Part shown: positions 1 through 34,196 of the stretch, one piece after another
How positions within the stretch are numbered: the first letter of the stretch is position 1
Layout: each line of letters starts with the position of its first letter
Assembly (NCBI GenBank): GCA_964579985.1
Contig: CAZOIN010000074.1
Span: 1 to 34,196 of the forward strand
Length of the DNA stretch: 34,196 nucleotides
Reading direction: 5' to 3'
DNA from: an uncultured Candidatus Saccharibacteria bacterium
GTDB taxonomy: Bacteria > Patescibacteriota > Minisyncoccia > Phycocordibacterales > UBA10002
Program-made: the position numbers and the translations under genes
The notes under the pieces: model-generated
The model's input: the letters and a program-made list of their open reading frames with translations, nothing else
What the model was told of the DNA's origin: nothing
Database searches by the model: none

Positions 1-504
1 CGCGCGGGACTCCGAAAAAGCGGCCGCTCCCGATGCCACGGGAATACCCTCTTCGCTGAATCGTTTGCGCATCAAGGGTTTGTTGTCCATCCAGTAGAGC
101 GACTGTGCCTCGGGTCCTACCGGACGGGGAAGACCGTCGAAGCATATAGTTTTGCCGCGGTGCTTCGCGATAAAAAGGTCTTTGATGGGTCCACAACGGA
201 ACATGACCATGTCAATACTGCGGGTCTTCGCTTCACCCCAAAAACAGCGCGTCCGGTCGCTGTCGTCCTTTGAGATTTCGGTAGAGAGCCTTCCGAGGCG
301 AAGCCTTGCGAGCGTGCGGAGCACCCTTGGAGCGACGATGTCGAACCATGAAAACGATCGGGGCGGGAGTATCACGCGCGTGAGATAATCAAACGGCTTC
401 AGCGCCGGCTTGATGAGAAGGCTCATGTACGCGGAAGTTCGCATCACGAAATGATTGACTTGCGCGGGTTCGCAATCGGGGCAGGGCTTTTGACCTAAAA
501 GCAT
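1..504 (-). CDS. hypothetical protein, N-terminal 168 codons only (3' end leaves the window)
   Basis: The minus-strand frame is open from ATG 504..502 to base 1. It is absent from the ORF track because it runs off the edge. Translation: MLLGQKPCPDCEPAQVNHFVMRTSAYMSLLIKPALKPFDY...MDNKPLMRKRFSEEGIPVASGAAAFSESRA. A stop (tag) lies directly upstream in frame. Alternative ATGs are at 444 and 426. A TATACT box (512..517, minus) lies 7 nt upstream. No family recognised. Confidence 0.5.
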   Translation of the reverse strand, partial: MLLGQKPCPDCEPAQVNHFVMRTSAYMSLLIKPALKPFDYLTRVILPPRSFSWFDIVAPRVLRTLARLRLGRLSTEISKDDSDRTRCFWGEAKTRSIDMVMFRCGPIKDLFIAKHRGKTICFDGLPRPVGPEAQSLYWMDNKPLMRKRFSEEGIPVASGAAAFSESRA

Positions 505-632
505 ACGGGGCAGTATACCAATTTTCTAAGCCGCTCGCATTGAGCAGCTGCACACATCGCGACATGTCCACTAGTGCTACATCAAAAATATAGCTTTTAT
601 ATACAGCCGTGGTAAAAGCTGTATTGGTTTTG

Positions 633-1310
633 TTAGTGTATGAGAAACCAAATGAGCAAAAGGACGAGCAGATGCACTGGATAAAATCCGTAAAGAAATA
701 GACGGGGGAGTTGTCGCCCGCGCTCCCCGTTGTAGAGCATAAGAAATGGCGCGGAAAGTGTGGCGTATATTTGTATGGAAAGAAACCCCGAGAGAAATTC
801 TACAGTCGTGCGGAGTAAAGGCAAGCCAAGGAGAACCAAAAAACCTATGGCGCGGAAGCGCAGGAAAAGCGAGCTTGCAAGCACGGTGAGTATGCCATAG
901 ATGCCATAATCAAAGGAAGCAAACTCCGCCACGATAGAGAGAAGAACAATGCTTGGGATAGAGTAGGCAACCGGCAATCTCTTAAAAACCATGAGCGCGA
1001 GAAGTCCCGCGGAGAGAGTGAAGAAGATATTAAGTCGAATAGACGACAGTCCTGATGCCTGCATAAAGAGACTGTAAGGAACCTGCGAAATTGCGGCGAA
1101 AGCAAGCAACCTAAACAAATACCTTCGAACATTACTCGTTTTTTCGAATCCTTCGGCGATAAGAAAGGCAAAGATGGGGAAGGAAATCCGGCCGACAACC
1201 CTAAAAAGCAAATGTTCCGGGAAGAACAGCATACCCACATGGTCTATCAGCATCGTCAGAACAGCGATGAGTTTAAGACTCGTGGACGAAAGAAAAAGAT
1301 GTTTTTTCAC
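633..1310 (-). CDS. TraX family membrane protein
   Basis: Motifs SLKLIAVLTMLIDHVG, GRISFPIFAFLIAEGFEKTSN and YLFRLLAFAAISQVPY fit the TraX family, and the rest is polytopic and hydrophobic. The track ORF (633..1400) reads through the tRNA-Leu gene. I therefore place the start at GTG 1310, the first start codon downstream of the tRNA. Confidence 0.8.
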   Translation of the reverse strand: MKKHLFLSSTSLKLIAVLTMLIDHVGMLFFPEHLLFRVVGRISFPIFAFLIAEGFEKTSNVRRYLFRLLAFAAISQVPYSLFMQASGLSSIRLNIFFTLSAGLLALMVFKRLPVAYSIPSIVLLSIVAEFASFDYGIYGILTVLASSLFLRFRAIGFLVLLGLPLLRTTVEFLSGFLSIQIYATLSAPFLMLYNGERGRQLPRLFLYGFYPVHLLVLLLIWFLIH

Positions 1311-1314
1311 ATTA

Positions 1315-1396
1315 TGCCCGGGGTGGGGGTCGAACCCACACCTCTTTCGAGACACGATTTTAAGTCGTGCGCGTATACCAGTTCCGCCACCCGGGC
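1315..1396 (-). tRNA. tRNA-Leu (anticodon TAA)
   Basis: Hand fold of the minus strand. Acceptor GCCCGGG/CCCGGGC; anticodon stem CACGA/TCGTG with loop CTTAAAA (anticodon TAA). Long variable arm and T-loop GGGTTCGACCCCC. No encoded CCA. Confidence 0.9.
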
Positions 1397-1482
1397 ACAC
1401 TGGAAAATTAGAGGCCGGAAGCTAGAGTGCCAGAAGATCTTTCCAGACTCTGTGTTTCCGGTTACCCGGTCTTTCCAGAGTA

Positions 1483-1554
1483 AGGCCACGGGGAGAATCG
1501 AACTCCCGCATAAGAGTTTTGCAGACTCTCGACTTACCACTTGTCTACGTGGCC
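1483..1554 (-). tRNA. tRNA-Cys (anticodon GCA)
   Basis: Hand fold. Acceptor GGCCACG/CGTGGCC; anticodon stem AGAGT/ACTCT with loop CTGCAAA. T arm GGGAG-TTCGATT-CTCCC; discriminator T. Confidence 0.9.
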
Positions 1555-1691
1555 ATCTATCCGTCTTAAGACGGATCGGGCGATCATTCGCACTGCGAAT
1601 GAGTTAGCCGCTACACAAATACAATACCGCACCAGCGGCTATTTTCCAATTCGTGTGTGCGCTTTCGCAGTACGCCATTTGCATACTTTCT

Positions 1692-2015
1692 CTAGGAGTT
1701 TGAAAGCTCGTCAATTTTCTGCCGGTTCTTTTCGCCAATATCGAGCGCAAAGGAAATGTACGGGAGACGCTGAAAGGAAATACGCTTTGATATAAAATCG
1801 CGCAACGCCCCGCCGGTTCGGCTCACGAATTCAAGAGCCTCTTTTTCCTTGCTATCGGGAAAGACGCTCACAAGAATGGTTGCTCGGTCTCCCTTGGGCG
1901 TGAGGTGCACATTCGTGACCGTGATAAGTGAGGTTCGATTTGACTCTATCGCCATAAATTCTGCCGCCGCATGTCGTATGGCTTCTCGCATTTTTTCAGA
2001 CTTGGTCGCTTTCAT
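1692..2015 (-). CDS. rbfA: ribosome-binding factor A
   Basis: 107 aa with an RbfA-like core (LITVTNVHLTPKGDRATILVSV...ALDIGEKN). The start overlaps the infB stop by 4 nt, in the conserved infB-rbfA order. Confidence 0.88.
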   Translation of the reverse strand: MKATKSEKMREAIRHAAAEFMAIESNRTSLITVTNVHLTPKGDRATILVSVFPDSKEKEALEFVSRTGGALRDFISKRISFQRLPYISFALDIGEKNRQKIDELSNS

Positions 2016-3541
2016 GCTATTGCTCTATTACTCGTCACCGCCTCGATCTGGTCGTTTGGCATGATCTCGATGCTCGTCGAGACGAACGCGCCAAACTCGC
2101 TGCCCGCCGGAACTGTGGGAACCTTTTCCTTTAATCGCTGCAATTCGCGAACCTTCCCTTTTCCTATGGGAGCGCTTCGGCGCAGGATGTTGAACTCATC
2201 TCCTGCCGCAAGCTCTCCTTCGAGCACTTTGCCTCCGATGACCTGCCGGTCTTTTTCGGTCGTGAATATCCTTAAGGCTCGTGCGGTAGCCTTCACGGTC
2301 ACGACCGTTACTTTGGGTGTACGCGTTTTCACGAGCTCGGCGACCCATTCGCCTAATTTGTAAATAACATCGAAAGTCTGCACCGTGATACCGCCGCGCA
2401 GGATGATACTCTTCGCGGGCGGATCTACACTGACGTTGAATCCGACGATAGCCGGCTCTCCACTTCCTTGAGCGCTCTTGAGGTCACTTTCGCTGATCGA
2501 GCCGATGCCGCGCGAGACGATCTTGATCACTACCTTTTCGGTGGCCTGTTTTTGTATCTCGGCTTCGATTGCTTCAAGACTCCCTCCGGTATCCGCTTTG
2601 ATGACGAGAGGAAGGAGAGCCTTTTCTACAAGGAGCGTGGTAGCGGTATTATTCGGTCGCTTTTTCTTCTTTCCTTCTTCAGCCAGAATGAATTCTTCAG
2701 CCTCCTGCTTGTTCTTGACGACATGGCACTGTGCTCCCACGCGTGGAACAGAGCTCCAACCGATGATGACAACCGGCATACCCGGCTCTCCTTTTTCTAA
2801 GGAGACACCTTGAAAGTTTTCAAGACGGCGCGTCTTGGTGAATGCATCCTCCGCAACGAGAAAGTCGCCTTTTTCCAAAATCCCTTCCTTTATGAGAAGC
2901 GTGGCAAAGATCCCCCTTTTTTTGTCAATGTTCGATTCGATCACATACGCGCGTGTCTTAGCACCTAATGTTGCATGCACGTCATGCAGTTCCGCGACGA
3001 GGAGGATAAGGTCGAGAAGGTCGTCCACGCCCTCGCCAGTCTTGCTCGAGATAGCGGCAAAGGGAATATCGCCGCCGTAACCCTCCACATAGATCTCATG
3101 CTCGGCGAGACTTTGCTTGGTACGCTCGATATTGGACTGTGGCTTGTCGATCTTCGTTATGGCAACGATATAGGGAATACCTGCTTTTTTGATTGAGTTA
3201 AGTGCTTCTACCGTTTGCGGCTTCACGCCTTCTTCGGCGGACACGATAAGAATGCCGATATCGGCCACGCTCGCCCCGCGGCTACGGATTCCTTTGAATG
3301 CTTCATGTCCAGGCGTATCAAGAAAAGTGATCTTGTGCGTCTTGCCATCTTTGGTTGTGTGCACGACCTCGTAGGCGCCGAGATGCTGTGTGATGCCTCC
3401 GGCTTCCTTTTCCACCACGTTCGTTTTTCGAATATAATCAAGTAGTGTTGATTTGCCGTGGTCGATATGACCCATCACCGCGACCACCGGGGGTCGCGGT
3501 GTAGTGGTTCCTTTTTTAGTTGTCGGGATATTAGTTGTCAT
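2012..3541 (-). CDS. infB: translation initiation factor IF-2 (short form)
   Basis: GTPase motifs [24 protein letters not shown] and AITKIDK, followed by the IF-2 C-terminal domains. The track ORF extends to 3613, but those 24 extra codons read through the heptamer repeat. ATG 3541 ([11 protein letters not shown]...) is more plausible. Confidence 0.9.
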
Positions 3542-3563
3542 AGTTGATTCTGTCGGGTCATCG

Positions 3564-3695
3564 CGGAAATTCGAAATCCGAATATCGAAATCCCAAACAA
3601 TATTCAAATTCAAAGCACTAAATCCGAGGCGTGCTTGATTTTAAACATTCGAATTTAGAATTTGTTTCGGATTTCGGATTTCGTGTTTCGGATTT
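3564..3695. repeat. about 130-bp imperfect dyad built from tandem heptamers (TCGAAAT-like on the left, TTTCGGA x4 on the right)
   Basis: Left arm heptads span 3564..3598; right arm heptads span 3665..3692. Bases 3586..3600 (cgaaatcccaaacaa) pair 14/15 with 3663..3677 (ttgtttcggatttcg). An inner hairpin aagcac/gtgctt lies at about 3613..3636. The DUF4446 stop codon (3694..3696) sits in the right arm. Confidence 0.8.
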
Positions 3696-4164
3696 ATGAG
3701 CGCAATTTTTTTTGCGCGAGCTTGATTGCTTCCTTCTCCTCGCCCGTGAGCTCGTATTCCGATTTTCCGTTCGTAAGCGGTTTTGCGTAAATACCTACTC
3801 GCTCGCGCGTGTAGAGTGTCGAAAGCACGACCCCGTTTTCCTTTCCATCGAGAAGTGCGGTAGCGAAGCTGATGTTGCCGCCGTCTCCCGTGCCTTTGAA
3901 CGGATTGAAACGCACCGTTTCCACCGCGCGGACACTCTGGTCAAGACGCTTTTCAACCGTTTCAAGATAAGTTTCAATCTCCTTGCGGAATTCTTTGAAT
4001 TTTTCAAGATCAGTCGCATTCTTCAAGATGACGTCTTCTAGGCTCTGCCCGCTCTTGCCGCGAAGGAGCCGATGCACGCGCCACTCCGTATGTATTCCCA
4101 AAAGCACGGCAATTACCATGAGACTGGCAAACACAATAAGGAGAATGTCGGTTGGAAGCACCAT
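3694..4164 (-). CDS. DUF4446 family protein (N-terminal TM helix)
   Basis: An N-terminal hydrophobic helix, a coiled-coil-like middle, and the C-terminal signature RFNPFKGTGDGGNISFATALLDGKENGVVLSTLYTRERVGIYAKPL..SEYELTGEEKEAI. I recognise this signature as DUF4446. Confidence 0.8.
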   Translation of the reverse strand: MVLPTDILLIVFASLMVIAVLLGIHTEWRVHRLLRGKSGQSLEDVILKNATDLEKFKEFRKEIETYLETVEKRLDQSVRAVETVRFNPFKGTGDGGNISFATALLDGKENGVVLSTLYTRERVGIYAKPLTNGKSEYELTGEEKEAIKLAQKKLRS

Positions 4165-4253
4165 AGCAGGGGAGTATACGTCAAAACCCCCCTTTTTTCC
4201 AGTAAAATAAAAGAGCCTGGAACTTCCAGACTCCGACTTTTTCGGCCACTCGT

Positions 4254-4529
4254 TCAGTTTTTCTCTTGGGAGAGGGGTTCCTCGATAACTGCCAACATTT
4301 CCTCCGCCGCAATTTTCTTTGCGTAGTCAATGATTTGCGGCCCTCTGCCGAGCAAACGAAGCGCACATGGTTCGACCATGTTGACTGCAAACAGGAAGAG
4401 CGGAAGTATCTCCGCCAAGCGTTCTTGCACCTTTGTTCTAACTGAAGTAGGTACGTTGCTCTCACTAAACAGAAGCGGCATTTCCCAAACTAGGGTTCCC
4501 ATCGTTTCTGACTCGATTTTAATTTTCAT
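4254..4529 (-). CDS. hypothetical small protein (91 aa)
   Basis: Best-looking frame in this interval, with a balanced acidic/hydrophobic composition. The competing frames are R/S/W-rich. A hairpin plus T-run lies downstream on the minus strand near 4215..4233. No family recognised. Confidence 0.45.
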   Translation of the reverse strand: MKIKIESETMGTLVWEMPLLFSESNVPTSVRTKVQERLAEILPLFLFAVNMVEPCALRLLGRGPQIIDYAKKIAAEEMLAVIEEPLSQEKN

Positions 4530-4601
4530 AAGTTCCAGACGGTGAAGGCAGAATTGTTAGGTTGCGGATGTCTGGACAAATGGTATCATTTATACTCATC
4601 T

Positions 4602-5846
4602 ATGTCAAGAAAGCGAATTTATCTAGATTGCGCCGCGACGACCCCGCTCGACCCGCGGGTGGGGAAAGCGATGCAGCCGTTTTTTGGAAGTCCACCATCC
4701 GCCAGCTGGCGGAGCGGATTCGGCAACCCGAGCTCGATTCACGCGGAAGGGGTCGCGGCGAAAAAAACGCTTGATGCCGCGCGTACCTCTGTCGCACGGG
4801 CGCTTGAAGCTCATGCAGGTGAGATCGTGTTTACGAGCGGTGGCACCGAGGCGAACAATTTAGCGATATTCGGGTTGATTGCTGCCGCCACCAACCACCA
4901 ACCACCAACCACCAACAATCGAAAACCTCCCCATGTCGTGACGACCAATATTGAGCATGCGTCGGTGCTTGAACCGCTCAAAGCATTGGAGCGGCAGAAC
5001 AAGATCGAGGTGACGTACGTGCCGGTTGAGCAAAACGGAATCGTGAAGCCCGAAAAAATAGTTACTGCTATCCGTCCAAACACGGTTTTGGTTTCTGTTA
5101 TGTACGCGAACAATGAGATTGGGACAATTCAACCCATTCGCAAGATTGGACAGTTGCTTGGGGAGAATTCACTAAACGCTAAACGCTATCCGCTGGCTGG
5201 AGGACTAAACGCTATGAAAAATCGGCTTCCTGTTTTCCACTCCGATGCCTGCCAAGCCCCCCTCTATTTAAATTGTCTCGTGAATGCGCTCGGAGTCGAT
5301 CTTTTCTCGCTTGACGCGCACAAGATCTACGGGCCGAAAGGAGTCGGCGCGCTGTATGTACGAAGAGGTACGCCGCTTTCGCCGGTGCTCATCGGGGGAG
5401 GTCAAGAACAGGGCTTGCGCTCCACCACTGAAAACGTAGCAGGCATCGTCGGTTTTGCCGAAGCGCTTCGAATTGCGGGCGCAGAACGGGAAAAAGAATC
5501 AATTCGCGTGACCAAACTCCGCGACTACCTCTATTCCACCATTCGCGCGAATAATGGAATAGACGGTGTCATTATAAATGGTGATGTGAAGGAACGGCTG
5601 CCGAACAATCTGAATATCTCGCTTCCGGGAGTTGATACCGAATTCCTGACGCTCAAGCTTGATGCCGAAGGGGTCGCGGTTTCGACGAAAAGTTCATGCT
5701 TGAAGGATGAAAAAGTTTCGTATGTAGTTGCGGCGCTGGGGGGCGGGAACAAACGGCCTGAATCAACACTTCGGTTCACACTTGGCAGAGGAACCACGAA
5801 AAAAGACATAGATATTGCTGCGAATATCCTGAAAAAACTCCTCTAG
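4602..5846 (+). CDS. cysteine desulfurase (class V aminotransferase, NifS/IscS-like)
   Basis: Motifs IYLDCAATTPLDPRV, GGTEANNLA, the PLP-lysine motif SLDAHKIYGPKGVGALY, and the active-site Cys loop STKSSC. Start taken at ATG 4602 (MSRKRIYLD...), 5 nt after TATACT 4591..4596. The track ORF begins at 4542. Confidence 0.88.
   Translation: MSRKRIYLDCAATTPLDPRVGKAMQPFFGSPPSASWRSGFGNPSSIHAEGVAAKKTLDAARTSVARALEAHAGEIVFTSGGTEANNLAIFGLIAAATNHQPPTTNNRKPPHVVTTNIEHASVLEPLKALERQNKIEVTYVPVEQNGIVKPEKIVTAIRPNTVLVSVMYANNEIGTIQPIRKIGQLLGENSLNAKRYPLAGGLNAMKNRLPVFHSDACQAPLYLNCLVNALGVDLFSLDAHKIYGPKGVGALYVRRGTPLSPVLIGGGQEQGLRSTTENVAGIVGFAEALRIAGAEREKESIRVTKLRDYLYSTIRANNGIDGVIINGDVKERLPNNLNISLPGVDTEFLTLKLDAEGVAVSTKSSCLKDEKVSYVVAALGGGNKRPESTLRFTLGRGTTKKDIDIAANILKKLL
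4698..4713. repeat. 16-bp perfect palindrome TCCGCCAGCTGGCGGA (copy 1, inside the cysteine desulfurase gene)
   Basis: Self-complementary over 16 bp. The 17-mer ATCCGCCAGCTGGCGGA is identical to 17874..17890. Confidence 0.9.
4888..4915 (+). repeat. tandem heptamer CCACCAA x4 inside a coding sequence
   Basis: Four exact consecutive copies, translated as part of ATNHQPPTTNN. Confidence 0.95.
5172..5215 (+). repeat. CTAAACGCT word cluster flanking a degenerate copy of the palindrome, in frame in the cysteine desulfurase gene
   Basis: CTAAACGCT occurs at 5172, 5179 and 5205. The 11-mer CTAAACGCTAT (5179..5189 and 5205..5215) brackets ccgctggctggagga. The stretch 5187..5205 matches the palindrome region at 17873..17891 in 16 of 19 positions. 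Confidence 0.85.
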
Positions 5847-5892
5847 CTTCTTATCTTGTAATATTGGGGTAAGGCAGTATAGTTTAGGAGCT

Positions 5893-6792
5893 GTGGAATC
5901 TCTTAACAAACAACAACTCATCCTTCTCGCCCTCCTCGTCTCATTCGTGACCTCTATCGCTACCGGCATTGTCACCGTGTCACTCATGGATCAAGCACCT
6001 CCGGGAGTTACGCAGACGATCAATCGCGTGGTTGAGAAGACGATTGAGCGCATCGTGACCGAGCCTGCAAATCAGGCAGCGGGGGTTGTAACCAAAGAAA
6101 CAGTCGTTGTAAAAGCCGATGACCTCGTCATTGAGGCTATCGAAAAAAATGTAGGAAACGTGGTCCGTATCCGCGAAGTAACTGGAGAGGGACATTCGAG
6201 CTTCGCGGGTCTGGGGCTCGTGATTTCACAGAACGGTCTCCTTGCGGCTGATCTTAGCGTCGCGTATCGAAAGGTCGACGATTTAGGTAACGCGATCGCC
6301 GAAAGTTATCAGGGAGTATTTTCGGACGGACGTGTCTTTCCTTTGAACCTCGTCTTTTCGGATCAAGGCGCCGGGCTGATCTTTTTCCAGGTCCTGCTTC
6401 AGGATAAAGAGAAGGGTGTGTATCGCTTCCTGACTCCTCGGTTTGGCCAAAGCGAGCTTAAGCTCGGTCAGGCGGTGGTGGCGCTTAGCGGCGACGATAC
6501 CAACTCGGTATCAACCGGTATCATTTCCAATCTAGTCCAAAAGGCGATTCAAAAGCCCGCTGATGTCTCGACGACAACGCCGCAAGTAGGCAAGGAGCTG
6601 GTCGTGATACAGACGGATATCCATGCCACAGAGCTTGTGTCCGGCTCAATTCTACTCAACCTACAAGGTGAAGTTATTGGGCTAAACGCGAGATCGTTGA
6701 GCAGCAACCGGAACACGTTTTTGCCCATACAGAAGGTGCTCGAAGTCTCGACCAAAATCCCCGCTACAGCGTCAAACCAGACTTTTAATTAG
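5893..6792 (+). CDS. membrane-anchored trypsin-like (S1C/HtrA-like) protease homolog, probably inactive, no PDZ domain
   Basis: N-terminal TM helix LILLALLVSFVTSIATGIVTV. The HtrA-like blocks GLGLVISQNGLLAADLSV and VIQTDIHATELVSGSILLNLQGEVIGLNA are present, but the His and Asp positions are substituted. GTG start follows GGAG at 5887..5890. Confidence 0.7.
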   Translation: MESLNKQQLILLALLVSFVTSIATGIVTVSLMDQAPPGVTQTINRVVEKTIERIVTEPANQAAGVVTKETVVVKADDLVIEAIEKNVGNVVRIREVTGEGHSSFAGLGLVISQNGLLAADLSVAYRKVDDLGNAIAESYQGVFSDGRVFPLNLVFSDQGAGLIFFQVLLQDKEKGVYRFLTPRFGQSELKLGQAVVALSGDDTNSVSTGIISNLVQKAIQKPADVSTTTPQVGKELVVIQTDIHATELVSGSILLNLQGEVIGLNARSLSSNRNTFLPIQKVLEVSTKIPATASNQTFN

Positions 6793-6820
6793 CCGCCCGG
6801 ATAACGACAGCGAAACGGCT

Positions 6821-6848
6821 TTGCGTGAGAGATTTTTTGTGATATACT
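6821..6848 (+). promoter_or_regulatory. candidate sigma70-type promoter TTGCGT-16-TGaTATACT upstream of clpB
   Basis: -35 at 6821..6826; extended -10 TGATATACT at 6840..6848. Confidence 0.5.
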
Positions 6849-6898
6849 CAGGAATGAAACGTGCAAAACTAAAAACGTAACGTCGGACGAATTTTGCA

Positions 6899-6916
6899 TT
6901 TTTCACTTTTCACTTT
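6899..6916 (+). repeat. tandem TTTTCAC TTTTCAC TTTT directly upstream of the clpB start
   Basis: Two exact heptads plus a partial third, ending 12 nt before GTG 6929. Confidence 0.9.
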
Positions 6917-6928
6917 TAATTTAAATTT

Positions 6929-9634
6929 GTGCCACCATTTCATCAATTTACGACCAAAGCAAAAGAAGCGATCAGGAGAGCCCATGAGCTTGCGATCGAA
7001 CGCGGGCAGAATCATGTGAATCCGCTTCATCTTCTTGCCGCACTGATGCTACAGGAAGAAAGTATCGTCATATCCATTCTTGAAAAACTCGAGGTAGATA
7101 CGGTGCTTCTTACCGACTCTGTCCTCGAATCTATCGAAGGAACCGAGGGCACTTCAGTTCTTTCGCCGTCCTATCAGATATACCTTACGCCCGAGCTGGC
7201 TCAGATACTGGAAAACGGAAGCCGTGTAGCCGCGACGCTGAAAGACGAATTCGTCTCGACCGAGCATCTCTTTATCGCGATGTTCGATGTCTCGGGAAGC
7301 GCGCGCGAACTGCTCGCGCGGTTCAAGCTTGAGAAAGCCGCCGTCCTGCGCGTGCTCGAGGAACTTCGCCATAGTCGCGTTACCGATGTCGGCACGTCTC
7401 CGAAGAAATTCCGGTTTCTTGCCAAGTTTACCCGAAACCTTACTTCGCTCGCGCGCGAGAATAAACTCGATCCGGTTATCGGACGAGACAATGAGATTTC
7501 CCGTATCATTCAAATTCTTTCGCGCCGCACCAAAAATAACCCAATCCTCATCGGCGAGGCCGGTGTCGGCAAGACCGCTATCGTCGAGGGTCTCGCGCTG
7601 CGCATGGCGCAGGGAGACATTCCTGAATCGCTCAAGGACAAGGAGCTGGTCTCTCTCGACCTAGGGCTTCTCATTGCCGGCACCAAGTACCGCGGTGAAT
7701 TCGAGGAGCGTCTCAAGAACATCATGAAAGAGATCGAGAAGTCCGATGGTAAAATTATCCTTTTTATTGATGAGATTCATACGATCGTCGGAGCCGGTGC
7801 CGCCGAAGGGGCCATGGACGCGTCCAATATGCTGAAGCCCGCTCTCTCGCGCGGAGAGCTTCGCGCTATCGGAGCCACGACGCTCAAAGAATACCAAAAG
7901 CATATTGAAAAAGATCCCGCGCTTACCCGCCGTTTCCAGCCAGTGTTCGTACCCGAGCCGTCGGTAGAGGACGCGATTACAATCCTTCGTGGACTGAAGG
8001 AAAAGTATGAGCTGTATCACGGCGTGCACATCACCGACGAATCTATCATCGCGGCGGTTAATCTTTCCGCGCGATACATCACGGACCGCTTTTTGCCTGA
8101 CAAGGCCGTCGACCTTATCGACGAGGCCGCTTCTTCGCTCAAGATATCCCTTGAGAATATGCCACCAGTGCTTGAGGAAACCCGTCGCAAAGTCATGCGG
8201 CTTGAGATCGAACGGGAAGCGCTTAAGAAAGAGGCTGATACCGGGAAGCAGGCAAGGGCGCGCATCAAGGAGATCGAGGCCGAGATCGCCGATCTCAAAG
8301 AAAAGACGGAGGAGATAGAGCTGAAGTGGAGGAATGAAAAAGAGACGCTCTCCGAGATCAAGAAATTCAAGAAAGAGCTTGAAATGCTCCGCATTGAAGC
8401 TGAGCAAGCGGAAGCGCGAGCCGACCTTTCCAAAGCTGCGGAGATTCGGTATGGCACAATTCCGGCCATTCAAAAGGAACTTGAGAATAACGCGAGGCGC
8501 CTGAAAAAATTGCAAAGCTCGCGGCGCATTCTCAAGGAGGAAATCCTTTCAAATGATATCGCCGAGATTGTCGCCAAATGGACGGGTATTCCGGTCATGC
8601 GCATGCTTGAGGAAGAAACATCCAAGCTCGTACGCATCGAAGATGAGCTTCGAACTCGTATTATCGGCCAAGACGATCCAATCAAGCGCGTGTCCGATGC
8701 CATCAAGCGAAGCCGTGCCGGCATTTCCGATCCGAATCGCCCTATCGGTTCGTTCCTCTTCCTGGGCCCCACCGGCGTTGGCAAGACCGAGCTCACCAAG
8801 GCGCTCGCTGAATTCATGTTCAACGACGAGCGGGCCCTCATCCGCGTGGATATGTCCGAGTTTATGGAGAAACACTCGGTCTCGAAACTCATCGGTGCTC
8901 CTCCTGGGTATGTCGGCTATGAAGAAGGAGGGACGCTCACCGAAACGATCCGTCACCGTCCGTACGCGGTGGTGCTCTTCGACGAAATCGAAAAGGCCCA
9001 CCCAGAAGTGTTCAATATCTTGCTTCAGATACTTGATGACGGCCGTCTTACCGATGCCAAGGGGCGCGGGGTGAACTTTAGGAATACCATCATCATCCTT
9101 ACTTCAAACATTGGCGGGCAGTTCATCGATAAGATGCAGCGGGTCGGTTTTTCAGTGTCGGGAAAAGCGGGGGATTATGACGATGCCAAGAATAAAATCA
9201 CCGCCGCGCTTAAGGATCATTTTCGTCCAGAATTTCTAAATCGCCTCGACGATATCATCATCTTCGACGTGCTTAGTCCAGAAGCGCTTGAAAGAATCGT
9301 CGGGATTCAGATTAAGCAGGTGGAGGAACGCCTCAAGGCAAAGGAGATCACTATCGTCGTTACTCCTGAGGTCTATAGTTTCCTTTCCAAGGAAGGGTAC
9401 AATCCTCAGTATGGCGCGAGACCGCTGAAGAGGCTCATCCAGAATAAAATTTTAAACCCTATTGCCTCGCTCATCATTGGAAAAGGGATCGGAAAGGGCG
9501 GGAGCGTATCGCTCACTATGAAGAACGGCGATATTCATTTTGAGGTGCGAAAGGGGAGGAACGGGAAAAATGGAAACGGCAACTCTATCCGAAGTGACAT
9601 AATGACGAAGGTAGCGGTGGAAGCAAAAACATAG
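6929..9634 (+). CDS. clpB: ATP-dependent chaperone ClpB
   Basis: Clp N-domain, then D1 with Walker [10 protein letters not shown] and Walker [10 protein letters not shown] long coiled-coil M-domain follows (about residues 400-530). D2 has [19 protein letters not shown] and pore loop GAPPGYVGY, with no IGF/LGF loop. The GTG start is the only start codon after the in-frame TAA at 6917..6919. Confidence 0.93.
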
Positions 9635-9673
9635 TTTTCTTTTTGCCTTAAAATCTGCTAATATCCTTTTGTC

Positions 9674-9757
9674 GCGCCGGTCGGATAGCGGCTATTCCAG
9701 GAGACTGTAAATCTCCGGCCTTTTCAGGCATCGCAGGTTCGAGTCCTGCCCGGCGCA
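9674..9757 (+). tRNA. tRNA-Tyr (anticodon GTA)
   Basis: Acceptor GCGCCGG/CCGGCGC; anticodon stem GGAGA/TCTCC with loop CTGTAAA. Long variable arm and T arm GCAGG-TTCGAGT-CCTGC. Confidence 0.9.
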
Positions 9758-9762
9758 TTTTT

Positions 9763-10407
9763 ATGAACGGCAAAATCATTTCAAGTGCATATGAGCAGTA
9801 TGCAACAGAGCACTCCACACCCGAGTCATCTCTACTTCATGAATTGGCAGAAGAAACGAAGAGTCGAACTGGTGAAGATGCCATCATGCAAGTGGGGCAT
9901 CTTGAAGGTGCCTTTCTCAAACTCTTGGTGCAGATTTCAAGCGCCAAACGCGTGCTTGAGATTGGAACCTTTACCGGCTATAGCGCGCTTGTGATGGCCG
10001 AAGAGCTGTCCGAGGATGGAAGGCTTATTACGCTTGATGTCAATAAAACCTATACTGATATCGCAAAGAAGTTTTGGGCAAAGAGTTCGCACGGTAAGAA
10101 GATTACACTCATTCTCGGCGAGGCACTCCAAACGCTTCAGAAACTCGACCCGTTCTTTGACCTCGTGTTCATTGATGCGGATAAAGCAAATTATTTGCAT
10201 TACTGGAATCTTTGTCTCCCCAAAGTGCGGCAAGGGGGATTATTAGTAGTTGATAACGTGCTGTGGAGTTTGGGAGACATTTTTCACCCAAAAGATGTTA
10301 CCGAAAAGGCAATCGCTTCCTTTAACGAATTTGTTCGCACCGACAAACGGGTCAACGTCGTAATACTTACTGTCCGCGACGGTGTTACCATTGCAGTGAA
10401 AAAGTAA
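9763..10407 (+). CDS. class I SAM-dependent O-methyltransferase (family 3, caffeoyl-CoA OMT/YrrM-like)
   Basis: Motifs VLEIGTFTGYSALVMAE (SAM-binding motif I), DLVFIDADKANY and GGLLVVDNVLW. Confidence 0.85.
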   Translation: MNGKIISSAYEQYATEHSTPESSLLHELAEETKSRTGEDAIMQVGHLEGAFLKLLVQISSAKRVLEIGTFTGYSALVMAEELSEDGRLITLDVNKTYTDIAKKFWAKSSHGKKITLILGEALQTLQKLDPFFDLVFIDADKANYLHYWNLCLPKVRQGGLLVVDNVLWSLGDIFHPKDVTEKAIASFNEFVRTDKRVNVVILTVRDGVTIAVKK

Positions 10408-10416
10408 TTCTGTCTG

Positions 10417-11571
10417 ATGATGACCATACCTACGCAAGATCGTATTGGCCTCCGCACATGGATAGAGATTGATCGAAAGGCGATTAAGCATAATTTTGGC
10501 GTGTTCAAAAGGCTCATTTCTTCCAAGACTAAGTTGATGGCTGTGGTTAAGTCCAACGCGTACGGCCACGGCCTTATCGATTTTGCGAAGGAGATGGAAA
10601 AATTGGGCGCCGATTTTCTCGGCGTGGACTCCATGACTGAAGCTCGCGCACTTCGACGAGAGGGAAATACGTTGCCCATTCTTGTGCTCGGCTACACCAT
10701 GCCCGGACTTTTTGCCGAAGCGGCAGAGAATAATATCTCGCTTTCGGTTTCCACATTCGAGACGTTGGCAGCGATCGCGAAAACAAAACTCGTAAGGCCC
10801 CTCAACATACACATTAAGGTGGATACCGGCATGCATAGACAAGGATTTCTTTTCACCGACATTTCTAAAGTCCTATCTCTACTCATCTCTAAACGCTTTA
10901 CGCTAAACGCTTCAGTAGAAGGTTTATTCACTCATTTTGCCGCGGCAAAAAATCCTGCTTTTCCAAAAGACACGGCAACACAGAATGCCGAGTTTGGCAT
11001 GTGGGTCAAAGAATTTCGAAAGGTTGGACTGCGTCCAATTTGTCACGCCGCGGCGACCTCCGGGACAATGCTTTTTCCCGAATCTCATTTTGATATGGTT
11101 CGAGTGGGAATTGGGCTATACGGATTGTGGCCCGCGGAAGAGGTTAAAAATTATTTGAGAAGTCGTGTCGCACTAAGGCCAATTCTTGCGTGGAAGTCTC
11201 TTGTGACGGAGCGGAAGCGAATTCCAAAAGGGGCGAGAATTGGCTACGACCTTACCGAAACTCTTTTGCGCGATTCCATCATTGCAATAGTTCCGATTGG
11301 GTACTGGCACGGATATCCCCGCGCGCTTTCATCCATTGGACACGTGCTCATTCGGGGAAAAGAGGCAAAGGTGCTTGGCCGGGTGAGTATGGATATGATT
11401 GCGGTTGATACGACCTTAGTGCGGGGCATTCAGGTGGGAGATGAGGTAACCATCATTGCTCCAAAGCCTACATCGGTGGCGTCCGTCGAGAGTATCGCAC
11501 GGAGCCTTGATGCATCGTGGTACGAAATTGTTACGCGCCTCAATCCGCTCATCAAGCGCATCTATCGGTAG
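10417..11571 (+). CDS. alr: alanine racemase
   Basis: PLP-lysine motif AVVKSNAYGHG, plus HIKVDTGMHRQGF, GLFTHFA and VSMDM. Confidence 0.92.
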   Translation: MMTIPTQDRIGLRTWIEIDRKAIKHNFGVFKRLISSKTKLMAVVKSNAYGHGLIDFAKEMEKLGADFLGVDSMTEARALRREGNTLPILVLGYTMPGLFAEAAENNISLSVSTFETLAAIAKTKLVRPLNIHIKVDTGMHRQGFLFTDISKVLSLLISKRFTLNASVEGLFTHFAAAKNPAFPKDTATQNAEFGMWVKEFRKVGLRPICHAAATSGTMLFPESHFDMVRVGIGLYGLWPAEEVKNYLRSRVALRPILAWKSLVTERKRIPKGARIGYDLTETLLRDSIIAIVPIGYWHGYPRALSSIGHVLIRGKEAKVLGRVSMDMIAVDTTLVRGIQVGDEVTIIAPKPTSVASVESIARSLDASWYEIVTRLNPLIKRIYR

Positions 11572-11642
11572 TTCTTGCATGGTGCATAAGGCCAGACTGC
11601 ATGTTGCTCTTTTTTCACTTTCCTGCTATCTTTCCTCTGTTA

Positions 11643-11677
11643 CTAAACGCTAGCCGCTAATCGCTAAACGCTATCCC
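11643..11677 (+). repeat. heptad-periodic CGCTNNN x4 array with two CTAAACGCT words, ending at the rpmG start codon
   Basis: cgctagc cgctaat cgctaaa cgctatc spans 11648..11675. The 15-mer CGCTAAACGCTATCC is shared with 5177..5191. Confidence 0.85.
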
Positions 11678-11836
11678 ATGAGTCAAGACCGCCTAATCAA
11701 ACTTTCCTGCGCGACCTGTAAGCGAACCAATTACTGGAGCGAGAAAAACAAGAAAAAAGTTGAGCGCAAAATCGAGCTCAAGAAGTTTTGCAATTGGTGC
11801 ATGAAGCGTACCGTCCACAAGGAATCAAAGAAATAA
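11678..11836 (+). CDS. rpmG: 50S ribosomal protein L33 (zinc-ribbon type)
   Basis: 52-codon ORF below the track cut-off: MSQDRLIKLSCATCKRTNYWSEKNKKKVERKIELKKFCNWCMKRTVHKESKK. It carries CxxC...CxxC and the typical L33 length and charge. A strong terminator follows. Confidence 0.88.
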   Translation: MSQDRLIKLSCATCKRTNYWSEKNKKKVERKIELKKFCNWCMKRTVHKESKK

Positions 11837-11842
11837 CAAAAA

Positions 11843-11865
11843 CCTCCGCACATGCGGAGGTTTTT
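11843..11865 (+). terminator. intrinsic terminator after rpmG
   Basis: Hairpin cctccgca-ca-tgcggagg followed by TTTTT. An A-run upstream makes it potentially bidirectional. Confidence 0.85.
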
Positions 11866-11872
11866 GTTATTG

Positions 11873-11944
11873 CGGGCCCGCCGCGAGTCGAACGCGGAAC
11901 CTCGGTTTTGGAGACCGATGTTTTACCATTGAAACTACAGGCCC
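11873..11944 (-). tRNA. tRNA-Trp (anticodon CCA)
   Basis: Acceptor GGGCCTG/CGGGCCC; D stem GTTT/AAAC; anticodon stem TCGGT/ACCGA with loop CTCCAAA. T arm CCGCG-TTCGACT-CGCGG; discriminator G. Confidence 0.9.
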
Positions 11945-11967
11945 AACTAAGAAATAGTAACACGAAA

Positions 11968-12948
11968 TCAAGTCGAGAGAAACCCTCGCGCCGCTTTCTC
12001 GATGGCCCGTTTTTCGTTGGCTTTAAACCATGCAATACCTTTTTCTCGCTTAAACCAGGTCATCTGTCGTTTGGCATACTGCCAGATTTCCGTTTGCAGT
12101 TTCCCAATCATTTCTTCCTTTGACAGAAGTCCGCGCAGGTATCGGGAAATATATCGATACTCCAGTCCGAGCTCCTCCATTCGCTTCCAGGATAAGCCTC
12201 TCCTGTGTAGCCTTCGAACCTCCTCAATCATCTGTTCTCCAATTCGCGCGAATAGGCGAATAGCTATTTTTCTTTTCACTTCATCAGGAGAGAGGGTAAG
12301 ACCGATAAAAAGCACGTCAATATCTTCTCGCGGAGCATTTGGGTATGGCGGGATTTTTCCGAGTGCCACGGCTATCTCGATTGCCCGTATTAATCGGCGA
12401 GGATTTAGTGCATCAATAGTTTTGGCGCGCCTTGCATCGAGCTTTTTGAGCATGGAAAAAAGCTCCACTTTCGTTTTCTTTTCGAGCCTCTTTCGCAAAT
12501 TGTGATTCGGCGGGACTTCGGGGAATACCACATCGTTCACGATAGCCTGAATATACAGACCGGTTCCCCCAACAATGATGGGAAGTTTACCTCTTGAGAA
12601 AATCTGCTCAAGCTTTACCCTTGCCAGCTTTTGATATTTGGCAACACTAAACTGCTTTTTCGGGTCAGCGACATCAAGCAAATGGTGGGAGACACCCTGC
12701 ATTTCTTTCTTAATGATCTTGCCCGTACCAATATCAAGGTTTGTGTACACCTGCCTTGAGTCGGCGGAAATGACTTCGCCGTGGTATCTTTTGGCAAGCG
12801 AAACCGCGAGCGAGCTTTTGCCCACAGCCGTCGGCCCAACGATCACCAGCATTTTTCGCGGGAATCCCCCTACGGTCCGCGCATCTATTCCATTAGTCGC
12901 GCGAATAATGGAATAGACTGTTCTGCCCTTTAGGGGTGTTTTTAACAT
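11968..12948 (-). CDS. miaA: tRNA dimethylallyltransferase
   Basis: P-loop GPTAVGKSSLA, plus ISADSRQVYTNLDIGTGK and IVGGTGLYI. An alternative start at ATG 12852 (MLVIVGPT...) would give the more usual N-terminus. Confidence 0.9.
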   Translation of the reverse strand: MLKTPLKGRTVYSIIRATNGIDARTVGGFPRKMLVIVGPTAVGKSSLAVSLAKRYHGEVISADSRQVYTNLDIGTGKIIKKEMQGVSHHLLDVADPKKQFSVAKYQKLARVKLEQIFSRGKLPIIVGGTGLYIQAIVNDVVFPEVPPNHNLRKRLEKKTKVELFSMLKKLDARRAKTIDALNPRRLIRAIEIAVALGKIPPYPNAPREDIDVLFIGLTLSPDEVKRKIAIRLFARIGEQMIEEVRRLHRRGLSWKRMEELGLEYRYISRYLRGLLSKEEMIGKLQTEIWQYAKRQMTWFKREKGIAWFKANEKRAIEKAARGFLST

Positions 12949-13000
12949 TGGAGAAGACTCATACTTTTCATGGTTTGTTTTTTAGCATACTATAGTAAGG

Positions 13001-13336
13001 ATGATTATTCGAATTATAGAGAAGCCGATTACCCGAGCAGAGGCAAAAGAGATCGCCGAAGAATTTTATATTGATATGGTAAAAGGTGTGGTTGACATAG
13101 AACAGGAAATTATCGCGCTTGGCGGTGAATGGCACATAGACGCCAATCATCTGATTCTTGGTAGTGGGTCGCGACAAGATATGGTATGGGGTTTTAACTT
13201 CTACCCGGATGAAAATCGCATCGAGTATACCTCTCTCATTAACATCCGACCTGCCCAGAATAACCGCAAGATCGAAGTCCAGGATGAAAAGCTGAAAAGA
13301 AGAATGGAAGAGGTAATACGAAAACTCATTATATGA
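13001..13336 (+). CDS. DUF5674-like protein
   Basis: 111 aa. The core DMVKGVVDIEQEIIALGGEWHIDANHLILGSGSRQDMVWGFNFYPDE...INIRPAQNNR matches my recollection of DUF5674 proteins. TACTAT at 12988..12993 lies 7 nt before the ATG. Confidence 0.65.
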   Translation: MIIRIIEKPITRAEAKEIAEEFYIDMVKGVVDIEQEIIALGGEWHIDANHLILGSGSRQDMVWGFNFYPDENRIEYTSLINIRPAQNNRKIEVQDEKLKRRMEEVIRKLII

Positions 13337-13632
13337 AAGCACGAACTCCTGCATTTCTCATGGCCAATTTAGGAAGCGATATGGCACAGCTTTTCTCACA
13401 CCTCGAGAGAGGGGAGAAACAGTTGGCACTATCCGCTTCGGGACGAGCGCAATCGATCATTGCGGAGTTACTTGTTCATAACGAACTTACGGAAAGGACA
13501 GGGGAGGTCGAGATACTGCGCGCTATTATTGTTGACGCGCTTTCGGAAAGACGCCTTCTCGAGGTGAATAAAAACGAGCTCGGGGATTACTTCTTGCCAT
13601 TTTCAATGCGCGTTTTACAGCACACGTTATAA
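13333..13632 (+). CDS. hypothetical protein (99 aa), translationally coupled to the DUF5674-like gene
   Basis: ATGA overlap at 13333..13336. Helical-looking sequence; no family recognised. Confidence 0.55.
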   Translation: MKARTPAFLMANLGSDMAQLFSHLERGEKQLALSASGRAQSIIAELLVHNELTERTGEVEILRAIIVDALSERRLLEVNKNELGDYFLPFSMRVLQHTL

Positions 13633-13640
13633 GTTACGTC

Positions 13641-13676
13641 TATTCTGGTATTCTCAAGAATATCAGAATAGATAAT
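13641..13676 (+). promoter_or_regulatory. 13-bp inverted repeat (TATTCTGGTATTC-N4-GAATATCAGAATA) abutting a GATAAT -10 box
   Basis: The arms are 13641..13653 and 13658..13670, with one mismatch. GATAAT at 13671..13676 lies 7 nt upstream of ATG 13684. No T-run follows, so an operator fits better than a terminator. Confidence 0.45.
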
Positions 13677-13683
13677 AGAGAGT

Positions 13684-16125
13684 ATGTTCACGAAGATTTT
13701 TCAAAAGATAGATAAAAACGACCCGAACAGTGCGGGCGGAAAGGGTGCGTCACTTGGAGAAATGACGAATGCAGGCATTCCCGTACCACCGGGGTTTGTA
13801 TTGCTTGCGGATGCGTTTGAGCGGTTTCTTGAAGAGACCGATCTTAACGTGGAAATTGACGCGATACTTCATACGGTTAATCATCGTGAAATACACACTG
13901 TTGAAGGAGCGTCGGAGAAGATAGAGGCACTCATTCTTGAAGCAAAAATGCCCAAAGATATTGCAGACGAGATCAAAGCCCAGTTCAAGAAACTTAATGC
14001 AAAATTTGTTGCGGTGCGTTCTTCCGCCACAGCCGAGGATGGCGCGACTGCCGCATGGGCGGGACAGCTTGATAGTTTTCTTAATACCACTGAAAAAGAA
14101 CTCTTACACAATGTGCAAAGATGCTGGGCATCCCTTTTAACCCCCCGCGCTATTTTTTATCGCTTCGAAAAGGGTTTACACAAAACAAAAATCTCCGTGG
14201 CGGTAGTGGTGCAGAAAATGGTTGAGTCGGAGGTTTCTGGCATTGCCTTTTCGGTGCATCCAGTCACCGAGGATAGGAACCAACTGATTATTGAGGCCGG
14301 TTTTGGCCTTGGCGAAGCAATTGTTTCTGGCCAGATTACGCCTGACAGCTACGTAGTCGAGAAAACTCCTCGTCGGATTATTGACAAAAACATCTCGGAG
14401 CAAGAACGGGGCCTCTATAGAGCTTCACTTTACTTGGGTAAAGTGGAGCAGAAGGGAGGAAATGAGTGGAAGGGTATTTCGAAAGAGCACGGCGGTACAC
14501 AGAAATTATCCGATGAGCAAATTCTTGAGCTTTCTGAACTGGTTCTCCATATCGAAAATCATTACGGCTTCCCCTCCGATATCGAATGGGCGTTCGCCAA
14601 AGGCAAGTTTTATATCCTCCAAAGCCGTCCGATTACCACTCTTTCCTCAGAGAAGCCGTCCCTCATCGGGTCCAGCAATGAGCGGACTGAAGAATGGATG
14701 GCGTGGATTTGGCCGGGATTGTATTGGTATCAAGTAATACACCCAATGTTTGCGTGGCAACAGGATTTTAAAGAATATGGGCTCTCTATAGCCAAACTGG
14801 TCGTAACGTACTCAAAGGGGACGTCGGCTTATTACTTTGTCAGAAGAGAGTATGAGGAAGAAGGAAGAAAGTTATTTGAAAAGGTTAAAAAAGATTCCAA
14901 CCTCTTAGCATCAGTTTTAGAAAAAATAAATACAGCGGCAGAAGAAATTTTTGAGCTCGGTGAAAAATGGAAAGGTACTGATTTTTCAAGTCTCTCTGAT
15001 AAGGAACTCATTAGACACCATAGATTGCTGTTTAGCTTCGACGAGCCTTTATGGAGAAACGGACAAATTCCCAACCTTTTGGAATTAGATAACAATTATT
15101 TATCAGAACACGTAAAATCAATACTAGAAGAAAAATATGGCATAGGAAGAGCTCAAGAATTATTTACTATTCTTACAACATCGACTTTTGAGTCAAAGAG
15201 TGAAAAAGAGCAATTTGACTTCCTAACACTGCTTAAACAGTATAAGAATCTAGATTCAGTTGCCAAGCAAAAAATACAGGCGCATTGGCATATGTATATG
15301 TGGATGACTTTTGGATGGGCTGGCCCAGCTCTTTCGTACAGATATTTTGAAGAGATGTTTAAAAATGCAATCAAGACAAGATCCCATTTTGTTAAAGAAA
15401 TTGAAGAAAAAATAGAAATCAAAAGAAAACTATTACAGCAACAAAAAGAGATTCTTAATGAAATCTTATCTAGGGATCGACTATTTGTAGTCTTACTTCG
15501 AAAGATACTCGAAGCTAAAGCGCGCAGAGTCGATGCTCATTCATTGACATATTTCTTGGCAGAAAAGATGATGAAAGAAATCGGCAAACGAGTAGGTTTA
15601 TCGATCAATCAAATGAGAATAGTCATCCCCTCTGAAGTACCGAAATTATTTAAAATTGTAAACGTAGAAAAAATAAATGACGAGTATGAAAGAGTACTTA
15701 TATGGTTTGAAAACGGGATTTCAAAAAAATATACAGGTACATCTGCGGAGAAAAAGCTAAAATACGTCTTTGATCGATTACCGGAAACTCTCGACACTGA
15801 AGAATTAAAAGGCCAGTTGGCTTATCCGGGTAAAGTAAAAGGAAATATAAAGGTAATATTGGATATAAAGGATGCGAAAAAATTTCAAGAGGGAGAAATA
15901 TTAGTTACCCGAATGACTGATCCGAGTTATGTACCCCTAATGAAGGTCGCAAGGGCTATCGTTACAGATATTGGCGGTATAACTTGTCATGCCGCCATCG
16001 TTGCCCGCGAGATGAGAAAACCCTGCATCATCGGCACGAAAATCGCCACCAAAGTTCTGAAGGACGGGGATATGGTGGAGGTGGATGCAAATGAGGGGGT
16101 GGTGAGGATTTTGAGAAAAGCATAA
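13684..16125 (+). CDS. PEP-utilizing-enzyme family phosphotransferase (ATP-grasp PPDK_N domain, helical middle, C-terminal swivel-His domain; no PEP/pyruvate TIM barrel)
   Basis: N-terminal motifs are GGKGASLGEMTNAGIPVPPGFV, VAVRSSATAEDG and DIEWAFAKGKFYILQSRPIT. The C-terminus carries VTRMTDPSYVPLM...IVTDIGGITCHAAIVAREMRKPCIIGT, and the gene ends about 35 residues later. Length and domain order resemble rifampicin phosphotransferase and YvkC-type enzymes. Confidence 0.85.
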   Translation: MFTKIFQKIDKNDPNSAGGKGASLGEMTNAGIPVPPGFVLLADAFERFLEETDLNVEIDAILHTVNHREIHTVEGASEKIEALILEAKMPKDIADEIKAQFKKLNAKFVAVRSSATAEDGATAAWAGQLDSFLNTTEKELLHNVQRCWASLLTPRAIFYRFEKGLHKTKISVAVVVQKMVESEVSGIAFSVHPVTEDRNQLIIEAGFGLGEAIVSGQITPDSYVVEKTPRRIIDKNISEQERGLYRASLYLGKVEQKGGNEWKGISKEHGGTQKLSDEQILELSELVLHIENHYGFPSDIEWAFAKGKFYILQSRPITTLSSEKPSLIGSSNERTEEWMAWIWPGLYWYQVIHPMFAWQQDFKEYGLSIAKLVVTYSKGTSAYYFVRREYEEEGRKLFEKVKKDSNLLASVLEKINTAAEEIFELGEKWKGTDFSSLSDKELIRHHRLLFSFDEPLWRNGQIPNLLELDNNYLSEHVKSILEEKYGIGRAQELFTILTTSTFESKSEKEQFDFLTLLKQYKNLDSVAKQKIQAHWHMYMWMTFGWAGPALSYRYFEEMFKNAIKTRSHFVKEIEEKIEIKRKLLQQQKEILNEILSRDRLFVVLLRKILEAKARRVDAHSLTYFLAEKMMKEIGKRVGLSINQMRIVIPSEVPKLFKIVNVEKINDEYERVLIWFENGISKKYTGTSAEKKLKYVFDRLPETLDTEELKGQLAYPGKVKGNIKVILDIKDAKKFQEGEILVTRMTDPSYVPLMKVARAIVTDIGGITCHAAIVAREMRKPCIIGTKIATKVLKDGDMVEVDANEGVVRILRKA

Positions 16126-16128
16126 AAC

Positions 16129-16389
16129 ATGATACCATTTCGGAGTATGAAAGTTAGTAAGAACAATTATCATTACAACATCATCGTTACCCCCGAAAAG
16201 GAAGGTGGCTTTACCGTTGTGGTACCTGCTTTACCTGGTTGTGTTACGTATGGGAAAACGCTTACGGAAGCGAAACGAATGGCAGGGGATGCTATTTACG
16301 GGTACATTCAAAGTTTGAAGAAACATGGCGAACAAATTCCATCCGACGAAGACACGTACGTTTCGTCTCTCGATGTGACCTATGCCTAA
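16129..16389 (+). CDS. hicB: HicB family antitoxin
   Basis: Motif EGGFTVVVPALPGCVTYGKTLTEAKRMAGDAIYGYIQSLKKHGEQIP. The start may instead be ATG 16147. The gene overlaps hicA by 8 nt. Confidence 0.85.
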   Translation: MIPFRSMKVSKNNYHYNIIVTPEKEGGFTVVVPALPGCVTYGKTLTEAKRMAGDAIYGYIQSLKKHGEQIPSDEDTYVSSLDVTYA

Positions 16390-16606
16390 ACTGCCAGTGA
16401 TATCGGCAAAGAAATTAGTTCGTTTTCTTGAAGCGAATAGTTTTGTACTTGATCATACGAGTGGAAGTCACTTCATTTTTTATCACCACGCGAGCCGGAG
16501 GCGGGCCGTTGTGCCGAAACATACTCGTGATCTCCCAAAGGGGACCCTACTTTCGATTCTTCGGGAGGCTGGATTTAGCCGCGCTGACCTTCTTCGTTTC
16601 TTTTGA
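16382..16606 (+). CDS. hicA: HicA family mRNA interferase toxin
   Basis: 74 aa with KLVRFLEANSFVLDHTSGSHFIFYH...VVPKHTRDLPKGTLLSILREAG, a typical HicA/YcfA pattern. Confidence 0.85.
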   Translation: MPKLPVISAKKLVRFLEANSFVLDHTSGSHFIFYHHASRRRAVVPKHTRDLPKGTLLSILREAGFSRADLLRFF

Positions 16607-16620
16607 ACACTAATAGTGGT

Positions 16621-16692
16621 GGCTTGGCACAAAAATTGCTAAAGGACGGTGATATGGTGGAGGTGGATGCGAATAAGGGTATAATTACCTAA
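16621..16692 (+). pseudogene. orphan 3'-terminal remnant of a PEP-utilizing-enzyme gene
   Basis: In frame it reads GLAQKLLKDGDMVEVDANKGIIT-stop, against ATKVLKDGDMVEVDANEGVVRILRKA-stop at the end of 13684..16125. Nucleotides 16642..16680 match 16060..16098 at 35 of 39 positions. Confidence 0.75.
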
Positions 16693-16719
16693 AATAATTA
16701 GTCGCTAAACCCAAAATAT

Positions 16720-17535
16720 ATGTCAGAACCAGAGTTTTTCTTTACACGACATAGCAAGTCAAGTTATGCAGAGTATGAAAAAACAATGAAAGGAGGGAAC
16801 CCCCAAGCTCCTTTTGAACATACTCAGCAGGAAGAATCGGATTTGACTGAAGCCGGAATTAAAATGGCAGTTGAAAAAGCGAAAGAATTTTTTGGTCGCC
16901 TGAACCCGAAAACCGACCAATTATTTTTTGTTACCAGCAACGAAGCTCGCGCAATAGGAACCGCGAACATATATAGGCGGGAGGCTAAATCAAGAGGCTT
17001 TGAAATCATCCGGCCGGAACATAGTAGAAGCCCTCTTGCGGAAAAAGAGGGTGAGGGGGAACTGAGAATTCTAGAGACACTATCACTTAATTCTGAAAAC
17101 ACCCTACGGTTTCAGGTTTTCGGTTCATCGGAACCGAAGGTAAATTGGGGAAATGTAGACGATGCATTTAAACAGAAGTGGCGGGAAGCGAGAAAAATTA
17201 TTGACGGGAACAACAAAGGTTCATGGGGAGCGAATTTCGCCGCTCACTCGGAGGAAATAAGTAAGATTTTTCCTGGTATTGAAACTGCAGAGGATTTTTA
17301 TCGTACGAAATTTAGAAATATGCTACGTCTTATCAAGTGGGCTGATAAAAAGGCAATACCCAAAGAGGACAAACAGATCAAGATTTTAGGATTCGGACAC
17401 GAAGATTACATGGTTAAATTTTTAGAGGATGAGTTTAAGCAAGAAGGGATACTAAATTGTGAAACGGTTCAGTTCTCACTGGATGAACTAAAGAATATAC
17501 ATGCGACCGCACGTAACAAAACAGAGCAACTGTAA
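16720..17535 (+). CDS. histidine phosphatase superfamily protein (phosphoglycerate-mutase-like branch)
   Basis: FFFTRHSKS is a variant of the RHG motif. Also LTEAGIKMA, TSNEARAIGTA, and the second catalytic His in ILGFGHEDYM. Confidence 0.65.
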   Translation: MSEPEFFFTRHSKSSYAEYEKTMKGGNPQAPFEHTQQEESDLTEAGIKMAVEKAKEFFGRLNPKTDQLFFVTSNEARAIGTANIYRREAKSRGFEIIRPEHSRSPLAEKEGEGELRILETLSLNSENTLRFQVFGSSEPKVNWGNVDDAFKQKWREARKIIDGNNKGSWGANFAAHSEEISKIFPGIETAEDFYRTKFRNMLRLIKWADKKAIPKEDKQIKILGFGHEDYMVKFLEDEFKQEGILNCETVQFSLDELKNIHATARNKTEQL

Positions 17536-17692
17536 TGGAGAATTATACCGAAGGCGGGACCTCAACATTACATGTTCAGTACCCCAATTGGTTTTTCTGT
17601 TCGTGCGGATACCCTAGAAAAAGCTCAATCGGGCTTCACGTCTCACACGGAAGCATCTCACGCTTCCTCTCCCCATCTCGCTTCGCTCAATG

Positions 17693-17774
17693 CCGGGGGA
17701 GAGACTCGAACTCTCAAACCTTTCGGTGCACGATTTTGAGTCGTGTGCGGTTACCAATTTCGCCACCCCGGCGT
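17693..17774 (-). tRNA. tRNA-Leu (anticodon CAA)
   Basis: Acceptor GCCGGGG/CCCCGGC; anticodon stem CACGA/TCGTG with loop CTCAAAA. Long variable arm and T arm GAGAG-TTCGAGT-CTCTC. Confidence 0.9.
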
Positions 17775-17817
17775 CCACACAATTTACAACAAAAAGCAGT
17801 GCACAGCAAATGAACTT

Positions 17818-17844
17818 TGCACGAATTTCTCGTGTGATACAATT
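17818..17844 (+). promoter_or_regulatory. candidate promoter TTGCAC-15-TGaTACAAT upstream of parB
   Basis: -35 at 17818..17823; extended -10 TGATACAAT at 17836..17844. It would give a leader of about 135 nt containing the 16-bp palindrome and a second hairpin. Confidence 0.45.
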
Positions 17845-17874
17845 AACTCAATTATTTAAACACCACCCCTCCTA

Positions 17875-17890
17875 TCCGCCAGCTGGCGGA
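17875..17890. repeat. 16-bp perfect palindrome TCCGCCAGCTGGCGGA (copy 2), 95 bp upstream of parB
   Basis: Perfect dyad, identical to 4698..4713. A second hairpin, ctcccctca-ac-tgaggggag, follows at 17891..17910. Confidence 0.9.
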
Positions 17891-17984
17891 CTCCCCTCAA
17901 CTGAGGGGAGGAGGAAGATGGGAGGCTTCGGATTTGTAGGTATTCGTAGATTAGTTTTCATTAGCAGATTGGTACTTTATTGAT

Positions 17985-19013
17985 ATGCCCTCGCAATTTG
18001 TAAACAATGCCGTATTTTGGGTGGATGTCGAGAAGATTAAGCCCAACCCGTATCAGCCTCGGCGTGAATTTGATGAGGGGAAACTCTCCGAGCTTGCCGA
18101 ATCTATCCGCATGTATGGCGTGCTCCAGCCGCTTGTCGTAACTCGAAAGGAGATTCAGAAAGAGGACGGAGGCCTTGCGACGGAATACGAGCTTATTTCA
18201 GGAGAACGTCGTCTTCGGGCGACCCGCCTCGCAGGGATCGGGCAGGTACCGGTGCTCATACGGCAGGGTGAAGAAAACGATCGTGAGAAGCTTGAACTTG
18301 CGATTATCGAAAACCTTCAGCGCGAGGACCTGAATTCCGTCGACCGCGCACGCGCGTTTAGGCGTCTCGTCGATGAATTCGGTTTTAAACACGCGGAGAT
18401 CGGGAAAAAAGTGGGGAAGAGTCGTGAATACGTCTCGAATACACTCCGCATCCTCGATCTTCCCGAGGAGATGCTCGCCGCGCTTGCTGCGGGGAAGATC
18501 AATGAGGGTCATACGCGCCCGCTCCTGATGCTCGCTACTCGGCCACAGGAGCAATCTACGCTCTTCAAGGAGATCATGTACAAAAAGGTGACGGTTCGCG
18601 AAGCAGAAGGCATCGCGCGGCGCATCGCCTATGATCGCGCGCGCAAAAAGGAATTCATAGTTGATCCGGAACTCGTGGCGCTCGAGGAAAAGTTGCGCGA
18701 GCAACTTGGGACGCGCGTAAAGATCGAGCGAACCGAAGCCGGGGGCAAGATACTCATTGATTTTTTCTCGAACGAAGACCTGCGCATGTTGCTCGGACTC
18801 ATGGAGACGAACAAGACGAAGAACCCGAGTGAAATGCTCGACCGGCATATCGCATCAGTTGATGCGGCGGCTCCGGTGCAAGTGGAGAGCACTCCCCTTA
18901 CTCCCCCTGCTGAAGAGGGAGGAGGGGCCGAAACGCTCGACGACCGCGCTCCGCAGGAAAAAGCCGCGGAAGAAAACGAAGACCTCTACTCCGTCAAGAA
19001 TTTCAGCATATAA
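17985..19013 (+). CDS. parB: ParB/Spo0J family partition protein
   Basis: N-terminal ParB box ISGERRLRA, plus LQREDLN and the HTH EIGKKVGKSREYVSNTLRIL. Acidic, low-complexity C-terminal tail. No parA is adjacent. Confidence 0.9.
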   Translation: MPSQFVNNAVFWVDVEKIKPNPYQPRREFDEGKLSELAESIRMYGVLQPLVVTRKEIQKEDGGLATEYELISGERRLRATRLAGIGQVPVLIRQGEENDREKLELAIIENLQREDLNSVDRARAFRRLVDEFGFKHAEIGKKVGKSREYVSNTLRILDLPEEMLAALAAGKINEGHTRPLLMLATRPQEQSTLFKEIMYKKVTVREAEGIARRIAYDRARKKEFIVDPELVALEEKLREQLGTRVKIERTEAGGKILIDFFSNEDLRMLLGLMETNKTKNPSEMLDRHIASVDAAAPVQVESTPLTPPAEEGGGAETLDDRAPQEKAAEENEDLYSVKNFSI

Positions 19014-19120
19014 TGCGAATCAACGAATTCATTCAAATATCCGAATAATTGCGAATCAGAAGGCCTCATTCTTATTCGTAGTTATTCGTTGATTCGTTCT
19101 CACTCGAATATTCGCATTAT
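19010..19120. repeat. about 110-bp dyad of CGAAT/ATTCG words between convergent parB and rel
   Basis: The outer arms ataatgcgaat (19010..19020) and attcgcattat (19110..19120) are perfectly complementary, and each contains one gene's TAA stop. Four CGAAT words on the left face four ATTCG words on the right, with the centre at aggcct (19061..19066). Confidence 0.8.
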
Positions 19121-20643
19121 AGCTTAAGCTTCTGCAGAGCATTGCGTATATGTTTTTTTGCGACACTTGTTTTTGCAATACTGACCCATTTTGACGTAGG
19201 GCGCGCTCCGCTCTTAGTAAGGATCTCCACGATATCGCCATTGTGCAAACTCGTATCGATCGATACGAGCTTCCCATTCACCTTTGCCCCTACAAGGTGG
19301 TCTCCGATGTCCGAATGGATCGCGTAGGCAAAATCAATGGGAGAGGAATTAGTGGGAAGGTCCACGACGTCCCCTTTGGGCGTAAAGATAAAAATGCGGT
19401 TCTTGAAAAAGTCTTCTCGGAGATGTTCCCAGAATTCTTGTTCTCCCATCGTCGAATCAAGATCGCCGAGCTCCCGTACCCACGCCGGAACGCCGCTCCC
19501 CACATCTTCGACGTGGAGAACCGATTTCCCTTTCTCCGATCGGCTTATGCCGCGCCACGACATAGACATAAGAGAGCTAAACAACCCCTTTTTCCGCCCA
19601 CGCTTTTCCATTTTTTCCTGCTCTTTGTAGTCGGCATGGAGTGCGGCACCATATTCCGACTCACGGTGCATTTCTTCGGTTCTGATCTGGATCTCGACAA
19701 CGCCTCCGTCGCCGGTAAAGACAGTCGTGTGAAGCGAGCGATAGCCGTTGGGTTTGGGAAAGGCGATATAGTCTTTGATGCGTCCGGGAAGCGGACGCCA
19801 GATGCCGTGAATGGCTCCGAGCGCAAGGTAGCAGTCCTCGACACTCCTTACCATAATTCGTATGGCGAGAATGTCGTAAATCTTCTCGAAATCCCAATCT
19901 CGGTTCCGAAGCTTCGCGTAGAGGCTATAGTGTCCTTTTAGCCGCTCATTCGTCGAAATGATCGGCACACTCTGACGCATCAGGCCCCGGAGCAGTGATT
20001 TGTGGAACTTATCCAGTTTTTTCAGAAGCTCTCGTTTCTTTTCACTCACCAGATTTTTCACGCGCTCGAATTCTTCTGGATACGCGAACGGGAAGGAAAG
20101 CTCTTCAAGTTCACGGTTTATTTTGCGGATACCAAGACGATAGGCGATAGGCGCGTAGATCTCAAGCGTTTCTTTGGCGATGCGGAGCTGTTTTACTTTT
20201 GGCACATGCTGCAGTGTCCGCATGTTGTGGAGTCGATCGCAGAGTTTGATGATGAGAACGCGGAGGTCCTTAGAGCTCGCGATGAATAGACGCCGCATGC
20301 TCTCCGAGTAGCGATCTACGCCGCGATAGCGGAGGTGTCCGAGCTTGGTAACGCCCTCGACCAGCATGAGCACATCGTCTCCAAATTCCTCCCGTATCAT
20401 TTCCGGTTGGATATTCACGTCTTCGATGCAATCATGGAGGAGTCCGGTAGCAATCGCGGCAGCGTCAGCACCGAGTTCAGCTATGAGCTTTGCCGTTTCA
20501 AAAAGGTGGATAAAGTACGCTTCGCCCGAATAGCGTTTGTGATCTTTGTGCGCGGTTTCTGCGAATGTATAGGCCTTGCCGATCAGGGCAAGATCCTTCT
20601 CGGACGGATTCCTCATTAAGTCGGTGATGTCACCTGCAATCAT
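19117..20643 (-). CDS. rel: RelA/SpoT homolog: (p)ppGpp hydrolase, synthetase and TGS domains, no C-terminal ACT/RRM region
   Basis: HD domain: HKDHKRYSGEAYFIHL and LLHDCIEDV. Synthetase: RIKDYIAFPKPNGYRSLHTTV and VEIQIRTEEMH. TGS: IFIFTPKGDVVDLPTNSSPIDFAYAIHSDIGDH. The protein ends at 508 aa. Confidence 0.9.
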   Translation of the reverse strand: MIAGDITDLMRNPSEKDLALIGKAYTFAETAHKDHKRYSGEAYFIHLFETAKLIAELGADAAAIATGLLHDCIEDVNIQPEMIREEFGDDVLMLVEGVTKLGHLRYRGVDRYSESMRRLFIASSKDLRVLIIKLCDRLHNMRTLQHVPKVKQLRIAKETLEIYAPIAYRLGIRKINRELEELSFPFAYPEEFERVKNLVSEKKRELLKKLDKFHKSLLRGLMRQSVPIISTNERLKGHYSLYAKLRNRDWDFEKIYDILAIRIMVRSVEDCYLALGAIHGIWRPLPGRIKDYIAFPKPNGYRSLHTTVFTGDGGVVEIQIRTEEMHRESEYGAALHADYKEQEKMEKRGRKKGLFSSLMSMSWRGISRSEKGKSVLHVEDVGSGVPAWVRELGDLDSTMGEQEFWEHLREDFFKNRIFIFTPKGDVVDLPTNSSPIDFAYAIHSDIGDHLVGAKVNGKLVSIDTSLHNGDIVEILTKSGARPTSKWVSIAKTSVAKKHIRNALQKLKL

Positions 20644-20687
20644 AGAGCCATACTACTAAACCTTTGCGAAAAACAAAACTCAATACT

Positions 20688-20729
20688 CCGAGCATCAGAT
20701 CCTCGGAGCTCCGAGGATCTGATGCTCGG
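20688..20729. repeat. 42-bp perfect palindrome (probable topA terminator hairpin)
   Basis: ccgagcatcagatcctcggag | ctccgaggatctgatgctcgg, with 21-bp arms and no mismatch. On the minus strand a T-rich tract follows (agtattgagttttgttttt). Confidence 0.85.
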
Positions 20730-20757
20730 TCTGCGGGAGCAAGGTGGAGGTTAGAGA

Positions 20758-23034
20758 CTAGAGAGCTTTTTTCTTCTTGAAGCCGCGAGTCTTTTTTTCT
20801 TGCGCAAGCATTTCAAGGGCGCGGGGAAGCTCTACGGTATACACATCGTCGGGTGGCTTGATTGAACGGAAGTCGCCGTCATGCACGATGTACGGTCCGA
20901 AGCGGCCCATATTCGCACTAATCTCCTTGCCGGTAGTGGGGTGAACTCCGAGCACGCGCGGGAGCGAGAGGAACCGAAGCGCGTCCACAAGCGTTAGTTT
21001 GGAAACGTCAAAAGCACGTGGAACGCTCGCGCGGCGGGGTTTTCCGGAAGCTGGCAGACCCTCTTTCTTGGCCGTCCCTTTTTCCCTAGGTCCGCCTTTG
21101 GCGGACCGGGCAACCGAATCCTTTGGATTCGGTTTAGCAACTTTTCCCACCTGGACATAAAAGCCGAATCGTCCATTAAGCAGATACACATCCTCTCCGG
21201 TTTGCGGATACTTTCCAATGGGTTCGTCGGGCTTTATCTCAAGGCCTTCGGCGGTGAGCGCGCCTATGCAGTCTGGAAAGCGTGCGCAGGAAAGGAATTT
21301 TCCACCCCGACCAAGTTTCCACACCATTCCCGCGCCGCAAAGCGGGCACTTGAATTCTTTCGGCGCTTCACCAAGGGTCGTTGCCTTGTCGAGTTTTTCT
21401 TTCGACTTCACATCTTTGCGGAACGGGGTGTAGAAATCTTTGAGCGTTTTTTCATATTCGCGCGTGCCTAAGGCGATATCGTCAAGTTTGTCTTCCATGT
21501 CCGCGGTAAAGGTGTCGCTGATATAGGAAGCGAAGTGCTCTTCGAGGAATCCGCTCACTACCAACCCCGTGTCGGTCGGCTTAAGGGAACGATTTTCGCG
21601 CGTGACATATTCTCGATCAACGAGCGTTTCCATGATAGAAGCATATGTGGAAGGCCGGCCGATGCCGCGCTTTTCGAGCTCCTTGATAAGGCCCGCTTCG
21701 CTGTAGCGGGGCAGCGGCTGAGTTTGCTTTTCCTCGGTTCCAAGGTTAAGAAGCTTAAGTGGATCGCTCTTTGCCACCTTCGGAAGCTCGACATCCTCGC
21801 CACGCGCCTCGGGATCGGCGAGAAGCCATCCTTGGTAGGTAAGACGCACCCCATGTGCGGAAAAGTTAGGAATCGCTCCCCCCGCGACATTCGCCGTGAT
21901 CTTGGTGCGAAGCATCTCGGCATCGGGCATCTGCGAGGACACCGTGCGTTTCCAGATAAGCTCGTAAAGTCTTTTCTGTTCAGGGTTGATACCGGCGTTT
22001 TCTTTCGAAAGGTTTGTCGGACGGATGGCTTCATGCGCTTCCTGCGCGTTCTTCACTTTGCCGGCATACGCGCGGAGCGAGACGAATTCTTTTCCAAATT
22101 TCTTTTCAATAACCGATGCGATCTGCCTCTTGGCGGATTCGGCGAGATTGGTAGAGTCGGTGCGCATGTAGGTAATGAGTCCGGCTTCGTAGAGTTTTTG
22201 AGCGACACCCATGGTGCGTCTCGGTGAGAAATTAAGACGAGTAGAAGCGACCTGTTGAAGCGTAGACGTGATGAAAGGCGCCTTCGGCGAGCGCTTGACG
22301 CTGGTCTCGGTGAGGTCCGTCACGCTCCAGCTTCCCCTGTTTCCCGCTTCAACGATTTTTTCAACAACTTTTTTATCGCGCGGTTCTTCGCTGCAGGTGA
22401 GCAGGAGCTTTTCTTTCTTTTTGGTTTCGGTGTCGGCGGTGATCACCCAAAAGATTTCCGGCTTAAAGCCTCTGATTTCCCGTTCGCGTTCCGCGAGTAT
22501 GCGGAGCGCGGGCGATTGCACGCGGCCGGCCGAAAGGCCATAGCGCACCTTTTTCCAAATGATGCCTGAAAGGTCATAGCCGACCAGACGGTCGAGTACA
22601 CGACGAGCTTCTTGAGCGCGGCGAAGATTCTGATCTATATCACGCGGATGCTTGATCGCTTCTTCCACGGCCTCTTTGGTGATCTCGTGATACACCGCGC
22701 GCCTAATGGGTGGATGGTTCTTGCCCAGCTTTTCTTTGATGATCTCGGCAAGGTGCCAGGCAATGGCCTCGCCTTCGCGATCGGGGTCAGTCGCCAGAAT
22801 GATTTCATCCGCCTTCTTTGCGGCCGCAGTAATCTCCGCAACCACCTCTTCCTTCCTATTCACAACCTCGTAGTGCGGGATAAAACCGCCTTCGATGTCG
22901 AGGGCGTTCTTGTTGCTTTTGGGAAGGTCGCGCACATGTCCTATGGACGCCTTGACGACGTAGTCTTCCCCTAAATATTTTCCGATTGTCTTGGCCTTTG
23001 AGGGCGACTCGACGATGAGTAGTTTGTGCGACAT
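20758..23034 (-). CDS. topA: DNA topoisomerase I
   Basis: Toprim N-terminus LLIVESPSKAKTIGKYLG and active-site Tyr block GLITYMRTDS. One zinc ribbon (CPLCGAGMVWKLGRGGKFLSCARFPDC), then C-terminal GRFGFY/GRFGPY repeats. Confidence 0.93.
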   Translation of the reverse strand: MSHKLLIVESPSKAKTIGKYLGEDYVVKASIGHVRDLPKSNKNALDIEGGFIPHYEVVNRKEEVVAEITAAAKKADEIILATDPDREGEAIAWHLAEIIKEKLGKNHPPIRRAVYHEITKEAVEEAIKHPRDIDQNLRRAQEARRVLDRLVGYDLSGIIWKKVRYGLSAGRVQSPALRILAEREREIRGFKPEIFWVITADTETKKKEKLLLTCSEEPRDKKVVEKIVEAGNRGSWSVTDLTETSVKRSPKAPFITSTLQQVASTRLNFSPRRTMGVAQKLYEAGLITYMRTDSTNLAESAKRQIASVIEKKFGKEFVSLRAYAGKVKNAQEAHEAIRPTNLSKENAGINPEQKRLYELIWKRTVSSQMPDAEMLRTKITANVAGGAIPNFSAHGVRLTYQGWLLADPEARGEDVELPKVAKSDPLKLLNLGTEEKQTQPLPRYSEAGLIKELEKRGIGRPSTYASIMETLVDREYVTRENRSLKPTDTGLVVSGFLEEHFASYISDTFTADMEDKLDDIALGTREYEKTLKDFYTPFRKDVKSKEKLDKATTLGEAPKEFKCPLCGAGMVWKLGRGGKFLSCARFPDCIGALTAEGLEIKPDEPIGKYPQTGEDVYLLNGRFGFYVQVGKVAKPNPKDSVARSAKGGPREKGTAKKEGLPASGKPRRASVPRAFDVSKLTLVDALRFLSLPRVLGVHPTTGKEISANMGRFGPYIVHDGDFRSIKPPDDVYTVELPRALEMLAQEKKTRGFKKKKAL

Positions 23035-23246
23035 TGACAGTGAGTATTGTTTACCCTGCTAAAAATTCTACAGAATCAGATCGGGTGACAGGTGTAAGAG
23101 TTGCACAGATTTATTTGAGAAGCAAGAAAAGGTGCATGAACTGAAGATTTCTGACGGGGGCACGAAAAGAATTTCAAATGCAAATTTGTGTACAAACCTC
23201 GCGTCTTCCTTTAGTATGGTTTTGAATCAACACAGAAAGGTCTTAT

Positions 23247-24269
23247 ATGAACAAACAAGCGCTAGTTGTCGGTTTCGGAATGATCGGTCGCCCGCTGTGT
23301 CAGGCTCTTTTACAAAATGGATGGGAAGTCGCCTACGTCCTTACGTCACGAGGAATATTCAGGCTCCACGCTGGAGAATTGGAAGGATGGGTCGGAGAGC
23401 TTCAAGAGTACGAACGAATCCTCAGTGAGGTCTCGGTTGTGTGCCTCGCTCTTTCAGCGGCTGATAACGGCGTGCTGGAATATGGCTACATGCTCCCGGC
23501 ATTAAAGCAGGGAAAGATCGTCATCACCTGCGCGAAACGCGCTTTGGCGAATTATCTCGACCTGTATCCGTACGCCACGGCAGAGCGACCGATCCTCGGT
23601 CTTGACGCAACGGTTGGCGGCAACAGCGGGATACTTCAACATTTGCGCAATCGCATCAATCCAAAACTTGCCGTAGAGATGCATTTCGTGATCAACGCAT
23701 CAATGAATTGCTTCATGTTCGAACTTGCAGAGGGTGGAAATTCTCCTTCTGCGGCCATGGAAGAAGTGCGTCGTCGCGGACTCGCGGAACCGATTAAGCA
23801 AAAGGGCAAGTTCGCTCCGTTTTTTGCTGGAGAAGTGAACGACACGATGTTTAAAACCAGTATCCTCATAAATTACTGCAGATTATTGTCAGTGCCCCGC
23901 ATGATGATGCAGGACTGGGTTGTACGGCATCTGGGTGAAGAAGCACTACAGAGACTTTTTCGAAGTCGAGATCGCCGCTATATCGTCTCCATTTTCTCCG
24001 GAGACGCACCGGATGAGGATGTTATCGGCGGGTTTACGCATACGATCGTTGCCGAAGGAAATAAGTTATCGATCTCGGCGGGATTTAAGCTGGTGAGTCA
24101 GGAGCCGTACGCTCGCATGAAAATCCCGGGAGCACTAAACGCCGCGTTCACTATCGAGGGTCCCGGCGGAGCCCACGGAACTTCGTATATTGAAGGCGTC
24201 GGCGCAGGTCCGGGTCCTACCGTAGCCGCGCTCATCCAGAATCTGAATCGTCTTGCCGGAACAATGTAA
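23247..24269 (+). CDS. homoserine dehydrogenase-like oxidoreductase (divergent, no ACT domain)
   Basis: Rossmann motif VVGFGMIGR, plus ITCAKRA (compare TANK) and GLDATVGGNSGIL. Also FVINASMNCF (compare ILNGTTNY), GLAEP...GEVNDTMFKTSIL (D-x3-K block) and GVGAGPGPTVAALIQNL. The RBS-like GAAAGG lies 7 nt upstream. Confidence 0.6.
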   Translation: MNKQALVVGFGMIGRPLCQALLQNGWEVAYVLTSRGIFRLHAGELEGWVGELQEYERILSEVSVVCLALSAADNGVLEYGYMLPALKQGKIVITCAKRALANYLDLYPYATAERPILGLDATVGGNSGILQHLRNRINPKLAVEMHFVINASMNCFMFELAEGGNSPSAAMEEVRRRGLAEPIKQKGKFAPFFAGEVNDTMFKTSILINYCRLLSVPRMMMQDWVVRHLGEEALQRLFRSRDRRYIVSIFSGDAPDEDVIGGFTHTIVAEGNKLSISAGFKLVSQEPYARMKIPGALNAAFTIEGPGGAHGTSYIEGVGAGPGPTVAALIQNLNRLAGTM

Positions 24270-24287
24270 TCTTCCGGTATCGAAAAA

Positions 24288-24310
24288 CCCGCTGTAGCAA
24301 CGGCGGGTTT
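24288..24310. terminator. bidirectional intrinsic terminator between the hom-like gene and dprA
   Basis: Hairpin cccgctg-tagcaa-cggcggg, flanked by AAAAA (24283..24287) and TTT (24308..24310). Confidence 0.65.
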
Positions 24311-24312
24311 CC

Positions 24313-25170
24313 TTATGCCAGGTGAATCTCTCCGCTACTTTCTTTGATAAGACCTTTGAGCTCCATAAGGGAAAGAAGGGCGTTCGCTTGACCGGTCGGC
24401 AAGCCCAGCGAATCGAAAAGATCGTCGCGCGAGAGCGGCGTCTGTAGAAGCGCGATGACCTTTCTTTCTTCGAGCGTACAGTCGGAATAATCGCGCTCTA
24501 CTTTATCGCCTGCCTTAAATCCCAGCGCCTCTCGAAGATCTGCAGGCGATGTGATCGGCGTTGCGCCAAGTTTTATCAGCATATGAGGCCCGGCGGACGA
24601 CGATGAGAAAATGGAACCGGGAATGGTGAACACGTCGCGATTGTATTCGGTCGCGAATTTCGATGTGATCAGCGCACCGCTTTTTTGTTCGGCTTCCACG
24701 ACGAGCACCGCGTCGGACAGTCCAGCGAGGATTCGATTCCGCTGCGGAAAACTCCAGGTGGTCGCCTGAAAGTTCTGTTCAAATTCCGAAAGTAGCGCGC
24801 CTCCAGCTTTCAGTATATCGCCCGCAAGATTTCGGTTGGTGGAAGGGTAGAGGACTTTTGGGTCGAGACCCGAACCGGGCACGGCGACCGTCGGAAGTTT
24901 TGCATTAAGCGCGGCGCGATGCGCGAGGGCGTCAATCCCAAGCGCCAAACCGGAGATGATGACAATGGGATACCCTTGCAATCCGGCAATGAGCATTTCG
25001 ACCGCTTCCTTTCCATAGTTCGAGTATTTACGTGAACCCACTACCGTCAGCCATTTGTACCCCTCCGGCGGCAGTGCGCCCGAGAGGTACAGTTTCTTCG
25101 GCGGGTCGGTAATTTCCTGAAGTCGGCGGGGGAATTGTTCAGGTTTTAATTCCTTAAGTTTGCTGTTCAT
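24313..25170 (-). CDS. dprA: DNA processing protein DprA (Smf)
   Basis: Motifs VVGSRKYSNYGKEAVEML, ISGLALGIDALAHRAAL and VVEAEQKSGALITSKFA, with a C-terminal winged-helix-like tail. Confidence 0.9.
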   Translation of the reverse strand: MNSKLKELKPEQFPRRLQEITDPPKKLYLSGALPPEGYKWLTVVGSRKYSNYGKEAVEMLIAGLQGYPIVIISGLALGIDALAHRAALNAKLPTVAVPGSGLDPKVLYPSTNRNLAGDILKAGGALLSEFEQNFQATTWSFPQRNRILAGLSDAVLVVEAEQKSGALITSKFATEYNRDVFTIPGSIFSSSSAGPHMLIKLGATPITSPADLREALGFKAGDKVERDYSDCTLEERKVIALLQTPLSRDDLFDSLGLPTGQANALLSLMELKGLIKESSGEIHLA

Positions 25171-25188
25171 GATAATATGGTGTAAACA

Positions 25189-25197
25189 ATTGTAGCA
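25189..25197 (-). promoter_or_regulatory. extended -10 TGCTACAAT upstream of dprA
   Basis: The minus strand reads tgctacaat, 18 nt before ATG 25170. Confidence 0.4.
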
Positions 25198-25475
25198 CTT
25201 TTATTTTCAAAGTGCGGAAAGGATACGATGGGTGACAAACTGATGGTCTCTCTTCAACGTTCGGAAGGCCGTTTGAACCGATTAGCGGCCAAGCTTGAAG
25301 GAACTGGTGCTGGAAATCGCAAAGAACAAGGTCAGAGGTTTCTTCAGGTCAGAAAAAGTCATCAGGTCAGGAGAAACAAGAGTGGCAAAACTGCGGAGGC
25401 TGGGATATAACCGAATCCGCGTCGCAATTTACAAGCAAGTGCTAGGCTAAAAACGCTTACCAAGTTCTCCACACG

Positions 25476-25499
25476 GCGAACCGCGCGGTTCGCTTTTTT
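25476..25499 (+). terminator. intrinsic terminator inside the dprA-serS intergenic region
   Basis: Hairpin gcgaacc-gcgc-ggttcgc followed by TTTTTT. It works only on the plus strand. Confidence 0.8.
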
Positions 25500-25655
25500 G
25501 TTGTGCACATTCCCGAAATGCCTCCTTATCTATATACTACCTATTAAGTACTCAATACCGAGACAAGTTTCCCAAAGAAAGAGGGACGAAAAAAGTGGTA
25601 TTTCTTATTCGCAGGTATTTGTAGATTGGTACCAGATTAGTTGATTGGTATTTAT

Positions 25656-26927
25656 ATGTTGGATATCAAATTCATCCGAGAGAACAAAGACCTTATCACA
25701 ATGGCGGCAGAGAAAAAGCGCGTCAATTTTAATGTAGATGAGCTGCTCAAACTTGACGATGAGCGTCGCACCCTGCTAACGCTGGTGGAGCAAAAGCGCT
25801 CCGAGCATAACCTCAAGAGTACGCAAGTTGGGCATACGTCTATTCCCGAGCGAAGGCAACTTTTAGTTGAAGAACTTCGTACGCAAAAAGGCGGCCTCGA
25901 AGAAGAAGAGGCGAAACTGAAAGAGATCATGCAAAAATGGCAGGCGCTCATGCTACAGGTCCCGAACATTCCCGACATCTCGGTTCCGAATGGGGAGAGC
26001 GACAAAGATAATAAAGAAGTGAGAACGTGGGGCACTATTCCGGAATTTTCGACTCCGCCCAAGAACCACATGGAGCTTATGGAGGCCTGCAACCTTGTCG
26101 ATTTCGTACGCGGGGGGGACGTGGCGGGATTCCGGGGATATTTTTTGAAAAATGAAGGAGCACTCCTTACCTTCGGGCTTTGGCAATTCACGCTTGAGCA
26201 TTTTGTAAATAAAGGATTTACATTCATGATGGCGCCTTCACTGGTGCGAAGGCAAACGCTTCTCGGCACCGGATATCTCCCCCAAGGGGAAGATGATCTC
26301 TATAAGACACAGGACGGGGATTACCTTGCGGGCACCGCTGAAGTAGCGGCTATGTCGTATTTTTCCGAGACGATCCTTAAGAAAGAAGAACTGCCAAAGA
26401 AAATCCTCGCCTTTTCTCCGTGTTTTCGCCGCGAAGCGGGAAGCTATGGCAAGGACACCAAGGGACTCATCCGCGTGCATGAATTCTTCAAACTTGAGCA
26501 GGTGGTGATTTGTGAAGCGAACCACGAACTATCGGTAAAATTTCACGAGGAGCTCACGGAGAACGCCGAAGGACTTTTGCGGGCACTCAAGCTCCCGTAT
26601 CGTGTCGTCATCAACTGCGGAGCCGACCTAGGACTCGGTCAAGTGAAGAAGTATGACATTGAAACGTGGGTTCCGTCGGAGAGAGCCTATCGGGAAACTC
26701 ATTCTTCTTCGTATTTCCATGATTTCCAGACACGACGTCTAAACCTCCGCTACAAAGATATCGAAGGGAAGACGCATTTTGCGCACTCGCTCAATAATAC
26801 GGCGCTCGCCACTCCTCGCATTTTGGTGCCTCTCGTTGAGAATTATCAACAGCCTGACGGATCGATAAGGGTGCCGGAAGTACTTCAAAAATATGTGGGG
26901 AAGGAAATTATTACGCCGAAAAACTGA
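25656..26927 (+). CDS. serS: seryl-tRNA synthetase
   Basis: MLDIKFIRENKDL is a typical SerRS N-terminus, followed by a coiled-coil arm. Class II motif 2 is SPCFRREAGSYGKDTKGLIRVHEF; motif 3 region is SLNNTALATPRILVPLVENYQ. The track ORF starts 5 codons earlier at TTG 25641. Confidence 0.92.
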   Translation: MLDIKFIRENKDLITMAAEKKRVNFNVDELLKLDDERRTLLTLVEQKRSEHNLKSTQVGHTSIPERRQLLVEELRTQKGGLEEEEAKLKEIMQKWQALMLQVPNIPDISVPNGESDKDNKEVRTWGTIPEFSTPPKNHMELMEACNLVDFVRGGDVAGFRGYFLKNEGALLTFGLWQFTLEHFVNKGFTFMMAPSLVRRQTLLGTGYLPQGEDDLYKTQDGDYLAGTAEVAAMSYFSETILKKEELPKKILAFSPCFRREAGSYGKDTKGLIRVHEFFKLEQVVICEANHELSVKFHEELTENAEGLLRALKLPYRVVINCGADLGLGQVKKYDIETWVPSERAYRETHSSSYFHDFQTRRLNLRYKDIEGKTHFAHSLNNTALATPRILVPLVENYQQPDGSIRVPEVLQKYVGKEIITPKN

Positions 26928-27031
26928 ATGACCGATAACGCATTACTGAATAACTGAATAACTGAATGACGTAGGACTGTATTTTGGTGATTCAGTTATC
27001 CAGCATAAGTCATTAGTTATAAGTATTTCAG
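26924..27031. repeat. octamer-word dyad (CTGAATAA CTGAATAA CTGAATGA with partners on the other arm) between serS and ftsQ
   Basis: CTGAATGAC occurs at 26924 and 26962. Tandem octamers span 26946..26969. The right arm gtcattagttataagtatttcag (27009..27031) and the inner ttcagttat (26991..26999) are complementary to the left words. Confidence 0.75.
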
Positions 27032-27032
27032 T

Positions 27033-27839
27033 ATGGTCCGTCATAAAGTCCTTCGTTCTCCTCGTTCCGCGCGGAAAGAGCGTCGAAAAAAAAGTAGAAA
27101 AATCCTTTTGCTCTCGTTTCTATTTCTCGCGGCCGTGGGAGGGATCGCCTATGGATTTTCCCGTCCGGAATTTCGGATCACCAGTATCGAAGTGATCGGC
27201 TCCATGCGAGTATCGGAGGAGGAGATACGAAGCACGATGCTCGAGGGAATATCGGGAGCACTCTTCGGATTTATCCCGAAGTCACACACGCTCCTTTATC
27301 CAAAGGCCACACTGAAGGAATCTCTTCTGAAGAAATTTCCCACGTTTTCCGGCGTCTCGATCTCGCTTCGTAACCTTTCCACGCTCCGCGTCTTTGTCCA
27401 TGAGCGGGAGCCGCAGGCACTCTGGTGCACCTCAGAGTGGGATTGTTTTTTTATCGATAAGACAGGCTTTGTGTTCGCGCCCGCAGATACTGGTACGGAA
27501 CAAATGTACTATCATCTTGAAAAAAGAGCGACCAGTTCGCCTCTAGGTACCGAGACGATTGAACACGAAAAGCTCGGAGCGTTGCTCCTTTTCCTAAAAA
27601 AACTGGAAGACATGGAACTTAATCCCGAAAAAGCGCTTTTCAAGGAACAGGATGAGCTCGAGATAGTACTTCGCGGGGGGGCGCGGCTCCTCCTTCGAGA
27701 GGATGGATACAACCTCGCACTCATCAATCTGAAGACGCTGATGGAGCAGGACGACCTCTTTTCGAAGAGGAATGGGACACTTTCAGTCGCCTATATTGAT
27801 CTTCGATATGGGAACAAGATTTATTTCAAACCAAAATAA
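27033..27839 (+). CDS. ftsQ: cell division protein FtsQ/DivIB (TM anchor plus POTRA)
   Basis: Basic N-terminus and TM helix ILLLSFLFLAAVGGIAYGF. POTRA block FRITSIEVIGSMRVSEEEI...LRVFVHEREPQALW. Confidence 0.8.
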   Translation: MVRHKVLRSPRSARKERRKKSRKILLLSFLFLAAVGGIAYGFSRPEFRITSIEVIGSMRVSEEEIRSTMLEGISGALFGFIPKSHTLLYPKATLKESLLKKFPTFSGVSISLRNLSTLRVFVHEREPQALWCTSEWDCFFIDKTGFVFAPADTGTEQMYYHLEKRATSSPLGTETIEHEKLGALLLFLKKLEDMELNPEKALFKEQDELEIVLRGGARLLLREDGYNLALINLKTLMEQDDLFSKRNGTLSVAYIDLRYGNKIYFKPK

Positions 27840-27870
27840 ATTCGGGAATTAGGTATATAATGAGTACTCT

Positions 27871-28260
27871 ATGTCATCGTTCCTACAATTACCTATTAGC
27901 TACCTTTTTTGGCACTACACGATCGCGTGGATGGACCTTCTCCGTCTCTACAAGAATTTTTCGTGGTTCCTCTGGAATTTTTTCTCCATCCGCATCTTGT
28001 GGGAAACACTCTTTTCTCCATGGCATCGGATTCTAGAACATGCCGAGAAAGAACTAGGAGGGCTCCTCGGCAGTATCATCCTCAACCTGATGCTTCGACT
28101 CATCGGATTCTTCGTTCGTGCAAGCACCATACTTTTCGGCCTCTTCGCGCTCGTTCTCTTTTCGATTGCCTTTTTGGTGTTCTTTGCGTTGTGGCCGTTC
28201 CTCCCGCTTCTTATCGTTGGTTGTATCCTGAATGGCGTAGCGGGGCTCGTCGCATTTTAA
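27871..28260 (+). CDS. small polytopic membrane protein (129 aa), unknown family
   Basis: Trp/Phe-rich N-terminal half followed by 2-3 predicted TM helices. It ends 4 nt before the next gene. TATAAT (27856..27861) lies 9 nt upstream. Confidence 0.65.
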   Translation: MSSFLQLPISYLFWHYTIAWMDLLRLYKNFSWFLWNFFSIRILWETLFSPWHRILEHAEKELGGLLGSIILNLMLRLIGFFVRASTILFGLFALVLFSIAFLVFFALWPFLPLLIVGCILNGVAGLVAF

Positions 28261-28264
28261 GAGG

Positions 28265-30724
28265 ATGGATTACAAAACACTACAAAAAGAGGCAGGCATT
28301 TATTACGGAGCACTCGAGACCGAAACGCTTATCTCCGGTAGGCATCTGCAGAGAACCGAAAAATGGTTCCGCGTTATTTCGGCGACTCTGCTCCTGCTCT
28401 GGATTGTGCTCTTCTTTGTGCCAGCGATACCGTTTTTTTTCGCCACCTTTCCGACTCTGTCAGCATTCGCGCTCAAGTTCTTTCCGCTTTTTAAATCGGC
28501 ATTCTTCGTCAGCTTTGGACTCTGGCTCTTTCCGGCGCTTTGGTCCGCATTTTTCACTTCGTTTTATTTCAAGGATAACGATACCGTCCTTCCGGAAATG
28601 GGAATGCACCCACCGGTGCTTCGTTATGAGGTAGCGGCGGTAGTAACGGCAGGTGCGGAAGAACCGGTGGTTGATTTTTTCATGTCACGATACGGAAGTG
28701 CGACGATGCTTCGTCTTGGGGTAGGAAGCAAAGAGGTCATTGCCTTCCTCAAAGACCGAAAGCCTCCGGCCGGAACCTTTGAGATACCTCCGCTGGAGGA
28801 ACCCATAGCTCTGAATGACTTTGCCCAGGGACTCCTTCACTATGACGAAGGATTACAACATTTTCTTTCCTCGCATCGGATCGAGGTAACTGATTTTGTC
28901 GGGGCCGCCGGTTGGGTGTCGCGGATCGAAGGAGACTACAAGGGATACTTACGGTGGTGGAGTAAAGATGCTCTCGGACGGATTCCAGGGGTCGGCAAGG
29001 ACTGGGGATATGGGGAAATCGTGCTACTCTCACGCTACGCAAGGCCCATCACACTTCATCCCGCTTTTTCTGCTGCAGGTACGGGAGCGTTTGGGAAGCA
29101 TGAGGCTGAAGAGATAGAGCGTATTCTTTCACGGGGGCGCGAATCAAATGTCCTCTTGGTGGGAGAGGAAGGTGTGCCAAAGCTCGCTCCACTCGCACGG
29201 CTTTCACGCAAGATCAGCGCAGGAACCGTGCTTCCACCGCTTGAGCACAAACAGATCTTTATATTTGACGGAGCGCCGTTCGTTTCCGCGATGAAGGAAA
29301 AGGCTCTCTTTGAGACCGAATTTACCCGGCTTCTCTCCGAAGCCGCACATGCGGGCAATATCATTTTCGTATTCGATAATTTCGAGAAATGCGTAGAGAG
29401 CGCCAAGGCCCTTAATTCCGATGTGCTCGCCCTGCTCGATCCCTTCCTTACCTCGAGGAACATCCAGATCGTAGCTATCGTCGAGCTTGGCGCGTTTCAT
29501 CAGGTCTTTGAGCCGAACGCAAAAATACGGGAGCGCTTTGAACGCGTGCTTATAACGGAGGCGGGCGTGCAAGGTTCGATTCCCATTCTTGAAGAGGAGG
29601 CGCTGCGCGCCGAAGCGAGAGCGGGAGTGCTCTTTACCTATCCATCCCTGCGCGCGGTGGCAGAGAGCGCGGAACGGTATTTCTTCGAGGGCGTCATGCC
29701 GGATAAAGCCATAGACCTTTTGTTCGAACTTGTTCCGAAGATCAAAACTGCTGGGAAGCGCGTGGTGCTTCGTGAAGATGTGCTCGAGCTTGTTTCCCAA
29801 AAGACCGGTATCGCGGTTTCTGAGGCGAAAGGCGAGGAACGGACAAAACTCTTAAAGCTCGAAGAAATCTTGCATGAGCGGATCGTCGGACAGGACGAAG
29901 CTGTCAAGGCTATTTCAGGGGCGCTTAGGCGCGCCCGTTCAGGCATCAGTTCGGAGAACCGTCCCATAGGCTCGTTCTTATTTCTCGGGCCAACGGGTGT
30001 CGGAAAGACCGAGACCACTAAGGCGCTTGCGCAGGCCTTCTTTGGTGATGAAAAAACCATCGTACGTCTCGATATGTCCGAATTTCAAAGCGAGGATGCG
30101 TTAAGCCGTCTTATCGGCACCTTTGAAAGCGGAAAGGCGGGGGTGCTCGCCTCGCTGCTTCGGGAGCATCCCTATGGAGTCCTGCTTCTCGATGAGTTCG
30201 AGAAAACGAATAGGGAAGTGCATGACCTTTTTCTCCAAATACTCGACGAAGGTTTCTTTACCGATGTTTCTGGTAAACGGGTGAACGCGCGCAACCTCCT
30301 CATCATCGCAACTTCCAATGCTGGCAGTGATCTTATCTGGAAGACGGCGCAGGAAGGTAAGGTGTTGAATAAAGATATTGTCATCACGGAGATCATCACA
30401 CGCGCGATCTTCAAGCCGGAGCTTCTCAACCGCTTTGACGGAGTGGTACTGTTCCATCCGCTAGGGCAAGAGCATCTCCGGGTTATCGCGAGGCTGCAAC
30501 TCCAGAAGCTCGGCAAACGTCTAAAAGAAAAAGGACTCGAGCTTCTCATCACCGAGCCGCTTATCGACTATCTCGTCTCGGCCGGGCAGGATCCGAAATT
30601 TGGAGCGCGTCCGATGAATCGAGCTATTCAAGAAAAAGTCGAGCAGGTGATCGCGGAAAAAATGCTCCGCGGCGAGATCGAGGCCGGATCGAAGGTGGAG
30701 TTTTCCGCTTCTGATTTTTCCTGA
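28265..30724 (+). CDS. membrane-anchored Hsp100/Clp-like AAA+ protein with degenerate D1 and intact D2
   Basis: The N-terminus has 2-3 TM helices (residues about 35-110). D1 aligns with ClpB in this window, but Walker A is GEEGVPKLA and Walker B is IIFVFDNFE. D2 is intact: [31 protein letters not shown] and GARPMNR. There is no M-domain and no IGF loop. Confidence 0.85.
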   Translation: MDYKTLQKEAGIYYGALETETLISGRHLQRTEKWFRVISATLLLLWIVLFFVPAIPFFFATFPTLSAFALKFFPLFKSAFFVSFGLWLFPALWSAFFTSFYFKDNDTVLPEMGMHPPVLRYEVAAVVTAGAEEPVVDFFMSRYGSATMLRLGVGSKEVIAFLKDRKPPAGTFEIPPLEEPIALNDFAQGLLHYDEGLQHFLSSHRIEVTDFVGAAGWVSRIEGDYKGYLRWWSKDALGRIPGVGKDWGYGEIVLLSRYARPITLHPAFSAAGTGAFGKHEAEEIERILSRGRESNVLLVGEEGVPKLAPLARLSRKISAGTVLPPLEHKQIFIFDGAPFVSAMKEKALFETEFTRLLSEAAHAGNIIFVFDNFEKCVESAKALNSDVLALLDPFLTSRNIQIVAIVELGAFHQVFEPNAKIRERFERVLITEAGVQGSIPILEEEALRAEARAGVLFTYPSLRAVAESAERYFFEGVMPDKAIDLLFELVPKIKTAGKRVVLREDVLELVSQKTGIAVSEAKGEERTKLLKLEEILHERIVGQDEAVKAISGALRRARSGISSENRPIGSFLFLGPTGVGKTETTKALAQAFFGDEKTIVRLDMSEFQSEDALSRLIGTFESGKAGVLASLLREHPYGVLLLDEFEKTNREVHDLFLQILDEGFFTDVSGKRVNARNLLIIATSNAGSDLIWKTAQEGKVLNKDIVITEIITRAIFKPELLNRFDGVVLFHPLGQEHLRVIARLQLQKLGKRLKEKGLELLITEPLIDYLVSAGQDPKFGARPMNRAIQEKVEQVIAEKMLRGEIEAGSKVEFSASDFS

Positions 30725-30821
30725 AGGGCACCGCAAAAGCCCGCCTATCCACACCATGCCCCTCGCAAAGCCTCGGGACTTCCAAAATCATGGTCGCTTC
30801 GCTTCCTGATTTTTAGGTCGC

Positions 30822-30849
30822 TTGACCTTTTTGTGGGGATAAGTACTAT
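30822..30849 (+). promoter_or_regulatory. promoter TTGACC-16-TACTAT
   Basis: -35 at 30822..30827 and -10 at 30844..30849, 11 nt before ATG 30861. Confidence 0.6.
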
Positions 30850-30860
30850 AGAAGCGCAAC

Positions 30861-30950
30861 ATGAAAGCGATGAGTTATTTCTTTGGCTTCTTTTTTACGG
30901 CACTCGCCAGTCGAGAGTCGGTTCCTGCGTTTGTTAAAGAAAGGCTCTAG
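30861..30950 (+). CDS. 29-codon aromatic/hydrophobic peptide (MKAMSYFFGFFFTALASRESVPAFVKERL)
   Basis: Small ORF below the track cut-off, framed by a near-consensus promoter and a strong intrinsic terminator. No SD. Confidence 0.4.
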   Translation: MKAMSYFFGFFFTALASRESVPAFVKERL

Positions 30951-30974
30951 AGCTACTCCTAACGAAAACAGAAA

Positions 30975-31002
30975 CGGGCGCTCGACACGAGCGACCGTTT
31001 TT
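30975..31002 (+). terminator. intrinsic terminator after the small ORF
   Basis: Hairpin cgggcgctcg-aca-cgagcgaccg (one mismatch) followed by TTTTT. Confidence 0.8.
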
Positions 31003-31048
31003 GTTTGCCTCTGCTTAATGTAAGCGGAGGAAGAAAACAAGAAAAACA

Positions 31049-31294
31049 GTGAACCGTAAGAATATGCCTGTCAATAAAAAACACCCTGTTGGTCCCTGTA
31101 AATCAACCGTTCATTTAGAGGAGCACAGCAAAGCCCTCAAAGCCGGAGAAAAAGCTTATCGGGAGGGTAAATCGATTAAAGATTGTCCTCACAAGTGGAG
31201 GCGGGTAGTGGGTGGTTCACCCTTGTTCTATAGTTTTCTTACCGGGTTTCGGGCGGCACAAGTGGCCCAAGTTCCTCAAGAGACCCGAGCGTAG
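31049..31294 (+). CDS. small basic protein with a ribosome-modulation-factor (Rmf)-like motif
   Basis: KAGEKAYREGKSIKDCPHKW...FLTGFRAA resembles the E. coli Rmf pattern RGYQAGIAGRSKEMCPYQ...WLGGWREA. The start is ambiguous: GTG 31049 or ATG 31064. Confidence 0.4.
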   Translation: MNRKNMPVNKKHPVGPCKSTVHLEEHSKALKAGEKAYREGKSIKDCPHKWRRVVGGSPLFYSFLTGFRAAQVAQVPQETRA

Positions 31295-31313
31295 CGATCG
31301 TCGAAGGAACGTA

Positions 31314-31352
31314 ATCGGTTGGAATGAGTAACCTCTTTCCAGCCGATTTTTT
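31314..31352 (+). terminator. intrinsic terminator after the Rmf-like gene
   Basis: Hairpin atcggttgg-N16-ccagccgat followed by TTTTTT. Confidence 0.65.
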
Positions 31353-31436
31353 ATGAATGAGTGCCCGCAAGGCGCAAAGAAAAACGGCGCATGGATAAAT
31401 CCATCGCCGATTTTAGACATCTATCCCCACGTTCGC

Positions 31437-31973
31437 CTAATTTCTTTCCGACACTTGCTCCGAGATTATTGTGGCGAGCATGTTCTCTTGCTGGTCAAAG
31501 TCGAGCTTGACCAAACAGGGCTTTTGTGGAAGGCACTCCTTCTTCGACAAAACACAGAAGATATCCCGCATGGACACCCACCCTGATACGCCCGTCAGGC
31601 GTTGCACTTTTGTGATTTTCTGAAATGTCGCGACAGCCCAGCCGTTCCCGAGCTCGTGCGCGCCATGGAAGCGGAAGAAACTTTGGCTTTGAGGCAGTAC
31701 AGTCCCCGGACACGTCAATTCTTGGAATCTCATCATTCGTCCTTTGAGCAAGCGCCTAGACCAATCACAGCCGATGAAGAAAGAAGCGCCAGTTGAGGCG
31801 AATAAGAAGACGCTAGCGAAAAGTATATGCATCTTCTTCTCGGCATCCTGCGCCAAATCAGCAACAAGGAGCAGTAATCCGATGGCACTCGCGGAAAATG
31901 CGAGACCGACGAGAGCATAGCCAAGGGCGGCATGTATGCGAGCAGGAATCTTTTGGAATTTTGTTTTTTTCAT
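31437..31973 (-). CDS. hypothetical membrane protein (178 aa: two TM helices plus a soluble C-terminal domain)
   Basis: Only the 3' part of the 411-aa track ORF is credible. It starts at ATG 31973 (MKKTKFQKIPARIHAALGYALVGLAF...). A terminator hairpin at 31386..31408 with a T-run lies downstream on the minus strand. Confidence 0.55.
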   Translation of the reverse strand: MKKTKFQKIPARIHAALGYALVGLAFSASAIGLLLLVADLAQDAEKKMHILFASVFLFASTGASFFIGCDWSRRLLKGRMMRFQELTCPGTVLPQSQSFFRFHGAHELGNGWAVATFQKITKVQRLTGVSGWVSMRDIFCVLSKKECLPQKPCLVKLDFDQQENMLATIISEQVSERN

Positions 31974-32052
31974 AGAAACTTCTCTTTCTCGTTGAATCAT
32001 CGCACTTAAAGCCAGCTTGTCAAATCGGCCACCGCCACGGTAGAGTAACTCC

Positions 32053-33048
32053 GTGGATAATGGATTTTGGGAAAAATTGAAGAAACCGATCATGGCACTC
32101 GCGCCGATGGCGAATGTCACCGACGCGGCGTTTCGGCGGATCATCGCGAAGTACGGAAAACCGGATGTGATGTTCACCGAGTTTACTTCCGCGGACGGGC
32201 TCATGAGTGCGGGAAGAAAGAATCTTCTTGTTGACTTGATGTATTCCGAAAGCGAACGGCCGATCCTGGCCCAGCTTTTTTCCGGCAACCCGGAAAAGAT
32301 GTACGAAGCGGCTAAACTGGTGAAAGAACTTGGCTTTGACGGACTCGACATCAACATGGGATGCCCCGACCGTTCCATCGAGAAATCAGGGGCCGGTGCT
32401 TGTCTCATAAAAAATCCGAGATTGGCGAGAGAACTTATTCGAGCGGGGAAGGAAGGCTCTGGACTCCCTGTTTCCATAAAAACAAGACTTGGGTATAACA
32501 AGGATATTTTGGAAGAGTGGTTGCCCGAATTGCTCGCTGAAAATCCTGCCGCGATAACATTACACGCGCGTACTCGAAAAGAAATGTCTAAAGTGCCGGC
32601 GAGATGGGAGCGGATCAAACGCGCGGTAGAGATAAGGAACGAGCTTAAGAGCGAGACGCTCATTTTGGGCAACGGCGACGTAATAAATCTTGAGGACGCT
32701 CATCAGAAGGTGAAAGACACTGGAGCTAACGGCGTGATGCTCGGCCGCGCTATCTTCGGGAATCCCTATCTATTCGCCAATTCGCGCGAATTGGAGAATA
32801 ACTCACCGGAGGAAAAAATGGGTCGAAAACTCAAGGTAATGGTGGAGCACACTAAACTGTTCGAGGAACTCTTAGGCGAACACAAGAATTTTGCGATCAT
32901 GAAAAAGCATTTCAAAGCGTATGTTGAAGGATTCGATGGTGCGAAAGAATTGCGAGCAAAACTCATGGAGGCAGAGAATGCTGCCGAGGTGGAGGAGATC
33001 ATTCGAGATTTCCTCAAGGATTTGACTATCCACATCCCTCTTGCGTAA
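32053..33048 (+). CDS. dus: tRNA-dihydrouridine synthase
   Basis: Motifs LAPMANVTDAAFRRI, the catalytic Cys block DINMGCP, VSIKTRLG and ITLHARTR. The start is GTG 32053 or ATG 32092. Confidence 0.9.
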   Translation: MDNGFWEKLKKPIMALAPMANVTDAAFRRIIAKYGKPDVMFTEFTSADGLMSAGRKNLLVDLMYSESERPILAQLFSGNPEKMYEAAKLVKELGFDGLDINMGCPDRSIEKSGAGACLIKNPRLARELIRAGKEGSGLPVSIKTRLGYNKDILEEWLPELLAENPAAITLHARTRKEMSKVPARWERIKRAVEIRNELKSETLILGNGDVINLEDAHQKVKDTGANGVMLGRAIFGNPYLFANSRELENNSPEEKMGRKLKVMVEHTKLFEELLGEHKNFAIMKKHFKAYVEGFDGAKELRAKLMEAENAAEVEEIIRDFLKDLTIHIPLA

Positions 33049-33080
33049 TTTCTGGGAGGTAGTAGCATGAATTAAACACC

Positions 33081-33108
33081 TTGATCCCCACAATTTAACC
33101 CCTATATA
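33081..33108 (+). promoter_or_regulatory. promoter TTGATC-16-TATATA
   Basis: -35 at 33081..33086 and -10 at 33103..33108, 4 nt before ATG 33113. Confidence 0.45.
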
Positions 33109-33112
33109 CCCT

Positions 33113-33388
33113 ATGATTAGCGACATTGACGCTGGATTATACCGACATTCTCGAATTGCTTCGTCTGTCACCTACCTTGATCGTCTTTTATTGGCGGTCT
33201 TTCTGTACCATCCTTTGGCGGTCACTACTACTCTACGTTTACTGCGTGAGCAGGGAATGGAAAATGATGCGATCTCTAATTTTTTTCAAAAACGAGATGC
33301 GTTGCCCCATTCTGCTTTTTGGCAGCAGTGTGAAGTTGCCCAAAAACAAGGAGAACCTACCCTGCGCGCCGTTCTGTTCGCTTCATAA
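33113..33388 (+). CDS. hypothetical protein (91 aa)
   Basis: An ORF framed by a promoter-like element and a strong terminator. No family recognised. The overlapping frame 33126..33404 cannot be excluded. Confidence 0.4.
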   Translation: MISDIDAGLYRHSRIASSVTYLDRLLLAVFLYHPLAVTTTLRLLREQGMENDAISNFFQKRDALPHSAFWQQCEVAQKQGEPTLRAVLFAS

Positions 33389-33410
33389 GGGGCACGCCAA
33401 TTAATCTTAC

Positions 33411-33450
33411 CGAAGGCTGGAGTATTCCTCCTGCCTTCGTTTTCTTTTTT
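33411..33450 (+). terminator. intrinsic terminator
   Basis: Composite hairpin cgaaggc-t-ggag-tattc-ctcc-t-gccttcg followed by a T-rich run (tttctttttt). Confidence 0.75.
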
Positions 33451-33480
33451 ACTTTTACTACCTGGGATATACTATGCGCA

Positions 33481-34196
33481 ATGAGTGAAACCGTCCTATA
33501 TCGAAAATATCGGCCGCAAAGTTTTAAAGAAGTGCTTGGACAGGAGCCTGTCGTGGAAGCGCTCGAGGGCGCGATCAAACTCGGGCGTATTTCGCACGCA
33601 TATTTGTTTTCCGGTTCTCGCGGAACGGGAAAGACTTCCGTCGCCCGCATCCTCGCGAAGGCGCTCGGTACGAGCAGTACCGACCTCTATGAGATAGACG
33701 CGGCGTCCAACCGCGGTATCGACGATATGAGGCTCCTGCGCGAAGGAGTAACCGCAGTGCCGTTCGAATCGAAGTACAAAGTCTATATCATCGATGAGGT
33801 GCATATGCTCACCAAAGAGGCGTGGAGCGCGCTCCTAAAGACGCTTGAAGAGCCGCCAACCCATGTGGTCTTCATTTTAGCGACGACAGAGCTTGAAAAA
33901 GTGCCGGAGACGATCATTTCCCGCTGTCAGACCTTTACCTTCAAGCGTCCGTCGCAAAGAATCCTCAAGGAAACTGCCGAACGGATTTCCAAGAAAGAAG
34001 GATTCGCGATCGAGCCGGCGGCAGCGGAACTTGTGGCGCTCTTAGCTGACGGCTCGTACCGCGATGCGCAGGGAATACTCCAGAAAGCAATGGGAGTTTC
34101 GCCGGATAAAAAGATTACGCTCTCGGAGGTTGAAAAGATAACCGGTTCTCCTAAGGGGGCACTCGTAAATTCCGTCATCGAATCGCTCGAGAAGAA
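33481..34196 (+). CDS. dnaX: DNA polymerase III subunit gamma/tau, N-terminal part (runs off the right edge)
   Basis: Motifs MSETVLYRKYRPQSFKEVLGQE, Walker A GSRGTGKTS, IIDEVHML, TLEEPP and SRCQ. TATACT (33468..33473) lies 7 nt upstream of the ATG. Not in the track because the ORF is open at the window end. Confidence 0.92.
   Translation, partial: MSETVLYRKYRPQSFKEVLGQEPVVEALEGAIKLGRISHAYLFSGSRGTGKTSVARILAKALGTSSTDLYEIDAASNRGIDDMRLLREGVTAVPFESKYKVYIIDEVHMLTKEAWSALLKTLEEPPTHVVFILATTELEKVPETIISRCQTFTFKRPSQRILKETAERISKKEGFAIEPAAAELVALLADGSYRDAQGILQKAMGVSPDKKITLSEVEKITGSPKGALVNSVIESLEK

Follow-up and report, generated by a model that had tools for sequence, protein, structure and literature searches.

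Gene content of the locus

The window (the whole stretch of DNA analyzed here, 34,196 nt) comes from an uncultured ultra-small bacterium of the Patescibacteria, a group with reduced genomes. It contains a lower-GC block in which a gene for an 813-aa dikinase, a hicBA toxin-antitoxin pair, the orphan 3' end of a swivel-domain gene, and a gene for a 271-aa histidine phosphatase follow one another (Table 1). The flanks are those given in an earlier note made from the sequence alone, i.e., tRNA-Trp and miaA on one side and tRNA-Leu(CAA) on the other. The hicB gene starts 3 nt past the dikinase stop and overlaps hicA by 8 nt. Within the dikinase gene, the GC content is 0.36 in the part encoding the central domain versus 0.47 in the ATP-grasp part.

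TABLE 1 Features of the locus, with positions in the window and supporting evidence
Feature	Position	Strand	Evidence or remark
tRNA-Trp(CCA)	11872..11944	-	ARAGORN; left landmark of the lower-GC block (composition analysis)
miaA	11968-12948	-	
Single-chain dikinase, 813 aa (ATP-grasp, RIF-binding-domain-like center, phosphohistidine swivel)	13684..16125	+	ORF, Pfam
ATP-grasp (PPDK_N) nucleotide-binding domain, aa 15-325	13726..14658	+	Pfam, E 6e-97
Central mostly helical domain, aa 326-705, presumed to bind the acceptor substrate	14659..15798	+	AlphaFold2, Foldseek
Phosphohistidine swivel domain, aa 706-813	15799..16122	+	Pfam PEP-utilizers mobile domain, aa 734-805, E 1.3e-26
Codon of catalytic His769 in GGITCH	15988..15990	+	His invariant in 26/26 homologues (column H449 of alignment A1)
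hicB-like antitoxin gene, 86 aa	16129..16389	+	Pfam HicB_lk_antitox, 43.4 bits vs cut-off 27
hicA toxin gene, 74 aa	16382..16606	+	Pfam HicA_toxin, 58.7 bits vs cut-off 27
Orphan swivel-gene 3' end, ~24 codons plus stop	16621..16692	+	Translation, 47-nt repeat, alignment, paralogue-pair comparison
Divergent histidine-phosphatase-superfamily protein with helical insertion, 271 aa	16720..17535	+	Conserved residues, family PF00300, AlphaFold2, Foldseek
tRNA-Leu(CAA)	17691..17772	-	ARAGORN; right landmark of the lower-GC block

A single-chain dikinase with a central domain resembling that of rifampin phosphotransferase

The 813-aa protein has the architecture that the earlier note had read from it: a PPDK_N N terminus, a helical middle of ~380 aa, and a C-terminal swivel, with no barrel (Pfam and AlphaFold2). 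PPDK_N and the PEP-utilizers mobile domain were its only Pfam matches, and the PEP-utilizers_C barrel was absent from this protein and from the 26 other window ORFs scanned. PDB sequence searches matched the ATP-grasp domain to 8a8e, 9dae, 5fbs, and 9goj and aligned the swivel with the swivels of PEP synthases and rifampin phosphotransferase (RPH). The swivel carries the motif TDIGGITCHAAIVAREM, with the catalytic His at residue 769; in HpeH and RPH, the His at the equivalent position is essential (PMC12167813). The PEP synthase, RPH, PigC, and RedH models of NCBIfam matched the protein, all below their cut-offs. Its sequence is unique in a collection of 5.8 billion proteins (P0077), and its C terminus is the normal one for its family in an alignment of homologues.

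The central domain had no Pfam match and no PDB sequence match, even with a 26-sequence profile. AlphaFold2 predicted it to be mostly helical (pLDDT, 92.7). When the model of the center plus swivel was submitted to Foldseek, the best matches were RPH-Lm structures (5fbt, 5fbu, and 5hv1; E ~1e-12 over 480 to 590 columns), and beyond the swivel, RPH alone among PDB structures matched the model (E 9e-13 to 8e-11; TMq, 0.29 to 0.53). This fold search on the AlphaFold2 model, which had been suggested beforehand, gives the center a RIF-binding-domain fold and agrees with the domain order recognized from the sequence, i.e., that of rifampin phosphotransferase and not of PpsA or pyruvate phosphate dikinase (PPDK).

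RPH has the identical three-domain order and mechanism (PMC4844700), and two-component homologues work likewise through a conserved His (PMC12167813). Like RPH-Lm (PDB 5FBS, 5FBT, 5FBU, and 5HV1; PMC4844700), the window protein is a single chain composed of an ATP-grasp domain, a large central domain, which binds the substrate in RPH-Lm, and a C-terminal swivel; it also lacks the PEP/pyruvate barrel and presumably shares the conversion of ATP to AMP, Pi, and a phospho-acceptor via the swivel His. It differs in that its central domain has no detectable sequence similarity to that of RPH-Lm, its score is far below the NCBIfam RPH cut-off, and its type occurs in Patescibacteria beside housekeeping genes, whereas RPH is a resistance determinant of Firmicutes and Actinobacteria. 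With PpsA and PPDK, the protein shares homologous ATP-grasp and swivel domains and a GGxTCH motif including the Thr, but it has no PEP/pyruvate TIM barrel, carries its swivel at the C terminus, scores below the family cut-offs, and has a 380-aa foreign domain between the ATP-grasp and swivel domains.

Some features run against an RPH-type, small-molecule reading. In GGITCH, the residue two positions ahead of the His is Thr, as in PEP synthases, whereas Met occupies this position in RPH and the phenol kinases (PMC12167813). In sequence, the ATP-grasp and swivel domains resemble true PEP synthases more than they resemble RPH, and the TM-scores to RPH given above are modest.

Expansion of the dikinase family in Patescibacteria

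The closest homologues of the central domain are stand-alone proteins of 470 to 490 aa that have a swivel only, without ATP-grasp. Most relatives are two-component systems, in which tandem arrays of up to eight genes encoding a substrate domain plus swivel (H-type) are accompanied by at most one ATP-grasp (I-type) gene, whose stand-alone product has ~312 aa. One locus (L002), for example, has seven tandem swivel genes and one PPDK_N gene. Among metagenome loci of 10 kb or longer (n = 34), the number of swivel genes per locus had a median of 4 and a maximum of 8, and an ATP-grasp gene was present in 18 loci, never more than once. A single I-type gene would presumably charge the entire H-type array. 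The fused single-chain form was found in only 5 of 234 swivel ORFs of the metagenome sample, and the L047 dikinase aligns end to end with the window protein. The ATP-grasp domain is 72 to 74% identical to the ATP-grasp genes of relatives, stand-alone and fused alike, and the central domains of relatives are 20 to 53% identical. The window dikinase is thus a fusion of I and H parts in a family in which the two-component organization is usual, and it is part of a large H-type expansion in Patescibacteria. In an hhalign comparison of central-domain clusters 0 and 2, homology spanned the full domain (98.6%; E 7e-16).

Phenylphosphate synthase has a third accessory gene, PpsC. The relatives of the window gene are split into I-type and H-type genes just as HpeHI, CreHI, and PpsAB(C) are (PMC12167813), with a conserved catalytic His near the C terminus and a third accessory gene in the cluster. 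Unlike in those systems, the window gene is fused, the H-type arrays reach eight paralogues and contain no more than a single I-type gene, the third component here is a histidine phosphatase, and the hosts are Patescibacteria. In the literature, we found no published study of the window's dikinase-type or phosphatase gene family and no description of such arrays, in which up to eight H-type paralogues share no more than one I-type gene.

A divergent histidine phosphatase

On its own, the 271-aa protein had no Pfam match at E≤0.01 and no PDB sequence match. However, when 42 family members were compared with PF00300, 26 matched at E≤1 (best E, 1.5e-7), and R10-H11, S73/R77/T81-A82, and H227-E228 were invariant or nearly so in the family alignment. 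The best 50 Foldseek matches listed for its AlphaFold2 model (pLDDT, 95.8) consisted almost entirely of phosphoglycerate mutases and histidine phosphatases (E ~1e-7). These results support the identity assigned in the earlier note: the protein is a divergent histidine phosphatase, with a catalytic core that is intact judging by its residues and predicted fold. It shares with histidine phosphatase branch 1 (cofactor-dependent PGM, TIGAR, RosC, glucosyl-3-phosphoglycerate phosphatase, and phosphoserine phosphatase) the core fold, the N-terminal Arg-His, the second Arg in S-x3-R-A-x2-T-A, and the second His (GHE). It differs in its low identity to solved structures (11 to 15%; TM-scores, 0.33 to 0.6), in being missed by Pfam, and in a helical insertion of ~110 aa over the core fold in the model. 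The family is compact (100 representatives among 1.84 billion at E≤1e-10), its loci in the genome collection all come from metagenome-assembled genomes (36/36), most of them labelled Patescibacteria, and no P-loop kinase domain fused to the phosphatase was found.

Linkage of the phosphatase to kinase genes

Across 32 Patescibacteria genome loci, the phosphatase gene neighbored a swivel dikinase gene in 20 and a PfkB kinase gene, directly downstream, in 10, with both present at one locus; an APH-type kinase lay beside or near it in 2, and only one locus had no nearby kinase. Phosphatase and swivel genes are on the same strand with gaps of -4 to ~40 nt, and 4-nt start/stop overlaps are frequent. 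Of the loci reached through phosphatase protein homologues, every one with sufficient flanking sequence (L004, L006, L007/L008, L045, L046, and L047) has a swivel gene adjoining the phosphatase, and fused dikinases of 690 to 816 aa directly adjoin it in L014, L016, L045, and L047. Among the nearest relatives of the phosphatase, the dikinase lies downstream of it, not upstream. In L010, L012, L021, L026, and L035, several differing H-type genes share a locus with a single phosphatase gene and no more than one ATP-grasp gene; a lone phosphatase among such genes could equally act on their common swivel domain.

The dikinases adjacent to the phosphatase belong to central-domain clusters 2 and 3 or are singletons, whereas the window protein belongs to cluster 0. 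The phosphatase gene is absent from most dikinase arrays, with none found in the 80 loci fetched with the window's central-plus-swivel profile. Given its additional pairing with PfkB and APH-type kinases, the phosphatase is a general kinase partner rather than one specific to the window dikinase, and because cluster 0 was beside it in none of the 80 loci, a functional pairing of the two window genes is only weakly indicated. The kinase/phosphatase linkage proposed earlier is one-sided: it holds for the phosphatase family (a kinase nearby in 31/32 loci) but was not seen for the window's own dikinase subfamily (0/80 loci). In PFK-2/FBPase-2 and similar pairs, a small-molecule kinase is coupled to a branch 1 histidine phosphatase. 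Coupling of the present kind could likewise set the level of one phosphorylated metabolite, although here the two are separate genes and the kinase partner is interchangeable (dikinase, PfkB, or APH-type).

The swivel-gene remnant beside the phosphatase

The orphan remnant, previously noticed 27 nt before the phosphatase gene, is real. The frame 16609..16692 translates to TNSGGLAQKLLKDGDMVEVDANKGIIT followed by a stop, parallel to the dikinase C terminus GTKIATKVLKDGDMVEVDANEGVVRILRKA and its stop, and the remnant stop ends 27 nt upstream of the phosphatase ATG. A 47-nt direct repeat (16051-16097 versus 16633-16679; 87% identity) is by far the longest repeat in the 13- to 18-kb region; by our own arithmetic, the chance expectation for 41/47 matches in 5 kb is ~5e-12. 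Conservation within the swivel domain is highest in the duplicated stretch, and of 81 paralogue pairs from single loci, 4 reached at least 87% identity across these 47 nt. The observed identity is therefore in the upper tail for paralogues, and the best match of the remnant among more than 240 swivel genes is the window dikinase gene.

A swivel-domain gene most likely once abutted the phosphatase gene, its last 24 codons surviving, and hicBA now separates the dikinase from this remnant. The earlier proposal that the dikinase and phosphatase were neighbors before hicBA arrived is consistent with the tight linkage of the phosphatase family to swivel dikinases. However, the remnant may be the end of a lost swivel paralogue, possibly the phosphatase's real partner, because the phosphatase-adjacent dikinases have other central domains and the window subfamily adjoined the phosphatase in none of the 80 loci.

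Proposed function and alternative explanations

We assign the 813-aa protein, a single chain, to the ATP-dependent water dikinases of the rifampin-phosphotransferase/HpeHI/phenylphosphate-synthase kind. Domain identities, folds, catalytic residues, and gene linkage are shown by the analyses above; the chemistry is what we infer, as follows. ATP would be bound by the N-terminal ATP-grasp domain and its beta-phosphate taken up by His769 of the C-terminal swivel, with release of AMP and Pi; the swivel would then swing onto the central helical domain and phosphorylate a hydroxyl of a small molecule bound there. The 271-aa phosphatase most likely hydrolyzes the phosphomonoester made by the neighboring kinase via phospho-His11, so that both window proteins may handle a common compound. 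As a whole, this explanation, together with the swivel-remnant history, is the best that we can offer and is reasonably probable.

A serious competitor, somewhat short of probable, is that no functional partnership joins the two window proteins. In that case, the real partner of the phosphatase would have been a swivel gene deleted down to the 24-codon remnant, of the upstream ~360-aa type or the 470/805-aa type recurring beside the phosphatase in relatives, and the 813-aa dikinase with hicBA would be an unrelated neighbor having its own substrate. The separate cluster memberships, the 80 loci lacking the phosphatase, the downstream dikinases of its closest relatives, tandem paralogue arrays as the norm, and the existence of paralogue pairs as similar as the repeat all point this way, whereas the rank of the window gene as best match at upper-tail identity, the homology of clusters 0 and 2, and an intact phosphatase gene with the 813-aa dikinase as the only kinase gene now near it favor partnership. 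Less likely by far, the phosphatase acts on the dikinase itself, at the swivel phospho- or pyrophospho-histidine or the nearby Thr, as a regulator or turnover-assisting subunit. Precedents exist in SixA, whose targets are phosphohistidine carrier domains, and in phenylphosphate synthase, whose third subunit is stimulatory. The phosphatase's helical insertion, however, is typical of small-molecule histidine phosphatases, unlike the minimal SixA; the family is equally tight with PfkB and occurs near APH-type kinases, neither of which has a swivel, and it is missing from most dikinase arrays. What fits such a role is the combination of one phosphatase and at most one ATP-grasp gene with several H-types, as expected for recognition of a conserved swivel, and the regulatory-type Thr kept in GGITCH (PMC12167813).

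A role in resistance or detoxification in the strict RPH sense, with an antibiotic or a plant or microbial toxin inactivated by phosphorylation, is improbable for the protein. The RPH domain order and central-domain fold, and the location beside a toxin-antitoxin pair, in an accessory block of lower GC that tRNA genes flank, would suit this role, but the NCBIfam RPH model gave 362 bits against a cut-off of 999, the RIF-binding domain has no sequence similarity to the central domain, the subfamily is conserved (40 to 58% identity) in many Patescibacteria lineages, where its genes are chromosomal and have housekeeping neighbors, and a phosphatase partner would reverse the inactivation. It is very improbable that the protein is a PEP synthase, whether degenerate, truncated, or with its barrel encoded elsewhere, even though archaeal PEP synthases (8a8e and 9dae) are the best sequence matches of its ATP-grasp and swivel and PEP synthase heads its NCBIfam names. 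It scores below every PEP synthase cut-off (455 versus 598 and 434 versus 740), a 380-aa RIF-binding-domain-like module separates two domains that are contiguous in PpsA, and the ORF ends as its family does. Since PEP-utilizers_C occurs in no relative (32 central-domain homologues and the best 120 full-length matches) or scanned window ORF, the truncated-PpsA reading is rejected.

By description only, VadK (Rv1127c) of Mycobacterium tuberculosis resembles the window protein in being PPDK-derived, having left central carbon metabolism, and autophosphorylating on His; it differs in being described as a regulatory histidine kinase with methylcitrate-cycle enzymes as interaction partners (PMC13400623).

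Domain architecture and class of the dikinase

The 813-aa protein of the window (here called the dikinase) carries a full-length PPDK_N ATP-grasp domain (PF01326; aa 15 to 325; E = 6e-97) and, at its C-terminus, a PEP-utilizers swivel domain (PF00391; aa 734 to 805 of 813; E = 1.3e-26). No Pfam match was detected between the two, and the PEP/pyruvate barrel (PF02896) was absent. The catalytic His is residue 769, within GGITCH, and was invariant in 26 of 26 homologs. About 380 residues separate the end domains, whereas in PpsA these domains are contiguous. In the PDB sequence search, the ATP-grasp domain matched rifampin phosphotransferase (RPH) and HpeI-like ATP-grasp structures (5hv6 and 9goj), and the end domains together were closest to the archaeal PEP synthases 8a8e and 9dae, followed by the Listeria RPH (RPH-Lm). 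The NCBIfam models for PEP synthase, RPH, PigC, and RedH matched only the end domains, all far below their cutoffs. The PEP synthase models TIGR01418 and NF005057 scored 434 bits (cutoff, 739.75) and 455 bits (cutoff, 598), respectively, and the rifamycin-inactivating phosphotransferase model NF041857 scored 362 bits, in the end domains only, against a curated equivalog cutoff of 999. A PEP synthase identity was rejected on the basis of these cutoffs and the missing barrel, and membership of RPH proper was rejected because NF041857 was not reached.

Outside the swivel, the central domain (aa 326 to 705) had no match in Pfam, NCBIfam, or PDB sequence searches, and a profile of 26 sequences did not change this outcome. 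AlphaFold2 was then run on aa 321 to 813 with the 26-sequence alignment, and the resulting confident model was mostly helical (pLDDT, 92.7; pTM, 0.90). A Foldseek search of the PDB with this model, the comparison with RPH that the earlier note had proposed, returned RPH-Lm as all six top matches (E = 9e-13 to 8e-11; 480 to 590 aligned columns; TMq, 0.29 to 0.53); the remaining matches covered the swivel alone. RPH is ordered as ATP-grasp (residues 1 to 314), RIF-binding domain (327 to 754), and swivel (767 to 865), and phosphate is moved via the swiveling His (PMC4844700). At the fold level, the RPH-type rather than the PpsA reading therefore holds. The claim of the earlier note that the domain order is RPH-like, and not that of PEP synthase or PPDK, is borne out by the Pfam order, the fold match, and the lack of a barrel.

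The protein has the PPDK_N ATP-grasp, the swivel with its conserved His no more than about 50 residues from the C-terminus, the RIF-binding-domain fold, and the barrel-free architecture of the RPH/HpeHI type. The separate polypeptides of HpeHI, CreHI, and PpsAB are missing from the dikinase itself but are found among the homologs of its central domain, and for this reason we consider it a fused derivative or relative of the two-component kind. It is accordingly classed as a new, fused member of the RPH/HpeHI-type small-molecule dikinases, with putative dikinase activity. The Thr located two residues N-terminal to the catalytic His was conserved across the 26 aligned homologs; PEP synthase and PPDK are regulated by phosphorylation at this position, which is Met in RPH/phenol dikinases (PMC12167813). 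Regulatory-protein families had no Pfam match among the window ORFs scanned. The full 813-aa sequence was unique in the protein collection, where the best full-length relatives were 41 to 47% identical.

Coordinates of features in the window and in loci of relatives (locus identifiers begin with L)
Feature	Sequence	Coordinates	Strand	Remarks
Dikinase ORF	Window	13684..16125	+	813 aa, single ORF
Central-domain coding region	Window	14659-15798
GGITCH, Thr and catalytic His	Window	15982-15990
hicB	Window	16129-16389		86 aa
Frame with swivel remnant	Window	16609..16692		Directly after hicA
Phosphatase ORF	Window	16720..17535	+	271 aa
DUF5674 gene and 99-aa ORF	Window	13001-13632		Just 5' of the dikinase
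Inverted repeat	Window	13639-13672
Canonical ClpB	Window	6929-9634
Unannotated gene	Window	23247-24269		340 aa
Second ClpB-like protein	Window	27033-30724		819 aa
Partial synteny with L006 1-11623	Window	20758-26927
Partial synteny with L004 3188-8261	Window	6929-9634
Tandem swivel-gene array	L002	1-11529
Tandem swivel-gene array	L059	4206-15391
Tandem swivel-gene array	L082	2-14756
Tandem swivel-gene array	L091	278-11051
Tandem swivel-gene array	L097	4481-15592
Tandem swivel-gene array	L106	1-8631
Long dikinase-like protein	L006	1084-5982
PfkB gene directly downstream of the phosphatase	L019	8842-9714
APH-type gene overlapping the phosphatase start	L034	6955-7938
Phosphatase, HAD hydrolase, APH gene	L029	8887-10859
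DUF5674 gene and small ORF	L029	11558-12261

Split genes, arrays, and fusions in the dikinase family

The window dikinase is a fusion within a family that is normally two-component and arrayed. Its central domain had 32 homologs (best identity, 53%), which start where this domain starts in the dikinase, are about 470 to 490 aa long apart from shorter partials, and have the swivel as their sole domain. HpeHI, CreHI, and PpsAB show the same split between ATP-grasp and substrate-plus-swivel proteins (PMC12167813). At one locus (L002), seven tandem swivel genes are followed by a HAD hydrolase gene, an unknown gene, and a single stand-alone 314-aa PPDK_N gene. Across the 80 metagenome loci fetched with the central-plus-swivel profile, 5 of 234 swivel ORFs were fused to an ATP-grasp. 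Among the 34 loci that span 10 kb or more, the number of swivel genes had a median of 4 and reached 8 at most; an ATP-grasp gene was present in 18 of them, and never more than one per locus. Fused relatives elsewhere were 805 to 845 aa long and 45 to 46% identical over their full length, and many other fused proteins were 1,000 to 1,400 aa long. The dikinase family is a large one: of the 8,000 candidates that were scored, 1,975 proteins matched at an E value of ≤1e-100.

Identity to the ATP-grasp was 72 to 76% across relatives, stand-alone or fused, and identity between central domains was 20 to 53%; the swivel of each relative tracks its own central domain. One conserved nucleotide-binding module appears to be shared by many diverged acceptor modules, and fusion and fission appear to have recurred. 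We found no description of arrays of multiple H-type (substrate-plus-swivel) genes with at most one I-type (ATP-grasp) gene in Patescibacteria in the literature searched.

Within the dikinase gene, the GC content was 0.36 in the central-domain region (GC3, 0.34), 0.47 in the ATP-grasp part, and 0.44 in the swivel part. The low central value may reflect either amino acid composition or a different origin. A chimera, namely, the resident ATP-grasp of a phosphatase-linked dikinase joined to an imported central domain plus swivel, had been hinted at by the fall in GC content (0.47 to 0.36) and by the high identity of the ATP-grasp to that of the homolog at L047. This idea was rejected as unsupported, because the ATP-grasp was 72 to 74% identical to all copies compared, which comprised stand-alone and fused genes with or without a phosphatase nearby.

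Six loci carried tandem arrays of six to eight paralogous genes for a variable domain plus a swivel His. Where the contig reaches far enough, one stand-alone ATP-grasp gene (about 312 aa) is usually located at one end of the array. Many proteins of 1,000 to 1,630 aa with PPDK_N and PEP-utilizers domains were also observed, mostly in Patescibacteria with a few labeled archaeal (the L006 protein and collection entries P0078 to P0196); some also matched Epimerase_2 and AcnX_swivel_put. They may be multimodule fused dikinases. The gene for the L006 protein lies directly upstream of a phosphatase homolog.

A divergent histidine phosphatase and its kinase neighbors

The 271-aa protein alone had no Pfam match at an E value of ≤0.01 and none in the PDB sequence search. 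Its family (44 homologs) retains R10-H11-S12, S73-x3-R77-A-x2-T81-A82, and G-H227-E228, with R10-H11, R77, and H227(-E228) being either invariant or conserved to 90% or more across 42 sequences; these residues make up the branch-1 histidine phosphatase core. PF00300 was matched by 26 of 42 relatives at an E value of ≤1 (best, 1.5e-7) and the window protein fell below the gathering threshold; the latter is therefore a divergent superfamily member. Structure comparison of its model (pLDDT, 95.8) gave 184 PDB matches at an E value of ≤0.001, including phosphoglycerate mutases, TIGAR, RosC, and related phosphatases at E values of about 1e-7. The best 50 of the 184 were almost all PGM/histidine phosphatases, and the core fold is that of branch 1. 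The TM-scores were 0.33 to 0.6; a helical insertion of about 110 aa in the phosphatase keeps them modest. The family is compact (100 representatives at an E value of ≤1e-10 among 1.84 billion proteins), and its longer members (370 to 624 aa) showed no extra Pfam domain that would indicate fusion to a kinase.

Starting from the phosphatase, we tabulated the neighbors at 32 Patescibacteria genome loci. A swivel dikinase gene was directly adjacent on the same strand at 20 loci, and a PfkB kinase gene was directly downstream at 10 (Pfam verified in three and by homology in the remainder); L033, with a swivel gene upstream and PfkB downstream, is counted in both. An APH-type kinase was adjacent or one gene off at 2 loci, and 1 locus had no kinase near the phosphatase. 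At the protein-homolog loci with enough flank (L004, L006, L007/L008, L045, L046, and L047), the phosphatase adjoins a dikinase gene, and the stop of one gene often shares 4 nt with the start of the next. These two sets of loci show the linkage to be recurrent. The pairing of the phosphatase with three unrelated kinase types argues for a small phosphomonoester as its target rather than the swivel domain.

Viewed from the dikinase, the linkage disappears: the phosphatase gene was absent from all 80 loci fetched with the window central-plus-swivel profile. Clustering of central domains placed the window protein in cluster 0 (125 members) and the phosphatase partners mainly in two others. Among these partners, cluster 2 comprises those encoded downstream (about 470 aa) and fused ones (about 805 aa), and cluster 3 consists mostly of upstream ones near 360 aa in length. 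In an hhalign comparison, homology between clusters 2 and 0 extended across the entire domain (98.6%; E = 7e-16); the similarity of cluster 3 to cluster 0 was limited to the last approximately 70 columns. What the earlier note had observed in the sequence was confirmed; its interpretation stood for the type of dikinase and for the linkage as seen from the phosphatase, but not for the reverse linkage. The literature searched contained nothing relevant on a link between dikinases and histidine phosphatases.

The PfkB genes (about 290 aa; L018 to L020, L023, L025, L028, L030, L032, L033, and L039) follow the phosphatase after 1 to 5 nt in most cases, with a short overlap in L032. Their products scored below all NCBIfam equivalog cutoffs, with ribokinase as the best match in this sugar or nucleoside kinase family. 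L034 has an APH-type phosphotransferase gene that shares 4 nt with the start of the phosphatase gene. Downstream of the phosphatase in L029 come a HAD hydrolase gene and, after it, a homoserine-kinase-like APH gene. The swivel array of L002 ends with a HAD hydrolase in place of a histidine phosphatase.

hicBA and the swivel remnant

The hicB gene starts 3 nt past the dikinase stop, and hicA overlaps hicB by 8 nt. Both products exceeded the Pfam cutoff of 27 bits (HicA_toxin, 58.7 bits; HicB_lk, 43.4 bits), and as adjacent genes they form a predicted HicAB pair. The HicB protein covers only positions 1 to 58 of 123 of HicB_lk_antitox and may, judging by this coverage, lack the usual C-terminal DNA-binding part. 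The order is hicB followed by hicA, and the packing behind the dikinase stop leaves no space for a separate promoter.

The frame after hicA translates as TNSGGLAQKLLKDGDMVEVDANKGIIT before its stop and is a swivel-domain C-terminus, with a 47-nt stretch 87% identical to the end of the dikinase gene. The phosphatase ORF begins 27 nt beyond this stop, a spacing that fits relatives, in which a swivel gene commonly ends 1 to 40 nt upstream of the phosphatase. The earlier note had proposed that the kinase gene and the phosphatase were neighbors before hicBA arrived. A swivel gene end indeed lies at the expected place, but it may have belonged to a lost paralog. If the remnant is the old end of the 813-aa gene, the dikinase's own end should match it best, and it does; if it is the end of a lost tandem paralog, comparable similarity should occur between paralogs, and 4 of 81 within-locus paralog pairs were equally similar over this highly conserved stretch. 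Both readings stand. The terminal KGIIT does not identify a source subfamily, and neither the metagenome scan with the full 813-aa protein nor the protein collection yielded a close relative without hicBA.

Proposed reaction and significance

With domain identities, folds, catalytic residues, and gene linkage established, a reaction can be proposed by analogy with RPH, HpeHI, and PpsAB. ATP would be bound by the ATP-grasp domain, His769 would take the beta-phosphate with release of AMP and Pi, and the swivel would carry the phosphate to an acceptor bound in the central domain. Overall, ATP, acceptor-OH, and H2O would be converted to AMP, Pi, and acceptor phosphate. From the family linkage, the phosphatase would hydrolyze a kinase product via phospho-His11. 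A wider reading, which we consider rather unlikely, is that Patescibacteria and some DPANN archaea possess a combinatorial system of small-molecule phosphorylation. One conserved ATP-grasp "charger" would serve each array of metabolite-specific substrate-plus-swivel modules, the histidine phosphatase, shared with PfkB/APH-type kinases, would release or recycle one product class, and the window gene would represent this system in fused form with a single module. Were this so, many diffusible compounds from a host could be trapped or activated by these reduced cells with no transporter dedicated to them, which recalls a soluble PTS.

The wider finding has two features: Patescibacteria loci with no more than one ATP-grasp gene carry acceptor modules in arrays, and a compact phosphatase clade is almost always found beside a kinase. 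Patescibacteria genomes are very small, and the presence of up to eight side-by-side paralogs in such genomes suggests that the expansion has an important function. The phosphatase clade offers a testable entry point, since its substrate would probably reveal the product of at least some of the kinases. Dikinase-family genes carry the source label "phosphoenolpyruvate synthase / pyruvate phosphate dikinase," although the pyruvate-binding barrel is absent; such labels, if used in metabolic reconstructions of Patescibacteria, could wrongly imply a PEP-forming step. The main value of the analysis lies in a well-defined experimental target and in the correction of "PEP synthase" annotations.

Genomic surroundings

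The window is a Patescibacteria-type chromosome segment (IF-2, ClpB, alanine racemase, MiaA, ParB, RelA/SpoT, TopA, DprA, SerRS, and DnaX), and homologs of the dikinase and the phosphatase came mostly from genomes and metagenome contigs labeled Patescibacteria. The block at 13.0 to 17.6 kb, which the earlier note had called an accessory position, has a GC content of 0.36 to 0.47 (0.49 for the whole window) and is flanked by tRNA-Trp/miaA and tRNA-Leu(CAA). A PADLOC scan for antiphage defense matched none of six genes, and a promoter/terminator scan of 12.9 to 18 kb gave counts not clearly above those of shuffled sequence. An AT-rich inverted repeat of 16 nt (TCTATTCTGGTATTCT/AGAATATCAGAATAGA; 94% complementary; 2-nt spacer) stops 12 nt short of the dikinase ATG. 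It does not resemble a terminator and may be an operator. Upstream of it, a DUF5674 gene (111 aa) and a 99-aa ORF without a Pfam match overlap by 4 nt. L029 has a similar pair about 3 kb downstream of its phosphatase gene, and the small ORFs of the two pairs are weakly similar (22% identity; E = 5e-5).

Partial synteny was found with two loci of relatives. In L006, topA and dprA-serS flank the cluster of dikinase, phosphatase, and swivel genes; in the window, the stretch between them contains only the unannotated gene. In L004, the phosphatase directly follows clpB. The dikinase/phosphatase cluster seems to move among a few chromosomal neighborhoods. The second ClpB-like protein of the window has only the second AAA module and ClpB_D2-small, and upstream of its gene are two ORFs (268 and 129 aa) without Pfam matches.

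What the first reader, a model, noticed from the sequence alone, without database searches (positions are those of the whole stretch)
16060..16692. hicBA cassette bracketed by a duplicated 3' end of the host gene
Seen in sequence:
- Nucleotides 16060..16098 (the end of the phosphotransferase gene) and 16642..16680 match at 35 of 39 positions.
- Both copies encode KDGDMVEVDAN in frame, and each is followed by its own stop codon.
- The roughly 540 bp between them contain only hicB and hicA.

Inference: the toxin-antitoxin pair entered as a compact cassette that carried, or regenerated, the 3' end of its target gene. Integrative elements that insert into gene 3' ends behave this way. Alternatively, recombination with a diverged allele produced it. 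No integrase or transposase is visible, so the mobilisation mechanism is open.
Basis: partly seen in the sequence, partly recalled or inferred. Interest (0 to 1): 0.6.

Follow-up and report, generated by a model that had tools for sequence, protein, structure and literature searches.

The report
Toxin-antitoxin cassette flanked by duplicated gene end
A small hicBA toxin-antitoxin pair in an ultra-small (Patescibacteria) bacterium sits between a kinase gene and a decayed copy of that gene's last ~100 bases, which is best read as an integrase-free "insertion with long target duplication", a known pattern here seen with a new cargo and a recurrent hotspot.

Summary
The repeat is real.

- **Upstream copy:** the end of an 813-aa RPH-type dikinase (ATP-grasp, variable middle, swivel-His).
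- **Downstream copy:** a decayed stand-alone tail with an 11-nt deletion and an early stop. It ends 27 nt before the 271-aa partner gene, where an intact dikinase gene ends in relatives without hicBA.
- **Empty site:** a syntenic congener has the gene followed directly by tRNA-Leu.
- **Second locus:** the same hicBA plus remnant lies at a non-syntenic dikinase locus in another congener.
- **Other cassettes:** four other toxin-antitoxin pairs in relatives (ParD/YoeB, DUF6922/AbiEii, a third HicBA, a PIN pair) are each followed by a tail starting at the same nucleotide (TGCATCATCGGCAC), 5-24 nt after the toxin stop.
- **Unrelated targets:** hicBA relatives elsewhere are bracketed by 202- and 124-nt duplications of unrelated genes.

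Best reading (about 0.6): integrase-free insertion with long target duplication, as described for restriction-modification units. Rivals are a paralogous module deleted down to its tail (about 0.2) and the scar of a site-specific element (about 0.1). Interest is moderate.

The parts
13684..16125 (+). 813-aa RPH/PpsA-type dikinase: ATP-grasp PPDK_N (aa 15-325), variable middle domain, C-terminal swivel phosphohistidine domain (aa 734-805). This is the target gene.
   Evidence: Pfam PF01326 E 6e-97 and PF00391 E 1e-26. Nearest solved structures are PEP synthase 8a8e and rifampin phosphotransferase 5fbs/5hv1.
16024..16125 (+). Upstream, functional tail copy: swivel-domain codons C81 to the stop (CIIGTKIATKVLKDGDMVEVDANEGVVRILRKA*). 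The repeat proper is 16051-16097.
16129..16389 (+). hicB antitoxin. It is short, 86 aa from the first ATG or 80 aa from the ATG at 16147 that aligns with the G006 start. Only the N-terminal HicB fold is present, with no DNA-binding domain.
   Evidence: PF15919 E 4.6e-11, profile positions 1-58 of 123. PDB HicB 6g1c/6u0i. 68% identical to G006 hicB.
16382..16606 (+). hicA toxin (74 aa, GSH motif). It overlaps hicB by 8 nt.
   Evidence: PF07927 E 6.3e-16. PDB 1whz, 6g26, 4c26. 65-72% identical relatives, mostly in Acidobacteriota.
16618..16692 (+). Downstream tail remnant, the displaced or duplicated gene end. It starts 11 nt after the hicA stop. It is decayed: an 11-nt deletion relative to the gene shifts the frame of its first part, and it ends early as ..KGIIT*. 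The repeat proper is 16633-16679.
16720..17535 (+). 271-aa partner gene, with weak similarity to histidine phosphatases. In relatives its homologue directly follows an intact dikinase gene or module.
   Evidence: No Pfam or PDB hit for this protein. Homologues match His_Phos_1 at E 2e-4 to 0.09. Adjacency seen in G199 and others.
17691..17772 (-). tRNA-Leu(CAA), the conserved right border of the variable locus. The left border is miaA/tRNA-Trp at 11872-12948.
   Evidence: ARAGORN. Synteny with G015, G011 and G014:C20.
16111..16138 (+). Promoter-like site (TTGAGA, 16 nt, TACCAT with an upstream TG) spanning the gene's stop codon and the hicB start region. This is a consensus match only.
   Evidence: 3 sites found against 2.9 expected, so weak

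Best explanation
hicBA entered between an RPH-type dikinase gene and its downstream partner gene. The insertion came with a direct duplication of the gene's last ~105 bp, from swivel-domain codon C81 to just past the stop.

**What each part does now**
- The upstream copy keeps the dikinase ORF whole.
- The downstream copy is a non-coding scar that still abuts the 271-aa gene and is decaying.

**How it most likely happened**
- The most likely route needs no dedicated integrase. It is the 'insertion with long target duplication' pattern known for restriction-modification units.
- A repeat-flanked cassette of this kind can then pass to any genome that holds a dikinase tail. The route would be DNA uptake plus RecA recombination, with the two tail copies acting as homology arms.
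- It could be lost again by recombination between the copies.
- Gene conversion or this recombination keeps the 20-30-nt core of the two copies nearly identical.

**Role of hicBA**
- hicBA itself is an ordinary addiction or defence module: HicA is an RNase toxin and HicB a short antitoxin. Such a module resists deletion, which explains why it is what survives at the site.

**Shown:** the repeat, the gene identities, the empty sites, the recurrence with other toxin-antitoxin pairs, and the shared junction.

**Inferred:** the direction of the event (insertion rather than deletion), the recombination route, and the gene conversion.
For: 1. **Position of the remnant.** It ends 27 nt before the 271-aa gene. 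In G199 an intact 804-aa dikinase ends 10 nt before the 41%-identical homologue. The same pairing is seen in L263, L305, L306, L308 and L319.
2. **Empty syntenic site.** G015 has the order miaA, gene, 147 nt, tRNA-Leu, parB, relA, with no hicBA, remnant or 271-aa gene.
3. **Same cassette, different locus.**
   - G006 has gene, hicBA (68% aa identity), tail remnant.
   - The context there is livGF, the middle domain differs, and a different gene follows the remnant.
4. **Recurrence with four other toxin-antitoxin pairs.**
   - The pairs are ParD-like/YoeB and DUF6922/AbiEii in G014, HicBA type 3 in L201, and a 73-aa ORF plus PIN in L164.
   - Each is followed 5-24 nt after the toxin stop by a tail that begins at TGCATCATCGGCAC.
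5. **Flanking copies are unusually alike.**
   - Core identity is 28/30 in G000, 27/30 in G006 and 29/30 in L201.
   - The mean is 22.5/30 for 214 adjacent intact modules, and only 10% of those reach 27.
   - Each genome's two copies share synonymous choices that the other genome lacks.
6. **Same hicBA family bracketed by duplications of unrelated sequence.**
   - L114 (Acidobacteriota): 202 nt at 98%, made of the last 128 nt of a 767-aa gene plus 74 nt.
   - L126: 124 nt at 95% at the lysS 5' region.
7. **Machinery and absence of a local recombinase.**
   - No recombinase lies at the locus.
   - ComEC and RecA are present in the genome.
   - The pattern meets the criteria of Furuta et al. 2010 (PMC2853133).
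Against: - Insertion is therefore inferred from species 20-60% diverged.
- The syntenic empty site (G015) also lacks the 271-aa gene. The gene-then-phosphatase-like 'empty' sites are at other genomic positions or on short contigs.
- Tail-only remnants also occur without toxin-antitoxin pairs and with other left borders (aa 45, 54, 57, 65, 88, 89, 91, 94, 101). This shows that plain deletion also makes such fragments.
- Toxin-antitoxin pairs also sit behind tails with no duplication: G011, G006 hicBA2 and L278.
- A target-independent mechanism does not by itself explain why five cassettes share one junction nucleotide.
Confidence: 0.6

Rival explanations
1. Decayed paralogue. The ancestor had a dikinase gene, then hicBA, then a second Mid+swivel module (or a whole second gene), then the 271-aa gene. 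A deletion removed the second module except its last ~100 bp. hicBA was simply sitting between two modules, and the repeat is ordinary paralogy.
For: - Tandem arrays of 350-500-aa Mid+swivel modules behind one ATP-grasp gene are the rule in this order, with up to about 24 in one genome.
- Small gene pairs do sit next to or between intact modules, as in L278.
- Internal-deletion scars exist: G014:C20 (N-terminal ~28 aa fused to the tail), G014:C12 (N80 fused to the swivel domain) and L172.
- Longer remnants exist: L166 aa 45-112, L263 aa 54-113, L201 rem1 aa 65-110.
- The gene family is patchy and eroding in this genus (6 of 21 genomes).
Against: - Five independent remnants next to toxin-antitoxin pairs start at the same nucleotide, with the toxin stop 5-37 nt upstream. 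Random deletions would not do that, and nothing selects for sparing the toxin's last codons.
- Flanking copies are more alike than neighbouring modules usually are: 3 of 5 pairs fall in the top 10%.
- No tail-only remnant was found among about 120 intact modules of large arrays. Only 2 of 44 genomes had tail motifs less than 1 kb apart.
- The same hicBA family carries long flanking duplications where no paralogue family exists.
Confidence: 0.22
2. Scar of site-specific integration. Elements using a tyrosine or serine recombinase, encoded in trans or since lost, integrate at an attB inside the swivel-domain tail and carry a replacement tail in attP. Reductive deletion left only the addictive toxin-antitoxin genes and the att repeats, with tandem accretion in G014.
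For: - The left border of the downstream copy is shared and nucleotide-precise across five cassettes and several lineages.
- G014:C12 has the stacked layout tail, TA, tail, TA, tail.
- The genome encodes tyrosine recombinases elsewhere, on C122 and C75.
- Regenerating a gene's 3' end is typical of such elements (established knowledge of tRNA- and gene-end-targeting islands).
Against: - No recombinase gene lies in or next to any of the six loci examined.
- Close relatives of the same hicBA are bracketed by duplications of unrelated sequences, so there is no common att.
- The tail DNA has no fold better than shuffled sequence, with z from -1.5 to +1.6.
- The two copies differ both upstream and downstream of the core. 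This fits homology-driven exchange rather than a fixed crossover point.
Confidence: 0.13
3. Chance similarity or a mis-assembly of a metagenome bin.
For: The genome is a 131-contig MAG.
Against: - The repeat is 41/47 with a 20-nt exact core, in frame with a conserved motif.
- The same layout occurs in an independently assembled genome.
- The reversed-pattern control gave almost no hits.
Confidence: 0.01

Closest known systems
Insertion with long target duplication (ILTD) of restriction-modification gene units (Nobusato et al. 2000, as cited and extended by Furuta, Abe and Kobayashi 2010, PMC2853133)
   Same: - A small addiction-type gene unit with no mobility gene.
- It is flanked by direct repeats longer than 30 bp that are single-copy at the empty site, often overlapping a neighbouring gene's 3' end.
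- It is seen mostly in naturally competent bacteria. This genome has ComEC and RecA.
   Different: - The cargo is a type II toxin-antitoxin pair, not a restriction-modification system.
- The host is a Patescibacterium.
- The same target, a conserved multi-copy swivel-domain tail, is used repeatedly by different cassettes with one shared junction. This was not described for restriction-modification units.
- The repeats here are old and diverged (87%).
Genomic islands and cis-mobilisable elements at gene or tRNA 3' ends, with tandem accretion (own knowledge of the literature; not re-read here)
   Same: - The gene end is regenerated and the displaced end is left as attR.
- Several elements are stacked at one site, separated by att-like repeats (G014:C12).
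   Different: - No integrase at any locus.
- Elements of only 0.5-1 kb.
- No common att when the same hicBA family sits at other genes.
Orphan toxin-immunity arrays of CDI/Rhs loci (own knowledge)
   Same: - Displaced gene-end fragments all start at one conserved coding motif.
- Each fragment is followed by small protective genes, and the newest unit lies next to the main gene.
   Different: - The duplicated tail is a housekeeping-type swivel-domain end, not a variable toxin domain.
- The cassettes are self-contained toxin-antitoxin pairs unrelated to the host gene's function.
HicAB type II toxin-antitoxin systems (solved: 6g26/6g1c Burkholderia HicAB, 4c26, 1whz)
   Same: - HicA fold with the GSH motif and the HicB N-terminal fold.
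- Overlapping genes in one small operon.
   Different: - HicB here is only 80-86 aa and lacks the C-terminal DNA-binding domain.
- Activity is untested.
Homology-facilitated illegitimate recombination during natural transformation (own knowledge)
   Same: One homologous anchor (the conserved swivel domain) plus a non-homologous join could give the same product.
   Different: It predicts scattered joins, not one shared junction nucleotide.

Membership tests
HicAB type II toxin-antitoxin | Toxin with the HicA domain | tested here: met
   PF07927 E 6.3e-16, above cut-off. PDB HicA hits. The GSH motif is visible in the translation.
HicAB type II toxin-antitoxin | Adjacent antitoxin with the HicB N-terminal fold | tested here: met
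   PF15919 E 4.6e-11, above cut-off, profile positions 1-58 of 123 only. PDB HicB hits. 8-nt gene overlap.
HicAB type II toxin-antitoxin | Toxicity of HicA neutralised by HicB | not testable with these tools
   Needs expression in a laboratory strain.
Insertion with long target duplication (criteria of PMC2853133) | Inserted unit under 20 kb that holds the addiction genes and no mobility gene | tested here: met
   The 0.5-kb insert holds only hicB and hicA. No PF00589 hit in the window's contig.
Insertion with long target duplication (criteria of PMC2853133) | Flanking direct repeat longer than 30 bp | tested here: met
   47 nt at 87%, about 75 nt with one indel.
Insertion with long target duplication (criteria of PMC2853133) | A compared genome has the repeat once, with both flanks contiguous (empty site) | tested here: inconclusive
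   G015 is syntenic and empty but also lacks the 271-aa gene. G199 and others show the gene-to-partner-gene junction but are distant.
Insertion with long target duplication (criteria of PMC2853133) | Both repeat copies align with the target sequence | tested here: met
   Core identity to the G015 tail is 26/30 for the upstream copy and 27/30 for the downstream copy.
Site-specific integrative element at a gene 3' end | Recombinase gene inside or beside the element | tested here: not met
   None at this locus or at the five related loci. Recombinases occur only on other contigs.
Site-specific integrative element at a gene 3' end | Same att border in independent insertions | tested here: met
   Five downstream copies start at TGCATCATCGGCAC.
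Site-specific integrative element at a gene 3' end | Excised circle or empty junction in the population | not testable with these tools
Integron gene cassette | Structured attC-like site at the cassette end and a neighbouring intI | tested here: not met
   Tail DNA folds no better than shuffles. No integrase at the locus.
Diversity-generating retroelement (VR/TR pair) | Mismatches confined to adenines of the template repeat, plus a reverse transcriptase nearby | tested here: not met
   The four mismatches are G/T, A/G, G/A and G/T. No such ORF is among the neighbours.

The most novel reading that the evidence does not exclude
The swivel-domain tail is a dedicated cassette-capture site. An unknown sequence-specific nuclease or recombinase, or a property of the sequence TGCATCATCGGCAC itself, would let ultra-small bacteria stack toxin-antitoxin and other accessory cassettes behind dikinase genes. 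Each cassette would bring or regenerate a tail. In effect this would be an integron-like acquisition system without intI or attC. It would also explain how the large Mid+swivel module arrays grow.
Probability: 0.12. Interest if true: 0.7.

Novelty: new member of a known kind. Interest (0 to 1): 0.4.

Why it matters
- **How accessory genes arrive without mobility genes.** The case shows how small addiction or defence cassettes can be added next to a working gene without breaking it and without any mobility gene. It does so in organisms (Patescibacteria/CPR) that have tiny genomes and few recognisable mobile elements.
- **Wider scope for a known pattern.** It extends a pattern described for restriction-modification units to toxin-antitoxin pairs.
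- **A recurrent hotspot.** It identifies the conserved end of the RPH-like dikinase family as a hotspot where five different cassettes share one junction.
- **Use in annotation.** Short 'orphan' gene ends after toxin-antitoxin pairs are scars, not genes.
- **What it is not.** It is not a new kind of element, and the hicBA pair itself is ordinary.

Tried and rejected
- **Diversity-generating retroelement (VR/TR):** rejected. The mismatches are not adenine-specific and there is no reverse transcriptase.
- **Integron-like attC:** rejected. The TGCATC...GATGCA pairing appears in minimum-energy folds, but the energies are no better than shuffles, and L201 lacks the pairing.
- **One nuclease site explaining both the C81 and the 'VDA' borders:** dropped. 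The break positions are not symmetric once written out.
- **Remnants as small functional ORFs:** not supported. L164 has GGAATATG plus an in-frame 33-aa ORF, but other remnants lack a consistent start and the G000 copy is frameshifted.
- **Exact-protein look-up of HicA:** not on record.
- **Close relatives of this gene's middle domain:**
  - None by peptide words.
  - Only two by alignment.
- **Tails near the 80 closest hicA loci:** only the G006 locus has a tail remnant. L125 has a module 1.8 kb away but no remnant.
- **G011 as an empty site:** wrong. It carries a different hicBA (type 2) between the gene and tRNA-Leu.
- **Literature search for this dikinase family or its arrays in CPR:** found nothing relevant.
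Full report
**1. The observation**

- Window 16060-16098 and 16642-16680 match at 35 of 39 positions.
- The repeat finder extends this to 47 nt, 16051-16097 against 16633-16679. Identity is 87%, with a 20-nt exact core GATATGGTGGAGGTGGATGC.
- The upstream copy is the end of the 813-aa ORF 13684-16125 (...LKDGDMVEVDANEGVVRILRKA*).
- The downstream copy reads ..LLKDGDMVEVDANKGIIT*, with a stop at 16690-16692.
- Between them lie only hicB (16129-16389) and hicA (16382-16606). Both score above Pfam's cut-offs and both have solved relatives.
- The genome is an 847-kb, 131-contig Patescibacteria-type assembly with one copy each of the gene and of hicBA.
- A degenerate KDGDxVEVDA pattern found two copies less than 1 kb apart in only 2 of 401 genomes of the order, this one and a congener. 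The reversed control was almost empty.

**2. The duplicated gene**

- The 813-aa protein has a PPDK_N ATP-grasp domain, a ~380-aa middle domain without a Pfam match, and a C-terminal PEP-utiliser swivel domain.
- Its nearest solved relatives are PEP synthases and the rifampin phosphotransferase of Listeria (5fbs, 5hv1).
- In this order the family is hugely expanded. One ATP-grasp gene is followed by tandem 350-500-aa 'middle + swivel' modules, a dozen or more in a row in some 0.7-Mb genomes.
- Earlier notes of this scan describe these split dikinase arrays. I saw them independently.
- The repeated piece is the last third of the swivel domain. I number it here from the start of a 113-aa query, so C81 is the Cys of C-I-I-G-T.

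**3. The downstream copy is a scar in a telling position**

- Allowing an 11-nt deletion, its homology to the gene runs back to about 16618, 11 nt after the hicA stop.
- Its first part is therefore out of frame, and its end is cut short.
- It ends 27 nt before the 271-aa ORF.
- That ORF has no Pfam or PDB match. Its homologues reach the histidine-phosphatase family only below threshold, so 'phosphatase' is a tentative name.
- It is rare, found in 4 of 401 genomes.
- Where it occurs it follows an intact dikinase gene or module directly.
  - In G199 an 804-aa gene stops 10 nt before the 41%-identical homologue.
  - The same holds in L263, L305, L306, L308 and L319.

**4. Synteny**

- G015 has the same neighbourhood: tRNA-Trp, miaA, gene, tRNA-Leu(CAA), parB, rel. 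Only 147 nt separate the gene and tRNA-Leu, with no hicBA, no remnant and no 271-aa gene.
- G011 has a different hicBA (type 2) in that gap, without a visible remnant.
- G014 has the gene collapsed to its first ~28 codons fused to a tail.
- The stretch between miaA and tRNA-Leu is thus a variable slot.
- In this window its GC content (36-47%) is below that of the flanking core genes (window 49%, parB 55%).

**5. The same cassette elsewhere**

- G006, a congener, has gene, hicB, hicA, tail remnant. HicA and HicB are each 68% identical, and the junction regions are alignable.
- Its surroundings differ.
  - livGF lies upstream, as in L240, where an intact array sits.
  - The middle domain is unrelated.
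  - An orphan 368-aa module plus a second hicBA follows the remnant.
- Within each genome the two tail copies share synonymous choices: GAT ATG GTG GAG in G000 and GAC TTG GTT GAA in G006.
  - Core identity is 28/30 and 27/30 within genomes.
  - It is 23-24/30 between genomes.
- The downstream copy of G000 is as close to the tails of the syntenic genes (27/30 to G015 and to G011) as to its own partner.
- So either the duplication arose separately in each locus from the local tail, or the copies are homogenised by gene conversion.

**6. Other cassettes, same bracket**

- In G014:C12 the layout is: a degenerate gene, a ParD-like/YoeB pair, a tail, a DUF6922/AbiEii pair, then a further partial tail.
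- In metagenome contig L201 a third HicBA type lies between two tail copies that are 51/55 identical from HDGD onwards.
- In L164 a 73-aa ORF plus a PIN toxin lie between two tail remnants just before a tRNA.
- At nucleotide level, the downstream copies in G006, G014 (twice), L201 and L164 all begin at TGCATCATCGGCAC, 5-37 nt after the toxin's stop. Unrelated sequence lies upstream.
- Three of the five flanking pairs are in the top 10% of core identity when compared with 214 pairs of adjacent intact modules (mean 22.5/30).

**7. The same hicBA family at unrelated targets**

- Of the 80 closest hicA loci (mostly Acidobacteriota, 65-72% identity), two more are bracketed by long direct repeats.
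  - L114: 202 nt at 98%, made of the last 128 nt of a 767-aa gene plus 74 nt.
  - L126: 124 nt at 95%, at the start of lysS.
- No paralogue family can explain those repeats.

**8. Mechanism**

- The pattern is a small addiction unit with no mobility gene, direct repeats longer than 30 bp that are single at the empty site, and frequent overlap with a gene's 3' end. This is 'insertion with long target duplication', described for restriction-modification units and mostly in competent species (PMC2853133). Notes of this scan pointed me to it.
- This genome has ComEC and RecA. Its tyrosine recombinases lie on other contigs only.
- I therefore favour an integrase-free insertion. It would be followed by spread among dikinase tails through ordinary recombination, with the two copies serving as arms, and by homogenisation of the core.
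- This is inference.

**9. What speaks against it**

- Deletion clearly also makes tail fragments.
  - Remnants with other borders (aa 45-101) occur with no toxin-antitoxin pair beside them.
  - Toxin-antitoxin pairs also sit behind tails without any duplication.
- A module array that lost its second module except the tail would give the same picture. I put this at about 0.2.
- The shared junction nucleotide would fit a site-specific enzyme (about 0.1). Against this, no recombinase is nearby, there is no structured site, and the family has no common att at other genes.

**10. Verdict**

- It is a new example, with a new cargo and a recurrent hotspot, of a known kind of event. Interest is moderate.

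Noticed in passing
L040-L046 (G223:C1 160-212 kb, G382:C13, G083:C1); window 13684-16125: RPH-like dikinase modules (middle domain + swivel-His, no ATP-grasp) form tandem arrays of a dozen or more ORFs behind one ATP-grasp gene in 0.7-1 Mb genomes. G223 has at least 24 tail motifs. Earlier notes of this scan already describe this.
   Followed up: partly
window 13001-13632; also L142 4138-4769, L043 18834-19468, L186 5562-6235: The overlapping DUF5674 + ~99-aa gene pair recurs beside dikinase genes or arrays in several genomes, so it probably belongs to that system.
   Followed up: no
L033 ~6165-6260 and L142 ~4985-5070 (G014); L278 ~9430-9504; L261 ~9560-9600: There is a second hotspot inside the tail, right after the codons V-D-A. 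G014 has a ~50-nt insert followed by a repeated '(V)DA..G.V..I*' end at two loci. L278 and L261 have short in-frame insertions there.
   Followed up: partly
L114 2313-3566: An Acidobacteriota hicBA has nested repeats. A 202-nt pair (98%) encloses a 95-nt pair (84%) that hugs the cassette, as if the cassette carried repeats from an earlier site into a new one.
   Followed up: partly
G000:C8:5248-7383: RecA matches in two pieces (profile positions 3-67 and 65-262), 1.35 kb apart, inside one 826-aa open frame. This looks like an intein-containing recA.
   Followed up: no
L254, L257, L286, L289, L295: ATP-grasp subunits about 70% identical to this one occur in bins labelled DPANN archaea (Woesearchaeota, Nanoarchaeota, Iainarchaeum). 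This suggests exchange of the dikinase system between ultra-small bacteria and archaea, or mislabelled bins.
   Followed up: no
L034 1949-3627 (G004): In the closest congener the dikinase is split into an ATP-grasp ORF (345 aa) and a middle+swivel ORF (541 aa). A 192-aa ORF on the opposite strand, with a PHG (histidine-phosphatase-like) start, lies between them.
   Followed up: no
window 13001-17535: The whole accessory block (DUF5674 pair, dikinase, hicBA, 271-aa gene) has 36-47% GC against 49% for the window and 55% for parB. The middle domain (36%) is 54% identical (middle + swivel) to an orphan module of a Taylorbacteria bin (L035). This suggests the block or its parts were acquired.
   Followed up: partly
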